A stretch of DNA of 64,000 bases from Alphaproteobacteria bacterium (GTDB lineage: Bacteria > Pseudomonadota > Alphaproteobacteria > Micavibrionales > Micavibrionaceae), in NCBI GenBank assembly GCA_020443295.1, contig JAGRIJ010000018.1, positions 1,249 to 65,248 of the forward strand, in the 5' to 3' direction. The first letter of the stretch is position 1. The number at the start of each line of letters is the position of its first letter. Positions 1 to 64,000 of this stretch are shown here, one piece after another. A program made the translations under genes and the position numbers. A model generated the notes under the pieces. The model worked only from the letters and a program-made list of their open reading frames with translations. It was not told the origin of the DNA and searched no databases.

Positions 1-173
1 TCTTGTCCGCGTTTCCTGATGTGAAGGATGAGAACGGGATCCGGCACAGGGACTCAGAAGCGCGCGGGTGGATCGGGAATGACACCAAGCTAGCTTTGGC
101 TGTTTTCGGTACCGCTCGTTCTTTGAATATTTCCAAGACGGATATGGGTTATCAGGAAGCAGATTTTGGTTAA
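1..173 (+). CDS. 3' end of an unidentified upstream gene (partial, runs off the left edge)
   Basis: The frame starting at nt 3 is stop-free to TAA at 171-173 (57 codons, ...GWIGNDTKLALAVFGTARSLNISKTDMGYQEADFG*). No family recognised. It does not look like a DnaA C-terminus. Confidence 0.35.
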   Translation, partial: LSAFPDVKDENGIRHRDSEARGWIGNDTKLALAVFGTARSLNISKTDMGYQEADFG

Positions 174-285
174 TTTTTTTATGAATATCCTTAAACAGGC
201 GGGTTTAAGGGCTTTATTGTCGAATCAAGCTTGTGCTAGACTTTAACTGCTTTCATAAATTCTGTCAGACGTAAGAGTTTTCGCC

Positions 286-1401
286 ATGAAGTTTGTCATT
301 GACCGCGCCGCGCTCCTGAGATCACTGAACCATGTCCAAAGTGCCGTTGAGCGCAGGAATACCATTCCGATCCTTTCCAATGTTCTTATGAAAGCCGAGA
401 AAGGCTCGTTGACTTTGTCCACGACGGATATGGATCTTGAGATTAATGAGACGGTTGCCGCAACCGTTCCGCAAACGGGTGCTACAACGGCTCCGGCCCA
501 CACGCTGTATGATATCGTCCGCAAACTGTCCGATGACTCGCAGGTTGAGGTGATCCTCAATAAGGACGGTACGCAGATGACCGTGCAGGCCGGGCGTTCA
601 GATTTCAAACTCAGTTGTCTGCCTGTCGCGGATTTCCCGGAAATTTCCATTGGGGAATTGCCCGTTTCCTTTTCCATTCCCGCTTCGGAGCTTCGTTCGC
701 TGATCGACCGGACAAAATTTGCCATGTCGACCGAAGAGACGCGCTATTACCTGAATGGTATATATGTACATGAGGCGGAGAGCAGCGGAATTCCCGTTTT
801 GCGCGCTGTCGCTACGGACGGGCACCGTCTGGCCCGTTTCGAGATGCCCTTGCCGGACGGCGCTTCGGGCATGCCCGGTGTAATCATTCCCCGCAAGACG
901 GTTGGCGAGCTTCGCAAGCTGATAGATGAGGCGGCGGATTTGATTAAAGTTTCCCTCTCGGAAAATAAAATCCGGTTTTCGTTCGATCATGCCGTCCTGA
1001 CTTCGAAACTGATCGATGGAACTTTCCCCGACTACCAGCGTGTGATTCCGCAGGGTAATGACAAGGTGGTGGAAGTTGATCCTAAAGTCTTTACGGGTGC
1101 GATCGACCGCGTTTCCACTATTTCCGATGGTAAATCGCGTGCGCTCAAAATTACGCTGCGCGGTAAACAGATGACGCTTTCGGCCAGTTCTCCGGAAGCG
1201 GGCAGTGCGACGGAAGAGATGGAAGTAAATGGCGATACCGATCTGGAGATCGGGTTCAACGCCAAGTATCTTCTGGACATCACCTCGCAGATCGAAGGGG
1301 AAGGGTGCCGTCTGACCATGGCGGATTCGGCCAGTCCGACGATTATTCAGGATAACGGCGATCCGAGCGCCCTTTATGTATTAATGCCGCTGCGGGTTTA
1401 G
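286..1401 (+). CDS. dnaN: DNA polymerase III beta sliding clamp
   Basis: The 371-aa ORF starts MKFVIDRAALLRSLNHVQSAVERRNTIPILSNVLM and ends ...PSALYVLMPLRV, the typical beta-clamp layout. recF follows nearby. Confidence 0.95.
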   Translation: MKFVIDRAALLRSLNHVQSAVERRNTIPILSNVLMKAEKGSLTLSTTDMDLEINETVAATVPQTGATTAPAHTLYDIVRKLSDDSQVEVILNKDGTQMTVQAGRSDFKLSCLPVADFPEISIGELPVSFSIPASELRSLIDRTKFAMSTEETRYYLNGIYVHEAESSGIPVLRAVATDGHRLARFEMPLPDGASGMPGVIIPRKTVGELRKLIDEAADLIKVSLSENKIRFSFDHAVLTSKLIDGTFPDYQRVIPQGNDKVVEVDPKVFTGAIDRVSTISDGKSRALKITLRGKQMTLSASSPEAGSATEEMEVNGDTDLEIGFNAKYLLDITSQIEGEGCRLTMADSASPTIIQDNGDPSALYVLMPLRV

Positions 1402-1416
1402 GCCGAGCGGCATTAA
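1381..1416. terminator. Hairpin overlapping the dnaN stop, between convergent dnaN and the secreted-protein gene
   Basis: TTAATGCCGCT (1381-1391) pairs with AGCGGCATTAA (1406-1416) around a 14-nt loop. No clean T-run follows on either strand, so a terminator function is uncertain. Confidence 0.3.
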
Positions 1417-1445
1417 AAAGATTATCCGATTTACAAAATAAATGA

Positions 1446-1985
1446 TTAACGGTGGTGCGCGGGAGCAGTCGTAATCAGTTCGACGACAGGATCGTTTGTC
1501 CCGTTGAAGGTGATGGTTGCCACACGGCGCCCATGATCGTAGCAGGTGGCGATGAATGCCTGTGTCGTGGTTCCTGCGCCGCTCGAGCTTCTTTGCGCGG
1601 AGCCTCTTTCGGCCGAGACGGCTCCCCGTTGGGGCATGGCCACTCCGCCTGCTGTTGCTGCAGAGTTCGTGGTTGTCGCAGCCGTGCTGACATAGTTGCT
1701 GGATGCCGTCAGGCAGTCCTCAACGCTTGCAATGGGCAAGGGCTGCGGTGGCGTGCGATGCGCGGAGTCAGCATCTTGTGATGTGTCAGCTGCTGCCGTT
1801 GTGTCAGGGGGCATTGATACGGTGTTGAAGACAGAACGTCCGCCAACCTGTACCACGACCATGTCCGCATGGACCTTTGTCAAATCCGGTTTCGTTTCCT
1901 GTGCTGAAGCGTCGCCCGGGGCTGTAACTACGAGAAGAGCGCTCAGACCGGCGGCGGTAATGAATTGTTGTAACTTGTTAGCCAT
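1446..1985 (-). CDS. Secreted Ala/Thr/Ser-rich hypothetical protein
   Basis: The second ATG, at 1985, is preceded by GGGGGA. There is a Sec-type signal (MANKLQQFITAAGLSALLVVTAPGDASAQE). No family recognised. The plus-strand ORFs over the same DNA look like shadows. Confidence 0.55.
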   Translation of the reverse strand: MANKLQQFITAAGLSALLVVTAPGDASAQETKPDLTKVHADMVVVQVGGRSVFNTVSMPPDTTAAADTSQDADSAHRTPPQPLPIASVEDCLTASSNYVSTAATTTNSAATAGGVAMPQRGAVSAERGSAQRSSSGAGTTTQAFIATCYDHGRRVATITFNGTNDPVVELITTAPAHHR

Positions 1986-2118
1986 GGGTTTTCCCCCCAT
2001 TCGTTAAAAATGAAACATATATACTATATGGAAATAATATAGACTTGCTTAAGAAGTCAAATCTTTATCTAGCCATATAAGGCCTCCCTTTTAGCATATT
2101 TCTTGATTAAAAAGAACC

Positions 2119-3252
2119 ATGGCGTGGATTCGAACTCTCAAACTGCACTCTTTCCGATCGTACGAAACGGCGGAATTGGCTGATCTCCGGGCGGGATTGC
2201 TGATTTTTTACGGGCCGAACGGGGCCGGGAAGACCAATATTCTCGAGGCTGTTTCGCTGCTTTCCCCCGGGCGGGGGTTACGCGGGGCCCGGCTGGGGGA
2301 GATCCAGAGGCAGGGAGCGCCAGATTCGTGGGCTGTGGCGGCGGAGGTTCAGACCGGGCAGGAAGCTGTCCGGCTGGGGACGGGGCTTGATCCGGAGAGG
2401 GGGGCCGGACCCGAAAAACGGGTCGTGCGGGTGAACGGGAAAACGGCTAAGGGGCAGAACGCTTTGGCGGATTATTTGTCCTGTGTCTGGCTGACGCCGC
2501 AAATGGACGGGCTTTTCCTTGAATCCTCGCGAGAGAGACGGCGGTTTCTCGACCGTCTTGTATTCGGGTTCGATCCCGGTCATTCGGGACGGGTCACGCG
2601 TTATGAGAATGCGCTGGCGCAGCGTTCCCGTTTGTTGCGGGAAGGGAAAGGCGATCCTTCGTGGCTTTCGGGGCTTGAGCAGCAGATGGCGGAAACGGGG
2701 ACAGCCATTGCGGCTGCGCGGCTGGATTTTGCTCATCGGTTACAGGCGGCCTGCAGATCTGCCGAGAACGACCATTTTCCGCTGGTCCAGCTTTCTCTGG
2801 CCGGAACTCTGGAAGAGGCGCTGAAACACGGGAAGGCACTGGATGTTGAGGCTGAATTCCGTGACGCTCTTTCGCAGAGCCGGAGAAAGGACGCGGAAAC
2901 GGGAGGGGCCGAGGCCGGGCCGCATAAGAGCGATCTGGAGGTTGTTTATGCCGACAAAGGGATGAATGCCGCGCAGTGTTCAACCGGGGAGCAGAAGGCT
3001 CTTTTAACCGGTCTTATTCTTGCTCATGCCCAGTTAATCGCTGCCGAACGTGGCGAGCCGCCGATCCTGCTTCTTGACGAGGTTGCGGCCCATCTGGATG
3101 AATCGCGAAGGGCTGCCCTTTACGAGATTTTGGAGGGGCTGAACGCGCAGGTGTGGCTGACCGGAACGGATCAGGCTGTTTTCGATGCTGTGAGGAAGCG
3201 CGCGCATTTTTTTACTGTAAGAGAATCACTTATTGAAGCGGTCGAGACATAA
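2119..3252 (+). CDS. recF: DNA replication and repair protein RecF
   Basis: N-terminus MAWIRTLKLHSFRSYE...FYGPNGAGKTNILEAVSLL carries the Walker A motif. The SMC-like signature is CSTGEQKALL and Walker B is ILLLDEVAAHLD. Confidence 0.93.
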   Translation: MAWIRTLKLHSFRSYETAELADLRAGLLIFYGPNGAGKTNILEAVSLLSPGRGLRGARLGEIQRQGAPDSWAVAAEVQTGQEAVRLGTGLDPERGAGPEKRVVRVNGKTAKGQNALADYLSCVWLTPQMDGLFLESSRERRRFLDRLVFGFDPGHSGRVTRYENALAQRSRLLREGKGDPSWLSGLEQQMAETGTAIAAARLDFAHRLQAACRSAENDHFPLVQLSLAGTLEEALKHGKALDVEAEFRDALSQSRRKDAETGGAEAGPHKSDLEVVYADKGMNAAQCSTGEQKALLTGLILAHAQLIAAERGEPPILLLDEVAAHLDESRRAALYEILEGLNAQVWLTGTDQAVFDAVRKRAHFFTVRESLIEAVET

Positions 3253-3365
3253 AATTTTTCTTTCCGGATTTTTTTATGCGCTTTCAGCCAGATAGTCTCT
3301 CTTTGGTTTTTTCTTCTCCGTTTGAGGATTGATCGGTTGAATATCAATGGCTATAGTCGGCCACC

Positions 3366-4265
3366 ATGCTTGGATTACAGCACGTCAGAATTACGCCTTC
3401 GATGCTCAAGCTCGCCTGTGCGGTCGATGAGTTCAAGGGCGCGTGGACCGCTCTTGAAAACCATACAACATCGCTACAAATTTTGGGAGATGTGTCCAAT
3501 TTCGGCCGGAATTTAAAAGAAATCGCAGGAGCTTGGCAGAACAAGGTGATCGATGAAGAGATGGTCTGCAAGCTGCATGGGCTTTTCTCGGGATCGAAGA
3601 AAACAAGTTCTTATCGCAGCGGGCCGCATACGCTGAATATCTACCAGAATGATGCGCTGGTCGGCGTGCTTGAGACGGCGACTCCCGAAGAGGTGCGGGC
3701 GCTTATGCCTCGTCTGATCCATTGGGTAACGGAAGCGCTGGAAAAGGGGGAAATTCATCCGCTTTTTGTCATTGCCATTTTTACAGCGGTTTTCCTGCAA
3801 CTTTGTCCGTTCGAGAAGGGAAACCAGAAACTTGCGAGGATTCTCGCGGTTTTACTGCTTCTGAAAAGTCATTACAGCTATGCGCCGTTCAGTCTTCTCG
3901 ATCAAATTTTTTCCGAGAAGGGCGAAGCCTATTTCAACTCCCTGAAACATACGCAGGAGACCCTTGCCGCGGGACGTGTGGATTGGGATGTGTGGATCGG
4001 GTTTTTCCTTGAGATCCTTTGCGACCAGAAGAACGTGCTTCAGGGGCGTCTTGAAAAAGGGCGGCCGGAGATCGCGAACATGCCTTCGCTGTCGACCAAG
4101 GTTCTGCGCCTGTTCGACAAGCATGAGCGGATGAGCATGAAGGAAATTGAGAGGCTTACCCGCGGGAAGCGGTCTACGCTGAAGCTGCGGCTTGGCGAAC
4201 TTGTCGATGAAGGATATCTCGTCAGGCATGGAAAAGCGCGTGCGACCTGGTATTCCCGGGTTTAG
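3366..4265 (+). CDS. Fic/DOC-fold protein with a degenerate active-site motif and a C-terminal winged-helix domain
   Basis: The core reads IHPLFVIAIFTAVFLQLCPFEKGNQKLARILAVLLLL and aligns to the Fic motif HPFx(D/E)GNGRxxR. The changes are H->C, G->Q and R->K. The C-terminus MSMKEIERLTRGKRSTLKLRLGELVDEGYLVRHGKARATWY is wHTH-like. Confidence 0.7.
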   Translation: MLGLQHVRITPSMLKLACAVDEFKGAWTALENHTTSLQILGDVSNFGRNLKEIAGAWQNKVIDEEMVCKLHGLFSGSKKTSSYRSGPHTLNIYQNDALVGVLETATPEEVRALMPRLIHWVTEALEKGEIHPLFVIAIFTAVFLQLCPFEKGNQKLARILAVLLLLKSHYSYAPFSLLDQIFSEKGEAYFNSLKHTQETLAAGRVDWDVWIGFFLEILCDQKNVLQGRLEKGRPEIANMPSLSTKVLRLFDKHERMSMKEIERLTRGKRSTLKLRLGELVDEGYLVRHGKARATWYSRV

Positions 4266-4281
4266 GTTTTAGCGGTTACTT

Positions 4282-7200
4282 TCAGGGCTTGTTCTCGCCG
4301 TCTTCGCTTTTTCCGTCACCGTTCTCGTGCCCGTTTCCATTTCCATTTTTCAGGAGAGAGTCCGCGAGGTCTTCGCCTGCCTTTTTAAGCGTGTCTCCGG
4401 CTTCCTGCGGGAGCGCTGCCGTTTCTGCAGGCGGCGGCGTTGCCGGTTTTTGCGTTGAAAAGATGGCCGGTTTTTCCGGTGGTGGCTGCTGAGCTTCGCC
4501 AGAGGAGGCTGGCGGAGGCGCTGTTGCTGCGGGTGGCGTTACAGGAGGAGCCGGAGGAGGTGTAACGGGCTGCGCTGTTTCCGCGGCGGGCGGCGTTTGT
4601 GCCGCAGGGGTTCCTCCAAAAATTGCAGGTTTTTCAGCAGGGGGCGCCGCTTGTGCTGCTGCCGGAGGAGCGGCAGGCGTTTCCGCCGGCGTTTGTGTTG
4701 CCGGAGCGCTGCCAAAGATGGCCGGTTTTTCCGGTTGTTGTTGAGCTTCGCCAGAAGAGGCTGGCGGGGGTGTCGTTGCTGCGGGCGGTGGTGCCGCAGG
4801 AGGTGTTGCAGGGGGTTCTGCCGGAGATTTTGCAGCCGGAGTTCCCCCAAAGACCGCGGGTTTTTCCGTTGCGGGAGCTGCTGGCGGTGTTGTAGCAGGG
4901 GGGCTGGCCGGAGGCTGTACCGGGGTCTTGGCTACAGGAGCTCCGCCGAAGATCGCGGGCTTTTCGGCGGGTGGCGCTGATACGGGCGGTGGTGCTGCAG
5001 GAGTAGCAGGGGGCGGCGGCGCAGATGTTGTCGGCGGAGGCGTCGTCGATGCCGGAGATTTGCTGAAGAAGGACATCGGCGCGGCCCCCGCTTTTGCCGT
5101 TTCAGCGGTTGCCGGGGCGGAACCGGTTACAGTTTCTGCCTGCTTAACGATTTCAGCGGGTTTTTTGGCGACCAGAGGCGGCGCGGCTTTCTGGGCCACC
5201 TGTGCGACCGGAGAAGAGCCAGAAACAGTGGCAGGCGCAGCCGGTGTCGTTGCGGGGGGTGCGGTCGGCGGAGCAGATGGAGCAGTCGGGCCACCACCAG
5301 ATCCTCCACCCCCTCCTCCTGCCGGCGGGGGGTTGCCCTTGTCATCGGTGGCCGGGATTTCATGGTCGATCGCGTGGATGCTGACCAAGGCGGCGATCCC
5401 GGCATCAACGGGACTGATGCTCGGTTTGAGGCTCTTTTTGAAGCCTTCGTTCATCGCAGCAACTTCCTTGCTGGTTTCGATTGCGACATCGGCGCGCATG
5501 GCTGTCCAGCTCTTGTTGACCATCAGGTCGCGCAGTTTGCGGATGGAGGTGGAGTGTTTGACCACTTCCTCGTCCGGCGGCGGCAGGATCATAAAGCGCG
5601 TGACGCGCATCGCCTTGGCGTGGCCGGGGTTGGAGTAGAAAATCGCGCAGTCGACGACCGTATCGCCGAAGGTAACAACCGCCTGACCTTCGCGGAAACC
5701 GCGCAAGCTGTCATAGCTGGCGCGCGGGCGAAGCTGAACGCCGGCCTGCTTGGTGTCGTGATAAGCGCCGAATTCCGTCCCGCCCGCCATCTGGAAGCCT
5801 GAAACCTCCGTGACCATCGCGGAACCCACGGTTTTTTCGAAGAAGTCCTTGGTTTCGGTCGGGTCTTCGAGCTTGCCGAAAATCTTGATGTTACAGTTAC
5901 CGACAATCGAGTTCGCTTCCTCGCGGACCCGTTTTTTCATCGCGGGCAAATCCTGACCGGAGAAGACGAGACAGAAGCCCAGAGAACGGGCCTGAGCGGC
6001 CATAACCGCCATCCCCTGCGCGGTATAGTAACCGACCTCGTCGAAGACGGTCATGAACGGAGTTGCGGAGTGTGTCGGCTTGTTCTCGATAACGGTTTCA
6101 GAGGAACCTTCAACGGTGGAGCCGAGGGTCGAACCCATCATCCCTTTCATGGTCGCGGAGACGATTTTACCGAGGTTTGCGACCTCGTCGCCGGACTTTT
6201 CAAGGGCCGGGATCAGAACGATCAGGATCCGGCGGTTCAGAACCACGTCGACCATATCGACGTCTGCGGCCTGCGTATCGAAGATGTAACCGTAATCATC
6301 GCCCAAAGATTGCAGGGAGCGGGTGAACTGCATCGCCAGATAACCGTGCTGCTGGGATGCCGTTTCCGTGTTGTATTGCGGCGTATCGGGGCCGGGCGGT
6401 TTGACTTTACCGTTGTCGTCGTACGCGTCGTTTATGAAGCCCGGAAGGGTCTCAAGATATCCTTTAAGACCTGCACGGGTCGTTGTCGGCACTGCCTCGT
6501 CCCGAGAGAGTTTAATGACGTTCGCCAAAGTCAGGTAATCACGAATGGAACGGACCGAGAGAGGGATGTCCTGATTATCCCGTTTCCATGTCAAAGCGGG
6601 CATGATGGAACTGATCAAGGACACCGCCCGTTCTTTCCACATTGCGTTGTCGCCTTCCGCTTCGGGCATCAAGCTGACAAGCATGTTCACGAGGTAGGAC
6701 GCCGATCCGCTGGAAAACGGGTTCATTGTATTCGACGGGGCACGTACGTCCGCGTTTCCGGTCATGTAGTTCAGGACCAGTAGGTCGTCGTCTCTTCCAA
6801 ATCGGCGGACCAGCGACGAGAGGGAGGACCAGAGGTCTGTATCGGCTTTACCGTCGACGTATACGAAGCCGGACCCCCAGGCGAGTGCATTGGTCACCAT
6901 GGATTTCAGACCTTCGGTTTTACCGGCACCGGTCGTTCCGAGGTAGAGGATATGCGTTCGTGCGTCGGAGTTCGTAAACCAGACTTCCTCGTTGGTTTTT
7001 TCCACATTACCGAGATAGAGAATACCCTCGGCCTTGCCGGGCTTGCCGCCACGGCCATTGTTCATGTCCTTGAATTTCGATCCCTTCGGGAGTTTGAAGG
7101 CGAGGGTTCGGTCCCGGCCGCGCAGCCAGAGCCAGTAGAGAAACATGATTGCGACAATCAGATCTCCGAAAGTCTGCGCCCATTCATTGATGTAAACGGC

Positions 7201-7335
7201 CATGGCTGTGAGCATGAAAATAGAGGTCGAGTAGGACGGGTTGGACATCCCGTCGGCGACACGAACCGAAAGCGGGCGCACGTCCCGCAATATGGCTTCA
7301 TGTTTATGCTCGTACTTTCTCTGGTCTAATGCCAT
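4282..7335 (-). CDS. dotL: Type IVB secretion coupling protein, DotL/IcmO (TrbC of IncI) family, with a long low-complexity C-terminal extension
   Basis: There is an N-terminal membrane anchor, Walker A LGTTGAGKTEGL and Walker B FMTVFDEVGYY. Blocks VVLNRRILIVLIPALEKSGDEVANLGKI, QHGYLAMQFTR, ARSLGFCLVFSGQDLPA and NIKIFGKLEDPTET match my recollection of Legionella DotL. Confidence 0.85.
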   Translation of the reverse strand: MALDQRKYEHKHEAILRDVRPLSVRVADGMSNPSYSTSIFMLTAMAVYINEWAQTFGDLIVAIMFLYWLWLRGRDRTLAFKLPKGSKFKDMNNGRGGKPGKAEGILYLGNVEKTNEEVWFTNSDARTHILYLGTTGAGKTEGLKSMVTNALAWGSGFVYVDGKADTDLWSSLSSLVRRFGRDDDLLVLNYMTGNADVRAPSNTMNPFSSGSASYLVNMLVSLMPEAEGDNAMWKERAVSLISSIMPALTWKRDNQDIPLSVRSIRDYLTLANVIKLSRDEAVPTTTRAGLKGYLETLPGFINDAYDDNGKVKPPGPDTPQYNTETASQQHGYLAMQFTRSLQSLGDDYGYIFDTQAADVDMVDVVLNRRILIVLIPALEKSGDEVANLGKIVSATMKGMMGSTLGSTVEGSSETVIENKPTHSATPFMTVFDEVGYYTAQGMAVMAAQARSLGFCLVFSGQDLPAMKKRVREEANSIVGNCNIKIFGKLEDPTETKDFFEKTVGSAMVTEVSGFQMAGGTEFGAYHDTKQAGVQLRPRASYDSLRGFREGQAVVTFGDTVVDCAIFYSNPGHAKAMRVTRFMILPPPDEEVVKHSTSIRKLRDLMVNKSWTAMRADVAIETSKEVAAMNEGFKKSLKPSISPVDAGIAALVSIHAIDHEIPATDDKGNPPPAGGGGGGSGGGPTAPSAPPTAPPATTPAAPATVSGSSPVAQVAQKAAPPLVAKKPAEIVKQAETVTGSAPATAETAKAGAAPMSFFSKSPASTTPPPTTSAPPPPATPAAPPPVSAPPAEKPAIFGGAPVAKTPVQPPASPPATTPPAAPATEKPAVFGGTPAAKSPAEPPATPPAAPPPAATTPPPASSGEAQQQPEKPAIFGSAPATQTPAETPAAPPAAAQAAPPAEKPAIFGGTPAAQTPPAAETAQPVTPPPAPPVTPPAATAPPPASSGEAQQPPPEKPAIFSTQKPATPPPAETAALPQEAGDTLKKAGEDLADSLLKNGNGNGHENGDGKSEDGENKP
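4456..4965 (-). repeat. Five degenerate in-frame repeats encoding EKPA(I/V)FG(G/S) separated by P/A/T-rich spacers, inside the dotL 3' end
   Basis: The repeat units start at codons 791, 824, 869, 901 and 954 of the 1017-aa ORF. The SSGEAQQ(Q/P)P(P)EKPAIF context occurs twice. Confidence 0.8.
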
Positions 7336-7352
7336 GTTTTAAATCTTTTTCC

Positions 7353-7931
7353 TTAATTCTGCCTTCTGCTCAGGAAATCGTCTGCAGACACGGGAACTCC
7401 TGTTTCTTCCGAGGATGCGGAGGAGGAGGTTGCTTTTCTGCTCAGGATACTGTCGGTTGATCTGGGAATTGAAAACGACCATGCCATAACCAGCAGAAGA
7501 ATCATTACAACGGCCAAAACAGCGCCCGCTTTTCCACCGTGATGTGCCTCTCCAGAGGAAAATCTTGCCGGAGAAGCATTACTGATCGCGGGTTGCGAGT
7601 TGTTATGGTTGGCCGCACGGATAGCCTGAGGGCGGATTTTTCCGTGCGCGTTTTCCAGAGCATTCGAAGTGGCCATCAGCGCCTGAATGGCACTGGCGCG
7701 GTCTTCGTAGCTCGCGATATCTTCCACTTCTCCTTTGAGTGTTTTGAGGCAGAGGTTGAAGCGATTATTTTTCACGTCTTCCTTGACTTGCAGGGCCGAG
7801 GATTTGGCTTGTTCCAAGTCCATTTGCCAGACAACAGGGGTGTAGGCATCGGGAAGCGAGAGGATGAGTTTTCCATCGACGATGGATGCGCTGGAGACGA
7901 GAGGTTGATTTTGTTTTTTTGCCATTTTCAT
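7353..7931 (-). CDS. Hypothetical single-pass membrane protein between dotM and dotL
   Basis: The 192-aa ORF lies 45 nt after the dotM stop and 17 nt before the dotL start. It has a roughly 120-aa N-terminal soluble part, a TM segment GAVLAVVMILLLVMAWSF and a Ser-rich tail. No family recognised and no obvious SD. Confidence 0.6.
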   Translation of the reverse strand: MKMAKKQNQPLVSSASIVDGKLILSLPDAYTPVVWQMDLEQAKSSALQVKEDVKNNRFNLCLKTLKGEVEDIASYEDRASAIQALMATSNALENAHGKIRPQAIRAANHNNSQPAISNASPARFSSGEAHHGGKAGAVLAVVMILLLVMAWSFSIPRSTDSILSRKATSSSASSEETGVPVSADDFLSRRQN

Positions 7932-7976
7932 ATCTTGTTTCGGATGAAGGTTTTAAAAAGTAGTACTTAAATTCCG

Positions 7977-9188
7977 TTAGATCGCCTTCTTCACACCCTT
8001 TTGTTTTGATTTGCTGTAATCCAATGCCGGGATCGGTCTTGCGCGATCCGAAGTCATGTATTCGATGATGGTCGTTACCGCATCCTGCACTTTTGGAACG
8101 GGGATCGGACGCTGTGTCAGTTTTTCCGCTTTATAATGGGCCATCGCTCCCAACGCTTCGGTATGATAGGACTGGCGGCCCATATTATTCAGCGGGTACC
8201 ACAAGGTCCGGTCATGAGCGCGCAGCCACAAGAACTGGGAGGGGGAGAGAACTCCGCCTTCTTCGCGGGCGTAAGCCAAGCCCTTCATCAAGGCTGTGGT
8301 TTCGAAGGCGTGCTGGTTTACCACGGCCAGCGTTTTTCCGGCGAGATCCTTGTCCTTCAGAATGTTAACGGCGTATTTGAAGAGCTTCCGGTCTTTTCTA
8401 AGATCGAGTCCGTTTTTGAAAGACCAGCACTTGGCCAGACGTCCGAGCATATCGTCGGCTTCCGCCCGCTTTCTGGCTGCTTTCAGACAGAAGGCGGCCA
8501 AGAGAACCTGTTTATAGTCTTCAAGGCTGTTTGGTCCTTTCCAGCGTTCGCCGAGTTGTTTTACAAAGGCTTCTGCCGTTTCTTCCTGGTCAATCTTGCC
8601 GTCCGGTACGGAAATCCGGTTATATGCCAGCCATTCTTCCGGTCCCAAGGCTTCAGCAAACGAAGGCAGGTCGGCGGGAACAGGCGAGCCGGGCGGGCGA
8701 GTCGGCTGGTTAGAAGGATTAAATTTTACGAAAGGCGCGATGACCGGGAAAATGTTGGCTTGTCTTTCTATCAGGCCTTCCAGATTGAATCTACGGCGGT
8801 AGTGCGTCCGCGGTCCGAGGAACATACACCACATCGCACCAAGTCCTAGTAAGCTTACCAGCGGCATTCTCCATGGCTGCATGGCCATGGCGTTGAAGAA
8901 TGAAAGATGTTTGAAAACCAGCTTTCCCTTAGGGTATTTCGTTATATTGTCTATGTGGTCGTGGAAATTGAGTTCTTTACCGTTCCAGAACACCTTGTAA
9001 TCGCTGTCCATGAACCAGGAGATTGTCCAGACTTCCGCATAACGGATCCAGCGGACCATTTCCCTGACTTCACCTTGGAAGAAAAACCAGAAAATCCAGA
9101 TCAATACGGCAAAGATGAACAGCATAATCGTCCAGCCGATCGCACTGTCATGTAGAGAATCAGGACTCTGTTGTTGTCCGCCAGCCAA
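7977..9188 (-). CDS. dotM: DotM/IcmP (TrbA of IncI)-like inner-membrane protein
   Basis: The 403-aa ORF has a Gln-rich N-terminus followed by the TM segment IGWTIMLFIFAVLIWIFWFFF and a second hydrophobic segment. A large soluble domain follows. Its size, topology and position upstream of dotL fit IcmP/DotM. The assignment rests partly on context. Confidence 0.6.
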   Translation of the reverse strand: MAGGQQQSPDSLHDSAIGWTIMLFIFAVLIWIFWFFFQGEVREMVRWIRYAEVWTISWFMDSDYKVFWNGKELNFHDHIDNITKYPKGKLVFKHLSFFNAMAMQPWRMPLVSLLGLGAMWCMFLGPRTHYRRRFNLEGLIERQANIFPVIAPFVKFNPSNQPTRPPGSPVPADLPSFAEALGPEEWLAYNRISVPDGKIDQEETAEAFVKQLGERWKGPNSLEDYKQVLLAAFCLKAARKRAEADDMLGRLAKCWSFKNGLDLRKDRKLFKYAVNILKDKDLAGKTLAVVNQHAFETTALMKGLAYAREEGGVLSPSQFLWLRAHDRTLWYPLNNMGRQSYHTEALGAMAHYKAEKLTQRPIPVPKVQDAVTTIIEYMTSDRARPIPALDYSKSKQKGVKKAI

Positions 9189-9447
9189 TGTTCGAAACCC
9201 AACCTAGATAATTTTTACGCTTGCCGTTAAACATTAAGATGTAAAATAGCAGAAAAAAACATAAAAAACCAATAGCTCCGCACAAAAAAACCGTATTGGA
9301 GAGGCGCTGTCAGCCATCTTTTTGAAAAACTTCCAAAAGTGCTTGAAGAGTTCCCCCCGGTTTTGCTACATCTTAGCCGCCCAAGGGTTAAGATAAGATT
9401 ACAGTACCAACATCATTAATTCCTTCGGTACTTCAAAGTCTTCCTAT

Positions 9448-9522
9448 GCCGGATTAGCACAACGGTAGTGCAGTCGATTTGTAATCGAAAGGTTGGGGGT
9501 TCAAATCCCTCATCCGGCACCA
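9448..9522 (+). tRNA. tRNA-Thr (anticodon UGU)
   Basis: Hand-folded 75-nt cloverleaf. Acceptor stem GCCGGAT/ATCCGGC and D stem GCAC/GTGC. The anticodon stem GTCGA/TCGAA has one G-A mismatch. The loop TTTGTAA gives anticodon TGT. T arm GGGGG-TTCAAAT-CCCTC, discriminator A, encoded CCA. Confidence 0.8.
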
Positions 9523-9572
9523 TTGAAACTTTATTGCTTATTTGGCTTTTCTTTTGAATTATTATTGATGAG

Positions 9573-9602
9573 GAGTGCATAAAAATGCGACTCTTCTTGT
9601 TT
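9573..9602 (+). terminator. Probable intrinsic terminator after tRNA-Thr
   Basis: GAGTGCAT-aaaa-ATGC(G)ACTC hairpin followed by TTCTTGTTT. Confidence 0.5.
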
Positions 9603-9622
9603 ATTAATAATTTAAAGAAGCG

Positions 9623-12175
9623 ATGCAGGGAGTTTCAAGGATGGCCAAGGCCAAAGATGCTTTTTCCGATGATAAAACGGGGGGTTCAGGGTTTGAGGGC
9701 GATGAGCGGGTTCAACATATAGAATCCGCCTTGATTGAGCGCGTACGGCAGATCGTTCCCGATGTGTCCCATGCAAAACGCGAGGACTGGTATGCCGCGG
9801 TCGCCGGGCTGGTCAGGGATGAGTTGATTCCTGCATGGCAGGCAACGGAACAGACTTATGCATCTTCACAAGTCGAGGGCCAGGCGCATTACCTTTCTAT
9901 CGAATGGTTGCTTGGGCCCAATATTTCTACGGCCTTGCAAGCAGCGAAACTGGAAAAGGACGTTAAGCAGGCTCTTACCAATCTGGGTCACGATCCGCAG
10001 AAGATACTGGATTTTGAAATGGACCCCGGATTGGGGAATGGCGGTCTTGGGCGGCTGGCGGCCTGTTTTATCGATAGCGGCGCTAACCTTCATATTCCGT
10101 TGCATGGATACGGTCTTTTTTACCGTGATGGATTTTTCAGGCAGGTGATCAATGAGGAGGGACAGCAAGTCGAGCGTCCTCATCAATGGCATTCGGAAGG
10201 GTATCCATGGACCTTCCGGCGCGGGGATGTCGGGCCGTTTTCCGTGACGCTTTTTAAAGACAACCCTAAGGTCTTTGAGGTCAGGGCCCATGACATGATG
10301 GCACCGAGCTATGACGGGCGGACAGTCAATACTTTGCGGTTGTGGGAGCTTGTCGTTCCTGAAGATTTCGATGCCGGCGATGCTCATAAAAACTGGGAAA
10401 TCCGCGCGGTCAACAAACAGCTTTATCCTTCGGATCACGATACGGGCGGGAAGGATTTGAGGCTTTTGCAGGAATATGTGCTTGTCAGCGCATCCCTTCA
10501 GAGCATCTTGAACGATCATCTGAGTAAGTACGACACGCTGGATAATCTTTATCCTATGACTTCCATCCAGATTAACGACACGCATCCGGCACTGGCCATT
10601 CCCGAGTTGATGCGCCTGCTTGTGGACGAGCACGGCATGGAGTGGGAAAGGGCCAAGGAGATTACCTGTAAAGTCTGCAATTACACGAACCATACCCTGA
10701 TGCCGGAAGCTTTGGAAAAGTGGGACAGGGGGAAGCTTGATTACCTGTCACCCCGGATTGAATCCATCCTTTACAGGCTGCACAATGAGCTTATGGAAGA
10801 GGCGGATGTCAAATTTGCGCATCTCAGCGATGAAGACAGGGCTCAGGCCAAGGCGAGAATTGCGGTCCGTTACGGAGATGATTACCGCATGGGCCATCTG
10901 GCTGCTTTCCATTCCGGCCGGGTCAACGGAGTTTCGGCCATGCATACCGAACTGGTCTTTGAGGATCTTTTCCCCGACCTGATTGCCATGCGCGGTTCCA
11001 GTATCAAGGTCAACCATACAAACGGAATCAGCCAGCGGCGTTTTCTTGTAAAGGCCAATCCCGCTCTTGCGACCCTGATCACCAGAACGATGGGAGATGA
11101 AGTATGGATTACCGACCTTGAGCATATCAGGGTTCTGGAGGATCATATGGAGGATCCCGATTTCATGGAGCGTTTCGCCGCGATCAAACGCGGAAACAAA
11201 GAGCGCCTTGCGGATCTGGTCCGTGAAGAGACCGGTGTGGAACTGGATACCGATGCGCTGTTCGATGTTCAGGTCAAACGGATCCATGAATATAAGCGGC
11301 AATTGATGAATTTGTTGCATACCGTGGCTCTGTATCAGGATATGAAGGAGCACCCCGAGGCCAAACGGCCGAAGATTGCCAAGATCATGGCTGGAAAGGC
11401 TGCGCCCGGATATGGAACTGCAAAGGGAATTATCGCTCTGGCTCACAAGCTTCAGCGTATTCTGGATGAGGATCAAAGTCTCGGAGGGAAGCTGAAGCTT
11501 GCTTTCATTCCTGATTATAACGTGCGAAAAGCCGAGATTATCGTTCCCGGCGCTAATCTTTCGGAACAAATTTCGACAGCCGGGACCGAGGCGTCAGGGA
11601 CCAGCAATATGAAATTCGCTTTAAATGGCGCTATTACTATCGGCACGCGCGATGGGGCGAATGTCGAGATCGGGGAGGAAACCGGGGAAGAGAATATCTT
11701 TTTCTTCGGAAAGACGGAAGAAGAGCTGGAAGCTATCAATGCCGCAGGGTATAAGCCGGCAGAGTGGATCGAGAAAAGTCCGCGCCTTAAGAAGGCCCTT
11801 GAGTTTCTTGATAGTATCGGATTCAAATACCTTGCCGACACTGTCCGCAATGACGACCGTTACAGAATCGCTGCGGACTTTGACGATTACTGGGACAAGC
11901 ATCATCAAGCTGCGGATCTTTATCATAATAACCGGCCGGAATGGCGCAGACGTGCAGTGATTAATACGATCGCAGGGGCGCATTTTTCATCTGACCGGAC
12001 TGTCGAAGGCTATGCGCGCCAAAACTGGGCGGTTCATCCCGTCTATCCCGACCTGGATCTCTATGATGAAATTCGCGCGCTTTTTGAAAACCATTCGCTT
12101 GACGTTCCTCTGGGGCTCCGTCGCAACGGCTCGGCGGATACGGATCCGCAGGGTTTTGACGCTGCTATGGGTTAA
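9623..12175 (+). CDS. glgP: Glycogen/maltodextrin phosphorylase
   Basis: The 850-aa ORF carries the PLP-lysine signature TEASGTSNMKFALNGAITIGTRDGANVEI, plus GNGGLGRLAACF. The start may be the second ATG at 9641 (MAKAKD), 8 nt after AGGGAG. Confidence 0.93.
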   Translation: MQGVSRMAKAKDAFSDDKTGGSGFEGDERVQHIESALIERVRQIVPDVSHAKREDWYAAVAGLVRDELIPAWQATEQTYASSQVEGQAHYLSIEWLLGPNISTALQAAKLEKDVKQALTNLGHDPQKILDFEMDPGLGNGGLGRLAACFIDSGANLHIPLHGYGLFYRDGFFRQVINEEGQQVERPHQWHSEGYPWTFRRGDVGPFSVTLFKDNPKVFEVRAHDMMAPSYDGRTVNTLRLWELVVPEDFDAGDAHKNWEIRAVNKQLYPSDHDTGGKDLRLLQEYVLVSASLQSILNDHLSKYDTLDNLYPMTSIQINDTHPALAIPELMRLLVDEHGMEWERAKEITCKVCNYTNHTLMPEALEKWDRGKLDYLSPRIESILYRLHNELMEEADVKFAHLSDEDRAQAKARIAVRYGDDYRMGHLAAFHSGRVNGVSAMHTELVFEDLFPDLIAMRGSSIKVNHTNGISQRRFLVKANPALATLITRTMGDEVWITDLEHIRVLEDHMEDPDFMERFAAIKRGNKERLADLVREETGVELDTDALFDVQVKRIHEYKRQLMNLLHTVALYQDMKEHPEAKRPKIAKIMAGKAAPGYGTAKGIIALAHKLQRILDEDQSLGGKLKLAFIPDYNVRKAEIIVPGANLSEQISTAGTEASGTSNMKFALNGAITIGTRDGANVEIGEETGEENIFFFGKTEEELEAINAAGYKPAEWIEKSPRLKKALEFLDSIGFKYLADTVRNDDRYRIAADFDDYWDKHHQAADLYHNNRPEWRRRAVINTIAGAHFSSDRTVEGYARQNWAVHPVYPDLDLYDEIRALFENHSLDVPLGLRRNGSADTDPQGFDAAMG

Positions 12176-12304
12176 AACGAGTTTTCTCCGGCCTGTTGTT
12201 TTAGAACGTTGTGGCTCTCGTTGCTGTCTTTAATAGAGCTTAATACTTGCGTGTCCTTTTCCAGACTTATATTCTCACAATCAGTGTGAAGAAGGAGCAG
12301 TTCC

Positions 12305-13051
12305 ATGGCAGATGATAATGAAGCTCTTGTCGGTCTCATTGAAGCGAACCGAGGCCGCGCGAAGTTTTCCGGGCACGGGAGGTCGTTAGGCGCCGCCGGT
12401 TACCGGGTCGCCAGCGACCATCCAGAGAACTGCGAGTTTCTCGGTGAGCCGGGGCAGAGTATCGCTTTGTCGCCGCCGCAAGGGGGCTTTGAGAGTATTC
12501 TTATCGGCGCTGCCTGGGATAACGTGATTGTTGAAGAGTCAGGAATTCTTGGCCGCTGGTTCAAAAAAGTCCGCAAAATCGGTGTTGATCTGGATATCGG
12601 ATGTCTTTACGAGTTGCAGAACGGCAAGCGAGGCGCCATTCAGGCGTTCGGGGAAAAGTTCGGGGATTTTGAAAATGTCCCCTATATCTCCCTGTCCGGG
12701 GACGAACGGACAGGGGATAAAGAAGGGCATGACGAGTACCTTCTGATCAACGGACACAAATGGAGCGAACTTAAACGTATCCTCGTTTATATCTATATCT
12801 ACAAAGGCGTTCCCAACTGGTCTGCGATCAAGCCGCAGGTGGTGATCGATGTGCCCGGGGAGAACGATCTTTACGTTACTCTCAATGTCTATGACGATAA
12901 TCTGGCGGTCTGCGCCGTTGGCGAGCTGGAGAATGTCCGCGGCGGGATCAGGCTGACCAATCGTACCGAGTATTTTCCCGGACATGAAGAGATGGACCGG
13001 GCCTACGGTTTTGGTCTTGACTGGGGTGACGGCACCAAGCCGCCGCTGTAA
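12305..13051 (+). CDS. TerD-domain protein (TerA/TerD-like, divergent)
   Basis: VDLDIGCLYELQNGKRGAIQ...SLSGDERTGDKEGHDEYLLIN resembles the TerD fold and its acidic Ca2+-binding loop. GAAGGAG lies upstream of the ATG. Confidence 0.7.
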   Translation: MADDNEALVGLIEANRGRAKFSGHGRSLGAAGYRVASDHPENCEFLGEPGQSIALSPPQGGFESILIGAAWDNVIVEESGILGRWFKKVRKIGVDLDIGCLYELQNGKRGAIQAFGEKFGDFENVPYISLSGDERTGDKEGHDEYLLINGHKWSELKRILVYIYIYKGVPNWSAIKPQVVIDVPGENDLYVTLNVYDDNLAVCAVGELENVRGGIRLTNRTEYFPGHEEMDRAYGFGLDWGDGTKPPL

Positions 13052-13075
13052 TTGCCGGGTTTGAATGATCTAGGC

Positions 13076-14056
13076 ATGGTTGAAATCACAACGTATGAAG
13101 CGGTTCTTCTTTCTTTTGGAGCTTTGATCTTCGGGATCTTTCTTCTGGTCCGCGGTGGAGGCTGGACTATCGATTCAGCCGTGTATATCGCGACCCATCA
13201 CGGGATCTCGCCCATGGTGGTCGGTTTAGTGATTGTCGGTTTCGGAACGTCTTTCCCCGAGCTTGTTGTTTCTATTTTGGCCAATTTTCAGGGTTCTGCG
13301 GGAATCGCTTTGGGCAATGTTATCGGTTCGAATATTGCCAATATTCTTTTGATTCTCGGGGCAAGCTCGATCATGACCAGTTTGAGCACACAGCGCACTG
13401 TTTCTCTCGCCCGCGATCTTGTGGTGATGATTTTGGTTACGGTCTGGCTTGCATGGATGCTGAATAACGGCGGGGTTGGACGCTGGTCAGGCGTGCTGAT
13501 GCTTGGCGTTCTTGTCGTTTACCTTGTCTTTCAGTATCTGCTGGCTCAATCGCAAGAAGAACATACGCCTCATCTGGAAGATTCGAAGTTTGACAGCGAT
13601 GCTGTCGCCCTGGTTTTTCTTCTTGCGGGGCTGTTTTCCATTGCGGCCGGTGCGGAGTTTCTTGTCAAGGGCGCCAAAACCTTTGCCTCTATCCTGTCTA
13701 TTCCAGAATCCGTTATCGCGCTGAGCATTGTTGCCGTGGGAACCTCTTTGCCGGAACTGACGACCAGCGTTATCGCCAGCAAGCGCGGGCAGGGGGATAT
13801 CGTGATCGGCAATGTGATCGGTTCGAATATCTTCAATGTTCTCATGATTCTCGGGATTACGGCGGTCATGAGCCCTATCCAGCCCGGGACTTTTTCTCCC
13901 CAGCTGGCGTCACTGGATATCTGGCTTGCGTTGCTTGTGGCCCTGATTTTTTCGGGACTTCTTCTGATGAGAGGGAAAATCAACCGGATACACGGGTTTT
14001 TGTTTTGTTTAAGTTATTTTGCTTATAATATATATCTCTACGCGTCTAACCTTTAG
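13076..14056 (+). CDS. Ca2+/cation antiporter, CaCA (YrbG-like) family
   Basis: Two alpha-repeats are present: GTSFPELVVSILA...GNVIGSNIANILLILG and GTSLPELTTSVIA...GNVIGSNIFNVLMILG. The ORF is open from 13052, and the ATG at 13076 is taken as the start. Confidence 0.9.
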   Translation: MVEITTYEAVLLSFGALIFGIFLLVRGGGWTIDSAVYIATHHGISPMVVGLVIVGFGTSFPELVVSILANFQGSAGIALGNVIGSNIANILLILGASSIMTSLSTQRTVSLARDLVVMILVTVWLAWMLNNGGVGRWSGVLMLGVLVVYLVFQYLLAQSQEEHTPHLEDSKFDSDAVALVFLLAGLFSIAAGAEFLVKGAKTFASILSIPESVIALSIVAVGTSLPELTTSVIASKRGQGDIVIGNVIGSNIFNVLMILGITAVMSPIQPGTFSPQLASLDIWLALLVALIFSGLLLMRGKINRIHGFLFCLSYFAYNIYLYASNL

Positions 14057-14092
14057 GTGCCTTAAACAGCTTGGCTAAACGGAACCGGACCC

Positions 14093-14734
14093 ATGACCGA
14101 TATCTTTGATCCGAACCAGTACAAAGAAGTCAAAATCGAAATCAACCAAAATATGCTCACCAAGGGGGGCGAGATTAACCTTGCCGCCAAGGACCCGACG
14201 TTGCAGCGTCTTCATATCGGGGTCGGCTGGGACCAAAACCAGTTTGATACGGACCCGCTGGACGTTGATATCAGCTGTTTTATGTTGAACCGGCAGGGAA
14301 AGACGCGGGTTAACGAGGATTTTATTTTTTACAATAATTATGAAGGGACCGATAAGGCGGTTATTCACAGCGGTGACAACCGTACGGGCGCCGGGGACGG
14401 GGACGATGAATCCATGCTGGTTCATCTGCCGTTTGTACATTTCGATATCGTTCAGCTGATGTTCGTCCTTTCCATCTACAAGGGCGAGGAAAAGGGGCAA
14501 AATCTGGCCAAAATGAGAAACGGGTATTTCCGTCTGGTCAATAGCGATACGAATATCGAAATCGTGCGTTACGAGCTTGCCGATGACACGGAGGAACGTC
14601 CTGAAACGGCCATGCTTGTCGGGGTGCTCAACCGCGAAGGACCTAAATGGCACTTCGTGGCCCTTGGTGAATCCGTCGAGGGGGGGTTGCAGCGGGTTGC
14701 CGAAGGTTACGATATTATCGTCGGCAGCGCCTGA
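14093..14734 (+). CDS. terD: TerD family stress / Ca2+-binding protein
   Basis: LHIGVGWDQ...DVDISCFML...DFIFYNN...HSGDNRTGAGDGDDESMLVHL is the canonical TerD signature. Confidence 0.9.
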   Translation: MTDIFDPNQYKEVKIEINQNMLTKGGEINLAAKDPTLQRLHIGVGWDQNQFDTDPLDVDISCFMLNRQGKTRVNEDFIFYNNYEGTDKAVIHSGDNRTGAGDGDDESMLVHLPFVHFDIVQLMFVLSIYKGEEKGQNLAKMRNGYFRLVNSDTNIEIVRYELADDTEERPETAMLVGVLNREGPKWHFVALGESVEGGLQRVAEGYDIIVGSA

Positions 14735-14746
14735 TTTTACACTTAA

Positions 14747-15280
14747 TCAGCGTTTCATGCCCAGAAGCTGGCCCGGTTTGATTTTCGGCGCTTTGCGCCC
14801 GACGCGTCCGCGTTTGCCACCGCCGGCCCGTCCTGAATCGTACATCTCCGTATCAATCAGTTTCTCGATATCCGGCAGTTCGTTCATCTGGATTGCTTCA
14901 ATGCAGGAACGGAAGAAATTACAGCCTTTTTCTTCCCAGTTATAAACCTCGTTTACATAACTTTCACCGTTAATATTCAGAAAAACCGGGACCCATTTAT
15001 CTTCCCGGGCCGGGATAATCCGCATCAGGAGAATCTGTTGCAAGCGTCCATGGGAGGACAGGCCGCCCGAGGTTTCTCCCGAGTCTTCCTCGCCTTCTTT
15101 TTCATCGTGTAAAAACTGGATTTCGGCTTGGACGTCTTCTTCGCCCGGGCCCATTCGGACCTCTGCGCTGCAGGTTATGCCTCTCTCGGCGTCATACAAA
15201 AACCACGGCCTCGTTTCGTAGGCCGAGAGGATGTAATCCACCCCTAATTTTTCCATAACTTCCTTGAGTTCGACCCTCAT
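14747..15280 (-). CDS. Hypothetical protein with an acidic core and a basic Gly/Arg/Lys tail
   Basis: The 177-aa ORF is convergent on terD. It has an acidic stretch EKEGEEDSGETSGG and the C-terminus GGGKRGRVGRKAPKIKPGQLLGMKR. No family recognised. Confidence 0.55.
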   Translation of the reverse strand: MRVELKEVMEKLGVDYILSAYETRPWFLYDAERGITCSAEVRMGPGEEDVQAEIQFLHDEKEGEEDSGETSGGLSSHGRLQQILLMRIIPAREDKWVPVFLNINGESYVNEVYNWEEKGCNFFRSCIEAIQMNELPDIEKLIDTEMYDSGRAGGGKRGRVGRKAPKIKPGQLLGMKR

Positions 15281-15475
15281 AGCCCCGATCGCTTTTCCTG
15301 TTTCCTCAATCTACACAAAAAAACAGCTTTATGCATGAAATTCTTAGGCTTGTTAAATATTTGTTGAAGGAAATCCTGTAAAAGATAAAGAGGGTCTGTT
15401 TTTATTAAAAAAATGTTACTTTAAGGGTGGGGTCAGTTCTGTTTTCTGCGTCAAAATCAATAGGTTGTATGTGGG

Positions 15476-16570
15476 ATGCTAAGAGAGCATAGCCTTTCGA
15501 GACGCTTTTTTCTGGCACTTTTTTTTGCCGGATTGATCGTTTCCGGACTTGTTTCCGGAAGCTCTCTTCTTTTTGCGCAGGAACAGTCAAAAGAGAGTGT
15601 CGTTGAAATTAAAGCCCGTCCTGTGGACGCAAAAACCCTTGTTTCCGGTCCTTATAAAATCAGTTTATGGGGCGTTGACAGCGTTTCTACGGGCAATGCG
15701 ATTTTCGAGCTTGGTGCGCGTTCCGTTCTTGAAGAAAAGATCGATCAGAAACCGATCGAGTGCACAATCAAGAGCCGGAACCAGAACGATATTGTGGCGC
15801 AGTGTGTAAATTCCGAAGAGCAGGATCTCAGTCTTTTCATGCTCCAGCAAGGGTATGTCGTCGTTAACCGCGAGGTCGTCTACGGATCGATTTACGAGAA
15901 TCCTTATATCGAAGCCGAGAAAAATTCTCAAAAGCAACGTCGGGGGTTATGGTCGCTCAATAATCAGCAGGAATCGGGCGGCGGTTTCGAAGGCGGGCAA
16001 AGGCTGATTATCGGCGGGGTTATTTTTATCGCGATTGTTCTGGCCGCTCTGGCGGGGATTACGCTTTTTATCATGAGAGGTTTTCGCAACGTTGTTGAAG
16101 TGCAGAACCAGAGCATGGATCTGGCCAGCAAGGAACGGCTTTTGCGTGAGAAGGAAAAGTTCGTTGTTGCCAGCATGATCGATGCCGAAGTGAGGACAAA
16201 CAAGACCAAGATCGAAGCGTATCTTTTGATGTATGACGAGTTGCTGAAGGATCTTAAGGACAAGACCCGCGAGCCCAAATACCGGAAGTCGGGCGATATT
16301 ATTCAGAAACAGCCTGCTTTAAGCCGGGCCGTTTTTGACGGGAATACGAGCAAACTCGATCTATTGGGACAACATACGGCCAGTGATATCATCCATTATT
16401 ATGCCCGGATCAAAACGGTTCCCGATTACGTAGAGCTTGAGCCTGATGCTCCGTTGGCGGAGGCTATCGGAATCGTTGAGGGTGCTGTCGATGCGGCCCG
16501 TAAAATTGATGTGATTTCCGATAAGCTTCTGGACAAGTTTGCTGCGATGCTGCTGGTTCAGGGTAATTAA
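15476..16570 (+). CDS. Membrane protein with an N-terminal SNase/OB-like periplasmic domain and a cytoplasmic C-terminal domain
   Basis: There is a signal/TM segment [34 protein letters not shown]...[13 protein letters not shown]...RRGLW resembles thermonuclease-like domains. A second TM follows ([24 protein letters not shown]). Catalytic residues were not verified. Confidence 0.5.
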
Positions 16571-18063
16571 TCTTCAGACGTACCCGTGCCGAGAATCTTC
16601 GCTTTTGCCGAGGCTTTTTTCCTGAATCTTATCTGTACGTCCTGATCTTTTTTCAGCTTGTCAGCATCGGTAATAATTTTTCCTTCATCGGAGAAAATGA
16701 CGGTGAAGCCGCGGTCCAGCACTTTTTCAAAGGAGAGCAGTTCGAGCTTTGCCGCGGCGTTTTCCAGTTTAAGGGTTTTTCTTTCCAGTCCCAAAATCGC
16801 GGCTGTGGAGAGACGCGTACTCCATTTCTCGAGGGTCATGTATCCGGTATTGATTCGCGCTGCCGGAGGTTTCAGACCTGCGCTTTTTTTGATGAGCGCC
16901 GCTTCTTTTTTGGTCAGAAAGGACCGGAATGACGAGTGTAGGGTGTTCCCGATATACAATAGTGTTTCACGTTTTGAATCGAGCATTTTTTGGGGATGAA
17001 TCAGACGTACAGAGGCTTTTGAAACCCTGTTGAGGCGCAGATTGAGCGATTCGCGGAATAAAATATCCATTTTTTGGGAGAGTTGATCGGTTTTTTGTAT
17101 TTTCTGGTCTAAAAGACGGGCCGGACTCCCTAAGCGCGCTTCATAATTCTTCAATTTATGTCGATTCTCGGAGAGGTAGCGGGTCATGGTGTTGATAAGG
17201 CGCTTTTCATTGTCGCGGACTTGCGCCAGGAGATTCAGACGGACGGGGACGGCTTTTTCAGCGGCGCCTGTCGGTGTGGGCGCGCGCAGGTCGGCGGCAT
17301 AGTCGATCAGTGTGGTGTCGGTTTCATGTCCGATGGCTGAGATGACGGGAATTTCGCTTTCCGCTACTGCGCGTACGACGGCTTCCTCGTTAAAGGGCAT
17401 CAGGTCTTCCAAAGAGCCTCCCCCACGGGCGATAATCAGGACATCCGGTTTTTTTCCCGTTTTGGCTTTGATGGCGTTAAAGCCGCGGATGGCTTTCTCA
17501 ACCTGCGCGGCCGCGCCTTCGCCCTGCACCATGACCGGCCAGACGAGGACGTGCCGGGGGAATCGGTCGGCCAGACGATGCAGGATATCGCGGATGACCG
17601 AGCCGGTCGGGGATGTCACGACGCCTATAATTTCCGGAAGAAAAGGGATGGGCTTTTTGCGCTCGGAATCGAACAGGCCTTCGGCGGCCAGTTTTTTCCT
17701 GCGTTCCTCAAGCATCTTGAGCAGAGCGCCTTCGCCGGCCAGTTCCATTGATTCAATGACCAGCTGATAGCTGGACCGGGGGGCGTATGTCGTGATGCGG
17801 CCCGTACAGATCACTTCAAGCCCTTCTTCCGGTTTTACGGAAAGACGGGAAAGAGTTCCTTTCCAGCATACCGCATCGATGAGTGAGTCATTGTCTTTGA
17901 GACTGGTATAGAGATGGCCGGATGACGGCCTTGAAATTCGCGAGAGTTCGCCGCGTACACGTACGCGTCCGTAATTTTCTTCCAGGGTTCGTTTTAAAGC
18001 CTGTGCAAGTTCGGAGACGGAAAATTCCGGGACGTTGCTCTGGGGGATTTTTTCTGTGCTCAT
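16567..18063 (-). CDS. xseA: Exodeoxyribonuclease VII large subunit
   Basis: The 498-aa ORF has the OB-fold N-terminus [42 protein letters not shown] and [19 protein letters not shown]...[12 protein letters not shown]. Confidence 0.92.
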
Positions 18064-18124
18064 GTGGTGATCTTATAATTCAGAAAGATAAGAAATCAAA
18101 TTTTTCCCATGATATACTTTTGCG

Positions 18125-21100
18125 ATGAATTTTTCCTTTTCTTCCTTTCTCTATCAGGATGAATCCGAAAGTCTTCGTGCGCTCACGAAAGCTCTTCCCT
18201 GGCCGGAAGAGCGCGTTCATGCCGTCTCCCAGAGTGCAGCCGATTTGGTGCGCGTTATCCGTTCCGGGAGGGGATCGGGCAGTCTTCTGGAAACTTTTTT
18301 GCAGGAGTACGCTCTCGATACGGAAGAGGGCTTGGCCATGATGACGCTTGCCGAAGCGCTGCTCCGGGTTCCTGACGCGGCGACCGCCAATGCCTTGATC
18401 CGTGATAAAGTACAGGCTGCCGACTGGTTGAGTCGTCAGGGTTCTTCAAAGGACTGGCTGACCCGCGCGGCCGGGATGGGGATGAGTCTCAGCCGCCGGA
18501 CGCTTGAAGGCGTTTTTGCCAAGCTGGGGGAATCGGTTATCCGGGAAGCGATGCTGAAGGCGATGCACCTGATGGGGCGGCAGTTCGTTCTTGGGGTGAA
18601 CATTGCCGAGGCCCTGCAGGGTGCAAAAAGCTACGAGGCGAAAGGATACAGGATTTCCTATGATGTTCTGGGCGAGGGAGCGCGGGATGAAGCAACGGCT
18701 TTGCGGTATCTGGAATCGTATGGGCAGGCGTTTGATGAAATCGGCCTTCTTTCCCATGCCAGCAGTCTGCCCGTCTCACGCCGCCCGAGCGTATCGGTCA
18801 AGCTTTCGGCCTTATATCCGCGTTACGAGTTTTCACAGGAGGAGCGATGCGTCCCGGCCCTCATTGAACGGCTCAGCGTGCTGGCGAAGAAAGCGGCTAC
18901 GCATCGCCTGAACCTGACGATTGATGCCGAGGAGGTTGCGCGGCTTGATCTTTCGATTAAAATTTTTGAAGGCGTTATCCGGCAGGGGGATCTTTCCGGT
19001 TGGGACGGGTTGGGTCTTGCGGTGCAGGCTTATCAGAAACGGGCGCTGCCCTTGGTCCAATATTTGGCTGAAAATGGACAAGCGTACGGGCGTAAGTTTC
19101 AGATTCGACTTGTTAAAGGAGCGTATTGGGATTCGGAGATAAAAAAAGCACAGATGGGCGGGTTTCCGGATTACCCGGTCTATACCCGCAAGTGCAATAC
19201 GGATGTTTCGTATCTGGCCTGTGCCCATACGCTTTTTCAGAGTACTGGCCGGATTTTTCCCATGTTCGCCACGCATAACGCGCACACGGTTGCGGCTGTG
19301 CTGGAGATGGCGCGCGCTGCAGGGGCGGATCCACAGAGTGATTTTGAATTTCAGAGGCTGTTTGGAATGGGGGACAGTCTATTCGATTACCTGATCAAAG
19401 AGCGGCTGGCCCATGCCAGCATTTATGCGCCGATCGGACCGCATGAGGAGCTTTTGCCCTATCTCGTGCGGCGTTTGCTGGAGAACGGCGCGAATTCCTC
19501 TTTTGTTAAGCGGGTTATGGGTAAAGGCTTTCAGCCCGAAGATCTGGTTCGCGATCCGGTGCTTGAATCGCATATCCATCCTTACAAGAAACATCCCAAT
19601 ATTCCTTTGCCGCGCGATTTGTTCGGTGATCGCAGGAATTCGTCCGGGCTTGATCTTAACGATCCGCTCAGCTCCGGCGCCGTTATCTCCCATGTTCAGA
19701 ATTACAAAGGAGATTTTACGGCACGTTCGCTGGTTAATGGGCAGAGGATCGACCCACAGTTTCCGGGAACGATCGAGCGCGGTTTTGATTCCGCTCAGCA
19801 GGGTTTTTCGCGGTGGTCGCGAATGCCGGCAGATCAGCGCGCGGGGGTTTTGGAGCGCCTTTCAGATTTGCTGGAAGAGCACCGTAACGAATTTATGGCG
19901 CAGTGCGTTCACGAGGCAGGAAAGACGCTCGCCGATTCCCTTGCGGAGGTCCGGGAGGCCGTTGATTTTTGCCGGTACTATGCCCAGGGCGCGCGGAGAG
20001 ATTTTTCTCCCGGCGGGATGCTCCTGCAAGGCTATACAGGCGAGAGCAATCATCTGGTTCTTCAGGGGCGGGGGGTTTTCGTGTGTATCAGCCCGTGGAA
20101 TTTCCCGCTCGCGATTTTTACAGGGCAAGTCGTTGCCGCGCTGGCGGCGGGGAATGCCGTTATCGCAAAACCCGCCGAACAGACGCCGTTTATCGCTTTG
20201 CGTGCGGTGGAGCTGATGCACCGGGCGGGCGTTCCGTCGGATGTCGTTCATCTGATCGCGGGGGACGGGGATGTCGGGGCGAAGATCGTCAGACATCCGC
20301 ATGTTGCCGGAGTTGCCTTTACAGGATCGACGCAAGCGGCAAAATCCATCCAGAGATCGCTTGCCGAGAAGGACGGGCCGATCGTGCCGCTGATCGCGGA
20401 GACAGGCGGGCAGAATGCGATGGTCGTGGATTCCAGCGCCTTACTGGAGCAGGTTGTGGACGATGTCTTGCTCAGTGCGTTCGGTTCTACGGGACAGAGA
20501 TGTTCGGCGCTGCGGGTCCTTTTCGTACAAGAGGATATCGCCAGGAAGTTTCTTGAAACTCTTTCCGGTGCGATGCAGGAATTACGTATCGGTTTACCGC
20601 AGTTCCTTTCCACCGATATCGGGCCTGTGATTGACCGGGATGCTCTTTCGCGGCTGCAGGCTCATGACGAGTTTTTAAAACGGGAGGGGCAGCTGGTCGC
20701 CCGTGTGCCGATGGACCACAGCTTCAGAGAGAACGGCTTTTTCTTTGCTCCTGTCGCGTATGAAATACCCAATATTGGCCTATTAAAAGAAGAAGTCTTC
20801 GGTCCTATCCTGCATGTTGTGCGTTACAAATCCGGGCAGCGTGAAGAGGTCCTGAAACAGATTAACCAGACCGGATACGGTCTGACATTCGGGGTGCACA
20901 GCCGGATCGGGACCATCCAGAAGGGTCTTGCCGAAGGGATCGAAGCCGGGAATGTCTATATCAACCGTTCCATGATCGGTGCGGTCGTCGGCGTACAGCC
21001 GTTCGGCGGGATGGGCCTTTCGGGGACCGGACCGAAAGCGGGGGGACCGCATTATCTCCGGGCTTTTGCCCATGAAAAAGTCATTTCGATCAATACGACG

Positions 21101-21148
21101 GCGGCGGGGGGCAACGCTTCTCTTGTCTCGCTCCGTGAAGACGATTAA
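18125..21148 (+). CDS. putA: Bifunctional proline dehydrogenase / delta-1-pyrroline-5-carboxylate dehydrogenase
   Basis: The 1007-aa ORF has a PRODH barrel (VKGAYWDSEIK, FATHNAH) followed by an aldehyde dehydrogenase domain (ISPWNFPLAI, ETGGQNAMVVD, GQRCSALR). Confidence 0.93.
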   Translation: MNFSFSSFLYQDESESLRALTKALPWPEERVHAVSQSAADLVRVIRSGRGSGSLLETFLQEYALDTEEGLAMMTLAEALLRVPDAATANALIRDKVQAADWLSRQGSSKDWLTRAAGMGMSLSRRTLEGVFAKLGESVIREAMLKAMHLMGRQFVLGVNIAEALQGAKSYEAKGYRISYDVLGEGARDEATALRYLESYGQAFDEIGLLSHASSLPVSRRPSVSVKLSALYPRYEFSQEERCVPALIERLSVLAKKAATHRLNLTIDAEEVARLDLSIKIFEGVIRQGDLSGWDGLGLAVQAYQKRALPLVQYLAENGQAYGRKFQIRLVKGAYWDSEIKKAQMGGFPDYPVYTRKCNTDVSYLACAHTLFQSTGRIFPMFATHNAHTVAAVLEMARAAGADPQSDFEFQRLFGMGDSLFDYLIKERLAHASIYAPIGPHEELLPYLVRRLLENGANSSFVKRVMGKGFQPEDLVRDPVLESHIHPYKKHPNIPLPRDLFGDRRNSSGLDLNDPLSSGAVISHVQNYKGDFTARSLVNGQRIDPQFPGTIERGFDSAQQGFSRWSRMPADQRAGVLERLSDLLEEHRNEFMAQCVHEAGKTLADSLAEVREAVDFCRYYAQGARRDFSPGGMLLQGYTGESNHLVLQGRGVFVCISPWNFPLAIFTGQVVAALAAGNAVIAKPAEQTPFIALRAVELMHRAGVPSDVVHLIAGDGDVGAKIVRHPHVAGVAFTGSTQAAKSIQRSLAEKDGPIVPLIAETGGQNAMVVDSSALLEQVVDDVLLSAFGSTGQRCSALRVLFVQEDIARKFLETLSGAMQELRIGLPQFLSTDIGPVIDRDALSRLQAHDEFLKREGQLVARVPMDHSFRENGFFFAPVAYEIPNIGLLKEEVFGPILHVVRYKSGQREEVLKQINQTGYGLTFGVHSRIGTIQKGLAEGIEAGNVYINRSMIGAVVGVQPFGGMGLSGTGPKAGGPHYLRAFAHEKVISINTTAAGGNASLVSLREDD

Positions 21149-21174
21149 AACAATAAGAAACTGAAAGGCGGAGT

Positions 21175-22476
21175 ATGAAGATATTATTGGTGGGATCAGG
21201 GGGCCGCGAACACGCGCTGGCCTGGCGTCTGAAAAACTCAAAAAGCTGTACGAATCTGTGTTGCGCGCCCGGAAATGCCGGGATCGGCGGTATTGTTGAC
21301 GAGATCGTTGATCTCAAAGTGGAAGATCTTGAAGGAATCACAAAGTTTGCAGTTGAAAATGCGGTCGATCTGGTTGTTGTCGGGCCGGAAGCGCCGCTGG
21401 TGGCAGGGCTTGCGGATCGTTTGCGCGAGAAAGGGATATCCGTCTTCGGGCCGAGCAAGAAAGCGGCCCGGGTTGAAGGTTCGAAAGGGTTTATGAAGGA
21501 TTTATGCCGTACGTACAAGATTCCTACGGCGGCTTACGGGCGGTTTTCGAATATGAAAGAGGCGCGGGGCTTTATTGAAGAGATGGATGCCCCGATCGTC
21601 GTTAAAGCTGACGGCCTTGCTGCAGGGAAGGGCGTTGTGATTTGTCAGACCCGCGAGGAAGCCGTACGCGAGGCGCAGGACATGCTGGAAGGCGGGGCGT
21701 TCGGGGATGCCGGAAAAGAGATCGTGGTCGAAGAGTTTCTGGACGGCGAAGAAGTCAGTTTTTTTGCGTTATCGGACGGCAAGACGATTCTTCCCCTGAC
21801 TTCAGCGCAGGATCACAAGCGTGCCGGCGATGGCGATACCGGGCCGAATACCGGCGGCATGGGGGCGTATTCTCCCGCGTACTTCATGACGGAGGAGCTG
21901 GAGCGTAAAATTCTCGGCAATATTATCGAACCGACGATCAAAGGCATGGCCAAAGAAGGGTGCCCTTTTACCGGCGTTCTTTTTGCGGGACTCATGGTCA
22001 AGGACGGGGAACCCAAATTGCTGGAGCATAATGCGCGATTCGGGGATCCGGAGTGCCAGACGCTGATGATGAGGCTCGAAGGGGATTTTGCGAAAATCCT
22101 GAAAGCTGCGGCTGATGGAAAGCTTGAGAGCGTTAAAGACGAGCTTGGCTGGTCGCCGGAGACATCGCTTTGCGTGGTCATGGCGGCGAAGGGATACCCG
22201 GGATCGTATGAGAAGGGAACGCCGATCAGCCGTCTGGATCAGGCTGCGCAAGTGAATGACGTACAGGTTTTTCACGCCGGGACGGCGCTTGCCAAGGATG
22301 GCGGGATCGTCAGTAACGGCGGGCGCGTTCTGGGGGTTACGGCAAAAGGCAAAACTGTCGCGGATGCCCAGAAGCGCGCGTATGAAGCGGTTGACCGTAT
22401 TGACTGGCCGGAGGGTTTCTGCCGCCGCGATATCGGATGGAGGGCTCTTAAGGCCCAGCAGGAGGAGGCGGCCTGA
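21175..22476 (+). CDS. purD: Phosphoribosylamine-glycine ligase
   Basis: [19 protein letters not shown]..., ATP-grasp motifs, and GGRVLGVTA near the C-terminus. Confidence 0.95.
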
Positions 22477-22492
22477 AGAGGGCTGTAAAGTT

Positions 22493-22858
22493 ATGGTTTG
22501 GCATGTTGTTCAGATCAATTGCGATGCGATCACGGATGTGAAAACGTTTCATCAGGAGTTTGCCGCGGCATTCGGTTTTCCCAATGATTATGCGGGAACC
22601 AAGGAGGCCTGGCTTTTGCGTCTTGCGAAACTGGACGATGTAAATGACCGAGTGACCGAGGTGTATTGCGATCCCGGCGAAGTGATTACCGTGGAGCTTT
22701 TGAATGTCGCTTCTTTCGCCCGGCGCTGTCCGGAAGAATTTACGTTTTGCGTCGAAGGGATTTCCTATATCAACTGGGCGCGACTGGAAGAGGGCATGAA
22801 GCCGATTCTTGCGATCGCCTTTTACGGCGTGCAGACATACGACCTGTCCGGGTTCTAG
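22493..22858 (+). CDS. Barstar-like (ribonuclease inhibitor family) protein, orphan
   Basis: The 121-aa ORF starts at ATG 22493. VVQINCDAITDVKTFHQEFAAAFGFPNDYAGTKEAWLLRL follows the barstar pattern (I..I.....fH......fP.yyG.N.DAl.D.L). The 200-aa ORF in the track includes out-of-frame purD overlap. Confidence 0.5.
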   Translation: MVWHVVQINCDAITDVKTFHQEFAAAFGFPNDYAGTKEAWLLRLAKLDDVNDRVTEVYCDPGEVITVELLNVASFARRCPEEFTFCVEGISYINWARLEEGMKPILAIAFYGVQTYDLSGF

Positions 22859-23334
22859 GTTTTCGTCCTTTTTTCCCTGAAAAAGTTTTTCAGAAGCGCA
22901 CTGCTTTCATTTTCCAGAAGGCCATAAAGGATATCCGGTCTGTGGTGGCAGGTCGGCTGTTCATAGAATTTTGCGCCGTGCAGGATGCCGCCGCCTTTTG
23001 GGTCTTTGGCGGCAAAGATTACCCGGCGCAGGCGGGCAAAGCTGATCGCGGCGGCACACATGGTGCAGGGTTCGAGGGTAACGTACAGGTCATATTCCGG
23101 TAGGCGCTGAACGCCCGCTTTACCCGAAGTTTCCCGGATCACAATCATTTCCGCATGTGACGTCGGGTCGGCCTCGGCAATCGTGCGATTCCCTGCGCGG
23201 GCAGTGATTGTTCTTGTCCTTGCATCGACCATGACTGCACCAATCGGCACTTCGTCGCGCAGGGCGGCCTGTTTCGCCTCTTCCATCGCGGTCTGCATAC
23301 AGGTAATGTCAAATTCATCAAAGGGTTCTGTCAT
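22855..23334 (-). CDS. tadA: tRNA-specific adenosine deaminase
   Basis: Zinc motifs HAEMIVIRE and PCTMCAAAI. The start is chosen at MTEPFDEFDITCMQTAMEEAK (ATG 23334), which gives 159 aa. The ORF is open to 23385. Confidence 0.9.
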   Translation of the reverse strand: MTEPFDEFDITCMQTAMEEAKQAALRDEVPIGAVMVDARTRTITARAGNRTIAEADPTSHAEMIVIRETSGKAGVQRLPEYDLYVTLEPCTMCAAAISFARLRRVIFAAKDPKGGGILHGAKFYEQPTCHHRPDILYGLLENESSALLKNFFREKRTKT

Positions 23335-24154
23335 GAGCGATGATTCTAAACAACTCCCCGAGGGCAAGCCAGAGAGAATTGCCAAAAGGCTGGCGCGTGC
23401 CGGGTTATGTTCACGGCGCGACGCGGAGCGCTGGATTGTGGATGGGCGCGTACGGGTTAACGGACAGGTGATTCACTCTCCGGCCCTTAATGTCGGGCCT
23501 CAAGACAAGATTGTCGTGGACGGGAGGGTTTTGAAGGAAAAGGAGCCTGTACGCCTTTTTCTGTATCATAAACCTGCCGGGCTGGTGACCACCCATAAAG
23601 ATGAAAAGGGACGGCCCACCGTATTCGAGCGTTTGCCGGAGGATTTGCCGCGTCTTATTAGTGTCGGGCGGCTGGATTTGAATACCGAAGGTTTGCTGCT
23701 CCTGACGAATGATGGAGAATTATCGCGCTATCTTGAGCTTCCCTCGACGGGATGGAAACGCAAATACCGCGTTCGCGTTTTTGGGACCGTGAAAGATGAG
23801 GTTTTGAAAAAACTCAAAAAAGGCGTCGTGGTTGAAGGTGTACGTTACGCACCGATCGAAGCGATTGTCGATACCGCTCCGCAGGATCGGGAAGGAAAAG
23901 CCAATACATGGCTCGGGGTTTCCCTGCGTGAGGGAAAGAACAGGGAGATCCGAAAAGTCATGGAAGCGCAGGGTTTGAGCGTCAATCGCCTGATCCGTAC
24001 CGACTACGGCCCGTTTTCTTTGGGCAAACTTCCGGAAGGACAGGTTCAGGAAGTCGATTCCAATGTTTTACGGCATCAGGTCATAAAATTTTTCGATGGG
24101 CGTACGGACTTGCATGAACGCCCTCAATCGTCAGGAAAAAAGAAGTCACCGTGA
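23333..24154 (+). CDS. rluB: 23S rRNA pseudouridine synthase, RluB/RsuA family
   Basis: S4 domain ERIAKRLARAGLCSRRDAERWIVDGRVRVNGQ and catalytic GRLDLNTEGLLLLTNDGEL. The start is at MSDDSK (ATG 23333). Confidence 0.88.
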   Translation: MSDDSKQLPEGKPERIAKRLARAGLCSRRDAERWIVDGRVRVNGQVIHSPALNVGPQDKIVVDGRVLKEKEPVRLFLYHKPAGLVTTHKDEKGRPTVFERLPEDLPRLISVGRLDLNTEGLLLLTNDGELSRYLELPSTGWKRKYRVRVFGTVKDEVLKKLKKGVVVEGVRYAPIEAIVDTAPQDREGKANTWLGVSLREGKNREIRKVMEAQGLSVNRLIRTDYGPFSLGKLPEGQVQEVDSNVLRHQVIKFFDGRTDLHERPQSSGKKKSP

Positions 24155-24705
24155 GAATCGTTTCGGGACAATATGGCGGGAGACGCATACAGGTTCCCAG
24201 GGGGCAGTCGATCCGGCCGACCTCGGATAAAGTGCGGGGGGCCATTTTCAATATTCTCGGCAGCCGGAACGTAGTTGCCGATGCCGTGGTTATGGATGTC
24301 TTTTGCGGGACGGGGGCGTTGGGACTGGAGGCTTTGTCGCGCGGGGCGCGGTTTTGCATTTTTATCGATCAGAACCGCGAATCGCTTGAGATTTCCCGCA
24401 AGAATGTTCATGCGCTTGGGGCCGATCGTGAGAGCCGGTTGATTTTAAAAGATGCGACGCGGACAGGAGCGCGCCCGGAGGCTCTTGAATCCGCCAGTCT
24501 TGTTTTCCTCGATCCTCCTTATCATAAAAACCTGCTTCAGCCGTCACTTGAATCTCTGGTATCGGGAGGGTGGCTTGCTCCGGATGCCATGATTGTCTGT
24601 GAAAGCGAGAAGTCCTACACTGCAGGATTCCCGGAAAAATTTGTTCTGGAGGATGAGCGCGTGTACAAAGACACTAAAGTCAGTTTTCTTTCGGGGCGGA
24701 CATGA
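24151..24705 (+). CDS. rsmD: 16S rRNA (guanine966-N2)-methyltransferase
   Basis: MRIVSGQYGGRRIQVPRGQSIRPTSDKVRGAIFNIL, DVFCGTGALGLEALSRGA and FLDPPY. The GTG start overlaps the rluB stop. Confidence 0.88.
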   Translation: MRIVSGQYGGRRIQVPRGQSIRPTSDKVRGAIFNILGSRNVVADAVVMDVFCGTGALGLEALSRGARFCIFIDQNRESLEISRKNVHALGADRESRLILKDATRTGARPEALESASLVFLDPPYHKNLLQPSLESLVSGGWLAPDAMIVCESEKSYTAGFPEKFVLEDERVYKDTKVSFLSGRT

Positions 24706-24905
24706 TTTATTTTATCGGCGTTGTCGGGTTTGTCGGCGGCTTTTTCCTTGGGCAGATGGTTTTATACTTTATGCTCCGCAATGTTCCGCGCGAAAAACTT
24801 TTGAACGACCCGACAATCAAATGGAAATATGGAATCCTGAATTGGGTTATTGCCGTATTCGGGTGTTATAGTATGGTGGTTACCTATCAAGAATATTTTC
24901 AATGA
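24702..24905 (+). CDS. Small two-TM membrane protein, hypothetical
   Basis: The 67-aa ORF has an ATGA overlap with the rsmD stop, which suggests translational coupling. It has two hydrophobic segments. Confidence 0.5.
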   Translation: MIYFIGVVGFVGGFFLGQMVLYFMLRNVPREKLLNDPTIKWKYGILNWVIAVFGCYSMVVTYQEYFQ

Positions 24906-24975
24906 TTTGTTGCCGTTAGACCGTTTTAAGATTAAGTTTTACTTTCCGTTTCCTAACCTGTTACAGGAGTTTTTC

Positions 24976-25590
24976 ATGAAGAAGTTTCTTGGCCTTGCGG
25001 CCGCGGCTTTGTGCCTTATGAGTGTGCGTCCGGCCTATGCCGAGACGGAACAGTATGCCTTTGACAAGCTGCATACGCAGATTATTTTCTTTGTCAGCCA
25101 TCTTGGTTATTCCCACTCCGAAGGCAAGTTCCTGGATTTTGACGGGGGTTTTACCTTTGACCGTACCGACCCGTCCAAGTCCAGCGTTGAAGTGACGATC
25201 AACACTGCAGGCCTGAACATGGACGACCAGAAGTGGGACGACCACTTGAAAAGCGCTGATTTTTTCGACGTCGAGAAATTCCCGACCATGACGTTCAAGA
25301 GCACCAACGTTGAAGTGACCGGCGACGATACGGCCAATATCACGGGCGACCTGACGCTTCTGGGCGTGACCAAGCCGGTTACCCTTGCCGTTAAACATAA
25401 CAAGTCCGGCAAACACCCGTTCGGAGACAAGTATGTCAGCGGTTTTTCCGCGACGGCGACGATTAAGCGTTCGGATTTCGGCATGAAGTACGGATTGCCT
25501 TTGCTGGGCGATGACGTTGACATTCATATCGAAGTCGAAGGCGACCGCGTTGAGCCGACGGCCTCGGATGCGGCTTCGGACAACAAGTAA
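24976..25590 (+). CDS. Periplasmic YceI-like polyisoprenoid-binding protein
   Basis: AGGAG lies 6 nt before ATG 24976. The signal peptide is MKKFLGLAAAALCLMSVRPAYA. YceI hallmarks are FDKLHTQIIFFVSHLGYSHSEGKF and TGDLTLLGVTKPV. Confidence 0.88.
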   Translation: MKKFLGLAAAALCLMSVRPAYAETEQYAFDKLHTQIIFFVSHLGYSHSEGKFLDFDGGFTFDRTDPSKSSVEVTINTAGLNMDDQKWDDHLKSADFFDVEKFPTMTFKSTNVEVTGDDTANITGDLTLLGVTKPVTLAVKHNKSGKHPFGDKYVSGFSATATIKRSDFGMKYGLPLLGDDVDIHIEVEGDRVEPTASDAASDNK

Positions 25591-25614
25591 GGATTTTTGG
25601 CTTCTTTGTGATGA

Positions 25615-26850
25615 ATGTCTATGAAGCAGGAAAGCGACTCATACGGATTTGTCCTTAAGTTTATTCACTGGACGACAGCCCTGTTGATCATGGGGCTGTT
25701 GTTCGTCGGTCTTTATATGGCCGATCTGCCGCTCAGCGAAACCAAGCTGAAAATCTACATGCTCCATAAGTCCTTCGGGCTTCTGGTTCTTGCGCTGGTG
25801 GTCGTGCGCGTTTTCACGAAATTTCTCAGTCCAAAAGTCCGGTCGCTGGATACGCATCAGGCGTGGGAGAAGTTTCTGGCCAAGCTGACCCATATTTTTC
25901 TTTATTTTGCACTGTTTGCCATGCCGCTGTCGGGCTGGATCATGTCTTCTGCGGGGGAGTTTCCGGTTTCCTTTTTTGGGATTCCCGTCCCGCCGCTGAC
26001 GGCAAAGAACAAGGAGCTGTTTGATCTCTGCCGCGAATTTCATGAAGTGCTTGCGACGATCCTGATTGCCATCGTGGCTCTGCATCTGGCCGGGGCGCTG
26101 AAACATCATGTTATCGACCGCGATCGGACGATGATGCGAATGATGAATTCAAAGAATTATAATTTTGCCGGCGGGCTTGCGGTGGGGCTGTTGTTTGCCC
26201 TGCTTTTGGGCGCGAACATCCTTTTTGTCGCGGCGAAGGAACTTTCCGAGGACGAAGAGGACGAGCACCGTGCCCCTGCGGTTGTTCAGGCATCTGTCGA
26301 ATCGCCGGGCCTTCTAGAACAGGCAGTTCCGGCAGAAAATCAGTGGTCGATTGTCAAGGAGGACAGCCGCCTTGGGTTTGAGGCCACAGAATACGGGCAG
26401 TCTTTTAACGGGACGTTCGATTTTGGCGGGCGGATCGTGTTTGATCCCGGCCAGCTCGATCACAGTCTTGCAGATATCTCTATCGATATCGCCAGCATCA
26501 AGACGGGCAGCGATGATCGTGACGCTCAGGCGAAATCCGATGAGTGGTTTGATGTGAAGAGTTTTCCGGCGGCGCATTTCGTAACGGAAAAGTTTGAATC
26601 AAGCGGCGCGAATCAGTACACCGTTTCAGGAAAGCTGACGATTCGCGATGTGACACTTCCGGTTTCGTTCCCCTTTACCCTCATGATCGAAGATAAAGAT
26701 GACGATGAGCGCGAGGCGAACATGACTGCGGAATTGACACTCAACCGTCTTGATTTCGGAGTCGGAAGCGGTCAGTGGAAAAACACGGAAACCATAGGGA
26801 ATCCCGTCAAGCTTTCCATTGTAGTTCACGCCAAGCAGATGAAAGACTGA
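25615..26850 (+). CDS. Cytochrome b561 (YceJ-like, 4-TM di-haem) fused to a C-terminal YceI-like domain
   Basis: The N-terminal half has FIHWTTALLIMGLL, HKSFGLLVL and LKHH. The C-terminal half has LGFEATEYGQSFNGTF, SIKTGSDDRDAQAKSDEWFDVKSFPAAHF and SGKLTIRDVTLPV. Confidence 0.85.
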   Translation: MSMKQESDSYGFVLKFIHWTTALLIMGLLFVGLYMADLPLSETKLKIYMLHKSFGLLVLALVVVRVFTKFLSPKVRSLDTHQAWEKFLAKLTHIFLYFALFAMPLSGWIMSSAGEFPVSFFGIPVPPLTAKNKELFDLCREFHEVLATILIAIVALHLAGALKHHVIDRDRTMMRMMNSKNYNFAGGLAVGLLFALLLGANILFVAAKELSEDEEDEHRAPAVVQASVESPGLLEQAVPAENQWSIVKEDSRLGFEATEYGQSFNGTFDFGGRIVFDPGQLDHSLADISIDIASIKTGSDDRDAQAKSDEWFDVKSFPAAHFVTEKFESSGANQYTVSGKLTIRDVTLPVSFPFTLMIEDKDDDEREANMTAELTLNRLDFGVGSGQWKNTETIGNPVKLSIVVHAKQMKD

Positions 26851-26936
26851 AAAAAAATTTTTCGTTTATGCCCTCTGCTTTTTTTGTTTCCTTTTTTCTC
26901 CATTGAATATTTCCGGCGGTTCTTTAGAGTGAACTT

Positions 26937-27605
26937 ATGAGGACACTCTATCATTTCTGGCTTCATCCTTTCTCCCGAAAGGTCAGGATCGCTCTGGCCG
27001 AAAAAAGTCTTGATTTTGAATTGAAAGTTGAAAAAATCTGGGAGCGCCGCACAGAATTTCTTGCGATGAACCCTGCGGGAGATGTTCCCGTTTTGATTGA
27101 AGCCGACGGCACGATTCTTTCCAACTCGCAGGTGATCTGCGAGTATCTGGACGAGGTTTATACGGACAATAACCTGATCGGGCAGAATCCGGTCGAGCGC
27201 GCGGAGACGCGCCGTCTTGTGAACTGGTTTGACCGGAAGTTCAACAAGGAAGTCACCGACAATCTGTTCGGCGAAAAGCTGATGAAAACTTTCCTCAAGC
27301 TGGGGGAACCACACGGTCCGTCTATTCGGGCGGGGCGGGCGAATATCTACTATCATCTTGATTATATAGGATTTCTTACGGAACGGCGTACGTGGCTTGC
27401 GGGCGATTTTTTCTCGCTCGCGGATATTACCGCTGCGGCGCATATCTCCTCTATCGATTATATCGGCGATGTCCCGTGGGAACAGCATCCTGCTGCATTC
27501 AAATGGTATAATGCGATCAAATCCCGACCAAGCTTCCAGCCCTTGCTAGAGGAACGCATCCCCGGTTTTGAGCCGGTGGTTGATTATGCCCGAACCGGCT
27601 CTTAA
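26937..27605 (+). CDS. Glutathione S-transferase family protein
   Basis: Thioredoxin-like N-domain LYHFWLHPFSRKVRIALAEK...NPAGDVPVLIE...SNSQVICEYLDE, followed by a helical C-domain. Confidence 0.88.
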   Translation: MRTLYHFWLHPFSRKVRIALAEKSLDFELKVEKIWERRTEFLAMNPAGDVPVLIEADGTILSNSQVICEYLDEVYTDNNLIGQNPVERAETRRLVNWFDRKFNKEVTDNLFGEKLMKTFLKLGEPHGPSIRAGRANIYYHLDYIGFLTERRTWLAGDFFSLADITAAAHISSIDYIGDVPWEQHPAAFKWYNAIKSRPSFQPLLEERIPGFEPVVDYARTGS

Positions 27606-27619
27606 GAGGTTCTGGCATT

Positions 27620-28558
27620 ATGAACGCTCCTGTCAATCCATCACCGCAAAAGCATCTGTTTTGTTTCGGACACGGTTATTGCTGTGACTATCTGGGGCAC
27701 GGGCTGATGGAGAGCGAGGGCTGGCGCATTTCCGGCACCACACGTGATCCGGAGAAGAAGGAAGTTCTCAGGGAGCGCGGTATCCGGCCTTTTACGTTTG
27801 ATGAGACTCATCCGCTTGCCGACCCGTTGTACATTCTCAGGGACGTCACCCATCTTTTGATTTCCACGCCGCCGGGGGATGACGGCGATCCGACGTTTTT
27901 GATGCATGCCGAGGATATTTGCAAGCTCGCCGGGATTGAATGGATCGGTTACCTGTCCACTACCGGGGCTTATGGAGACCGCAACGGCGGGTGGGTCGAT
28001 GAAACGTCCGAGGTCCGGCCAACAACGATCCGGGGAACAAGGCGTGCAAAGGCGGAGGAGCAGTGGCTTTCCCTTTATCATTCCCACAGCCTGCCCGTTC
28101 ATATCTTCCGGCTTGCCGGAATTTACGGGCCGGGGCGCAGTGCGCTTGACTCGGTCCGGGCCGGGGTTGCGCGGCGGATCGACAAGCCCGGGCATGCTTT
28201 CAGCCGGATTCACATCGAGGATATCGTGCAAGTTTTGCGGGCTTCAATTACCAAACCTATGCCCGGCGAAATTTTCAATCTTTGCGACGACGAGCCTGTT
28301 CCGAGTCATGAAGTCATTGATTATGCCTGTGGCTTGCTTGGTCTGCCTTCGCCCCCTCTTATTCCTTATGACAAGGCCGATCTGGCGCCGATCACCCGCA
28401 GCTTTTATGCTGATAACAAGAGAGTCAGTAACGAGAAAATCAAGAAAGTTCTCGGGATCGATCTGAAGTACAAGAATTACAAGGACGGTCTGAAGGCGTG
28501 TCTTGCTGCGGAAAAACATGCGATTGGGACATTGCGGGATTACACGCAGCCGATCTAA
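27620..28558 (+). CDS. NAD(P)-dependent epimerase/dehydratase-like (atypical SDR) protein
   Basis: It has a Rossmann-like N-terminus and the blocks YLSTTGAYGD, LPVHIFRLAGIYGPGR and IFNLCDDEPV. Confidence 0.75.
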   Translation: MNAPVNPSPQKHLFCFGHGYCCDYLGHGLMESEGWRISGTTRDPEKKEVLRERGIRPFTFDETHPLADPLYILRDVTHLLISTPPGDDGDPTFLMHAEDICKLAGIEWIGYLSTTGAYGDRNGGWVDETSEVRPTTIRGTRRAKAEEQWLSLYHSHSLPVHIFRLAGIYGPGRSALDSVRAGVARRIDKPGHAFSRIHIEDIVQVLRASITKPMPGEIFNLCDDEPVPSHEVIDYACGLLGLPSPPLIPYDKADLAPITRSFYADNKRVSNEKIKKVLGIDLKYKNYKDGLKACLAAEKHAIGTLRDYTQPI

Positions 28559-28567
28559 TCTTCTTTT

Positions 28568-30550
28568 TTATGAGAACAGTTTTTGTTTGGCGCTGCGGGT
28601 TGTGGCGCTGAATTTGCTCGCATCGTAGGGCAGGCGGATCGTGACGGATGTTCCGATTCCCACGGTCGAGTCGATATGGATGCTGCCGCCGTGGAGTTCA
28701 ACCAGCTCTTTGGTTATGGACAAGCCCAGGCCTGTGCCTTCGTAGTCCTTAATGTAGTGCGTTGAAACCTGCTCAAAAGGACGCAGGACGGAGGCCAACT
28801 GGTTCACGGGAATCCCGATCCCCGTGTCGCAGATTTTCAGGGTCAGGTGCTCGTCCCGGGGTAAGCATTCCATCCAGACCGAACCTCCTTCTTTCGTGAA
28901 TTTCACCGCGTTGGCCAGAAGGTTCAGGATGATTTGCTTCAGGGCGCGCGCATCGGCGATGAGCGTAATATCCTTGGCAATGTCCTCATCGACCTCAAGT
29001 CGGATTTTTCCTTCTTCCGCGCGGCCTTTGACCATTTTGAGAGTGGCCTTGATAATTTCGCTCAGGCGGACCTTGGACAGGTCGAGGCAGTATTTTCCGG
29101 CCTCGATCTTGGACATATCCAGAATATCACTGATCAGATCCAGCAGGTGTTCGCCGCTTTCACGGATTCCGGTGGCGTATTCGGTATATTTCTTGTTTTC
29201 GACCGGGCCGAGGAGTTGATGTTCGATCATTTCCGAGAAGCCGATGATGGCATTCAGCGGCGTGCGCAATTCGTGGCTCATATTGGCCAGAAAACGGGTT
29301 TTGGCTGCGTAGGCCTGTTCCGAAGCGTCCTTGGCAGCTCTGAGTTCGCGCTCATAGAGAATGCGTTCGGTCATATCCTGCATGATTCCATAGAGGGCGA
29401 CTACTTCATTGGAGTCATCTTTTTCACACCGTCCTTCGCAATAAATATAACGGGTTTCCCCGTCGGGGCGCGTGATGCGGAATTCCATGTCGTAGTTTTT
29501 CTTTTCAATGATAGCTCTCTGGAATCCCTGGATCATGCGCGCGACGTCGCTTCGGTGGACCATATCGTCGACGCGTTTTAAGGTGGGCAGGAACAGGTTC
29601 TGGTCCACGCCGAAAATGCGGTAAATTTCCTCCGACCAGTTGATGTCTTCTGAATCGACAACCCAGCGCCAGTGGCCCATGCGTCCGATCGCCTCGGCTT
29701 CCGAAAGCTGCTTTTCACGCTGAATTAAGTCTTCCTGACGGTTTTTTATGGTCGTAATGTCGCGGCCCAGAGCGTAAATCAGGCCCCGGAAATTCTTAAG
29801 GGTCCATTCCATCCAGAGGGTCTGGCCATCGCGCGTCATCATCCGGCCTTCGAAGTCCGCCGTCTCGGATAGGTTTTTATCGATGGACCGTTTCAGGCGG
29901 ACAAAGTGAGTCAATGTGTTCGGTTTATCATCGACCGGAAAAAATTCCATAAAGCTCAAGCCCTTGATTTCATTGGGGCGGTAGCCGATGCGATTGAAGA
30001 AAATCTGGTTGGCGCGCAGCAGGTTGCCGCTACGGTCGAGGATGAGCATGATATCCTGCGACATGCCCAGCAACAGCAGCAATTCGTTTTGTTCTTCTAT
30101 GATATAGGGACTGCTTTCGGGGAGGTCTTCTTGTCCCGCCAGGCTTTTGTTGATCCGGGTCAGCAGAAAGCCCGCGTCTTCCTGACTGATTTTTTTCGTG
30201 GATTTGTCTACCTGGGAGGCGATCAGAAAACGTTTTTGATCGGGCGCTTCGAGCCAGTCAAACTGGAATTTGATTACCGAGCGGTCCGCCTTTAGCATCA
30301 GTGGATGAATGCCCGGTTTGATATTTTTAACGTCCGGGAAATTCTCTCCCTCTTCATCAGAAAACAAGAAAAGATCGTGAATGACTATTCCGGTTTTTTT
30401 TTCGTCAGACTGTCCGACCAGTTCAAAAAACGAGTCGGAGGCGAAAAGAATTTCCCCGTTTTCCGAAAAGGCGCACCGCGCGGGTTCCGACCCACGGTCA
30501 CGAAGAGAGAGGCCCTGCGGAGGGCTATGGCTCTGTTTTCTGGCGGACAT
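28568..30550 (-). CDS. Cytoplasmic multi-PAS sensor histidine kinase
   Basis: HisKA box FLANMSHELRTPLNAIIGFSEM. HATPase N and G boxes are LLANAVKFT and DTGIGIP...GTGLGLSITK. PAS/PAC-like repeats lie upstream. No TM segment or receiver domain was seen. Confidence 0.9.
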   Translation of the reverse strand: MSARKQSHSPPQGLSLRDRGSEPARCAFSENGEILFASDSFFELVGQSDEKKTGIVIHDLFLFSDEEGENFPDVKNIKPGIHPLMLKADRSVIKFQFDWLEAPDQKRFLIASQVDKSTKKISQEDAGFLLTRINKSLAGQEDLPESSPYIIEEQNELLLLLGMSQDIMLILDRSGNLLRANQIFFNRIGYRPNEIKGLSFMEFFPVDDKPNTLTHFVRLKRSIDKNLSETADFEGRMMTRDGQTLWMEWTLKNFRGLIYALGRDITTIKNRQEDLIQREKQLSEAEAIGRMGHWRWVVDSEDINWSEEIYRIFGVDQNLFLPTLKRVDDMVHRSDVARMIQGFQRAIIEKKNYDMEFRITRPDGETRYIYCEGRCEKDDSNEVVALYGIMQDMTERILYERELRAAKDASEQAYAAKTRFLANMSHELRTPLNAIIGFSEMIEHQLLGPVENKKYTEYATGIRESGEHLLDLISDILDMSKIEAGKYCLDLSKVRLSEIIKATLKMVKGRAEEGKIRLEVDEDIAKDITLIADARALKQIILNLLANAVKFTKEGGSVWMECLPRDEHLTLKICDTGIGIPVNQLASVLRPFEQVSTHYIKDYEGTGLGLSITKELVELHGGSIHIDSTVGIGTSVTIRLPYDASKFSATTRSAKQKLFS

Positions 30551-30693
30551 TTAAAAAAGAGAAAAAGAAAAAATGAAAATTGAAGAATCAAGAGACGAGC
30601 ATCTATTAAAGTTTAAGAAAAATCAGGGGGAGTAGCAAGCGTTCTATGTAAATTCCTTGTGGATATCCCTATGAAATTCTTTGAAGAAAAAAC

Positions 30694-30728
30694 CGGCCCG
30701 GTTTGTGGTCCGGGCCGGAACTCTCAGG
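30694..30728 (-). terminator. Intrinsic terminator of the dsbD-like/redoxin operon
   Basis: On the minus strand, CCGGCCCGG-accacaaa-CCGGGCCGG forms a 9-bp GC stem. TTTTTTTCTTC follows, 15 nt after the redoxin stop. Confidence 0.7.
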
Positions 30729-30742
30729 GGGCTAAAATGAAC

Positions 30743-31375
30743 TTAGTTGGTGGTTTTGTACTTCACGCCGCAGCCATAGGGGGCTGTTGTCGGCGTTTCA
30801 ACGGCTTTGCCTGCATTCAAATCATCCAGAGCTGCCAGTACATAGTTTTTGGCATCTTTGACGCTTGCCGGGTCGGCGTCCGGCTTGTCGTCGATTGCGC
30901 CGGCATAGGCCAGAACGCCTTCCTTATCGATCACAAACATGTGGGGCGTGGTTTTCGCGCCGTAGAGCTGTCCGATTTCGCCGGAGGGGTCGAGGATGCG
31001 GTTGGTATCGTGTGCGCCTACTTCTTCCTCGATTTTCATCGCTTCTTCAGCGGTGACGTTGCCCTGCATTCCGGGGGCAGAGGAGACGATTGAAACCCAG
31101 ACTGCGCCGTCTTCGGTCGCTTTTTGCTGGGTGGCCTGCATGTTACCGGAACCGTAGTGTTTTTTTACGAAGGGGCATTCATTGTTCGTCCATTCCAGCA
31201 CGACATTCTTGCCTTTGAGGTCACTTAGTTTGACTTCATTGCCTTTAATGTCTGTCGCGGTGAAATCCGGGGCAGGCTTGCCTACTTCAGCGGCTGCAAA
31301 AGCCGGGGTGACTCCGAGCGCAAAGGGCACGAAAGCTAGGGCCATAATGAATTTTCTCGATTTGTTAAAAATCAT
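30743..31375 (-). CDS. Periplasmic thioredoxin-fold (AhpC/TSA/redoxin-like) protein
   Basis: Signal peptide MALAFVPFALGVTPAFA. GKPAPDFTATDIKGNEVKLSDLKGKNVVLEWTNNECPFVKKHY is a redoxin-type N-terminus with a single Cys. Confidence 0.8.
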   Translation of the reverse strand: MIFNKSRKFIMALAFVPFALGVTPAFAAAEVGKPAPDFTATDIKGNEVKLSDLKGKNVVLEWTNNECPFVKKHYGSGNMQATQQKATEDGAVWVSIVSSAPGMQGNVTAEEAMKIEEEVGAHDTNRILDPSGEIGQLYGAKTTPHMFVIDKEGVLAYAGAIDDKPDADPASVKDAKNYVLAALDDLNAGKAVETPTTAPYGCGVKYKTTN

Positions 31376-31460
31376 AAGTGTATCTCCTCACAGGGGTTTC
31401 AGATCTGATGAACCTATCCGTTTGTTCGGTGAAGAGTCACGAAAGTTACAAAAAAATTAT

Positions 31461-33668
31461 TTAGTTTCTGGTGATGGTCGCGTGAACAATGCCGGGCGTC
31501 AGGAGTTGCGGAAGAACGACAGGATCCGGGCGTTTTCCCGTAACGGTATCAGGGGCGCCATAAAAGACGTAGATCGGTACGCCGCTGCGCCCAAAGGAAT
31601 CGAGATAGGATGTTATTTCCTTGTCATAATTCGTCCAGTCTCCGACGAGATATTGCACGTTTTGTTCGCTGAAGGCTTTGCGGGTTGACTGGATATCGAT
31701 TGCCAGCCTGTGATTGACTTTACAGGTAATACACCACGCGGCGGTCATCTCCACAAAGACGGGGTCTTTGCTTTCCAGAGCGGACGCAAGTTTTGAGGAG
31801 GAGTAGGCCTTGCCGAAGGATTCACCTGCGATCTGGGAGGCATTCGCGGTCGGTATTTCAGCAAGGGAATATAAAGACAGGACCGGGAGTATCAGGCAGA
31901 TCAGCAGGGGCGTCCGCGACATAATGCCGCAGCTGCAAAAGGGTTTAAAGTGTGCCAGCCAGATGGCCATGGACAAGAAGAGCATGCCCAAAAGGGTCAT
32001 CAGCACGCCTTCGGGTCCGGATTGCTGGGCGAGAATGCTGACCAGCCAGATCGAGAAGCCGAACATGGGGAAGGCCAGAAATTGCTTGAAGGTGTTCATC
32101 CATTTACCCGGGCGGGGGAGTATTTTCTGGGCCGCCGGGATGTAGCAGAGCAGGAGATAAGGAAAGGCGAGGCCGAAGCCGAGCGCAATGAAAATACTCA
32201 GTGCAACGGAGGCGCTCTGGACAAGCGCGTAGCCCAAAGCGGTGGCCATGAAGGGGGCCATGCAGGGCGTGGCGACAACGGTCGCCAGCGTTCCGGTGAA
32301 AAACGAGCCGAGCATCGAGTGTCTGTTTGTCAGGTTGTTGCCCAAATTACCAAGACTGGCCCCGATTTCGAAAAAGCCCATCAGGTTCAAACCCACGAGG
32401 AAAAGGAGATAGGCGAGCGTTGCCACAACAACCGGATTTTGAAGCTGGAATCCCCAGCCGATGGCCGAGCCTGCGGTTTTCAGGAAGACCAGCATCATGC
32501 CGACAACCATGAAGCTTATGATTACGCCTGCGGTATAAGACAGGCCGTGGGCACGGGCTTCTTTTTGTTCCTTACCCGAGAGTTTTGCCAGGCTGAGTGC
32601 TTTCATCGAGATAATCGGGAACACGCAGGGCATGAGGTTGAGGATCAGCCCTCCCAGAAAGGCAAAGAAGAGGGCGGTTGAATAGCTTGAGATTTCAGTG
32701 TGATGCGCTGTCTTGGTTCCGCCCGCGCTTTGCATCGACGGGTTTCCGGATATTGCCGGAGGGGCCGCCGATTCCTTTATTTTTTCCGGCGCGGCGGTCA
32801 GGCTGTAGCCCTGATAGATTCCCTGTTTGTCCTTAAAGGTCAGCAAGCCTTTCAGGCTTTCGAGCTTATCGACCGGCACATCGCCTCTTTCATGGCGGAT
32901 GACAAGGGTTCCGTCTTCTATGGCGGTCCGGGGTTGCGGGAAGTGGTTGATCAGGCCCCATTCTTCGGGGAAAAATTCGGCCGTTTCAAGCTGTACGTTC
33001 TGAAGGAAGGAGGGGTCTTCAGGCTTCAGGCGCATGACCAGTTTTTTTTCGTTTTCACCAAAAGTGAACGTGCCCTGCAGGGGCAGAGGCAATTTTTCCT
33101 GCGCTTCTTTTATCAGGTTGCCGTTATCCGTTTGCGGTTGCGCCGGGTTATTCAGGGTCAGGTCCAGCTCTGCGGTTTCCGGTACGCATATATCTTTACA
33201 AACCAGCATGTCGATCTTGGCATGAAGGGTCTGGGAACCTTCGGGAAGAGTGTCGGGGACCTTTAATTTCTGAAGAAGAGTGACATGGTTCTGATAGCCG
33301 TAATTTGCAAGGGGATCGACGAAAATTTTGTCCGGTACGGGCCAAATAATGTCCCCGATTTCAAATCCTTCGGGGAGAGTCCATTTGATCCGGATCGGCA
33401 GTCCGGAATCGCCGGGGTTGATCCAGTACAGGTGCCAGTGGGGGTAGATGGTGTGCTCGATCGCCAGCGTTACAGTGTCGCCGGCTTTCACCGGATCGTG
33501 TTCAGGGAGGATGCGTACATCCACGTAGTGATCGGGTTCCGGACTCTCTGCAAAGGCAAGGCCAGGTATGGTCAGGGCGAAGAATGCCAAAAGCAAAAAT
33601 ATGCATAAAGCCGGATGCCTTATGCATGATGTGTTTCCGCCTCTTGCTTTCATCCCGCTTATCCTCAT
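31461..33668 (-). CDS. Thiol:disulfide electron transporter, DsbD/ScsB family
   Basis: The N-terminal periplasmic domain has LVCKDICVPE. The CcdA-like core has LMPCVFPI and VATPCMAPF. The C-terminal thioredoxin domain has AAWCITCKVNH. The start may be at 33653 (MKARGG). Confidence 0.85.
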   Translation of the reverse strand: MRISGMKARGGNTSCIRHPALCIFLLLAFFALTIPGLAFAESPEPDHYVDVRILPEHDPVKAGDTVTLAIEHTIYPHWHLYWINPGDSGLPIRIKWTLPEGFEIGDIIWPVPDKIFVDPLANYGYQNHVTLLQKLKVPDTLPEGSQTLHAKIDMLVCKDICVPETAELDLTLNNPAQPQTDNGNLIKEAQEKLPLPLQGTFTFGENEKKLVMRLKPEDPSFLQNVQLETAEFFPEEWGLINHFPQPRTAIEDGTLVIRHERGDVPVDKLESLKGLLTFKDKQGIYQGYSLTAAPEKIKESAAPPAISGNPSMQSAGGTKTAHHTEISSYSTALFFAFLGGLILNLMPCVFPIISMKALSLAKLSGKEQKEARAHGLSYTAGVIISFMVVGMMLVFLKTAGSAIGWGFQLQNPVVVATLAYLLFLVGLNLMGFFEIGASLGNLGNNLTNRHSMLGSFFTGTLATVVATPCMAPFMATALGYALVQSASVALSIFIALGFGLAFPYLLLCYIPAAQKILPRPGKWMNTFKQFLAFPMFGFSIWLVSILAQQSGPEGVLMTLLGMLFLSMAIWLAHFKPFCSCGIMSRTPLLICLILPVLSLYSLAEIPTANASQIAGESFGKAYSSSKLASALESKDPVFVEMTAAWCITCKVNHRLAIDIQSTRKAFSEQNVQYLVGDWTNYDKEITSYLDSFGRSGVPIYVFYGAPDTVTGKRPDPVVLPQLLTPGIVHATITRN

Positions 33669-33757
33669 AAAATCAATGTTCAGGAAGGTTTATTTTAGCA
33701 ACTTTCAGGAAAGTATTCGTTACCATTCAACCTGCCGTTACCGGACCGCAAAGCATC

Positions 33758-35758
33758 ATGTCTTCACAATTCCCAGCCAACAGCCCTCAAGTTTCATCCT
33801 CTAGCCCTGATCAGCCGCTTTGGCAACCCAGTAAAGCGCAGATCGAATCTACAACGCTTTACCGCTTCATGCAGGAGCTTGGGGCACAAAAGGGCGTTAA
33901 TTTTGTGGATTATGCGTCTCTGTGGCGGTGGTCCGTCGATCATTCCGAGGAGTTTTGGGATTTTTTGTGGGATTTCTGTGACGTACAGGGCGAAAAGGGA
34001 GGAAGGATCCTTGATTCCAATGGCGGACAAATGCTGGGCTCCCGTTTTTTCCCGGATGGGAAGCTGAATTATGCGGAAAACAACCTGAAACAACGCGATG
34101 GGCAAACCGCAATCATCTTCAGGGACGAAAAAGGGGAGGAGCGCAGTTTTACCTATGCCGAACTTTACGATCAGGTCAGCCTGTGGCAGCAGGCCTTGAT
34201 CCGTGAAGGTGTCGGCAAGGGGGACCGGGTCGCCGGTTATCTGCCTAACCTTCCGGAAACGATTATCGCCGCGCTGGCGGCCATTTCGCTCGGTGCGATC
34301 TGGTCTTCGGCCTCGCCGGATTTCGGCGTGCAGGGTGTGATCGACCGTTTCGGGCAGATCGAACCGAAAATCCTGATTACCGTGGATGGCTATTATTACA
34401 ACGGGAAAATCATCGATTGCCTGCCCAAAGTCAGAGACGTACAGCCTTTGCTCAAAGGGCTGAAAAAGACCGTTGTCATTCCGTTTGCGGGGTCGTCTTT
34501 AAGCGCTACGGATCTTCAGGATGGTGTTTTGTCCGGCGGGTTTACGGATGGGCTGAGACCCAAGGATATCGAATTTACAAGGGTGGAGTTCAATCATCCT
34601 CTTTTTATCCTTTTTTCCTCCGGCACAACCGGCGTCCCCAAGTGTATCGTCCATGGTCACGGCGGAACGCTGCTCCAGCATCTCAAGGAGCACGCCCTGC
34701 ATTGCAATATCCGGGCGGGGGACAAGGTTTTCTATTTCACGACCTGTGGCTGGATGATGTGGAACTGGCTGGTGACCGGGCTTTCCTCCGGGGCTACGCT
34801 GTTGCTGTTTGACGGTTCGCCTTTCCATCCTGACGGGAATGTTTTATGGGATTATACTTCCAGACACGGGTGTACGCTTTTTGGAACGTCCGCGAAATAC
34901 ATCGATGCCTTGAAATCCAACGGTCTTTCGCCCGGTAAAACGCATGATCTTTCTGCGCTGCGGACCGTGACCTCGACTGGTTCACCTCTGGTTCATGAGA
35001 GTTTCGATTATGTGTACGCCTCTATTAAGTCCGATGTTCATCTGGCCTCTATTTCCGGGGGAACGGATATTGTCTCCTGTTTCATGCTCGGGAATCCGAT
35101 TTCCCCGGTCTGGCGCGGTGAAATCCAGGGGCCGGGGCTGGGGATGGCGGTCGATGTGTTCGATGAAGAGGCCAAGCCCGCGAGCATCAGCGCGGGCGAG
35201 CTGGTCTGTACCAAGCCTTTTCCGTGTATGCCGGTTTCGTTCTGGAACGATCCTGAATGCGTGAAATACAAGGCGGCTTATTTCGAGCGGTTCGAAAATA
35301 TCTGGGTGCACGGCGACTGGGTCGAAAAAACCCCGCATGGCGGGCTGATCATCCACGGGCGGAGCGATGCGACCTTGAATCCGGGGGGGGTACGTATCGG
35401 AACGGCCGAGATTTACCGGCAGGTCGAGCAGGTCGAGGCCGTGCAGGAGGCGATTGCCGTGGGGCAGGACTGGGACGATGATGTCCGGGTGATTTTATTT
35501 GTCATCCTCAAAAAAGGATGGGCGATGGATGAAAACCTGATCAAGGAAATCAAAACCAAGATCCGCAACGGCGCCTCGCCGCGCCATGTTCCGGCCAAGG
35601 TCATACAGGTTACGGATATTCCGCGGACGAAAAGCGGGAAAATCACGGAACTGGCGGTAAGGGACGTGATTCACGGGCGGAAAATCAAGAATGTCGAGGC
35701 TTTGGCCAACCCGGAAAGTCTCGATCTTTATAAAAATCTTGAGGAATTAAAGAGCTAG
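33758..35758 (+). CDS. Acetoacetyl-CoA synthetase (acetoacetate-CoA ligase)
   Basis: The 666-aa ORF has the AMP-binding motif [14 protein letters not shown]. The N-terminus [19 protein letters not shown] and C-terminus [16 protein letters not shown] are typical of this subfamily. Confidence 0.85.
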
Positions 35759-36037
35759 ACGAAAAAAGCGCTTGCCTCGCATCGTTAAACCGTGCTTTTG
35801 TGGGTGCTATGAATATTTGCGCTGCACACAGACTTGAATTAGGACGCGAGGCCGCAACGGCATTCGCAGCAGTAGCGTACGCAGCGGCAGCAGCGGCGGC
35901 CTAGCCGCAGATATTCCGCACATAGCGCAAGAGCGCGTTTGAAAAATCCTCCGAATAGCCGAAATTGTTATTAACCAAAGGGTCTTTGTGTCTTTTTATG
36001 AGTCCGGGCCCAAAAAAGAATTTTTTAGGGTACTGAA

Positions 36038-37246
36038 ATGCAACAGACCAATGTAAAAGACATCGTGAAACTGCCCCTGAGCGCGCGAATGACACCGTAT
36101 TGTACAACTATTGAAAACCTTACGTCCAATCCGGGTACGGATCTTCTGCGCTATGCGCGGACGAAGGACGGGGTTTTGTCCCTTGCCCAAGGGGAGGGAA
36201 GCCTGCCGACGCCTGATTTCATCTGCGATGCCGCGATGAAGGCGCTCAAGGAAGAAGGCAAGACGTTTTATGCCCCGATCCTCGGTCATCCGGAGCTCCG
36301 GCAGGAGCTTTCGACCTATTACCGGAATATTTACGGTCTGGATATTCCCGCCAGCCGTTTTTTTGTTACCAGTTCCGGAACGACGGCGGTTCATCTTTCG
36401 CTGGCTGCGATTATTAATAAAGGCGATGAGGTGATCGCCCTGACCCCTATCTGGAAGAATTTGCTGAGCGCTGTCGAGATTGCTGATGCGCGGATCAAGC
36501 AGGTCGGCATGGCGTATATCGAGGGCAAGGGTTGGACGCTGGATCTGAACCGTCTGTTCGATGCGTGTACGCCTGCGACCAAGGCGATTATGATCGTCAC
36601 CCCTTCCAACCCGACCGGGTGGACGATGTCCACCAGCGAGATGCGCGCCGTTATGGATTTTGCCCGCGAGCGCGGGATCTGGGTGCTGGCTGACGAGGTT
36701 TATACGCGTACGGTTTACGGACAGGTGAGGGCGCCGAGTTTCCTTGATGTTTCCGAGCCGGACGATCTTTTGCTGGTCATCAACAGCTTTTCCAAAACTT
36801 GGGCGATGACGGGCTGGCGTCTGGGCTGGATCGTCGGTCCGCCCTCGGCGGAGATGAAAATCTGCGATCTGGCGGTCTATAATAATATGGGTCCGCCGAG
36901 CTTTACGCAGTATGGAGCGATTGCCGCTTTAAAGAACGGCGAAGGATTTATCTCGGAGCAGATGACGTTGTGGAAGTCCAACCGCGATCTTCTGGCCGAC
37001 CGTTTTGCACCGTTGCCCCGGATTTCGATGGTTCCCCCGGATGCGAGTTTCTATGCGTTCTTTAAGGTGGAGGGCGTTTCGGACTGTATCGCGTTTTGCC
37101 TTACTCTTATCGACGAGGTCGGGTTATCGCTGGCGCCGGGTTGCGCGTTCGGGGATTGCGGGCGCGGGTTTATCCGTCTGGCTTTTGCCTGTTCGGAAAC
37201 CAAGTTGCTGGACGCGCTGGACCGTCTTGAGCGCGGTGTGTCTTAA
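36038..37246 (+). CDS. PLP-dependent aminotransferase, class I (aspartate/aromatic-like)
   Basis: PLP-lysine region INSFSKTWAMTGWRLGW, with PSNPTGW and ADEVY. Confidence 0.88.
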   Translation: MQQTNVKDIVKLPLSARMTPYCTTIENLTSNPGTDLLRYARTKDGVLSLAQGEGSLPTPDFICDAAMKALKEEGKTFYAPILGHPELRQELSTYYRNIYGLDIPASRFFVTSSGTTAVHLSLAAIINKGDEVIALTPIWKNLLSAVEIADARIKQVGMAYIEGKGWTLDLNRLFDACTPATKAIMIVTPSNPTGWTMSTSEMRAVMDFARERGIWVLADEVYTRTVYGQVRAPSFLDVSEPDDLLLVINSFSKTWAMTGWRLGWIVGPPSAEMKICDLAVYNNMGPPSFTQYGAIAALKNGEGFISEQMTLWKSNRDLLADRFAPLPRISMVPPDASFYAFFKVEGVSDCIAFCLTLIDEVGLSLAPGCAFGDCGRGFIRLAFACSETKLLDALDRLERGVS

Positions 37247-37309
37247 GCCTTTCATCTCCAGCCGTTCACGGTTACACTTCTTCGGCAAAACCGTCAGAAG
37301 GAGAAGTGT

Positions 37310-38014
37310 GTGAGAACGATTGGGATCGTCGGGGGGCTCAGCCCGGAATCAACGATTATCTATTACAAAGGTCTGAACGAGGCCGTGCAGGCGCGGCTCG
37401 GCGGGCATCATAATGCACGGATCCTTCTCAATTCCCTTGATTTCGGAGAGTTTGTCGAACTCAAGGAGCTTGGCGACTGGGATACGCAGGGCAAGATGAT
37501 TGTCGCGGCGGCGCGTTCTCTGGAAAAAGCCGGCGCAGATTTTGTGTTGCTGGCCACCAACACCATGCACCGTTTTGCCGAGCAGGTTGAAGCGGCCCTG
37601 AAGGTTCCGTTTCTTCATCTGGCCGATACGACTGCAGAACAAATCCGGCAGAGCGGGCTTAAAAAAATTGCTTTGCTGGGGACCGCTTATACGATGGAGC
37701 AGGATTTCTATAAAAAGAGACTGCTTTCAAAAGGTATTGAGCCGATCATCCCCGATGCCGAGGACCGCACGGAAATTCACCATATCATCTATGAAGAGTT
37801 GTGCCGCGGAATTGTCCGCGATGAATCGCGCACGATTTACAAGGAAATTATCTCCGGACTTCTCGATGAGGGCGCGGAAGGGGTTATTCTGGGGTGTACC
37901 GAGATCACCATGCTGATCAGGCCTCAGGACGTTTCCTGCCCGGTGTTCGATACCACGCAGATCCACATCGAGGCTGCCGCCCATTTCATCTTTGATGAGA
38001 GAGTGGCCGCATGA
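37310..38014 (+). CDS. Aspartate/glutamate racemase family protein
   Basis: The GTG start lies after GAAGGAG. TIGIVGGLSPESTIIYY, LATNTMH and ILGCTEI carry the two catalytic Thr/Cys motifs. Confidence 0.88.
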   Translation: MRTIGIVGGLSPESTIIYYKGLNEAVQARLGGHHNARILLNSLDFGEFVELKELGDWDTQGKMIVAAARSLEKAGADFVLLATNTMHRFAEQVEAALKVPFLHLADTTAEQIRQSGLKKIALLGTAYTMEQDFYKKRLLSKGIEPIIPDAEDRTEIHHIIYEELCRGIVRDESRTIYKEIISGLLDEGAEGVILGCTEITMLIRPQDVSCPVFDTTQIHIEAAAHFIFDERVAA

Positions 38015-38562
38015 GCAGTATGCGCGGGTATTTCGGTGTCGGCGTAGAAGGAATCAGCAAGGAGCAGAATGTGGGGACTATCGTTCGGACGACCCATGCG
38101 TTCGGGGGCAGTTTCTTTTTTACCATCAGGCCTTCGCTGGATATGCAGGAACTGAAAGTTTCCGATACGTCGGGGGCGTTCGATCATCTGCCGTATTACC
38201 AGTATAAAAAGCCCGAGGAACTGGATTTGCCCAAGGGCTGCGTTCTCGTTGGAGTGGAGCTGACAGACGATTGCGTCGATTTGCCGAGTTTCCGGCATCC
38301 TTTGCGAGCCGCTTATGTGTTCGGGCCGGAGATGGGCAGCCTTTCGCCCAAGCTTACGCAGTATTGCGAGCACGTTGTGAAAATTCCCATGAAATTTTGC
38401 GTGAATGTCGGCGTAGCGGCGGCGATCGTTATTTACGACCGGATGGTTTGTCTCGGAAAATTTGCCGAGCGGCCTGTGCGGCCCGGCGGTCCCATGATTG
38501 ATGCTTCAAAGAGCTTGCCCAAGGTACATAGAAGGCGCGTTCGATCCAAAATTCCAGAGTAG
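38011..38562 (+). CDS. SpoU/TrmH-family RNA 2'-O-methyltransferase
   Basis: ATGA overlap with the racemase stop. NVGTIVRTTHAFG, YVFGPEMGSLS and IPMKFCVNVGVAAAIVIYD are SPOUT motifs. Confidence 0.8.
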   Translation: MSSMRGYFGVGVEGISKEQNVGTIVRTTHAFGGSFFFTIRPSLDMQELKVSDTSGAFDHLPYYQYKKPEELDLPKGCVLVGVELTDDCVDLPSFRHPLRAAYVFGPEMGSLSPKLTQYCEHVVKIPMKFCVNVGVAAAIVIYDRMVCLGKFAERPVRPGGPMIDASKSLPKVHRRRVRSKIPE

Positions 38563-38567
38563 TTTTG

Positions 38568-40478
38568 TCAGGGCTTTTTCCTTACCCAGAACTGATACAT
38601 CCGTTTGAAAGTGTCGGGGTTATCCATTTCATAACGATGCCAGTTCTCAAGGTTGACGCCCCTGGGATCCTGCGGGAACCGTTTCAAGTACCCGGAGAGA
38701 GTTTCCAGCGTTGTGAAATCTTTAAAGCCCATAAACTCCAGATTGTTTTTTTCTAATAATTCTTTCAGTTGCACAGTCGTGAAACGGTGTTCCATAACAT
38801 GGAATAAGTAATCCTTGATCTGCGAAAGGAAGTAATAGTCACGGCTTGTCTGAAGATTCTCGATATCAGGTTTGGGCAGGAGGGAGTTTATATTTTTGCG
38901 GAAGTTTTTAACGCTTTCATTGTCGTTGCCGATTGATTTCTCGGCGATTGCTTTACGTGCTTTTACAACACTTCTGCGACCAATTTCGCTGTAAAGAGCA
39001 AGGTTCATGATTCCTCCGGGTTTCAGCAGGCTGACAAGCACTGCTAAGCCGTTCTCAGGATTTTTTAAATGGTGGAGTACGCCAGAGCTTCCGATGATAT
39101 CAAAGCTGCTGGGCTCAAAGACCTTATCCAGAGCCAGAATATCCGCTTGACGGTAAATAATATGCGGGATGTGATTTTCGGTCGTTTTGCGGATGGCGTA
39201 AGCCAGGCTGGTGCGGCTCAGGTCTACCGCTGTAATTTCGGCTTCGGGAAAGGTCCGGGCAAAATAGATGGTTTCATTACCCGTTCCGCACCCTGCGTTC
39301 AGAATTTTTATTTTTCCTTTCGGGACAATGTCACGGACCGGCGCGAGATCAACCGTATCTTTTACATCCGGCACATAACGTAAACGCGGATAAGGCAATT
39401 CTTCATACATTTCCTGAACTTTGGCGGAGGTCTCTGTCTGCAGTTCCGTTAGCGATACTATCGATTTGCTGATTTGCATTTCCTCCAAAGGATCGCACAA
39501 ATGATATTTGAGAAATTTTTTCAGTTCCGGGTTGTTTGCGAGCTGGTCGGCTATGTTTTTTGCCTGAGGGAGCTTGTATATATTTTCATAGCATGCGAGC
39601 AAGCACAGCGGTTTGGGGTCTTTATAGAAGTCCTGCTGCGCTTTGACTTTTTCGCGAAGGATTTCCAGCCATTTTTTTTCTTCTTCGGAGACGTCAAAAA
39701 TATATTCAGTGTAAAAACAATAAATCGCGAGACTTGCAATCATCGTCAGGAAATTTTTATCGAAGATGACGCTTTTGCCTTCCACATGATCTTTCAGTAT
39801 CAGGTGGCGGAGATGCGTCAAAAAAAGTTCAAAACCCAAGTCACATACTGTGATGCGTTCCAACCCGAGCGTCAAATAACGTGACTGTAAAGTGTTGTAG
39901 TCGCCGAGATTATCAAATTTTTTTTCGAAGGTATTAAAATCCTTACAGTGACGAAGGTTGTATATCGGGGCGAGTTCAGGATCGCTAATCATCAGGCTCA
40001 TCCATGCGATGCCGATATAATCCAGATCCAGCGTTTCATCTTCGAGGCAAAAACCGATAAGGCGTTTAATTTCAGGATGGAAAAAATCAAACCTGATTTT
40101 TTTCAGCATAATCGTGAATTCCAGTTTATGGCCACGTTTATGAGGTGCAGCGGTGATAGCCATAGCGCTATATTCCATGGCTTTTTCTATATCTCCGCGT
40201 TCATAAAAAATTCTCATAAGATTTGCATACGCAGCATCGTATTGCGGGTCGAGAATTGTGGCTTGCTGAAACAGATTGACCGCTGTGTCGATATTTCCCT
40301 GCATATAGCGAAGGGTGCCAAGGTTGTGGGCAGCATCGGCGGTAGGAAAAATGTCCATGGATTCTTTCAGGTATTTCTCCGCTCCGGCAAAATCCTGTTT
40401 TTTGATACATTCCACCGCCTGAGCGTAGATTGACTTTGCTTTTTCCTCGTTTGACTGGGTGGGCGCCGATTGTGTCAT
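38568..40478 (-). CDS. TPR-repeat protein fused to a class I SAM-dependent methyltransferase
   Basis: N-terminal TPRs (AHNLGTLRYMQGNIDTAVNLFQQATILDPQYDAAYANL). C-terminal motif I ILNAGCGTGNETIYFA. Local GC is clearly below the flanks by hand count on a few lines. Confidence 0.8.
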   Translation of the reverse strand: MTQSAPTQSNEEKAKSIYAQAVECIKKQDFAGAEKYLKESMDIFPTADAAHNLGTLRYMQGNIDTAVNLFQQATILDPQYDAAYANLMRIFYERGDIEKAMEYSAMAITAAPHKRGHKLEFTIMLKKIRFDFFHPEIKRLIGFCLEDETLDLDYIGIAWMSLMISDPELAPIYNLRHCKDFNTFEKKFDNLGDYNTLQSRYLTLGLERITVCDLGFELFLTHLRHLILKDHVEGKSVIFDKNFLTMIASLAIYCFYTEYIFDVSEEEKKWLEILREKVKAQQDFYKDPKPLCLLACYENIYKLPQAKNIADQLANNPELKKFLKYHLCDPLEEMQISKSIVSLTELQTETSAKVQEMYEELPYPRLRYVPDVKDTVDLAPVRDIVPKGKIKILNAGCGTGNETIYFARTFPEAEITAVDLSRTSLAYAIRKTTENHIPHIIYRQADILALDKVFEPSSFDIIGSSGVLHHLKNPENGLAVLVSLLKPGGIMNLALYSEIGRRSVVKARKAIAEKSIGNDNESVKNFRKNINSLLPKPDIENLQTSRDYYFLSQIKDYLFHVMEHRFTTVQLKELLEKNNLEFMGFKDFTTLETLSGYLKRFPQDPRGVNLENWHRYEMDNPDTFKRMYQFWVRKKP

Positions 40479-40559
40479 GGTCCGGAAACTCCTGAAAATC
40501 CCTATTTTCCAACACTTAAAAGAAAAACGCTTGGAAGATCAAATGTTTTCCGGTTTTGC

Positions 40560-41921
40560 TTATCTCATTTTCTTTTTGAGAAGTACCACTTCCTCCGCCG
40601 CGGTGGGGTGGATGGCGATGGTGGAATCAAAGTGTTTTTTGGTCGCGCCCGCGATCATGGCGACGGCGAAGCCCTGCGTGATCTCGGGGGCGTCCTGCCC
40701 GACCATGTGAAAGCCCAGCACCCTGTCGGTTTCACGGTGGACAACCAGCTTGACCAGCGTGCGCTCGTCGCGCCCGGAAACTGCGTTTTTCATGCCCAGA
40801 AAATCGTCTCGGTAGATGTCGATCGCGCCGGGGTATTGTTCGAGGGCCTGTTCCTCCGTCAAACCGACCTGCCCGACGGGCGGGTTGGAGAAGATGGCGT
40901 GCGGGACGTTCTCGTAGGAAACATAGCGCTGTTTTCCCCCGTAGAGGCGGTCGGCGAGGGCGTGGCCCTCCGCGATGGCGACGGGGGTGAGGGCGATGCG
41001 GTCGGTTACGTCGCCGATGGCGTAGATGGAGGGGATGGAGGTCCGGGCGTCTTCGTTCACGAGCACGGCGTTTGCGGCACTGACCTTGACGCCGATTTCG
41101 GCCAAGCCCAGCGGCTCGATATTCGGGATGCGGCCGGTGGCGAAGAGGATGGCGTCGGCCCCGATGGTTTTACCCTCGCGCAGGGTCACGGTCACGCCTT
41201 GCCCGTTTTTCTCCACCTTTTTGATGGTTTCCTTGGGGTGGAGGTTTATGCCCTTTTTGCCCATTTCGTCTTGCAGGAAGGTGCGGACTTCGTGATCGAA
41301 ACCGGGTTTGAGGATATGTTCTCGGCGGAAGACGAGATGGACCTCGCTGCCGAGCTGGTTGAAAATTCCGGCGAATTCCAGCGCGATATAGCCCGCGCCG
41401 TAAATCACGATTTTTTGCGGGCGTTCGGGCAGGGAGAAAACATCATCGGAGGTGATGCCGAATTCCCGCGCGCCCGGCGTGTCGGGGATAAAGGGTTTTG
41501 CGCCCGTTGCGATCAGGATGTGCTCGGCGGTTATGGTTTTTCCTTCGACCTCCACGCTGTGCGGGCCGGTGATTTTCGCGGTGGCGTTAAAGACGGGCTG
41601 GCCGTCGCTTTCGATGCCTTTGCTGATCATGCCGTTGAGGAATTCGACTTCGCCCTGTTGTGCTGTGATGTATTTTTGCCAGTCGTGGGCGGAGGGACCG
41701 ACAGTCCAGCCGAATCCGCCGGCGTCTTTCATGTGCGTGGCGTAGGATGCGGCATAGGTCATCAGCTTCTTGGGCACGCAGCCGAGATTAACGCAGGTGC
41801 CGCCGATATGGCGGTTTTCGGCGTAGGCGATCTTTTTGCCGTATTCGCCCGCGACGCGCCCGGCGCGGCCCCCGCCTGAGCCGCTGCCGATGATGAAGAG
41901 GTCGAAGTCGTACGCGGTCAT
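40560..41921 (-). CDS. gor: Glutathione-disulfide reductase
   Basis: FDLFIIGSGSGGGRA, redox-active GGTCVNLGCVPKK, and C-terminal IAIHPTAAEE. Confidence 0.92.
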   Translation of the reverse strand: MTAYDFDLFIIGSGSGGGRAGRVAGEYGKKIAYAENRHIGGTCVNLGCVPKKLMTYAASYATHMKDAGGFGWTVGPSAHDWQKYITAQQGEVEFLNGMISKGIESDGQPVFNATAKITGPHSVEVEGKTITAEHILIATGAKPFIPDTPGAREFGITSDDVFSLPERPQKIVIYGAGYIALEFAGIFNQLGSEVHLVFRREHILKPGFDHEVRTFLQDEMGKKGINLHPKETIKKVEKNGQGVTVTLREGKTIGADAILFATGRIPNIEPLGLAEIGVKVSAANAVLVNEDARTSIPSIYAIGDVTDRIALTPVAIAEGHALADRLYGGKQRYVSYENVPHAIFSNPPVGQVGLTEEQALEQYPGAIDIYRDDFLGMKNAVSGRDERTLVKLVVHRETDRVLGFHMVGQDAPEITQGFAVAMIAGATKKHFDSTIAIHPTAAEEVVLLKKKMR

Positions 41922-41945
41922 TTTATTTTCCTGTATTTACGTTTT

Positions 41946-42371
41946 GTGGCAAGCTTGCGGGGCATGATAGCCGGGGTGCGCGGGTTTGTGTATGGTTTTG
42001 TGGAAAGTTTAGGTATGGGTAGAAGTTTTTATTTTGAAGGACGAGCATTAAAGGACAGCGCTGAGCCTGTTTCTAGGGCTGAGCTGGAAATTGGGGAAGT
42101 TTATTACAGAGTTAGCTTTTTTGATCGAGATATGACTACTCCAGAGATTTCAACTCTGGTCTTTATCGGATTCGATTTGAAGAAGGAAGGTGAGGGCAAA
42201 ATCTATTTTCAAGATTCTATGTCCTATATTTCAGGTTTTAGATATGGGGATACAGACAAAGATAATCCAGCTATTATTTTTGCTCGGACGGAAAACCAAT
42301 TAAATGGATTATATAATTTTACTACAGCGTTAGAAATCTTGATGTGCTGCTCTCTACGAAAGAAAAATTAG
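41946..42371 (+). CDS. Low-GC orphan hypothetical protein
   Basis: The 141-aa ORF has a GTG at 41946. Other possible starts are ATG 41964 and ATG 42015. From about 42010 the DNA is markedly AT-rich. No family recognised. Confidence 0.45.
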   Translation: MASLRGMIAGVRGFVYGFVESLGMGRSFYFEGRALKDSAEPVSRAELEIGEVYYRVSFFDRDMTTPEISTLVFIGFDLKKEGEGKIYFQDSMSYISGFRYGDTDKDNPAIIFARTENQLNGLYNFTTALEILMCCSLRKKN

Positions 42372-42597
42372 AGTCCTGACCTAAGTCTTGAGTGGATGAG
42401 CGGGCCGGAATTGGCCGGAGGTCCGGCTTCTGGTCCGAGAATGTCTAGCCCATAGACCTTGACTTCTGACGTTTTTTTACCCGCTTCTTAATCATTGCCC
42501 ATGCTGCAGCGCAGGGGAAAAAACCCTGAAACAGTCTGGACCTAGCTAGTGTTTGACACTATGATGCGGCCAGAAAAATAGTTAACGGGTGCCCGGA

Positions 42598-45500
42598 ATG
42601 ACTCAGTCCAAGAAAGCCACTGCGAAATCCTCCAAGAGCGAAACCAAGACCAAGACTACGGAACAAGAGAATTTGCTGAAGGAGGCCACCAAGCTCCTTC
42701 CCTCGTCCGCCTCGTCCGGCCTCAAGCAACTGCTTGAGGTTTTATTTCATCATATCGATGCGGAAGACCGCGCGTTCTTCGAGCCGCAAATTCTGGCCGA
42801 GATGGCCGAGAGCCATTGGGCGATGGCACGCGAGCGCAGGCCGGGACAGACGAAGATCCGAGTTTATTGCCCGGAACTGCCGGGGCTTGAACAACGCCGG
42901 ACCGTCGTTGATATCGTGTGTGACGACCTTGCTTTTCTGGTCGATTCCGTTGCGTCGGAAATCAACCGCTATGAATACCTAATCAACATCCTGATTCATC
43001 CCAGCGCCGTGCCGCTTTTTGATACGAAAAAGGGCTTTATGGGCCTGAAGCAAGACGGCAAGAAGGGCGAAGCGCGGCAGTCGCACGTTCACGTCCAGAT
43101 CAACAAGGTGCTTACCAAGGAGGAGTCCAAAGAACTTGAGGAGGGGTTGCACCGCGTTCTGATCGATGTGACGGCGGCAAACAAGCAGTGGCTGCACATG
43201 CTGCAGAAGATGAGAGAGACATCAACGGCTCTGTCGGTTTCGACCACGCCGCATTCGGCCAGCGAGATCCAGAAGTGCTGTGCGTTTCTTGATTATCTGG
43301 CGGATAATAACTTCACCTTTCTGGGTTACCGCGAATATGTGTTCGTGGAGGGCAAGGACGGGCTGAAGAGCAAGACCGTGAAGGATTCGAGCTTCGGTCT
43401 TCTGCATGATGATGTCGAGCCGGCCTATGTCAGCGAGACGCATGAAGGCCTGCCGCGCAATCTTCAGGAACTCCGGCGCAGCCTTCCGCCCGTTTCCATT
43501 TCCAAGACCAACCGGGTGTCCACGGTTCACCGCCGCGTGCCGATGGACGCGATTGCGGTCAAAACCTATGACGAGAAAGGGAATGTGAAGGGCGAGCGGT
43601 TGTTTCTTGGCCTGTTCACGTCCGTGACCTATTCCCGAAGCGTTCGCGATGTGCCCTATTTGCGCGAGAAGGTTGAGGAAGTCGTGCAGCTTTCCATGCT
43701 GATGGAAGGCAGCCACGACCGCAGAGCCTTACGGCATGTTCTTGAGAAGTATCCGCGCGACGAGCTTTTCCAGATCGATAATGACGAGCTTCTCAAAATC
43801 TGTATGAACATCATCCGTCTGCAGGAGCGGCAGAGGATTTCTCTCTTCCTGCGCCGCGATCCGTTCGGGCGTTATATTTCCTGTCTTGTCTATGTTCCGC
43901 GGGACCGTTTCGGGACCAAGCTCCGGCTCGATATGCGGCAGATTCTTGAAGAGCAGATGAACGGCATCTGCGCGAATTTTTACACGACGCTGGACGATTC
44001 CGTTTTTGCGCGTGTGATGTATATCATCAATATCAGCCAGAAATCGCCGCCGAAATTCAATCCCAAGCAACTGGAAAAACTGTTGCGCGAATGTGGGGAA
44101 ACCTGGCAGGAAAAGCTTTCTTACGCGATCGCCGAGGAATATCAGGATAATTCCAAGGTTACGGCCCTGACCTTGAAATACCGCGATGCGTTTCCGGTTT
44201 CCTACACCGAGAAGCATCGTGCGCGGCAGGCGGTTTTCGATATCGAAAAGGTCGAAGAAGCCCTGCAGCTCGACCGGATTATTCTGGATCTCTATCGCCC
44301 GAATGAAATGAACAAAGGCAATCTGCGCCTTAAGGTCTATCATCCGGGTTCGCCGATCACGCTCTCTGATGTTCTGCCGATCCTTGAGAATATGGGACTG
44401 CGAGCGATTGCGGAACTGCCGTTCGAGATTTCTCCTGCCGGCAGCGAGCAATCTTTGTGGATCCACGATTTTCTTCTGGAGACGCCCGAGTTCAAGGACA
44501 AGATCGTCGTCAAGGATGTGAAGGAGCAGTTTGAAAAGGCCTTTACGAAAATCTGGTACAATGAAATGGAGAGCGACGGGCTGAACCGTCTGGTTCTGCG
44601 CGTCGGCGCGAACTGGCGCGAGATTACGATCCTGCGTTCTTACATTCATTACATGCAGCAGATCCGTTCGCCTTACAGCCGAAACTATATTCAGAAGGCT
44701 TTAACGGATAATGCGGCCATCAGCCGCGTGCTGATTGATCTGTTCAAGGCATACCATGATCCGTCGAACGGGTCGAAATCGAAAGCGCTGGCGGAAGGGT
44801 GCGCCGCCAAGATCGAAGCCGAGCTGGAGGCGGTTACCTCCAGCGATCAGGACCGGATTTTACGGCAGGTTACTGCGCTGATTGAGGCGACTATGCGGAC
44901 GAATTATTATCAGCGCGGCCCGGAAGAAGGCCGCAAGCCATATCTTTCCATGAAACTCAAAAGCTCCATGGTTCCCGATCTTCCCGATCCCAAGCCGTTC
45001 ATGGAGATTTTCGTTTATTCTCCGCGGGTCGAGGCGATCCATTTGCGCGGGGACAAGATTGCGCGCGGAGGGTTGCGATGGTCCGACCGTCACGAGGATT
45101 TCCGCACCGAGGTGCTGGGGTTGATGAAAGCGCAGATGGTCAAGAACGCGGTCATCGTTCCAGTGGGCGCCAAGGGCGGTTTTGTGGTCAAGACGCCGAC
45201 AAGCAGCCGCGAAGAGTTTATGAAGGAAGGTATTGAGTGTTATAAAACCTTCATCCGGGGCTTACTGGACATCACCGATAATCTTTCCGGCGCGAAAATT
45301 ATTCCCCCGAAAGACGTTGTGCGCCGGGACGGGGATGATCCTTATCTCGTTGTTGCGGCGGATAAAGGAACGGCGACGTTTTCCGATACGGCCAACGGCA
45401 TTTCCCAGGAATACGGGTTCTGGATGGGTGATGCGTTTGCTTCCGGCGGTTCGGCCGGGTACGACCATAAGAAAATGGGAATTACCGCGCGCGGCGGATG

Positions 45501-47469
45501 GGAGTCCGTCAAGGCGCATTTCCGCCTGTTCCATCACGATATCCAGAGCAAACCTTTCGATGCGACGGGTGTGGGCGATATGGCGGGGGATGTGTTTGGA
45601 AACGGTGTGCTGCTCTCTGAGCAGATGCGTCTGGTCGCCGCGTTCAACCACGTTCACATTTTCTGCGATCCCGATCCCGATCCGGCTACGAGCTTTAAAG
45701 AGCGCAAGCGCCTGTTCGACGAGGTCAAGGGCTGGGACCAATACAATACCAAGCTTTTGTCCAAGGGCGGGCGTATTTACAACCGCAGCGACAAGATGCT
45801 GACGCTGACGCCGGAAATCCAGAAGCGGCTCGATATCGCCAAAGAAAAAATTACGCCTTCGGATCTGATCCGCGCGATCCTGAAAGCGCGCACCGACCTG
45901 ATCTGGTTCGGCGGGATCGGCACTTATATCAAGGCCAGCCGTGAAACGCATCAGGATGTTGGTGATAAGGCCAACGATGCCTTGCGCGTCAACGCTTCGG
46001 AACTCCGGGCGCGCGTTGTCGGGGAGGGGGCCAACCTTGCAATTACCCAGTTGGGCCGGGTGGAGCTTTCCGAGAAAGGCGTGCGACTGAATACCGATTT
46101 CGTGGATAATTCCGGCGGAGTGGATTCGTCCGACCACGAGGTCAATATCAAGATCCTCATGACGGATGTCATGGCTGGCAAGAAGCACAAGATGGACCTC
46201 AAGGCCCGTAATACGCTTCTTAAAAAGATGACCGAGGAAGTGGCCTCGCATGTGCTTCGTCATAATTACCAGCAGGCACAGGCGGTAAGCCTTGCCGAAC
46301 TTCAGGCGCGGGAGAACCTCCAGCTGCATGAAGAGTTTATCGAGGAGCTTGAAAGAGAGCGCGGCCTGAACCGCAAGAACGAGGGGCTTCCCGATAAAGA
46401 AACGATCGAGAGCCGGTTGCGCGCCGGTAAGGGCCTGACCCGTCCGGAGCTTTGTATCCTTATTTCCTATGCCAAGATTGCCCTGACCGGCGATTTGCTG
46501 GCTTCGAACATTCCGGATAATCCGAAGATGGAAAACTGGCTGGTCGATTATTTCCCCGATATTCTGGGCAAAGACTATGAGCCGGAGATTATGCGCCACC
46601 GTCTGAGGCGGGAAATTATCGCAACGATGATTGCAAACTCCGTGGTTAACCGGCTGGGATCGACCTTTACGAAATCGCGAATGAGTAAGACGGGGGCGCG
46701 GGTCGGTCAGGTTGTCGAAGCCTATATCGTGACCCGGGATGCGTTCCAGTTGCGTTCACTCTGGGACGATATTGAAGCGCTTGACGGGAAAGTCCCTGCG
46801 GAAGTTCAGCTTAAAGCCATGCGGGAAATCGCGCAGATGGCGGAACACACGATTACATGGTTCCTGACCCGGCTGGGCCGCGATCTGGATCTGGGGAAAG
46901 ATACCGAGGATTTTAGCGAAAGCATCGAAAATCTGCGCAAGAATATCGACGGGCTTCTGACGGACGAACTTAAAAGCACGGTTGAGACCCGGGTTAATAT
47001 CGGTATGCGTGACGGTCTGCCGCAGGCGCTTGCCCGGCAGATTGCATTAATGCCGGTTCTGTCCTCGGCCTGCGATATCATCCGGATCAGTCTGGAACAG
47101 GAAACCAATATGATGAACACGACCCGGACGTATTTCGAGGTCGGGGAGACGTTCCATCTCGACTGGCTGCGGCAACAGGCCCGATTCCTGCCCCACGACA
47201 ATCACTGGCAGGGCGAGGCGTCCGCCGGGTTGCTGGAAAGCCTCTATAGTTGTCAGGCGGGTTTGACGGTGCGCGTTCTCAGGGACCTGAACGGCAAGGC
47301 TTCAAAAACGCCGCGCAAAGACAGTATGCTGGAGGCGTGGCTGAAGAATCATGAACATCTCCTGAAACAGTTCGAGCCTCTCTTTGCCGAGCTTCGGCGA
47401 GCCGGGACGGTCGATCTGACCATGCTGGCGGTTGCCGAGCAGCGTTTACGACAGCTTTTCGGCGGATAA
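42598..47469 (+). CDS. gdhB: NAD-specific glutamate dehydrogenase, large (about 180 kDa) class
   Basis: The ORF is about 1620 aa. The catalytic core has HLRGDKIARGGLRWSDR, VPVGAKGGFV, VVAADKGTATFSD and DVFGNGVLLS. The ORF is open from GTG 42589, and ATG 42598 is taken as the start. Confidence 0.92.
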   Translation: MTQSKKATAKSSKSETKTKTTEQENLLKEATKLLPSSASSGLKQLLEVLFHHIDAEDRAFFEPQILAEMAESHWAMARERRPGQTKIRVYCPELPGLEQRRTVVDIVCDDLAFLVDSVASEINRYEYLINILIHPSAVPLFDTKKGFMGLKQDGKKGEARQSHVHVQINKVLTKEESKELEEGLHRVLIDVTAANKQWLHMLQKMRETSTALSVSTTPHSASEIQKCCAFLDYLADNNFTFLGYREYVFVEGKDGLKSKTVKDSSFGLLHDDVEPAYVSETHEGLPRNLQELRRSLPPVSISKTNRVSTVHRRVPMDAIAVKTYDEKGNVKGERLFLGLFTSVTYSRSVRDVPYLREKVEEVVQLSMLMEGSHDRRALRHVLEKYPRDELFQIDNDELLKICMNIIRLQERQRISLFLRRDPFGRYISCLVYVPRDRFGTKLRLDMRQILEEQMNGICANFYTTLDDSVFARVMYIINISQKSPPKFNPKQLEKLLRECGETWQEKLSYAIAEEYQDNSKVTALTLKYRDAFPVSYTEKHRARQAVFDIEKVEEALQLDRIILDLYRPNEMNKGNLRLKVYHPGSPITLSDVLPILENMGLRAIAELPFEISPAGSEQSLWIHDFLLETPEFKDKIVVKDVKEQFEKAFTKIWYNEMESDGLNRLVLRVGANWREITILRSYIHYMQQIRSPYSRNYIQKALTDNAAISRVLIDLFKAYHDPSNGSKSKALAEGCAAKIEAELEAVTSSDQDRILRQVTALIEATMRTNYYQRGPEEGRKPYLSMKLKSSMVPDLPDPKPFMEIFVYSPRVEAIHLRGDKIARGGLRWSDRHEDFRTEVLGLMKAQMVKNAVIVPVGAKGGFVVKTPTSSREEFMKEGIECYKTFIRGLLDITDNLSGAKIIPPKDVVRRDGDDPYLVVAADKGTATFSDTANGISQEYGFWMGDAFASGGSAGYDHKKMGITARGGWESVKAHFRLFHHDIQSKPFDATGVGDMAGDVFGNGVLLSEQMRLVAAFNHVHIFCDPDPDPATSFKERKRLFDEVKGWDQYNTKLLSKGGRIYNRSDKMLTLTPEIQKRLDIAKEKITPSDLIRAILKARTDLIWFGGIGTYIKASRETHQDVGDKANDALRVNASELRARVVGEGANLAITQLGRVELSEKGVRLNTDFVDNSGGVDSSDHEVNIKILMTDVMAGKKHKMDLKARNTLLKKMTEEVASHVLRHNYQQAQAVSLAELQARENLQLHEEFIEELERERGLNRKNEGLPDKETIESRLRAGKGLTRPELCILISYAKIALTGDLLASNIPDNPKMENWLVDYFPDILGKDYEPEIMRHRLRREIIATMIANSVVNRLGSTFTKSRMSKTGARVGQVVEAYIVTRDAFQLRSLWDDIEALDGKVPAEVQLKAMREIAQMAEHTITWFLTRLGRDLDLGKDTEDFSESIENLRKNIDGLLTDELKSTVETRVNIGMRDGLPQALARQIALMPVLSSACDIIRISLEQETNMMNTTRTYFEVGETFHLDWLRQQARFLPHDNHWQGEASAGLLESLYSCQAGLTVRVLRDLNGKASKTPRKDSMLEAWLKNHEHLLKQFEPLFAELRRAGTVDLTMLAVAEQRLRQLFGG

Positions 47470-47590
47470 CGGGCGTTCTGGCGTTTTTTATTGCGCGTTT
47501 AGGGAGAATTCAGGTATTTTTTAATATGAAGGTTGGCGGTGAATCCGGCCAGCTTATTTCTTAATAATAATTATTTTTGGGTGATTTTTG

Positions 47591-48301
47591 ATGTTAGCAG
47601 TTTTAACAGGCCGTCTCCGGGAAAGCTGGAGTTCCATTACAGCAGACGAGCAGCTTGAAGATCTTCAGGCAGAGATTGACGCTGCGCAGGCCGAGTTCAA
47701 CCAGTGGGCTGTTCGTGCGGAGGCGGCATATCAGGCCGCTGTCCAGTCTCCGAACGGTTCCGGTTCTTCCTATGATTCCGAAGAAGCCTTGCGTCTGGCT
47801 GAAGGCGTCAGGCGCGTTATGACCGAAAAGGGAACCAGTTTCGAGCTTGAAAGACGCAAGCATTCAATCCTTATGCCCAAGGGTATGCCGATTCCGGATG
47901 TTTCCCTGCGGACGCTGGATCATATCGCCAAGGGCCTTGATGATGTGAATCGCCGCTTTACCGTCAGTTATGATGCTACGGAAGAAAGACAGGGCGCTCT
48001 TACACGGGCCAGAGAATCCTATGCGCATCTGCTCGGAACTTTTCGCGGGATTGTCGATCGCAGCGATGAAGCGCTTCAATTGCCGTCCATACAGGGCGCG
48101 CAGAGCGATGATGCTTCGTCTCCCTCGCACAAGGTTCGTGCGCATGTGAGAATGAAGCAGACGTACACGTTCGGCGCGCACCGCTCCTTTATCGACAGAA
48201 GCGCCAAAAAAGCGGGCGTTGCGTCTGATGCGATCCCTGCCGTATCTCCGGCGATGGCTGCGGGCGGTGCCGAACACGATCATGACGGATATATCATGTA
48301 A
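47591..48301 (+). CDS. Hypothetical protein with a coiled-coil N-terminus
   Basis: The 236-aa ORF starts at ATG 47591. The N-terminus EQLEDLQAEIDAAQAEFNQWAVRAEAAYQAAV is helical. No family recognised. Confidence 0.5.
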   Translation: MLAVLTGRLRESWSSITADEQLEDLQAEIDAAQAEFNQWAVRAEAAYQAAVQSPNGSGSSYDSEEALRLAEGVRRVMTEKGTSFELERRKHSILMPKGMPIPDVSLRTLDHIAKGLDDVNRRFTVSYDATEERQGALTRARESYAHLLGTFRGIVDRSDEALQLPSIQGAQSDDASSPSHKVRAHVRMKQTYTFGAHRSFIDRSAKKAGVASDAIPAVSPAMAAGGAEHDHDGYIM

Positions 48302-48318
48302 GCCCTGAAATTTCGGGG

Positions 48319-49251
48319 TCAGTAATTTCCAAAACCCAGCGCGAGCAAGATCAACAGGCCGAAGTCGCGGTTCGAGCGAAATATTTTCAGGCTAGAGGCT
48401 GAATCCTTTGGGTTCCATTCCGTTATTTGCCAGAGAAGGTGAGAACTGGCCATAAGAACCAGGATTGTTGTCCAGAGGCCGCCGCTGGTCAGAAGAACGG
48501 CGAAAACCAAGAGCAGAGTTGTGAGTTCATAAAATCTTTTTACCCACTTACCGCTTTCCGAGCCGAAGAGAAGCGCGGTGGATTTTATTCCGGCCAGTGC
48601 GTCGTCTTCCTTGTCCTGATGGGCGTATACCGTATCGTAGCCGAGGGTCCAGCATATTCCGCCAAGATAGAGCAAGAGCGATGAAATGCCGATGCTTCCG
48701 CTGATGGCGCTATATCCCATCAGTGCTCCGAAATTAAAGGTGATTCCCAAAAAAGCCTGCGGCCACCAGGTCAGGCGTTTCATCAGCGGGTAGGCGATTA
48801 TCAGCGGGATCGTCATGATGCCGAGGATAACGGTCAGGCGGTTCATGCTCAGGAGAATCAAAAGGCCTGCCGTCAATAAGCCGGCCAGAAAGCTCATAGC
48901 CTGTTTCGCGTTGACGGTTCCGGCGGCGAGGGGGCGCTCCTTTGTCCGCTCGACTTTTTTATCCAGATCTCGGTCCCAGAGATCGTTGATGACGCATCCC
49001 GCGGCGCGCATGACGATTGCACCGATTCCAAAAAGTATGAAAACCAGCCAAGCGTAGAGGCTCATACCGAAAAATCCGCCGGAGGCCAGCACAATTCCCC
49101 ACCAGCCGGGGAGAAGCAACAGCCAGATGCCAATGGGCCGGTCAAGGCGGGCGAGATAGGCGTAAGGACGAAACTCTTCGGGAATATGGCGCTCGATCCA
49201 GGGCAGCCTCTTGATATCCGTATGGGTGTTGGTGTTCACTGTATCGGTCAT
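48319..49251 (-). CDS. ubiA: 4-hydroxybenzoate polyprenyltransferase
   Basis: UbiA motifs NDLWDRDLDKKVERTKERPLA and YAHQDKEDD, with multiple TM segments. AAGGA lies 6 nt upstream of the ATG. Confidence 0.9.
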   Translation of the reverse strand: MTDTVNTNTHTDIKRLPWIERHIPEEFRPYAYLARLDRPIGIWLLLLPGWWGIVLASGGFFGMSLYAWLVFILFGIGAIVMRAAGCVINDLWDRDLDKKVERTKERPLAAGTVNAKQAMSFLAGLLTAGLLILLSMNRLTVILGIMTIPLIIAYPLMKRLTWWPQAFLGITFNFGALMGYSAISGSIGISSLLLYLGGICWTLGYDTVYAHQDKEDDALAGIKSTALLFGSESGKWVKRFYELTTLLLVFAVLLTSGGLWTTILVLMASSHLLWQITEWNPKDSASSLKIFRSNRDFGLLILLALGFGNY

Positions 49252-49984
49252 GACCTATCCTTTATACAAGCACCCGCGCCTATACCTCAATGAGGAGTTT
49301 TCCGAGGGGGCGGTTTTGCCGCTTTCGGATGCGCAGGGGCATTATCTGAAGAATGTGTTGCGTCTGACTGCCGGGCGGCGTGTGCGCATCTTTAACGGGA
49401 AGGACGGGGAATGGCTGGCGGAAATTGCCTTTCTGGATAAGAAACGCAGTTCGGTTGCCTTGCTTGAGATTATTAAACCCCAGCCTGTAAACGGGTGGAG
49501 GGTTCGCCTGTTGTTCTCTCCCATCAAGAAGCAGCGTATGGATGTTCTTATTGAAAAGGCCGTGGAGCTGGGGGTTACGGATTTTTATCCTGTGCTCACT
49601 ACGCGGACAGAGAATCGCAGCCTGAAAGACGAACGGATTGCCCTGCAGATTATCGAGGCGGCGGAGCAATGCGAGCGGCTCGATCTTCCCGTTCTTCATC
49701 CGGCCCTGAGTTTAGCTGGTCTCCTGAATACGTGGGAAGGACCCCGGGTTCTGGCCTGTCTTGAACGGGCGGAGGCTTCGGCCTTGCCAAAGATTCGTCT
49801 GGAGAAAGATTGCGCTTTTCTCATCGGGCCGGAAGGAGGGTTCGATCCTGAGGAGATCGAGAGTTTGAGCGCTTCAGCGAAAATTCAGGCCGTCAGTCTG
49901 GGGGAGACGATCCTGCGGGCGGAGACGGCGGCCCTGTTTTGTCTGAGCCATGCGCGCCTGCAGTTTTTATCAGAAGAATCTTAA
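49250..49984 (+). CDS. rsmE: 16S rRNA (uracil1498-N3)-methyltransferase
   Basis: The product from ATG 49250 is 244 aa. HPRLYLNEEF...DAQGHYLKNVLRL is the PUA-like N-terminus. LIGPEGGFDPEEIE...LGETILRAETAAL is the SPOUT C-terminus. Confidence 0.85.
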   Translation: MTYPLYKHPRLYLNEEFSEGAVLPLSDAQGHYLKNVLRLTAGRRVRIFNGKDGEWLAEIAFLDKKRSSVALLEIIKPQPVNGWRVRLLFSPIKKQRMDVLIEKAVELGVTDFYPVLTTRTENRSLKDERIALQIIEAAEQCERLDLPVLHPALSLAGLLNTWEGPRVLACLERAEASALPKIRLEKDCAFLIGPEGGFDPEEIESLSASAKIQAVSLGETILRAETAALFCLSHARLQFLSEES

Positions 49985-50088
49985 AAAAGCTTTTTTACAT
50001 GCGTCAGGGTCTTGAAATTCAAACAAGATGGACGTATGTGTTTGTTACTTTGCTCCCGCTTAGAAACCGGAAAGGTCTTTTTAGGGAT

Positions 50089-52577
<2,489 letters not shown>

Positions 52578-52582
52578 TTTTT

Positions 52583-52825
52583 TCAGGACAAGGCCTGTTC
52601 CGGGGGTTCAGAGGCCTCCTGGCTTGACTCGATCCTGTCCTGATAGGGTTTGACGGCTTTTTCGACGGCTTCCCAGCCGCGGTAGTCGTCGAACAGATCC
52701 TCGGCGCGTTCCGTAATCAGCCTGATGCCTTCGACCGGGGTTATGTTGCCTATCTCTGCCGCCCGGACCTGCAGTTCTGCGAAGGCTGCAAAAACCTCGT
52801 CGATGATGCTGTCGGGCGTATCCAT
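52583..52825 (-). CDS. Small acidic hypothetical ORF, possibly the 3' part of a frame-broken gene
   Basis: The 80-aa ORF has no SD. In its own frame there is a TGA 21 nt upstream of the ATG. It overlaps the next ORF by 76 nt. Confidence 0.35.
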   Translation of the reverse strand: MDTPDSIIDEVFAAFAELQVRAAEIGNITPVEGIRLITERAEDLFDDYRGWEAVEKAVKPYQDRIESSQEASEPPEQALS

Positions 52826-52956
52826 GAGATATGGCTCAGCAGTTCACTGGTCGCAATTTCTAGGTGTTGGCTTGCTTCTTCGTAGGACGTTTCCTCATCC
52901 ACCATTCCCTGCAGGATTCCTTGTATTTTTGCCTTGAATTGAGATAAGTCGCTCAT
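52750..52956 (-). CDS. Small acidic hypothetical ORF, possibly the 5' part of the same gene
   Basis: ATG 52956 is preceded by a strong SD (AAGGGAGGGACGG). The first about 44 aa are helical and acidic. The last about 24 aa (WIRPTASSTRFLQPSQNCRSGRQR) look like an out-of-frame read of the downstream ORF. Confidence 0.4.
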   Translation of the reverse strand: MSDLSQFKAKIQGILQGMVDEETSYEEASQHLEIATSELLSHISWIRPTASSTRFLQPSQNCRSGRQR

Positions 52957-53061
52957 CCGTCCCTCCCTTAGTTGTTTTTCTTTTGTCGATAGCATAGCCA
53001 TTCTTTGCCGGAAAGCGGAGAAAATTCGTGACCTTTTCTTATTCCGTGATAAATAAGGGGC

Positions 53062-53958
53062 ATGACTGAGATCCTTTCACAAGCCGTTTCCCAACCTCTT
53101 GATTCCCGCGTTTCGGATTTTGTCGCGCTGCTGAAGCCGCGTGTGATGAGCCTCGTGGTTTTTTCAGGCTTTGCCGGGCTGTGGCTGGCGCCGGGGGTGG
53201 AGGCGATGAACCCGGTTCTGGCGGTTATCGCCATGCTGTGCCTGGCGGTGAATGCCGGGGCGGCCGGGGCGATCAATATGTGGTATGACCGCGATATCGA
53301 CGCCGTTATGCATCGCACACGCGGGCGGCCTTTGCCGATGGGAAGGGTGGATGAGGCAGAGGCGCTGGCCTTCGGTCTGACGCTCAGTATTTTTTCGGTC
53401 ATGATCATGGGGCTGGCCCTGAACTGGGTTGCCGCGGGTTTGCTGGCGTTTGCAAGCGTATTTTACGTCTTTGTCTACACGATGTGGCTGAAGCGTCTGA
53501 CGCCGCAGAATATCGTAATCGGCGGAGCCGCCGGGGCTTTCCCGCCGCTGATCGGATGGGCCGCCGTGACAGGAAGCGTTTCTATTGAGTCCCTGATCCT
53601 GTTCCTTATTATCTTTTTCTGGACGCCGCCGCATTTCTGGGCGCTTTCGCTTTACGCGAACGAGGATTACAAGCGCGCCCGCATACCGATGATGGCCGTC
53701 GTGCACGGCATACGCGCGACAAAAATCCAGATGGTGCTTTATACGCTGATCCTGTTTCCGCTGAGTCTGGTCCCCGCTTTTACGGGTATGACCGGTCCGG
53801 CCTATGGGGTTCTGGCCGCGTTTTTGAGCGGATTTTTTGTTCTCACCGCTGTCAGCGTCCTGATGTCCGACGATCTGAAGAAGGCGCGGCTGATGTTCGG
53901 TTATTCCGTTTTTTACCTGTTTTCTCTTTTTCTGGCGATGATCCTCAATGCCGCATAG
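53062..53958 (+). CDS. ctaB: Protoheme IX farnesyltransferase (heme O synthase)
   Basis: FVALLKPRVMSLVVF, NMWYDRDIDAVMHRTRGRPLP and FFWTPPHFWALS. Confidence 0.93.
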   Translation: MTEILSQAVSQPLDSRVSDFVALLKPRVMSLVVFSGFAGLWLAPGVEAMNPVLAVIAMLCLAVNAGAAGAINMWYDRDIDAVMHRTRGRPLPMGRVDEAEALAFGLTLSIFSVMIMGLALNWVAAGLLAFASVFYVFVYTMWLKRLTPQNIVIGGAAGAFPPLIGWAAVTGSVSIESLILFLIIFFWTPPHFWALSLYANEDYKRARIPMMAVVHGIRATKIQMVLYTLILFPLSLVPAFTGMTGPAYGVLAAFLSGFFVLTAVSVLMSDDLKKARLMFGYSVFYLFSLFLAMILNAA

Positions 53959-54067
53959 CGACCTTCATCTTAAAAAAAGAAAGAAAAACCTTGCCGTTCT
54001 GGCGGTCATTCTGGGTCTTTGTGCGTTGATCTGGATCATTACAATGATCAAGATGCAGGGATCATGA
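53948..54067 (+). CDS. 39-aa single-pass membrane mini-protein, below the ORF-track cutoff
   Basis: MPHSDLHLKKRKKNLAVLAVILGLCALIWIITMIKMQGS*. The start overlaps the ctaB end by 11 nt. The stop overlaps the SDR start (ATGA). The layout is a basic N-terminus followed by a TM segment. Confidence 0.45.
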   Translation: MPHSDLHLKKRKKNLAVLAVILGLCALIWIITMIKMQGS

Positions 54068-54855
54068 GCTACGAAGAACGATACAGCTATATTCCTTCTA
54101 CCGTTTTGATTACCGGGGCAACCGGGGATTTCGGGCGTGCTTTTGCCGAGCGCTTTGCGCGGCTTGGGTCGGCTCTTGTGCTGGTCGGAAGAGATAAAAG
54201 CAAGCTCGATGCGCTGAAATCCGGGCTGGAGGAAAGCCATCAGGCCAAAATCCACCCCTGTGTCTTCGATATGATGGATAAAAAGGCCATGGGCACGGCG
54301 ATACGGACCCTGCCGGAGGATTTCAAGGATGTGGAGCTGTTGATTAACAATGCGGGGCTGGCGCTGGGGCTGGAGCCTGCTTTTAACTGTGATATCGAGG
54401 ATTGGGAAACGATGATCGCGGTCAATAATACCGCGCTGGTCCAGATGACCCGCCTGATCCTGCCTGTCATGGTCAAGCGGAAGCAGGGGCATATTATCAA
54501 TATCGGTTCGACTGCCGGGACTTACCCCTATCCGGGAGGGAACGTCTATTGCGCAAGCAAGGCTTTTGTAAAGCAATTTTCCCTGTCTTTACGGGCGGAT
54601 CTCAAGGGAACCAAGGTCCGTGTGACCAATATCGAGCCGGGGATGATCGAGACCCAGTTTTCGCGGGTCCGATTCAAGGGAAATGAAGAGAAAGCCCGTC
54701 AAGTCTATGATAATACGGAAAATATTCATGCCGAGGATGTTGCCGAAGCCGTGATCTGGAGTGCAACCCTGCCTCCCAAGTTCAATGTTAACCGCATCGA
54801 ATTGATGCCCACGACCCAATCTTTCGGGCCTTTACCTGTAGAACGCTTTGATTAA
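54064..54855 (+). CDS. Short-chain dehydrogenase/reductase (YdfG-like NADP-dependent)
   Basis: VLITGATGDFGRAFA, NNAG and the catalytic YCASKAF. The start is at MSYEERY (ATG 54064). Confidence 0.88.
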   Translation: MSYEERYSYIPSTVLITGATGDFGRAFAERFARLGSALVLVGRDKSKLDALKSGLEESHQAKIHPCVFDMMDKKAMGTAIRTLPEDFKDVELLINNAGLALGLEPAFNCDIEDWETMIAVNNTALVQMTRLILPVMVKRKQGHIINIGSTAGTYPYPGGNVYCASKAFVKQFSLSLRADLKGTKVRVTNIEPGMIETQFSRVRFKGNEEKARQVYDNTENIHAEDVAEAVIWSATLPPKFNVNRIELMPTTQSFGPLPVERFD

Positions 54856-54908
54856 ATTAAAGAAATGGTGTAACCTAACCCCGTCCTATGGGTTTTTGGG
54901 AGTTTCTT

Positions 54909-55502
54909 ATGGCTAAGTATTTACGTATCTTATTTGTGTTTTCGTTTGTCGTTTTTCCTGTTTTCAGCGCTCACGCCAAGGATGAGGAGAAAGCTCAGTC
55001 TGCTGCTGTGTGTAAATCCTGCACGAAGTGCGGTGAAGTTGAAAAGGGGAGCGCGGGTATGCCCGAAGGCGGGTATTGCGATATTTATGCGCGCCAGTTG
55101 GCATACAGGGAAGAGGCCAAGTCTTTCCGTGAATCTCTTGAGAAGCGCGCGGTTGCATATGAAGCTCCGCGGATTGAGGCTCTCGAGGCTTATCGCGCGA
55201 ACAGAGAGGCCTTGTACAAAGAAGAGTCTAAAAAATATCAGGAAGAGCTGGCCCGTCAGGCTGCTGAAGCCGAAGCGTCGATGAGTTCGGGAATGGGAGA
55301 GCAGGCTGGAGCCATGGATGAGTCTGAAGAGACTGACACGGCTTCCGCGGCTGAGCCGACCGCTGAAGAAGGAATGCCCGAAGTGCCTTCCGAAACCGAG
55401 ATCTCAGAGGAAGGGCTTAAGGAAAAGGTCGTTCAGGACTCGGATACTGAAACCAAGGTCAAGAAGGTCATCATCATGCCTGAGGATGCTCCTGACTTTT
55501 AA
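54909..55502 (+). CDS. Secreted protein with an N-terminal Cys cluster and an acidic coiled-coil tail, hypothetical
   Basis: Signal peptide MAKYLRILFVFSFVVFPVFSAHA. The mature N-terminus has CKSCTKC...GYC. The remainder is Glu/Ala-rich. Confidence 0.6.
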   Translation: MAKYLRILFVFSFVVFPVFSAHAKDEEKAQSAAVCKSCTKCGEVEKGSAGMPEGGYCDIYARQLAYREEAKSFRESLEKRAVAYEAPRIEALEAYRANREALYKEESKKYQEELARQAAEAEASMSSGMGEQAGAMDESEETDTASAAEPTAEEGMPEVPSETEISEEGLKEKVVQDSDTETKVKKVIIMPEDAPDF

Positions 55503-55541
55503 GCGGACGGTTTCTGATCATATGGATTTCCAAGTTATTCT

Positions 55542-55572
55542 TTACGCCCCTCCTGCAGGGGCGTAAGGTTTT
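55542..55572 (+). terminator. Intrinsic terminator inside the cox assembly cluster
   Basis: Perfect 10-bp stem TTACGCCCCT / AGGGGCGTAA with a 5-nt loop, followed by GGTTTTG. It lies 19 nt before the ctaG start. Confidence 0.7.
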
Positions 55573-55590
55573 GCGCGTAAGAGATTTCCG

Positions 55591-56229
55591 ATGAACGACG
55601 ATCACCAAAAAGATTTGAGGAACGACCCGAAAGCCCTTGCCGAGAAGAACCGCAGGCTGGGGCTGATGGTGTTGGGCATTGTCTGCCTTATGGTCGGGCT
55701 GGCCTATGCTTCCGTTCCGCTTTATTCGCTTTTTTGCCGCGTAACCGGTTACGGGGGAACGACTCAAGTCGCCAGAGCCCTGCCGGACCGTATTCTTGAC
55801 CGGACGGTGACCGTGCGTTTTGATTCCAATGTATCGGACACTCTTGACTGGGACTTCAAGCCCGAGGTGAGGACCATCACGCTTCATCTGGGAGAGCGGG
55901 GATTTATCGCTTTCCATGCCCGCAACCGTTCGAACGAAACGGTGACAGGGACCGCGCTTTATAATGTCAGCCCGGCCAAAGTCGGACCTTATTTCAATAA
56001 AATCCAGTGTTTTTGCTTCGGAGAGCAGGTTTTGGGGCCGGAACAGGATGTTTCCATGCCGGTGGTTTTTTATGTCGATCCGGCGATGGATGACGATCCC
56101 AATCTCAAGGACGTGACCGATATCACACTTTCCTATACATTTTTTAAAAGCGGGTCCTCCGCTCTTGAAGACGCGACCGAAGACTTTTACAATTCGGATA
56201 ACGGTGCTATAAGCACTTCGGATTTCTGA
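55591..56229 (+). CDS. ctaG: Cytochrome c oxidase assembly protein CtaG/Cox11
   Basis: TM anchor, LYSLFCRVTGYGGTTQ, and the copper motif FNKIQCFCFGEQ. Confidence 0.92.
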   Translation: MNDDHQKDLRNDPKALAEKNRRLGLMVLGIVCLMVGLAYASVPLYSLFCRVTGYGGTTQVARALPDRILDRTVTVRFDSNVSDTLDWDFKPEVRTITLHLGERGFIAFHARNRSNETVTGTALYNVSPAKVGPYFNKIQCFCFGEQVLGPEQDVSMPVVFYVDPAMDDDPNLKDVTDITLSYTFFKSGSSALEDATEDFYNSDNGAISTSDF

Positions 56230-56269
56230 TTCATCCCATCGTTGAGCGTATCTAGAAGGAACAGAGAAG

Positions 56270-57115
56270 ATGGCTGATTATGTCGAGTACTCCACAACCG
56301 GGAAACCTCATCCCTATCATCTCGTCCGTCCGAGCATCTGGCCGTTGATGGGGGCTTTTGCGGGTTTTCTTCTGGCTACCGGCGCTCTTCTTTTCATGCA
56401 TCATTATAAGGAATTCGGGGCGTCCGGCATTTATGTCGGCCTGCTGGCCATCGTGCTGGTCATGTTTTTCTGGTGGCGGGATGTGATTCATGAAGCGGTT
56501 GCAGAAAAAGCGCATACGCCCATTGCCAAAGTCGGGTTCCGTTACGGCATGGCCCTGTTCATCGGATCAGAAGTCATGTTCTTCGTGGCGTTTTTCTGGG
56601 CTTTTTTCAGTTCCGCCTTTTTCCCGACCGAGTTTATCGGCTCAGTCTGGCCGCCGGAGGGAATGCATGTCATCGACCCGTTTGATCTCCCGTTTATGAT
56701 GACCATGATTCTGCTCTTGTCCGGTTGTTCGGTGACGTGGGCTCACCATGCCATTCTGGAGGGCGACAAGAAAGGCGCGGTCATGGGGCTGGGTTTTGCC
56801 GCGTTTTTAGGGTTTTTCTTCATGGGATTTCAGATCTTTGAATATTCTCATGCCCATTTTTCCTTTAACGAGAATATCTATTCTTCGGCTTTCTTCATGG
56901 CAACCGGGTTTCACGGATTCCATGTGATTATCGGCGCGCTTTTTCTTCTGGTGTGCTGGGTTCGCGCGATCAAAGGTCATTTTACCGCGGAAAGCCATTT
57001 CGGGTTCGAAGCGGCAGCGTGGTACTGGCATTTCGTTGACGTCGTCTGGCTGTTCCTGTTTATCGCCATTTACTGGTGGGGTAATACGGTCGGCATGGAT
57101 CTGCGGCCCCATTAA
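56270..57115 (+). CDS. coxC: Cytochrome c oxidase subunit III
   Basis: HPYHLVRPSIWPL, FFWAFF, GFHGFHVIIGALFL and AAWYWHFVDVVWLFLF. Confidence 0.93.
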   Translation: MADYVEYSTTGKPHPYHLVRPSIWPLMGAFAGFLLATGALLFMHHYKEFGASGIYVGLLAIVLVMFFWWRDVIHEAVAEKAHTPIAKVGFRYGMALFIGSEVMFFVAFFWAFFSSAFFPTEFIGSVWPPEGMHVIDPFDLPFMMTMILLLSGCSVTWAHHAILEGDKKGAVMGLGFAAFLGFFFMGFQIFEYSHAHFSFNENIYSSAFFMATGFHGFHVIIGALFLLVCWVRAIKGHFTAESHFGFEAAAWYWHFVDVVWLFLFIAIYWWGNTVGMDLRPH

Positions 57116-57129
57116 GGCCAGGCAAGGGC

Positions 57130-57483
57130 ATGGATACCGAACTTATTCATCTGGCCCTTCGCTGTAAATGCCCCCGCTGTAAAGAAGGCGATCTTTACGA
57201 GGACCGATACAGTCTTACCCTCAAAGGCCGGTGCGATGTTTGCGGGCTTAACCTCGCCGGAAACGACAGTGCGGACGGTCCCGCCGTTTTCCTGATTTTT
57301 GTCCTTGGCTTTCTTCTGGTTCCGCTGGCGCTGATATTCGATGCGCTTTTCGAGCCGCCTCTCTGGGTGCATGCGGTCCTCTGGCTTTTTGTCGCGCTGG
57401 TGCTGACTGTCGGAATGCTTAAGACGATCAAAGCCTATATCATCGCCCTGCAGTTCAAGCACCGTCCCGGAGACTGGTCGTGA
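57130..57483 (+). CDS. DUF983-type zinc-ribbon membrane protein
   Basis: CPRCKEGDLY...CDVCG zinc ribbon followed by two TM helices. It sits in the usual position between coxC and SURF1 in alphaproteobacteria. Confidence 0.8.
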   Translation: MDTELIHLALRCKCPRCKEGDLYEDRYSLTLKGRCDVCGLNLAGNDSADGPAVFLIFVLGFLLVPLALIFDALFEPPLWVHAVLWLFVALVLTVGMLKTIKAYIIALQFKHRPGDWS

Positions 57484-58190
57484 AGTTTCCCGTTTGGGCG
57501 ACGGTTTTTATGGTTGTCTGCGCGGTGTTGTTGTTCCGGCTGGGGTTCTGGCAATTAGAGCGCCATGAGTGGAAAGCTTCGCTGCTGAAGTCCCTGGATG
57601 AAGCGTATGCAATCGATGCCTCCGCGCATCCTCTTCTTCAGATTGGAGCGCGCCCGGAAGATCTGCATGAATACGAACGCGGTTATGTGGAGGGTGAATA
57701 TCTGTTCGATCGAAAAATCCTGCTCGGGCCGCGACTTCATGATAAAGCGCCGGGCTATCATCTTCTTGTTCCCCTTAAGATCGGGGGTATCATCCTGTTC
57801 GTCAATCGCGGATGGGTGCCTGAAGGTTATTCCGCAGAGTCCGATGATTCGATCCGAGTGCGTGTGACCGGGCTTTTGCGGACTCCCGACCGGGCGAATT
57901 TTTCCGTCCCGCTTAATAATCCGGAGAAAAATCTGTGGTTTCGTTACGATCTTGAGGGATTTGCCAAAAGCCGTGGAATAAGTCCCGTCCTTCCCTTTGT
58001 GCTTTATGCCGAGACGGAGAGTTTTCCAGCAGATACACTGAGGGAGTCCCTTTCTCCTCTGCCCCAGCTTTCGCGTCCGCAGCTTAGCAATAATCACCTT
58101 TCCTACGCGTTTTTCTGGTTTACAATGGGCGTGTTGTTAATCTTTTTTTATCTTTTACGATTCCATAATAAAAGTAGCCGCGAATCGTGA
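57480..58190 (+). CDS. SURF1 family cytochrome oxidase biogenesis protein
   Basis: The GTG start overlaps the DUF983 stop (GTGA). LGFWQLERHEWK, YHLLVPL, VNRGWVP, and the C-terminal TM NNHLSYAFFWFTMG. Confidence 0.85.
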   Translation: MKFPVWATVFMVVCAVLLFRLGFWQLERHEWKASLLKSLDEAYAIDASAHPLLQIGARPEDLHEYERGYVEGEYLFDRKILLGPRLHDKAPGYHLLVPLKIGGIILFVNRGWVPEGYSAESDDSIRVRVTGLLRTPDRANFSVPLNNPEKNLWFRYDLEGFAKSRGISPVLPFVLYAETESFPADTLRESLSPLPQLSRPQLSNNHLSYAFFWFTMGVLLIFFYLLRFHNKSSRES

Positions 58191-58309
58191 GCGCTTGTTG
58201 TTCACATCCCTTACGTCCTTTTTCCACAGATCGCGGACCTTCGCACAGGTTGATCTTCCATAAGACTCACAGCGTGTGGATGAAAAGAAAAATTTCGGAA
58301 TTTTCCGTT

Positions 58310-58337
58310 TTGACAGCGCGTTCTGATTTTGTAGACT
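58310..58337 (+). promoter_or_regulatory. Candidate sigma70-type promoter for the IalB-like gene
   Basis: TTGACA (58310-58315), a 16-nt spacer, then TAGACT (58332-58337). It is overlapped by the imperfect inverted repeat CTGATTTTGTA...TACAAAAATTCAG (58323-58350). Confidence 0.3.
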
Positions 58338-58426
58338 TACAAAAATTCAGATGACATGAAGTTTGCCATACGCTTTTGCTTTTTCAGGACAGCAGGTCCT
58401 TAAACAGTATTGAGAGATAATTTACG

Positions 58427-58948
58427 ATGTTGAAAATTACCGGTCGCCCCTCATTGATTTTTCTCATGACTTTGTTAGTGAGTTTCCCGGTATATGCAAA
58501 GACAGTCAAACCCCAGCTGCTCGTTCAGGAAGGCGACTGGAAGGCTTATGTCCTTATCGAAAACGGGCAGAAGGTTTGTTACATGGTGAGCCAGCCCACC
58601 AAGATGGAAGGCAAGTATTCCAGCCGCGGCGACGTTTACGCCCTTGTTACCCACCGGCCTTCGGAAAATACGCGCGATGTTTTCAGCTATATCACAGGCT
58701 ATACGTACAAGGGCGGTTCTTCCGTTTCCCTGAAAATCGACAGCAAGGCGTTCAAGCTTTTCACTCAGGGCGATACGGCATGGGCCGAGGATGCAACAAC
58801 TGACCGGAAGATTGCCGCATCCATCCGTTCCGGTTCTAAGATGACGGTCGAGGGGACTTCTTCCCGGGGGACCCTTACAACGGATACTTTCAGTCTGAAA
58901 GGGTCCGGGGTCGCCTATAAAGCAATATCAAAAGAGTGTGGTCTTTAA
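58427..58948 (+). CDS. Periplasmic IalB-like (invasion-associated locus B family) protein
   Basis: It has a signal peptide. The pattern EGDWKAYVLIENGQKVCYMVSQP...TAWAED...MTVEGTSSRG..TTDTFSLKGSGVAYKAISKECG fits my recollection of the family. Confidence 0.55.
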   Translation: MLKITGRPSLIFLMTLLVSFPVYAKTVKPQLLVQEGDWKAYVLIENGQKVCYMVSQPTKMEGKYSSRGDVYALVTHRPSENTRDVFSYITGYTYKGGSSVSLKIDSKAFKLFTQGDTAWAEDATTDRKIAASIRSGSKMTVEGTSSRGTLTTDTFSLKGSGVAYKAISKECGL

Positions 58949-59153
58949 CCCAGAATTTCGCGGTTGGTTTTCCGAATTAGGAGAATATTCCCGAATATTT
59001 TTAAGTTTTTATGGTAATAAAAACACTTCAGAACTTGGAAAATTGTTAATCTTATGCTAACAGGATTCAAACTTTTCTCGGAATATGCTAAGGTTCAGGG
59101 GATTTATTCCTCTCCCTTTCCTGTTCCGGGAAAATTTTTATTGAGATCGGAGT

Positions 59154-60713
59154 ATGCTTTTGCGGTTGTTTAACACGCTCGTCAAACACATTTCTTTTTA
59201 CCGCCTGTTTCCTGTTCGCCGGAGATACGTCCTTACGAGGACCAACCGCCTGCGTGCGCGTTATGTAACCGCGTGTGTTGCTGTCGTTCTTATTCTTTCC
59301 CTGTGTGTGTCTGCCCTTGTTTCGCCATCGGTGGCTTACGTGGCGCAGGATACCGACCATTCCCCGTCGTCCAGCGCTTCTTCCATGAAAAATGCATCCT
59401 TGTCCGGGTTTGGTCTGGAGAATGTTGCGTCTGCGTTTTTTGATTCATTCAAGGATGCGCAAAATCCTGATGTCAGAACGCTGGCGGATCTGGCGCCTGC
59501 AGGCGGGGAAGGCTCGATAATTGTTCCGCCGACGCCTCCCGTCAAGTCCGCGAAAATCGAGAAAAAAGAAGCCCGTCCGGCCGGTCCGCACGAAGAGGTG
59601 ATCCATATCAGTTCCGGCGAGACCGTTGCAGGGGTTCTGCAGGATGTCGGTCTGAGCGGTGTGGATGCCCTTAATATCGTCAAGGCCATGAGCGAGCATT
59701 TCGATCCCCGTGACGTCAGGGCCGGACAGACGCTCGAAGTCCGGGTCGAGCCGGGACAGGAGGGGCTGGAATTCGAGTCTCTGAAGATGAAAATCGACCC
59801 CATCAAAGAAGTGGTCGTCAGTAAAAAAGCCGAGAATGATTTTCAGGCGAAGATTGTCGAGCGTCCGGTTTACGTTCATGTCGATGCCGTGAATGCCAGC
59901 ATCGATAATTCACTCTACAGCTCTGCCGCGCATGCGGGGATTCCGGCTTCCGTCGTTTCGGAGATGATCCGGATTTATTCCTATCAGGTGGATTTCCAGC
60001 GCGATATCAAGCAGGGCGACAAGTTTGAAATTCTCTATGAAACCTACAAGACCGCGGATGGGGATTTTGCCCGTTACGGGAACATTCTCTATGCCAATCT
60101 GGCTGTGAATGGCCGGAAAATCCCGGTTTACCGTTATGAAACGCCTGACGGTCAGGCGGATTATTACGGTGAAGACGGCATGACGTTTAAGAAGTCCCTG
60201 ATGAGGACCCCGGTGGACGGGGCGCGGATTTCCTCTGGTTTCGGTATGCGGCGCCATCCTATCAGCGGATATACCAAAATGCACAAGGGGATCGATTTCG
60301 CGGTTGCGCTCGGTACCCCTGTCTATGCGGCAGGTGATGGCGTCGTCGAGGTTTCCGGGCGTAAGGGCACCTATGGAAATTATGTGCGTATCCGCCATAC
60401 GAAGGATATGAAGACTGCTTATGCTCACCTTCACAAGATCGCCAAAGGCATTACGCCGGGTCAAAAGGTTAAGCAGGGCCAGGTAATCGGTTATGTCGGA
60501 ACTACCGGGCGTTCAACAGGTCCGCACCTGCATTACGAAGTCATTGTCAATAACCAGCAAGTCAATCCGAACAGCGTCAAGCTGCCGACAGGCCATACGC
60601 TGGCCGGTGCTGAGATGAAGCGCTTTAAAGAGCATGTCTCCTCTGTGAAACAGCAGTACGCTTCCCTCACCGAAGGTCTGAAATATGCACAATACGATCC
60701 GGATCGTGATTGA
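59154..60713 (+). CDS. M23 family metallopeptidase (LytM-type, membrane-anchored)
   Basis: GGAG precedes ATG 59154 and there is a TM anchor. The catalytic motifs are HKGIDFAVALGTPVYAAGDGVV and GRSTGPHLHYEV. Confidence 0.88.
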   Translation: MLLRLFNTLVKHISFYRLFPVRRRYVLTRTNRLRARYVTACVAVVLILSLCVSALVSPSVAYVAQDTDHSPSSSASSMKNASLSGFGLENVASAFFDSFKDAQNPDVRTLADLAPAGGEGSIIVPPTPPVKSAKIEKKEARPAGPHEEVIHISSGETVAGVLQDVGLSGVDALNIVKAMSEHFDPRDVRAGQTLEVRVEPGQEGLEFESLKMKIDPIKEVVVSKKAENDFQAKIVERPVYVHVDAVNASIDNSLYSSAAHAGIPASVVSEMIRIYSYQVDFQRDIKQGDKFEILYETYKTADGDFARYGNILYANLAVNGRKIPVYRYETPDGQADYYGEDGMTFKKSLMRTPVDGARISSGFGMRRHPISGYTKMHKGIDFAVALGTPVYAAGDGVVEVSGRKGTYGNYVRIRHTKDMKTAYAHLHKIAKGITPGQKVKQGQVIGYVGTTGRSTGPHLHYEVIVNNQQVNPNSVKLPTGHTLAGAEMKRFKEHVSSVKQQYASLTEGLKYAQYDPDRD

Positions 60714-60975
60714 ATTCAGATCGGGGCTTTCTGTCTAACCTATTCTTTTCCATACGTTTTCTGAATTTTCAGATTTTGCCGTTTTTTGGCATTGAGCATT
60801 TCTTAACAAGAGTGTAGAGTGCTCTAGTAGTTTATATGTTTGCGGCTTTGCGTTTGTGATTACGTAAAAGGTTCCGCCGAGCTGCAAGCATCAAATCAAT
60901 GTTGGATACAAGCGCCGAGCTGGCGCGTCACTGCTCTTGCAGGGCTGCACGCTTGCGCTCAGGATGGAGATTATA

Positions 60976-63576
60976 ATGACAAAGCGTATGCTTATTGACG
61001 CAACCCATGTGGAAGAAACACGGGTTGTAATCTGCGATGGAAGCAAACTGATCGAATATGATTATGAGAGCAAAAATCGCAAACCCCTTAAAGGCAGTAT
61101 TTTTCTTGCGAAGGTGACCCGTGTCGAGCCCTCTTTGCAGGCGGCCTTTGTGAATTTCGGCGGCAACCGTCACGGGTTTTTGCCGTTTTCTGAAATTCAT
61201 CCCGATTATTTCCGGATTCCGATCGAAGACCGCGAAGCCCTGATGGCTGAGCAAGAAGCCATTTTGAAGGCGCATGACGAACAGGAGAAGCTGGAAGAGG
61301 AGGCTCTCGATCAGCAAGCAACGGAGCAGAGCGTCTCCGAAGGTTCTGCCGAGGAGGATTTTGAAGCCGAGGAACATGAATTGCCGCAGATTGATGAGGT
61401 CGGCGGAATGATGCCGTCAGTCGGCGATGAAGAAGATGAGGATGAACGGACCGCGACTGCCGAAGGGGTTGCTGTTGCCGATGATGATGCCGGGGATGTT
61501 CTTTTGCCTGAACAGGAGGGAGATTCTTTTGCCGGTGCACCGGTTGAGGTGACCGATATTGTCGTTGACGGGGCCGAGGCTGGCATGCCTGAGGGAGAGC
61601 CAGAAAGTACGGAAGCCCGGGATGCTCCTGAGGGAGAACAGCAGGAAGAAGGACGCAGAGGACGGCGGGGCCGCCGTTTTCGCGGAGGCCGCGGGCGCCG
61701 GCGGAGCGCTTACCGCAATCCGAATGTAGAGGTTGTCGGGGGCGAGGATATCGAGGGCGGAGACGCTTCTGCGGCTTTCCGGTTCAACCTGCGGCGCAAA
61801 TACAAGATTCAGGAAGTCATCAAGCGCGGCCAGATCATGCTGATCCAGGTGTCGAAGGAAGAACGCGGCAACAAGGGAGCCGCCGTTACGACCTACCTGT
61901 CTTTGGCCGGGCGGTATTGTGTGTTGATGCCCAACAGTCCGCGCGGCGGCGGTGTGAGCCGCAAGATCGCGAACCAGAAAGACCGTTCGCGGATGCGGGA
62001 TATCATGAAGGATCTTGAAGTTCCGGCGGGAATGTCGGTCATCCTTCGCACGGCGGGCGTTTCCCGCACGAAAGTCGAGATCAAGCGCGATCTTGATTAT
62101 CTCCTGCGGCTCTGGGACACGATCCGCGACCTGACCCTGCAATCGACGGCACCGGCTCTGGTCTATGAAGAGGCGGATCTTATCAAGCGCTCGATCCGCG
62201 ATCTTTACGACCGCGACGTCGAAGAAGTTCTCGTGGCCGGGTCTGAAGGTTTCAAGAATGCGCGGGATTTCATGAAGATGCTGATTCCCTCGCATGTCAA
62301 AAAAGTACAATCCTACGAAGAGGCTCATCTTCCGCTTTTTACGCGTTATCAGGTTGAATCGCAGATCAGCGAGATCGGGCAGAACCAGGTGCGCCTGCGT
62401 TCAGGCGGTTATCTGGTCATCAACCCGACCGAAGCGCTTGTCTCGATCGATGTCAACTCCGGTAAAGCGACGAAGGAGCGGCATATCGAGGAAACGGCGC
62501 TGAATACCAATCTGGAAGCAGCGGATGAAATTGCCCGGCAATTAAAGCTCCGCGATCTGGGCGGTCTGGTCGTGATCGACTTTATCGATATGGAAGACCG
62601 CAGGAATAACGCACGGGTCGAGCGGCGCATGCGCGATGCGCTGTCCAAGGACCGCGCGCGGGTTCAGGTCGGGCGCATTTCCTCTTTCGGGTTAATGGAA
62701 TTATCGCGTCAGCGTCTTAACCCCAGCCTGACCGAGGCGCAGTATGAAACCTGCCATAATTGTAAAGGGGCCGGGCTTGTGCGCACAGAGGATGCCATGT
62801 CGATTGTCGTTCTGCGCGCAATCGAGGAAGAGGGGATCCGCGGGCGTGCGGCGCAGCTGGTGGTGAATATCACTTCGCGGGTCGCGCTTTACATCCTGAA
62901 CTACAAGCGAAGCAATCTTGCGGATATCGAAAAGCGTTACGGGCTTGAGGTTCTGATCCGCGTGGATGATGAGATCGGCGCATCCGAATACCGGATCGAG
63001 GTTTCCAAACCTTCGGAAAAGGCTGGAGCCGTGCGCGGGGCCGAGGCTGAAAGACCGCAAGTTTCTGAGCCTGAACCCGATGAAACGATGGAAGATTTTT
63101 CCGATGCGCAGGACGACGAGGATGAAAATATCGGCAACCGAAAAGGTTCCGAGGACGAGCAGGACGATCATTCCGGAAACAGACGCGATAACCGCGATCA
63201 TCAGCGCGGAAGCGGCGGACAGCGTGACGGCGGTCGTCGTCGCGGCCGTCGCGGGGGCCGTGGACGACGCGACAAGCGCCGTGAGGGCCGCAGTGAATTC
63301 GGCGAGGGCAATCAGCGGGATGGCGGCGGTTCCGAGCGTGGTGAACGTCCTGCGCGAAAGAATGACTCTCCGAAGAATGATCCCCCGGAAGAGCAGAGGG
63401 TTTCCGAGCCTGTGCTTGCCGTTTCCAGCGAGGCTGTCCCGGTTTCCAAGGCCGAACATCCTGCGCCCCGGTCCGAGCGCAAGGACCGCAGTCCCTCTTC
63501 TTCGGCGAGTTACGAAGTTGTGAGCGAGGCGCCCAAGAGCAAGAAAAAGGGCTGGTGGAACCGGTTGATTGAGTGA
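60976..63576 (+). CDS. rne: Ribonuclease E
   Basis: AGGATGGAG precedes ATG 60976. MTKRMLIDATHVEETRVV, the S1 domain GSIFLAKVTRVEPSLQAAFVNFG, and SIDVNSGK. The zinc link is CHNCKGAG. Arg-rich and acidic segments are present. Confidence 0.93.
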   Translation: MTKRMLIDATHVEETRVVICDGSKLIEYDYESKNRKPLKGSIFLAKVTRVEPSLQAAFVNFGGNRHGFLPFSEIHPDYFRIPIEDREALMAEQEAILKAHDEQEKLEEEALDQQATEQSVSEGSAEEDFEAEEHELPQIDEVGGMMPSVGDEEDEDERTATAEGVAVADDDAGDVLLPEQEGDSFAGAPVEVTDIVVDGAEAGMPEGEPESTEARDAPEGEQQEEGRRGRRGRRFRGGRGRRRSAYRNPNVEVVGGEDIEGGDASAAFRFNLRRKYKIQEVIKRGQIMLIQVSKEERGNKGAAVTTYLSLAGRYCVLMPNSPRGGGVSRKIANQKDRSRMRDIMKDLEVPAGMSVILRTAGVSRTKVEIKRDLDYLLRLWDTIRDLTLQSTAPALVYEEADLIKRSIRDLYDRDVEEVLVAGSEGFKNARDFMKMLIPSHVKKVQSYEEAHLPLFTRYQVESQISEIGQNQVRLRSGGYLVINPTEALVSIDVNSGKATKERHIEETALNTNLEAADEIARQLKLRDLGGLVVIDFIDMEDRRNNARVERRMRDALSKDRARVQVGRISSFGLMELSRQRLNPSLTEAQYETCHNCKGAGLVRTEDAMSIVVLRAIEEEGIRGRAAQLVVNITSRVALYILNYKRSNLADIEKRYGLEVLIRVDDEIGASEYRIEVSKPSEKAGAVRGAEAERPQVSEPEPDETMEDFSDAQDDEDENIGNRKGSEDEQDDHSGNRRDNRDHQRGSGGQRDGGRRRGRRGGRGRRDKRREGRSEFGEGNQRDGGGSERGERPARKNDSPKNDPPEEQRVSEPVLAVSSEAVPVSKAEHPAPRSERKDRSPSSSASYEVVSEAPKSKKKGWWNRLIE

Positions 63577-63606
63577 TCTTTCACAGAAAATTCAGAATGT
63601 TATGAG

Positions 63607-63635
63607 AGGCCCGTTAAGAAGCGGGCCTTTTATTT
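63607..63635 (+). terminator. Intrinsic terminator after rne, overlapping the stop of the convergent aminotransferase
   Basis: AGGCCCG (63607-63613) pairs with CGGGCCT (63622-63628) around an 8-nt loop, followed by TTTATTTT. Confidence 0.65.
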
Positions 63636-64000
63636 TCCGGCCTGCCATGTTTTCAGGCGTTCGCAGGCTTCAAGGATGTCCTCGGTCCGGTCTGCGTAAC
63701 AGATACGGATCGTTCCGTGTCCGCGCGCGGCATCAAAGTCCACGCCCGGAGTGGTCGAAACTCTGGCTTCATCGAGCATCCGGCGGCAATAATCTTCACT
63801 GTTGTTGGTCAAGTGGTGGACATCGGCGTAAACATAGAAGGCCCCGTCGGCATTGGAAATGCTGGTAAAGCCGGCTTTTGGAAGTTCACGGAGAAGAATT
63901 CCGCGGTTTTCGCGGTATGTTTCGACATAAGCGTTAAGCGCGTCCAGATGATCGAAGATCTTAAAGGCCAGATGCTGGGATATCGTCGGGGGCGAAACAA
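63630..64000 (-). CDS. PLP-dependent aminotransferase, C-terminal part (5' end beyond the right edge)
   Basis: My own translation of the third minus-strand frame is stop-free from 63998 to TAA at 63630. It reads VSPPTISQHLAFKIFDHL...NADGAFYVYADVHHL...RVSTTPGVDF...GTIRICYA...KTWQAGK*. The track reports only its last 60 aa plus a wrong-frame ORF. Confidence 0.8.
   Translation of the reverse strand, partial: VSPPTISQHLAFKIFDHLDALNAYVETYRENRGILLRELPKAGFTSISNADGAFYVYADVHHLTNNSEDYCRRMLDEARVSTTPGVDFDAARGHGTIRICYADRTEDILEACERLKTWQAGK

Follow-up and report, generated by a model that had tools for sequence, protein, structure and literature searches.

The three-gene operon dotM-orf192-dotL, located in a 64,000-nucleotide stretch of DNA (hereafter the window) from the Micavibrio lineage, is very probably the coupling-complex locus, i.e. 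the substrate receptor, of a chromosomal type IVB secretion system (T4BSS) of the Dot/Icm type. This system is spread over at least three loci and is inherited vertically across the lineage. We base this reading on the lineage-wide occurrence of the trio, on a second locus (locus B) carried by the same chromosomes, on the existence of a third locus (locus C) and on published surveys that score a pT4SSi system. The features of the window that are relevant here are as follows, with all genes taken from the ORF calls:

3366-4265, plus strand: Fic-like gene, 299 aa; degenerate Fic fold followed by a C-terminal winged-helix domain, convergent with dotL
4282-7335, minus strand: DotL-like gene, 1017 aa
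4282-5415, minus strand: dotL C-terminal tail, residues 641-1017 and stop codon; Pro/Ala/Thr-rich, low-complexity
5416-7335, minus strand: dotL/icmO (trbC) core, residues 1-640; type IV coupling ATPase domain preceded by an N-terminal hydrophobic hairpin (38-71)
7353-7931, minus strand: orf192, 192 aa; bitopic inner-membrane protein, lineage-specific
7977-9188, minus strand: DotM-like gene (dotM/icmP homologue), 403 aa, TTG start; N-terminal membrane segments and C-terminal all-alpha cytoplasmic DotM domain
9448-9522: tRNA-Thr, flanking the trio

The tight minus-strand operon of three genes proposed in a preliminary description of this DNA is borne out: all three ORFs are present, separated by 17 and 45 nt. 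The trio lies between recF and the Fic-like gene on one side and tRNA-Thr and glgP on the other, and Pfam identified dnaN, recF and glgP as flanks, in agreement with the location given earlier. The Pfam scan of the window covered 48 of 50 greedily picked ORFs of at least 90 aa, leaving out the short ORFs at 57130-57483 and 63569-63868. Apart from the trio and the Fic-like gene every scanned ORF with a Pfam family was a housekeeping gene, and nine ORFs including orf192 had no family. No T4SS, relaxase or pilus family was detected beyond the trio among these 48 ORFs of the 64-kb window, as the preliminary description had also claimed. It had called the composition native-looking; the GC content around the trio is close to the window mean, except for a value of 0.61 at 4-6 kb, where it rises because the DotL tail is Pro/Ala-rich. 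Promoter-like sites between 3200 and 9700 occurred at chance level and terminator-like sites in modest excess, with no clear signal.

For the 1017-aa protein the assignment to the DotL/IcmO family is well founded. A phmmer search aligned it to Legionella IcmO/DotL (PDB 6SZ9_A) at E = 5.4e-151 with residues 8-655 colinear with 9-656, and the NCBIfam model TrbC_conju, which is tuned to IncI TrbC, matched at E = 1.1e-117 with 394 bits, below its equivalog cut-off of 800. No DotL model of the Legionella type gave a match. The Walker A motif GTTGAGKT and the Walker B-like motif VFDEVGYY, both described as intact, were found at residues 133 and 430, and the columns around them are invariant across nine lineage members. 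Among the best 120 of 4171 database matches the identity to DotL is at least 79%, and these matches are named Micavibrio, Alphaproteobacteria or Rhodospirillales MAGs; an exact-protein look-up returned no identical protein on record. We also contrasted the conservation of DotL with that of DnaN. Identity to L001 was 78% for the DotL core vs 80% for DnaN, and identity to M. aeruginosavorus was 71% for DotL residues 1-657 vs 74% for DnaN. The core is thus about as conserved as DnaN.

The alignment to Legionella DotL ends at residue 656. The 377-aa tail is unaligned, and the window protein lacks the C-terminal extension by which Legionella DotL (residues ~660-783) binds DotN, IcmSW and LvgA. The tail carries one APMSFF and five EKPA(I/V)FGG/S motifs (positions 753, 793, 826, 871, 903 and 956), which are irregularly spaced, and Tandem Repeats Finder detected no long repeat at the DNA level. 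The homologues among the best 120 of 4171 matches are 652-1060 aa long with tails of variable length; the number of motif copies ranges from 0 to 8 among the 40 homologues listed, with a median of 1 over the best 120. On sequence grounds the Pro/Ala-rich tail with its PMSFF/EKPAIFGG motifs is a lineage-specific feature.

The profile search likewise places the 403-aa protein inside DotM, as had been suggested: it matched Pfam DotM_C (PF23127) at E = 1.4e-49 with 169 bits (cut-off 27), NCBIfam DotM_IcmP_IVB with 166 bits, which is under the equivalog cut-off of 230, and Legionella DotM (6SZ9_B) at E = 2.2e-21. Residues 12-30 form a hydrophobic helix. The gene was found in 78 of 85 clustered sources (84 related loci and the window). 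These alignments show that DotL and DotM of the window are truly orthologous to their Legionella and IncI counterparts. Legionella DotM uses five arginines (R196, R197, R217, R314 and R315) to bind Glu-rich effector tails, only R314 being widely conserved according to the source paper. In the HMMER alignment R314 is also the only one kept, as R327 of the window protein; the equivalents of the other four read D, Q, S and T, so that the window DotM differs from the Legionella protein at four of its five peptide-binding arginines.

The middle gene always lies between dotM and dotL and occurs in 77 of the 85 sources. Its alignment displays a conserved N-terminal domain of ~90 aa, a variable linker, one transmembrane helix and a conserved C-terminal GVPVSADDFL. 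The hydrophobic helix of the window protein is near residues 135-155 and no family was found for it in Pfam or NCBIfam, which agrees with the earlier description of a single-pass membrane protein without known family. A profile of the family matched PDB sequences only at chance level (E ≥ 0.02), and the single-sequence AF2 model had a pLDDT of 44 and was unusable. We rejected the identification of orf192 as DotN, because DotN is present separately in locus C. We propose instead that orf192 may be an additional, lineage-specific subunit of the coupling complex.

The trio was present in 80 of 80 listed loci of Micavibrio-lineage species representatives, including the cultured M. aeruginosavorus HCB189 and several complete chromosomes of 2.1-2.5 Mb. 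The nearest complete chromosome to the window is OZ246000.1, with a DotL-core identity of 91%. Across the 85 sources we observed a conserved gene block, dotM-orf-dotL-(orf257)-(Fic)-argS-gyrB-recF-dnaN; the preliminary description had suggested a check of this kind. In M. aeruginosavorus ARL-13 the trio corresponds to GMV_383-385, which are transcribed in both phases at a modest level (gene expression index 1.7-4.3).

Other parts of the machine were found at a distance from the trio. Locus B comprises dotD-dotC-dotB-icmT together with SLT, DsbC-like and TcpQ-like genes, and on the same chromosomes it lies 150-190 kb from the trio. L004 and L087, for example, belong to one ENA record, in which dotL and dotB are ~187 kb apart. 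Homologues of DotB were located on eight contigs with sizes identical to those of DotL contigs (2,441,785; 2,427,155; 2,331,622; 1,052,325; 888,367; 1,078,139; 767,649; 563,513). In L008 and L076 a phmmer search with Acinetobacter T4BSS proteins as queries found DotD, DotC and DotB contiguous with the trio, and Pfam assigned the proteins of this second locus to DotD (1.4e-36), T4SS_TraI (1.1e-80) and T2SSE. Locus B was also present in L088 and L093. At locus B of the relatives no second dotL or dotM was seen beside dotD-dotC-dotB-icmT. The preliminary description had held that a complete T4BSS or IncI-like transfer region elsewhere in the genome without its own DotL and DotM would make the trio merely a dispersed locus, and this is the situation that we encountered in the relatives.

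Locus C has the order dotI-dotH-dotG-...-dotN-dotO and lies ~14 kb past locus B on the Micavibrio-like contig MDTC01206728.1, which carries dotB (L089) as well as locus C (L112). We obtained matches to DotI (Pfam, 4e-63), DotH (6e-72), DotG (TrbI) and DotN (PDB IcmJ, 1.3e-25), and DotO matched IncI TraU at 8e-94. Most of this order is repeated in at least five further metagenomic loci of the clade, and DotO itself was found in 14. The link between loci C and B is seen on this one contig, and the link to the dotL-carrying chromosomes is one of shared synteny: locus B, then flagellin, FlgK and Y paralogues, then locus C. MDTC01206728.1 is not among the places listed for the DotL protein P0079. 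With a Bosea plasmid DotO as query we retrieved 385 alphaproteobacterial IcmB matches, none of them on a Micavibrio contig, and a DotO profile built from these matches gave no match in the regions flanking DotL and DotB. Jackhmmer searches with IncI queries for TraY (DotA) and TraW (IcmX) detected nothing in ~0.4 Mb of Micavibrio-clade loci; the lineage loci examined yielded no IcmS, IcmW, LvgA or DotF, and X426 and X552 of locus C had no relatives among PDB sequences. No protein scanned in the surroundings of the three loci belonged to a relaxase family. From the relatives we infer that loci B and C would also be present in the genome of the window itself. This reliance on relatives counts against our main reading, as do the single contig that ties locus C to locus B, the components that were looked for and not found, the four DotM arginines that are not kept and the modest expression in ARL-13.

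A pT4SSi call by the TXSScan model reportedly requires VirB4/TraU. In the 2016 TXSScan results ARL-13 and EPB each have pT4SSi = 1 and a value of 0 for every conjugative T4SS type (PMC4793230 Table S3), and a 2022 survey lists seven marine Micavibrionales with pT4SSi (PMC9418006). The ARL-13 genome paper states no T4SS (PMC3189940). The pT4SSi calls in Micavibrio and Micavibrionales are the same system as that of the trio. The corresponding entries of Abby et al. (2016) and Needham et al. (2022) are a table count or a sentence, with no locus map, coupling locus or link to predation. The suggestion that such systems are not the norm in this lineage therefore has to be dropped, given the trio in all 80 listed species genomes and the pT4SSi calls of the surveys.

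At the genome level the trio is also not the orphan that it had been called, as the trio chromosomes of relatives carry dotD-dotC-dotB-icmT and one contig adds dotI-H-G, dotN and dotO. The preliminary description had offered two readings, and loci B and C support the first, a split-off piece of a T4BSS. More generally, a dotM-dotL pair that stands alone beside housekeeping genes is not necessarily an orphan, since the rest may be 150-190 kb away; systems of the Dot/Icm type are often dispersed.

The Legionella Dot/Icm coupling complex consists of DotL-DotM-DotN with IcmS/IcmW/LvgA/DotY/DotZ (PDB 6SZ9, 7OVB). The Micavibrio system resembles it in that DotL is colinear over ~650 residues, the cytoplasmic domain of DotM is kept, dotM is upstream of dotL, dotN adjoins dotO as in icmJ-icmB, and the genes are distributed over several chromosomal loci with dotD-C-B as a separate unit. 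Unlike Legionella, it has an additional membrane-protein gene between dotM and dotL, a Pro/Ala-rich repeat tail in place of the adaptor-binding C-terminus of DotL and no detected IcmS, IcmW or LvgA. The host differs as well: Legionella is an intracellular parasite of eukaryotes, whereas here it is an alphaproteobacterial predator of bacteria. The trio also resembles trbA-trbB-trbC of IncI1, a three-gene operon with the DotM homologue first and the DotL homologue last; moreover the locus B order dotD-C-B-icmT equals traH-I-J-K of IncI1 (MPF-I) and the system includes a DsbC/TrbB-like thioredoxin protein. In contrast to IncI1, the DsbC-like gene belongs to locus B and the middle gene of the trio is not a TrbB of this type; the Micavibrio loci, which are chromosomal and vertically inherited, showed no relaxase, nikA/B or shufflon; and DotL shares only 28-35% identity with IncI TrbC.

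The machine is found in every listed member of the lineage and its coupling ATPase is conserved like DnaN; this makes the machine a concrete candidate, open to test, for the apparatus with which Micavibrio feeds on or kills its prey. Its function is probably the delivery of effectors during predation. DotL would be anchored via its N-terminal hairpin and form, with DotM and DotN, an ATPase receptor at the base of the machine in the inner membrane, with orf192 as a putative lineage-specific membrane subunit of this DotL-DotM-DotN complex. The DotL tail with its repeated PMxFF/EKPAIFGG motifs would replace the IcmSW/LvgA-binding tail of Legionella and might dock substrates or an adaptor. Substrates would then be handed to a channel powered by DotO and DotB and pass across the predator envelope, most likely into the attached prey. 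Only tentatively do we extend this to the full proposal that the Micavibrio T4BSS injects effectors into attached Gram-negative prey, as the first type IVB system used to prey on bacteria, and that it selects its substrates by the DotL-tail repeats and orf192 instead of IcmSW/LvgA and a Glu-rich signal.

We consider it unlikely that the same machine serves eukaryotic targets such as protists, or works in the predator's own envelope- or pilus-related export. To our knowledge every characterised effector-translocating T4BSS targets eukaryotes, which counts in favour of eukaryotic targets, as do the many lineage members that are uncultured MAGs of unknown lifestyle and the grouping of the Micavibrionales pT4SSi with those of host-associated bacteria in the 2022 survey (PMC9418006). 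The cultured members, however, live as obligate epibiotic predators on Gram-negative bacteria (PMC3189940), the IncI relatives deliver into bacteria, and predation is the only mode of growth known for this lineage, in which the system is universal and under strong constraint.

It is improbable that the trio belongs, as a remnant or as a working part, to an integrated IncI-like conjugative element in which DotL is the coupling protein for DNA transfer. The closest curated model is that of IncI TrbC, the trio and locus B mirror trbA-trbB-trbC and traH-I-J-K, a tRNA gene adjoins the trio and M. aeruginosavorus has ICE-like islands with mobA/MobL (PMC3189940). All this has to be set against the lack of an integrase, relaxase or repeat boundary near the three loci examined, the lineage-wide synteny of the trio with argS, gyrB, recF and dnaN, a DotL conserved like DnaN, a GC content that is native except in the tail and the TXSScan result of one pT4SSi and no conjugative type. 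About as improbable is the second reading of the preliminary description, a true orphan coupling ATPase module without a T4SS channel that was recruited to other membrane transport or to DNA or protein handling: the 64-kb window holds no other T4SS gene, 78 of 80 genome-scan loci have no other T4BSS gene within 10 kb of the trio and both the tail of DotL and the middle gene depart from what is seen in Legionella, but this reading is already largely refuted by dotDCB-icmT on the same chromosomes (contiguous with the trio in L008 and L076), by the position of dotN next to dotO in locus C, DotN being the third core subunit of the coupling complex in Legionella, and by the complete pT4SSi that TXSScan scores in M. 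aeruginosavorus.

Returning to delivery into prey, a possible functional analogue of the putative Micavibrio system is the X-T4SS of Xanthomonas, Stenotrophomonas and Lysobacter, which is of type IVA. It delivers toxic effectors into Gram-negative bacteria in a contact-dependent manner and recruits them via its coupling protein. Unlike the Micavibrio T4BSS, it is a VirB/VirD4 system with an XVIPCD effector signal, and in sequence the two are related only through the T4CP and VirB4 ATPase superfamilies. In a 2025 review of contact-dependent predation type IV secretion appears only in cited titles of the Lysobacter/Xanthomonas type and in none for Micavibrio (PMC12428579).

The convergent neighbour of dotL matched Pfam Fic with 31.5 bits (cut-off 24), and among solved structures the Fido-domain protein 8UQU is closest to it (E = 1.4e-11). 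The fold of the Fic/Fido AMP-transferases is thus present, and their catalytic motif HxFx(D/E)GNGRxxR is not. The window protein reads CPFEKGNQKLAR where the catalytic form is HPFx[D/E]GNGRxxR, so the replaced catalytic His noted earlier is real. It is also general: all 43 homologues have [C/S/A/G]PFxxGNx[K/R]xxR, with the His missing throughout and the second Gly replaced. The gene occurs in 43 of the 85 sources and is absent at the M. aeruginosavorus loci L064 and L070, and because of this absence we regard it as dispensable. Roughly half of the genomes keep it as a neighbour, and it is only a putative member of the system. Across the 43 homologues the winged-helix domain is nearly invariant.

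The coupling-protein locus of the window, the putative substrate receptor of a Dot/Icm-type (type IVB) secretion system (T4BSS), is a minus-strand trio of genes which the ORF calls place 17 and 45 nt from one another.

Trio and neighbouring features of the window
3366-4265, plus strand: Fic-like gene, 299 aa
4282-7335, minus strand: DotL gene, 1017 aa, matching TrbC_conju and 6SZ9_A
4285-5415, minus strand: DotL tail, residues 641-1017
7353-7931, minus strand: orf192, 192 aa, no family
7977-9188, minus strand: DotM gene, 403 aa, matching DotM_C

The 403-aa protein matched Pfam DotM_C (E = 1.4e-49) and Legionella DotM (E = 2.2e-21). The 1017-aa protein matched NCBIfam TrbC_conju (E = 1.1e-117) and, colinearly over residues 8-655, the Legionella IcmO/DotL structure PDB 6SZ9_A (E = 5.4e-151); its two nucleotide-binding motifs are intact as originally read, with Walker A GTTGAGKT at residue 133 and VFDEVGYY at residue 430. 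For orf192 no Pfam or NCBIfam family was matched. The locus is flanked by dnaN, recF, tRNA-Thr and glgP. In a Pfam scan of 48 of the 50 greedily picked window ORFs all those with a family were housekeeping genes, and no further T4SS, relaxase or pilus family was encountered. As gene matches, flanks and scan agree with it, the preliminary description of a tight trio in a housekeeping setting, with no other such gene in the 64 kb, is confirmed as written.

Eight window ORFs of 141-469 aa gave no Pfam match at a threshold of E <= 0.001 (for 1446-2000, 0.01), some of which may be non-genes given the greedy longest-ORF calling.

Window ORFs lacking a Pfam family
minus strand: 1446-2000 (between dnaN and recF, on the strand opposite to theirs), 14747-15280
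plus strand: 12305-13051, 22666-23103, 40470-41879, 41946-42371, 47588-48301, 54888-55502

Further genes of an envelope or interaction type are confined to 58427-60713 of the window, where a protein of the IalB family (invasion-associated locus B) adjoins a Csd3/M23 peptidase, with RNase E downstream.

The trio belongs to the core of its lineage, where it is inherited vertically and under strong constraint, and is not an island. A search with the DotL core returned 4171 relatives, the best 120 of which (at least 79% identity) were named Micavibrio, Alphaproteobacteria or Rhodospirillales MAGs. Scanning one genome per species with DotL returned 80 loci at 60-96% identity, including cultured Micavibrio aeruginosavorus HCB189 and several complete chromosomes of 2.1-2.5 Mb. 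Clustering the ORFs from 85 sources, namely 84 related loci and the initial 22 kb of the window, gave a conserved block of dotM (78 of 85), an orf of ~186 aa (77), dotL (75), an orf of ~257 aa (35; missing in the window), Fic (43), argS (56), gyrB (46), recF (32) and dnaN (17), with a variable side upstream of dotM. Conservation of the DotL core is close to that of DnaN and exceeds that of RecF: identities between the window and related locus L001 were 78%, 80% and 60% for DotL, DnaN and RecF, and against M. aeruginosavorus (L064) 71% (DotL residues 1-657), 74% and 55%. In 35 loci (GMV_382 of M. aeruginosavorus, L064 12576-13349, and 34 others) the stop codon of dotL is overlapped by an ORF of ~230-260 aa that matches no Pfam family and has a hydrophobic, pilin-like N-terminus. 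This ORF has been lost from the window and from the loci most closely related to it (L005-L007, L073), where dotL abuts the Fic gene.

The proposal that the trio is an orphan did not hold. With phmmer queries from an Acinetobacter plasmid that encodes a T4BSS (L086) we found DotD, DotC and DotB adjoining the trio in two Micavibrio-lineage loci, upstream in L008 (2328-11980) and downstream in L076 (54-11839). Pfam supported these genes (DotD 1.4e-36, T4SS_TraI/DotC 1.1e-80, T2SSE ATPase) and added an SLT transglycosylase and a TcpQ-like protein. As this locus B is contiguous with the trio in two species, the two loci are not separate in every member of the lineage. Searching with L008 DotB gave proteins of 81-96% identity on contigs equal in size to eight DotL-bearing contigs (2,441,785; 2,427,155; 2,331,622; 1,052,325; 888,367; 1,078,139; 767,649; 563,513). 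One ENA record holds both dotL (L004) and dotB (L087), ~187 kb apart; the distance is 150-160 kb on two other complete chromosomes. Locus B reads DsbC/TrbB-like thioredoxin, X~370, SLT, dotD, dotC, dotB, icmT (PF28014) and X/TcpQ, and its dotD-C-B-icmT order is that of IncI traH-I-J-K. Beyond it lie convergent flagellin, flgK and then three or four paralogous unknown genes.

Scanning metagenomes with an alignment of DotO/TraU led us to L112 on MDTC01206728.1, a contig also bearing a dotB locus (L089); a third locus, C, lies ~14 kb beyond dotB.

Genes of locus C
DotI/IcmL: Pfam, 4e-63
DotH/IcmK: 6e-72
DotG: TrbI domain
two unknowns: one with a DUF6750/TraR-like end
DotN/IcmJ: PDB 5X1H, E = 1.3e-25
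DotO/IcmB: IncI TraU, 8e-94; Bosea IcmB, 6.5e-273

At least 11 further metagenomic loci have a DotO of 74-85% identity, and among them DotI, DotH and DotG recur in five each and DotN in nine; in some the unknown paralogues are again found upstream. In the chromosomes that carry dotL, the 10 kb flanking dotB end within the same flagellin/flgK/paralogue block, and we therefore infer that locus C lies just beyond locus B there. DotA, IcmX, IcmS and IcmW were not found in the Micavibrio-clade DNA examined. The three or four tandem paralogues between flagellin/flgK and dotI (L088 17114-21161, L089 17467-21158, L112 751-2238; also L116, L128, L132, L134) are 440-680 aa long, with an N-terminal hydrophobic helix, a conserved AHKDYHPS motif and no Pfam family.

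The published record also counts such a system. In TXSScan Table S3 (PMC4793230) the M. aeruginosavorus genomes ARL-13 and EPB each have a score of 1 for pT4SSi, the protein-secretion T4SS of MPF-I type, and of 0 for all conjugative types, and the pT4SSi bacteria of Needham et al. 2022 include seven marine Micavibrionales (PMC9418006). The ARL-13 genome paper states no type IV secretion system (PMC3189940), at odds with the TXSScan entry and with its own expression table, where GMV_383 appears as 'icmO'; next to this gene are GMV_384 and GMV_385, homologues of orf192 and DotM. The Micavibrio system is a member of the known MPF-I/Dot-Icm kind, already counted by automated surveys, and the trio, correctly observed at first and then over-read, is a dispersed locus ordinary in kind. 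In the literature searched no paper joins Micavibrio with T4BSS terms and the locus-level picture is absent; what we add is three dispersed loci, a coupling locus adjoining the replication-origin gene cluster, a proposed extra subunit, a repeat tail and a degenerate Fic neighbour. A type IVB machine serving bacterial predation is a candidate role worth pursuing.

DotL belongs to a large family (896 clusters at 50% identity, E <= 1e-30). Identity to window DotL is 28-35% for IncI, IncL/M and related TrbC proteins and 41% for the nearest plasmid relative, on a Bosea megaplasmid. This 709-kb 'non-mobilizable' alphaproteobacterial plasmid, pBSY19_1 of Bosea sp. RAC05 (L085, NZ_CP016463.1 286951-328822), has IcmB/DotO ~10 kb from that DotL, mostly hypothetical genes around and three DotL-like places by tblastn.

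By homology with the Legionella coupling complex (PMC7280309; PDB 6SZ9), DotL would be the membrane-anchored ATPase receptor and DotM its membrane partner; the DotN gene is placed in locus C, apart from the trio. Throughout the lineage loci a bitopic membrane protein is coded between dotM and dotL; it is conserved in its N-terminal domain (~90 aa) and in a GVPVSADDFL motif at the C-terminus. Its profile detected no relative among the PDB sequences, and a single-sequence structure model of orf192 was unusable. IncI plasmids also have a gene between trbA and trbC, but it encodes the DsbC-like TrbB, unlike orf192. The likeness to Legionella DotL ends at residue ~656. The window tail is 377 aa long, Pro/Ala/Thr-rich, with one APMSFF and five EKPA(I/V)FGG/S motifs; homologues with counts listed have 0 to 8 copies. 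Most of the arginines with which Legionella DotM binds Glu-rich effector tails are lost in the window, where only the R314 equivalent is kept. From the lineage-specific orf192, DotL tail and arginine loss we infer that substrate recognition differs from that of Legionella.

X~370, the ~370-aa protein of locus B with no assigned identity (L087 6832-7944; homologues in L088, L008, L076 and L093), ends with (N/D)PM(A/S)F(F/Y) in four of the five homologues checked and with PLSFF in L093, in some of them inside an acidic tail. The background rate of motif matches was 0.45 per 1000 aa over all ORFs of the loci. The motif common to the DotL tail and X~370 hints at a common partner and may be a shared short linear motif.

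The Fic neighbour combines a Fic fold (Pfam) with a winged-helix C-terminus, and its closest solved structure is 8UQU. The replaced catalytic His noted earlier is a general feature: it is absent in 43 of 43 homologues, where the motif reads [C/S/A/G]PFxxGNx[K/R]xxR and the wHTH is nearly invariant. The protein appears to be a conserved pseudo-enzyme and may act as a regulator. The M. aeruginosavorus loci lack the Fic gene and keep the trio.

Follow-up and report, generated by a model that had tools for sequence, protein, structure and literature searches.

A Pro/Ala/Thr-rich tail with repeated KPAIFG motifs on a Micavibrionales DotL coupling protein: a putative multivalent docking platform

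The window analysed here, i.e. the whole stretch of 64,000 nucleotides, comes from a Micavibrio-like (Micavibrionales) alphaproteobacterium and carries three neighbouring genes, dotM, orf192 and dotL, the features of which are collected in Table 1. The initial annotation of the locus described the dotL product as a DotL homologue, and this assignment is borne out both by the presence of dotM upstream and by a phmmer search of the PDB, in which residues 8-664 aligned with residues 9-665 of Legionella pneumophila DotL (6sz9_A; E 4e-151, 508 bits). The similarity spans the membrane anchor, the nucleotide-binding domain and the all-alpha domain; the core of the protein comprises an N-terminal membrane segment, a Walker A motif (GTTGAGKT, residues 133-140), the all-alpha domain and the initial part of the C-terminal extension, and is matched by the Pfam families TrwB_AAD_bind (5.7e-8) and TraG-D_C (2.4e-8). 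The best NCBIfam match was to NF041447, the equivalog for the IncI conjugative protein TrbC (TrbC_conju; 394.3 bits, 1e-117, residues 100-608). An identity as TrbC was rejected, the score being well below the family cut-off of 800 bits and relaxase or conjugation genes being absent from the 64 kb.

Table 1. Coordinates of the dotM-orf192-dotL features within the window
Feature	Coordinates	Strand	Residues	Basis or remark
dotL ORF	4282..7335	-	1017 aa	DotL/IcmO-type coupling ATPase
DotL/IcmO-type ATPase core	5356..7335	-	1-660	phmmer/PDB, Pfam, NCBIfam
DotL C-terminal tail	4285..5355	-	661-1017	composition, AF2 DSSP
Gly run GGGGGGSGGG	5290..5319	-	673-682	mixed Gly codons
P/A/T/S-rich sequence			683-790	
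Conserved island SPVAQVAQKAAPPLVAKKPAEIVKQAETV	5128..5214	-	708-736	orthologue comparison
PMSFF motif GAAPMSFFSKS	5056..5088	-	750-760	G(N)PM(G/S)FF(G/S)K motif
Motif copy 1 EKPAIFGG	4942..4965	-	791-798	
Motif copy 2 EKPAVFGG	4843..4866	-	824-831	
Motif copy 3 EKPAIFGS	4708..4731	-	869-876	SSGEAQQQP (860-868) just before
Motif copy 4 EKPAIFGG	4612..4635	-	901-908	
Motif copy 5 EKPAIFST	4453..4476	-	954-961	variant without Gly; SSGEAQQPP (944-952) before
Terminal amphipathic helix QEAGDTLKKAGEDLADSLLK	4348..4407	-	977-996	AF2 (H977-995), hydrophobic moment
Asn/Gly-rich acidic tip NGNGNGHENGDGKSEDGENKP	4285..4347	-	997-1017	
orf192	7353..7931	-		conserved gene between dotM and dotL
dotM/icmP	7977..9188	-		Pfam DotM_C 1.4e-49; NCBIfam DotM_IcmP_IVB 1.1e-48 (below cut-off)

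The dotM gene was found upstream of dotL in 80 of 80 genome loci, across which the DotL core is 68-96% identical. No genes for the other Dot/Icm components (DotO/IcmB, DotB, DotG, DotH, DotC, DotD and DotA) were found in the 64-kb window. Dot/Icm-type systems have been detected with MacSyFinder in seven marine Micavibrionales genomes (PMC9418006); in the paper on the original Micavibrio genome, no type IV secretion system was reported (PMC3189940).

In Legionella, the segment of DotL from residue 572 contacts DotM and DotN, and the C-terminal module is suspended flexibly from the coupling complex (PMC7280309); DotL(656-783) forms, with IcmSW and LvgA, the substrate-recognition assembly, in which LvgA binds a Phe-anchored helix (PMC7251119). 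The corresponding Legionella structures are PDB 6sz9/7ovb, 5x1e, 5xnb and 7bwk, for the extension of DotL (about residues 572-783) with IcmS-IcmW-LvgA and DotN. Since the alignment of the Micavibrionales protein reaches Legionella residue 665, the DotM/DotN-contacting segment is retained, whereas sequence comparison revealed no counterpart of the IcmSW/LvgA-binding part (656/672-783). For a Legionellales homologue (P0158) the alignment continues across the IcmSW-binding segment, as far as residue 753, and the difference from Legionella is therefore confined to the last module. The proposal of the initial annotation that the Legionella C-terminal extension has been replaced is thus upheld for the IcmSW/LvgA-binding part, but not for the part that contacts DotM and DotN.

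The tail that occupies this position is composed of 89 Pro, 81 Ala, 36 Thr and 30 Gly among its 357 residues, such that Pro, Ala and Thr make up 58% of the sequence. The Gly run, the P/A/T/S-rich stretch, the two SSGEAQQ(Q/P)P segments and the Asn/Gly-rich end described previously are all present, the last of these, NGNGNGHENGDGKSEDGENKP, being only mildly acidic. Many orthologues, although not all, have a Gly/Ser-rich run at the position of the Gly run. The tip contains a 6-nt unit repeated 2.5 times (4334-4348; Tandem Repeats Finder), and the number of NG units within it varies among the three closest loci (L001-L003). A structural model of full-length DotL, computed with AF2 from an alignment of 65 close relatives, had a mean pLDDT of 49.7 and was poor even in the ATPase core, so that low pLDDT in the tail is in itself no proof of disorder and the secondary structure alone was used. 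DSSP assigned coil to residues 657-976 and a sole tail helix to residues 977-995; taken together with the composition, this points to a tail that is predicted to be disordered save for the one terminal helix, in keeping with the earlier suggestion. Three elements of the tail had not been described in the initial annotation, namely the PMSFF motif, the PLVAKKPAEIVKQ island and the terminal helix. The island is nearly identical in L001-L003 and in three further homologues (P0002-P0004), and can be recognised in more distant orthologues as PL(A/V)A(K/Q/T)(K/R)P(A/G)(E/D)I.

Of the five EKPA(I/V)FG(G/S) copies that had been reported in the tail, four conform to the pattern, while the fifth, EKPAIFST, is a variant, in which residue 961 is either T or S depending on the strain. 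The distances of 33, 45, 32 and 53 residues given for the spacers proved to be measured from the start of one motif to the start of the next; the true spacers are of 25-45 residues with 24-30% Pro, and the array as a whole (170 residues) contains 7 Lys plus Arg and 10 Asp plus Glu, with four FG and one FS motifs. Mis-assembly of the repeats was rejected because six independent assemblies agree on a protein with the identical five motifs: these comprise homologue P0001 (MCB9977298.1; 99% identical, 1014 aa) and five more members of the cluster (1014 or 1017 aa), which stem from other assemblies. At the DNA level the copies of the array are 62-74% identical, and one repeat family (D5, of 70 nt at 80% identity, separated by 252 nt) joins the unit of copy 3 to copy 5. 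The units are too diverged and too unevenly spaced for Tandem Repeats Finder, which returned only small fragments, and self-BLASTP of the tail gave zero matches at 1e-3. Whether the motif could have arisen by chance was assessed by a Phe-context shuffle, a generic k-mer shuffle being confounded by poly-Pro/Ala: four of the seven Phe residues in the tail are preceded by KPAI, compared with a maximum of two in 20,000 composition-preserving shuffles.

Long low-complexity tails are usual in the DotL-type family and no oddity, at least 60 residues extending beyond the core in 137 of 150 family representatives (median 203). All complete orthologues possess a tail, of 93-434 residues, and its frame is disrupted in only two of about 195 (P0005 and L055). 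The KPAIFG array, as judged by comparison of these sequences, is the mark of a derived clade, whereas basal Micavibrionales have a single PMGFF motif and a helix. About half of the 195 orthologues contain the motif, in one to nine copies and with the consensus A-K-P-[AS]-[IV]-F-G; over 387 instances, K occupies position -1 in 87%, G position +4 in 87% and P position +7 in 62%. The expectation that copy number would vary while EKPAIFG is conserved, which had been put forward as a check, was therefore largely realised, with three, four and three copies in the closest relatives, except that the conserved core is KP[AS][IV]FG and the leading Glu is confined to the lineage of the query. Strict matches to the motif number 118 in DotL tails versus three elsewhere in 2.2 Mb of loci. 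When the tail only (residues 746-1017) served as query, no match at E <= 1e-3 was obtained among 8000 candidates; composition filtering is the probable cause, and so this search is uninformative as to whether other proteins carry such tails.

The earlier view that the tail is translated is supported by the retention of its frame in about 190 orthologues, by dN/dS values of about 0.09-0.16 in aligned columns and by synonymous variation of the motif codons, all of which speak against a non-coding or out-of-frame tail; the opposite-strand ORFs at 4597-4980 and 4928-5638 are, as stated previously, Arg/Cys-rich and Gly/Ala-rich. The corresponding dN/dS of the core, versus L001-L003, is 0.03-0.05, although in the tail low-complexity alignment inflates the uncertainty and dS is near saturation. 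Comparison of the orthologues indicates that the tail is translated and that its motifs are under selection. The codons vary among the five copies (AAG/AAA, CCC/CCG/CCT, GCG/GCC/GCA, ATC/ATT/GTC, TTC/TTT and GGC/GGG/GGA), almost always synonymously, and the only residue changes are I/V and G/S. These features bear directly on the idea that the tail is a mere entropic linker holding the terminal helix off the core, in which the KPAIFG units are functionless by-products of slippage or duplication in GC-rich DNA. The wide range of tail lengths with its many in-frame indels, the visible 252-nt duplication, the generality of low-complexity tails in the family and a terminal helix that is conserved more widely than any other element of the tail would all be accommodated by such a linker. 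However, the motif residues are kept although the spacers on either side have diverged in both sequence and length, synonymous differences between the copies mark them as old and maintained, and in seven near-identical strains all 14 variable columns lie in the tail and none in any motif core. Additionally, one clade has swapped the terminal helix itself for a KPAIFG copy. A passive spacer is for these reasons considered improbable. The conservation of the motif could, on the other hand, reflect a protease or modification site as opposed to the binding of a partner.

The terminal helix has the highest helical hydrophobic moment of the tail (0.55 versus a median of 0.13), and counterparts (..KAGE.L...L(F/L)K and ..SAKKLN.GL.G) end most of the non-array Micavibrionales tails, as well as those of the query clade and of a wider metagenome clade. 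The PMSFF-type motif is likewise present as a single copy in the query clade and in most of 43 non-array orthologues, with two copies at loci L045 and L077. The larger KPxIFG-array clade is without the helix, its tails ending in a KPAIFG copy and an acidic tip; KPAIFGG precedes the tip where others have ...K.LFK, and this exchange suggests that the Phe motifs are functionally interchangeable. The acidic tips raise the prospect of a pseudo-substrate or auto-regulatory tail, the C-terminus of which would mimic a type IVB signal, bind DotM or the DotL channel in cis and gate the machine until displaced by a substrate or contact signal. In many orthologues a hydrophobic residue is indeed followed by an acidic tip at the end of the chain (..K.LFKD.....DIDAAE), and such tips recall the Glu-rich C-terminal signals to which DotM binds in Legionella (PMC5802825, PMC7280309). 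Yet the tip of the query is Asn/Gly-rich and only mildly acidic, and the multiplication of internal motifs is left unexplained, which makes this reading very unlikely.

The gene between dotM and dotL, orf192, occupies this position in 80 of 80 genome loci and most metagenome loci; its 205 homologues are all unnamed and it is without a Pfam domain. In the predicted product, an N-terminal PH-like beta-sandwich and helix (residues 10-97) are joined by a linker to a single transmembrane helix (133-154), and the chain ends in a conserved GVPVSADDFL. AF2 modelled it with a mean pLDDT of 78, rising to 94-98 over residues 10-97, where seven strands (E14-75) are followed by a helix (H78-97). The top Foldseek matches were almost all PH/PTB domains, none of them significant (best E 0.085; TM-score <=0.41 on the target). 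The protein is a candidate subunit of the coupling complex, and might conceivably read [N/K]PxxF-type motifs of the tail through its PH/PTB-like domain, thereby tethering the tail at the membrane or allowing several copies of orf192 to be recruited into the coupling complex. Besides its conserved position and confidently modelled fold, such a role would fit with several of the top matches being PTB/F3 domains solved with NPxY/F peptides (CCM2, SNX17, Fe65 and ICAP1), and with the five NPF motifs in the tail of one sister lineage. The structural matches nevertheless lack significance, positive charges are more numerous after the transmembrane helix than before it, locus L159 has SW-type tail motifs yet no gene between dotM and dotL, and the PH-like domain is well conserved despite tail motifs that differ widely between lineages. 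A reader function of orf192 is accordingly regarded as unlikely.

Our favoured interpretation, held at somewhat better than even odds, is that the tail is a disordered, multivalent platform of short docking motifs on the DotL coupling protein, and that this multi-hook docking line probably replaces the adaptor-binding tail of Legionella. It would form a translated, disordered, cytoplasmic extension at the place of the Legionella segment (about 656-783) that wraps IcmS-IcmW-LvgA, with variable Pro/Ala/Thr linkers between short conserved hydrophobic motifs, i.e. one PMSFF, five (E)KPA(I/V)F(G) and the terminal amphipathic helix, followed by the charged tip. Each motif would act as a low-affinity docking site with Phe as the anchor. 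If DotL is hexameric, its six tails, whose contour length may reach roughly 100 nm, would surround the channel entrance on the cytoplasmic side with about 40 sites, where partners, be they adaptors or chaperones, substrates or another subunit of the coupling complex, could be caught by avidity and passed to the DotL-DotM core. The copy number of the motif would be set by in-frame duplication and loss of units.

A more elaborate arrangement, by analogy with FG nucleoporins, would have the tails of a DotL hexamer join, at the mouth of the channel, into a cohesive Phe-Gly meshwork or condensate that passes only substrates or carriers able to bind FG. The four FG and one FS motifs, the low-charge P/A/T spacers of 25-45 residues and a multivalency that is kept across a clade (two to nine copies) are in line with a barrier of this kind. 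However, five motifs per chain is far below the number in nucleoporins, a single PMGFF suffices in basal relatives, sister lineages have W- or NPF-based motifs instead, the Pro content of the spacers is unfavourable to cohesive gels, and there is no homology to nucleoporins; such a barrier is, in our estimation, the least to be expected of the possibilities considered.

To our knowledge, substrate choice by type IVB systems is understood for Legionella only, in which the tail of DotL holds the IcmSW-LvgA adaptors. Retention of the DotL-DotM core with the adaptor module swapped for a string of Phe motifs would amount to a natural experiment in how substrate or partner recruitment is built, and the tail supplies short peptide baits (KPAIFGG, GNPMGFFGK and the terminal helix) with which adaptors or effectors of Micavibrio might be fished. 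Because different aromatic motifs are multiplied at the matching position in sister lineages (four to five PLSWxDLxG, five NPF, 10-16 PPPW or two LDFSSLFGK), aromatic arrays may be a general and so far undescribed trait of non-Legionella type IVB coupling proteins. The far-reaching version of this idea, in which coupling proteins outside the Legionellales recruit their partners via fast-evolving aromatic arrays (KPAIFG, PLSWxDL, NPF, PPPW and LDFSSLFG) in place of a folded adaptor module, and in which orf192 reads these arrays in Micavibrionales, is given only a small chance. Were it true, it would constitute a previously undescribed coupling-complex architecture akin to the motif-and-reader scaffolds of eukaryotes. 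Micavibrio preys obligately on Pseudomonas and other bacteria, and the architecture would then reside in a predator possibly capable of injecting proteins into its bacterial prey.

Among known systems, the closest likeness is to Legionella DotL, with which the protein shares family, position, the dotM neighbour, a C-terminal module of flexible character and a residue-for-residue alignment up to residue 665. The last module, by contrast, is without sequence similarity to Legionella 666-783, is three times longer, is Pro/Ala/Thr-rich with KPAIFG repeats and one predicted helix, and is without the ...SYPP... segment common to the Legionellales homologues; the locus, unlike that of Legionella, also has the extra gene orf192. 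TraD of the F plasmid is likewise a type IV coupling protein, and its C-terminal tail, cytoplasmic and flexible, binds the TraM tetramer via the terminal Phe717; a short Phe-anchored motif fits into a hydrophobic pocket on an oligomeric partner, and this docking confers substrate specificity (PMC7555446). TraD, however, belongs to the type IVA F-like coupling-protein subfamily, has the relaxosome as its substrate and relies on a single terminal motif (Asp710-Phe717) as opposed to an internal array, and the two tails are not similar in sequence. TrbC of IncI plasmids differs in that the gene described here lies in a chromosomal cassette beside dnaN and recF. In eukaryotes, disordered regions can serve as multivalent scaffolds of short motifs, as in FG nucleoporins and in the NPF, DPF and NPxY arrays read by EH, appendage and PTB domains. 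There is no homology between these and the DotL tail, which is bacterial and cytoplasmic and has few motifs per chain; they nonetheless have in common spaced aromatic motifs within low-complexity linkers and a copy number that varies while the motif is conserved, and NPF and W-based motifs occur also in the DotL tails of sister lineages.

The 1017-aa protein encoded by dotL is a coupling ATPase of the DotL/IcmO type. Residues 8–664 align with residues 9–665 of Legionella pneumophila DotL (PDB 6sz9_A; E = 4e-151), and the Pfam domains TrwB_AAD_bind and TraG-D_C are present; the top NCBIfam model is that of IncI TrbC, at half its cut-off score. Given coupling-protein topology and a hydrophobic segment at aa 52–71, the tail (aa 661–1017) that follows the 660-residue core is a cytoplasmic extension. 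On the minus strand, dotM, orf192 and dotL are co-directional. No Dot/Icm family match was found among the other scanned window ORFs; the ones that could be assigned to a family have housekeeping roles (glgP, putA, purD, xseA, NAD-glutamate dehydrogenase, cytochrome oxidase and others), and a few have no match of any kind. The three genes (window 4282–9188; 8007–12598 in genome locus L066) form an isolated cassette amid housekeeping genes near the chromosome start, with dnaN/recF as neighbours in the window and gyrB/argS/greA in Micavibrio aeruginosavorus HCB189.

Coordinates of the features discussed (window nucleotides, or residues of DotL where marked aa)
Feature	Position	Strand	Remark
dnaN	286–1401		at window start
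recF	2119–3252		after dnaN
Fic-domain gene	3366–4265	+	after recF; convergent with dotL
dotL, 1017-aa ORF	4282–7335	-	
orf192, unnamed 192-aa ORF	7353–7931	-	
dotM	7977–9188	-	Pfam DotM_C, 1.4e-49
TerD-domain protein	14093–14734	+	among housekeeping genes
364-aa protein with staphylococcal-nuclease domain	15476–16570	+	among housekeeping genes
Barstar-like protein	22256–22858	+	among housekeeping genes
Island SPVAQVAQKAAPPLVAKKPAEIVKQAETV	aa 708–736		conserved tail element
GAAPMSFFSKS	aa 750–760		conserved tail element
Amphipathic helix QEAGDTLKKAGEDLADSLLK	aa 977–996		conserved tail element

The source organism is a Micavibrio relative: orthologues occur in 80 genome loci at 68–96% core identity, nearly all labelled as Micavibrio, Alphaproteobacteria or Rhodospirillales MAGs and including M. 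aeruginosavorus HCB189 (71%). Since the 2011 genome paper on M. aeruginosavorus ARL-13 reported no sign of type III or IV secretion (PMC3189940), the dotM-orf192-dotL genes apparently escaped notice in it; a later survey recorded systems of the Dot/Icm type in seven Micavibrionales genomes of marine origin (PMC9418006). Among the papers searched, none that mentions both Micavibrio and Icm describes the DotL tail of a Micavibrio. The Fic gene adjoins dotL in 42 of the 80 loci, and its product, which has a winged-helix-like C-terminal end, is probably not an active AMPylase, judging from its motif (CPFEKGNQKLAR), in which Cys stands in place of the catalytic His and GNQK in place of GNGR. Between dnaN and recF lies a 184-aa Ala/Thr/Ser-rich ORF (1446–2000, minus strand) with a signal-peptide-like N-terminus, no Pfam match and a homologue in just one of the 80 genome loci. 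Should the protein with the staphylococcal-nuclease domain be a secreted nuclease, it would be noteworthy for a predatory bacterium.

Each tail element listed in the initial annotation was found where it had been placed, although only four of its five EKPA(I/V)FG(G/S) copies conform, the fifth being the variant EKPAIFST, and the figures reported as spacers (33, 45, 32 and 53) are start-to-start distances. Three conserved elements had been overlooked, namely GAAPMSFFSKS, an island and an amphipathic helix (see table); the helix has the highest hydrophobic moment of the tail and is its sole secondary structure in the AF2 model, the remainder having no predicted structure. The NGNGNG run that follows (aa 997–1002; window 4334–4348, minus strand) is a microsatellite-like array of a 6-nt unit, the number of which varies among the closest loci, L001–L003. 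Pro, Ala and Thr make up 25%, 23% and 10% of the tail, and four of its seven Phe residues share the same four preceding residues, against a maximum of two in 20,000 shuffles. A meshwork of the FG-nucleoporin kind is regarded as highly improbable.

Mis-assembly of the repeats is ruled out by the recurrence of the same five motifs in MCB9977298.1 (1014 aa, 99% identical) and five further cluster members from separate assemblies. These seven near-identical sequences, the window's included, differ in 14 columns, a 3-residue indel among them; every one lies in the tail, and neither the core nor any motif core is affected. Synonymous codons differ among the five motif copies and the surrounding DNA is only 62–74% identical, indicating that the repeats arose long ago and persist through selection on the peptide. 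Rough dN/dS values (dS being near saturation and the low-complexity alignment uncertain) are 0.03–0.05 for the core against the three closest species and ∼0.09–0.16 for alignable tail columns against the two closest, and the ∼100 gapped tail columns relative to the closest species are all in frame. Frame-keeping gaps, synonymous motif codons and low tail dN/dS bear out the earlier proposal that the tail is translated. Frame-disrupted tails were seen in two of ∼195 orthologues (protein P0005 and genome locus L055), reading as frameshifted P/A/T-rich sequence, e.g. AGKTGNIWW for KPAIFGG; the probable cause is sequencing error in the MAGs, with pseudogenisation of the tails a possible alternative.

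Every complete orthologue carries a tail, of 93–434 aa. Ordered on a tree of the DotL core, basal Micavibrionales have a linker, one G(N)PMGFF(G/S)K, often one P(L/I)SWxDL(V/I), an amphipathic helix (LPKEIxDIIxxAAxxxxKxLFK) and an acidic tip (DIDAAE), with KPxIFG added in a derived clade. The window, L001–L003 and homologous proteins P0001–P0004 have three to five KPxIFG copies and keep PMSFF and the helix; the larger sister group has two to seven copies, no longer carries PMGFF and terminates in KPAIFGG plus acidic tip where others have K.LFK plus acidic tip. In the comparison that the initial annotation had proposed, copy number varies (one to nine in about half of 195 non-identical orthologues) around a conserved KP[A/S][I/V]FG core, the 387 pooled instances giving A(58%)-K(87%)-P-[A/S]-[I/V]-F-G(87%)-x-x-P(62%); the leading Glu is confined to the window's lineage. 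Of the strict motif, 118 instances lie within DotL tails; the rest of the fetched DNA, 2.2 Mb in all, contains three more, two of which are pieces of a DotL tail interrupted by Ns. Selection acts on the short Phe-containing motifs and terminal helix, while motif number and linker length change fast. The role of a passive spacer is unlikely.

A reader of the motifs might be encoded nearby. In every one of the 80 genome loci, and in the majority of 80 metagenome loci further afield, orf192 sits between dotM and dotL. No Pfam domain matches it, its 205 homologues are without names or annotated as 'hypothetical', and the protein may represent a new subunit of the coupling complex. An AF2 model from a 59-sequence alignment predicts a PH-like seven-strand beta-sandwich capped by a helix (pLDDT 94–98); a linker leads from it to a transmembrane helix, and the chain closes with a conserved GVPVSADDFL. 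No Foldseek match reached significance (best E 0.085); nearly all of the highest-ranking ones have the PH superfold, and several are PTB/F3 domains whose structures were determined with NPxY/F peptides. Locus L159, however, has SW-type motifs but no such gene, and this specific version of motif docking is considered doubtful, a lead rather than a result.

Of 150 DotL/TrbC representatives (clustered at 50% identity), 137 extend 60 or more residues beyond the core (median 203), in tails that are mostly Ala/Asp/Glu/Pro/Gly-rich and frequently closed by an amphipathic helix; none contains KPxIFG. Legionellales-type members have a distinct '...SYPP...' module, the IcmSW-binding segment in Legionella. 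The lineages nearest Micavibrionales bear other aromatic motifs at the same tail position, often multiplied, such as P(L/M)SWxx(V/L)(I/M)G (four to five copies), DDDLDFSSL(F/I)GK (two) and a single PPLYEGDxYAIEDVE. In these sister lineages (P0130–P0136; L081, L083–L085, L137, L159), the tails carry PLSWxDLxG (two to five copies), EPLSWxDL (three), NPF (five), PPPW (10–16) and DDDLDFSSLFGK (two). From this survey, a long low-complexity tail characterises the family as a whole and aromatic-motif arrays this alphaproteobacterial branch, KPAIFG being one sub-clade's version. The array of the window's DotL offers a hint of a principle common to type IVB systems outside Legionella, and it provides defined peptide baits for recruitment partners of a predator's secretion system.

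In Legionella, the DotL C-terminal tail runs from residue 572 along DotM and DotN, with a mobile IcmSW module at 672–783 (PMC7280309); its C-terminus is the most variable part of the protein and probably participates in effector binding (PMC6761968). Since the alignment holds to Legionella residue 665, the DotM/DotN-contacting part is, at the sequence level, retained and only the adaptor-binding module replaced, so that the initial annotation, its observation confirmed and its interpretation partly supported, went too far in having the whole docking platform replaced. Legionella's DotL(656–783)-IcmSW-LvgA assembly recognises substrates, LvgA capturing a Phe-anchored effector helix (PMC7251119). 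That the tail studied here is itself a pseudo-substrate or gating device is very unlikely. Our analysis leans instead, if not strongly, towards the motifs being docking sites at which partners would be bound with avidity close to the entrance of the channel, the C-terminal recruitment module of the coupling protein having apparently been rebuilt as a disordered multivalent motif array. Such docking would have parallels in the IcmSW-LvgA module and in TraD, whose flexible tail docks its terminal Phe into the TraM tetramer (PMC7555446).
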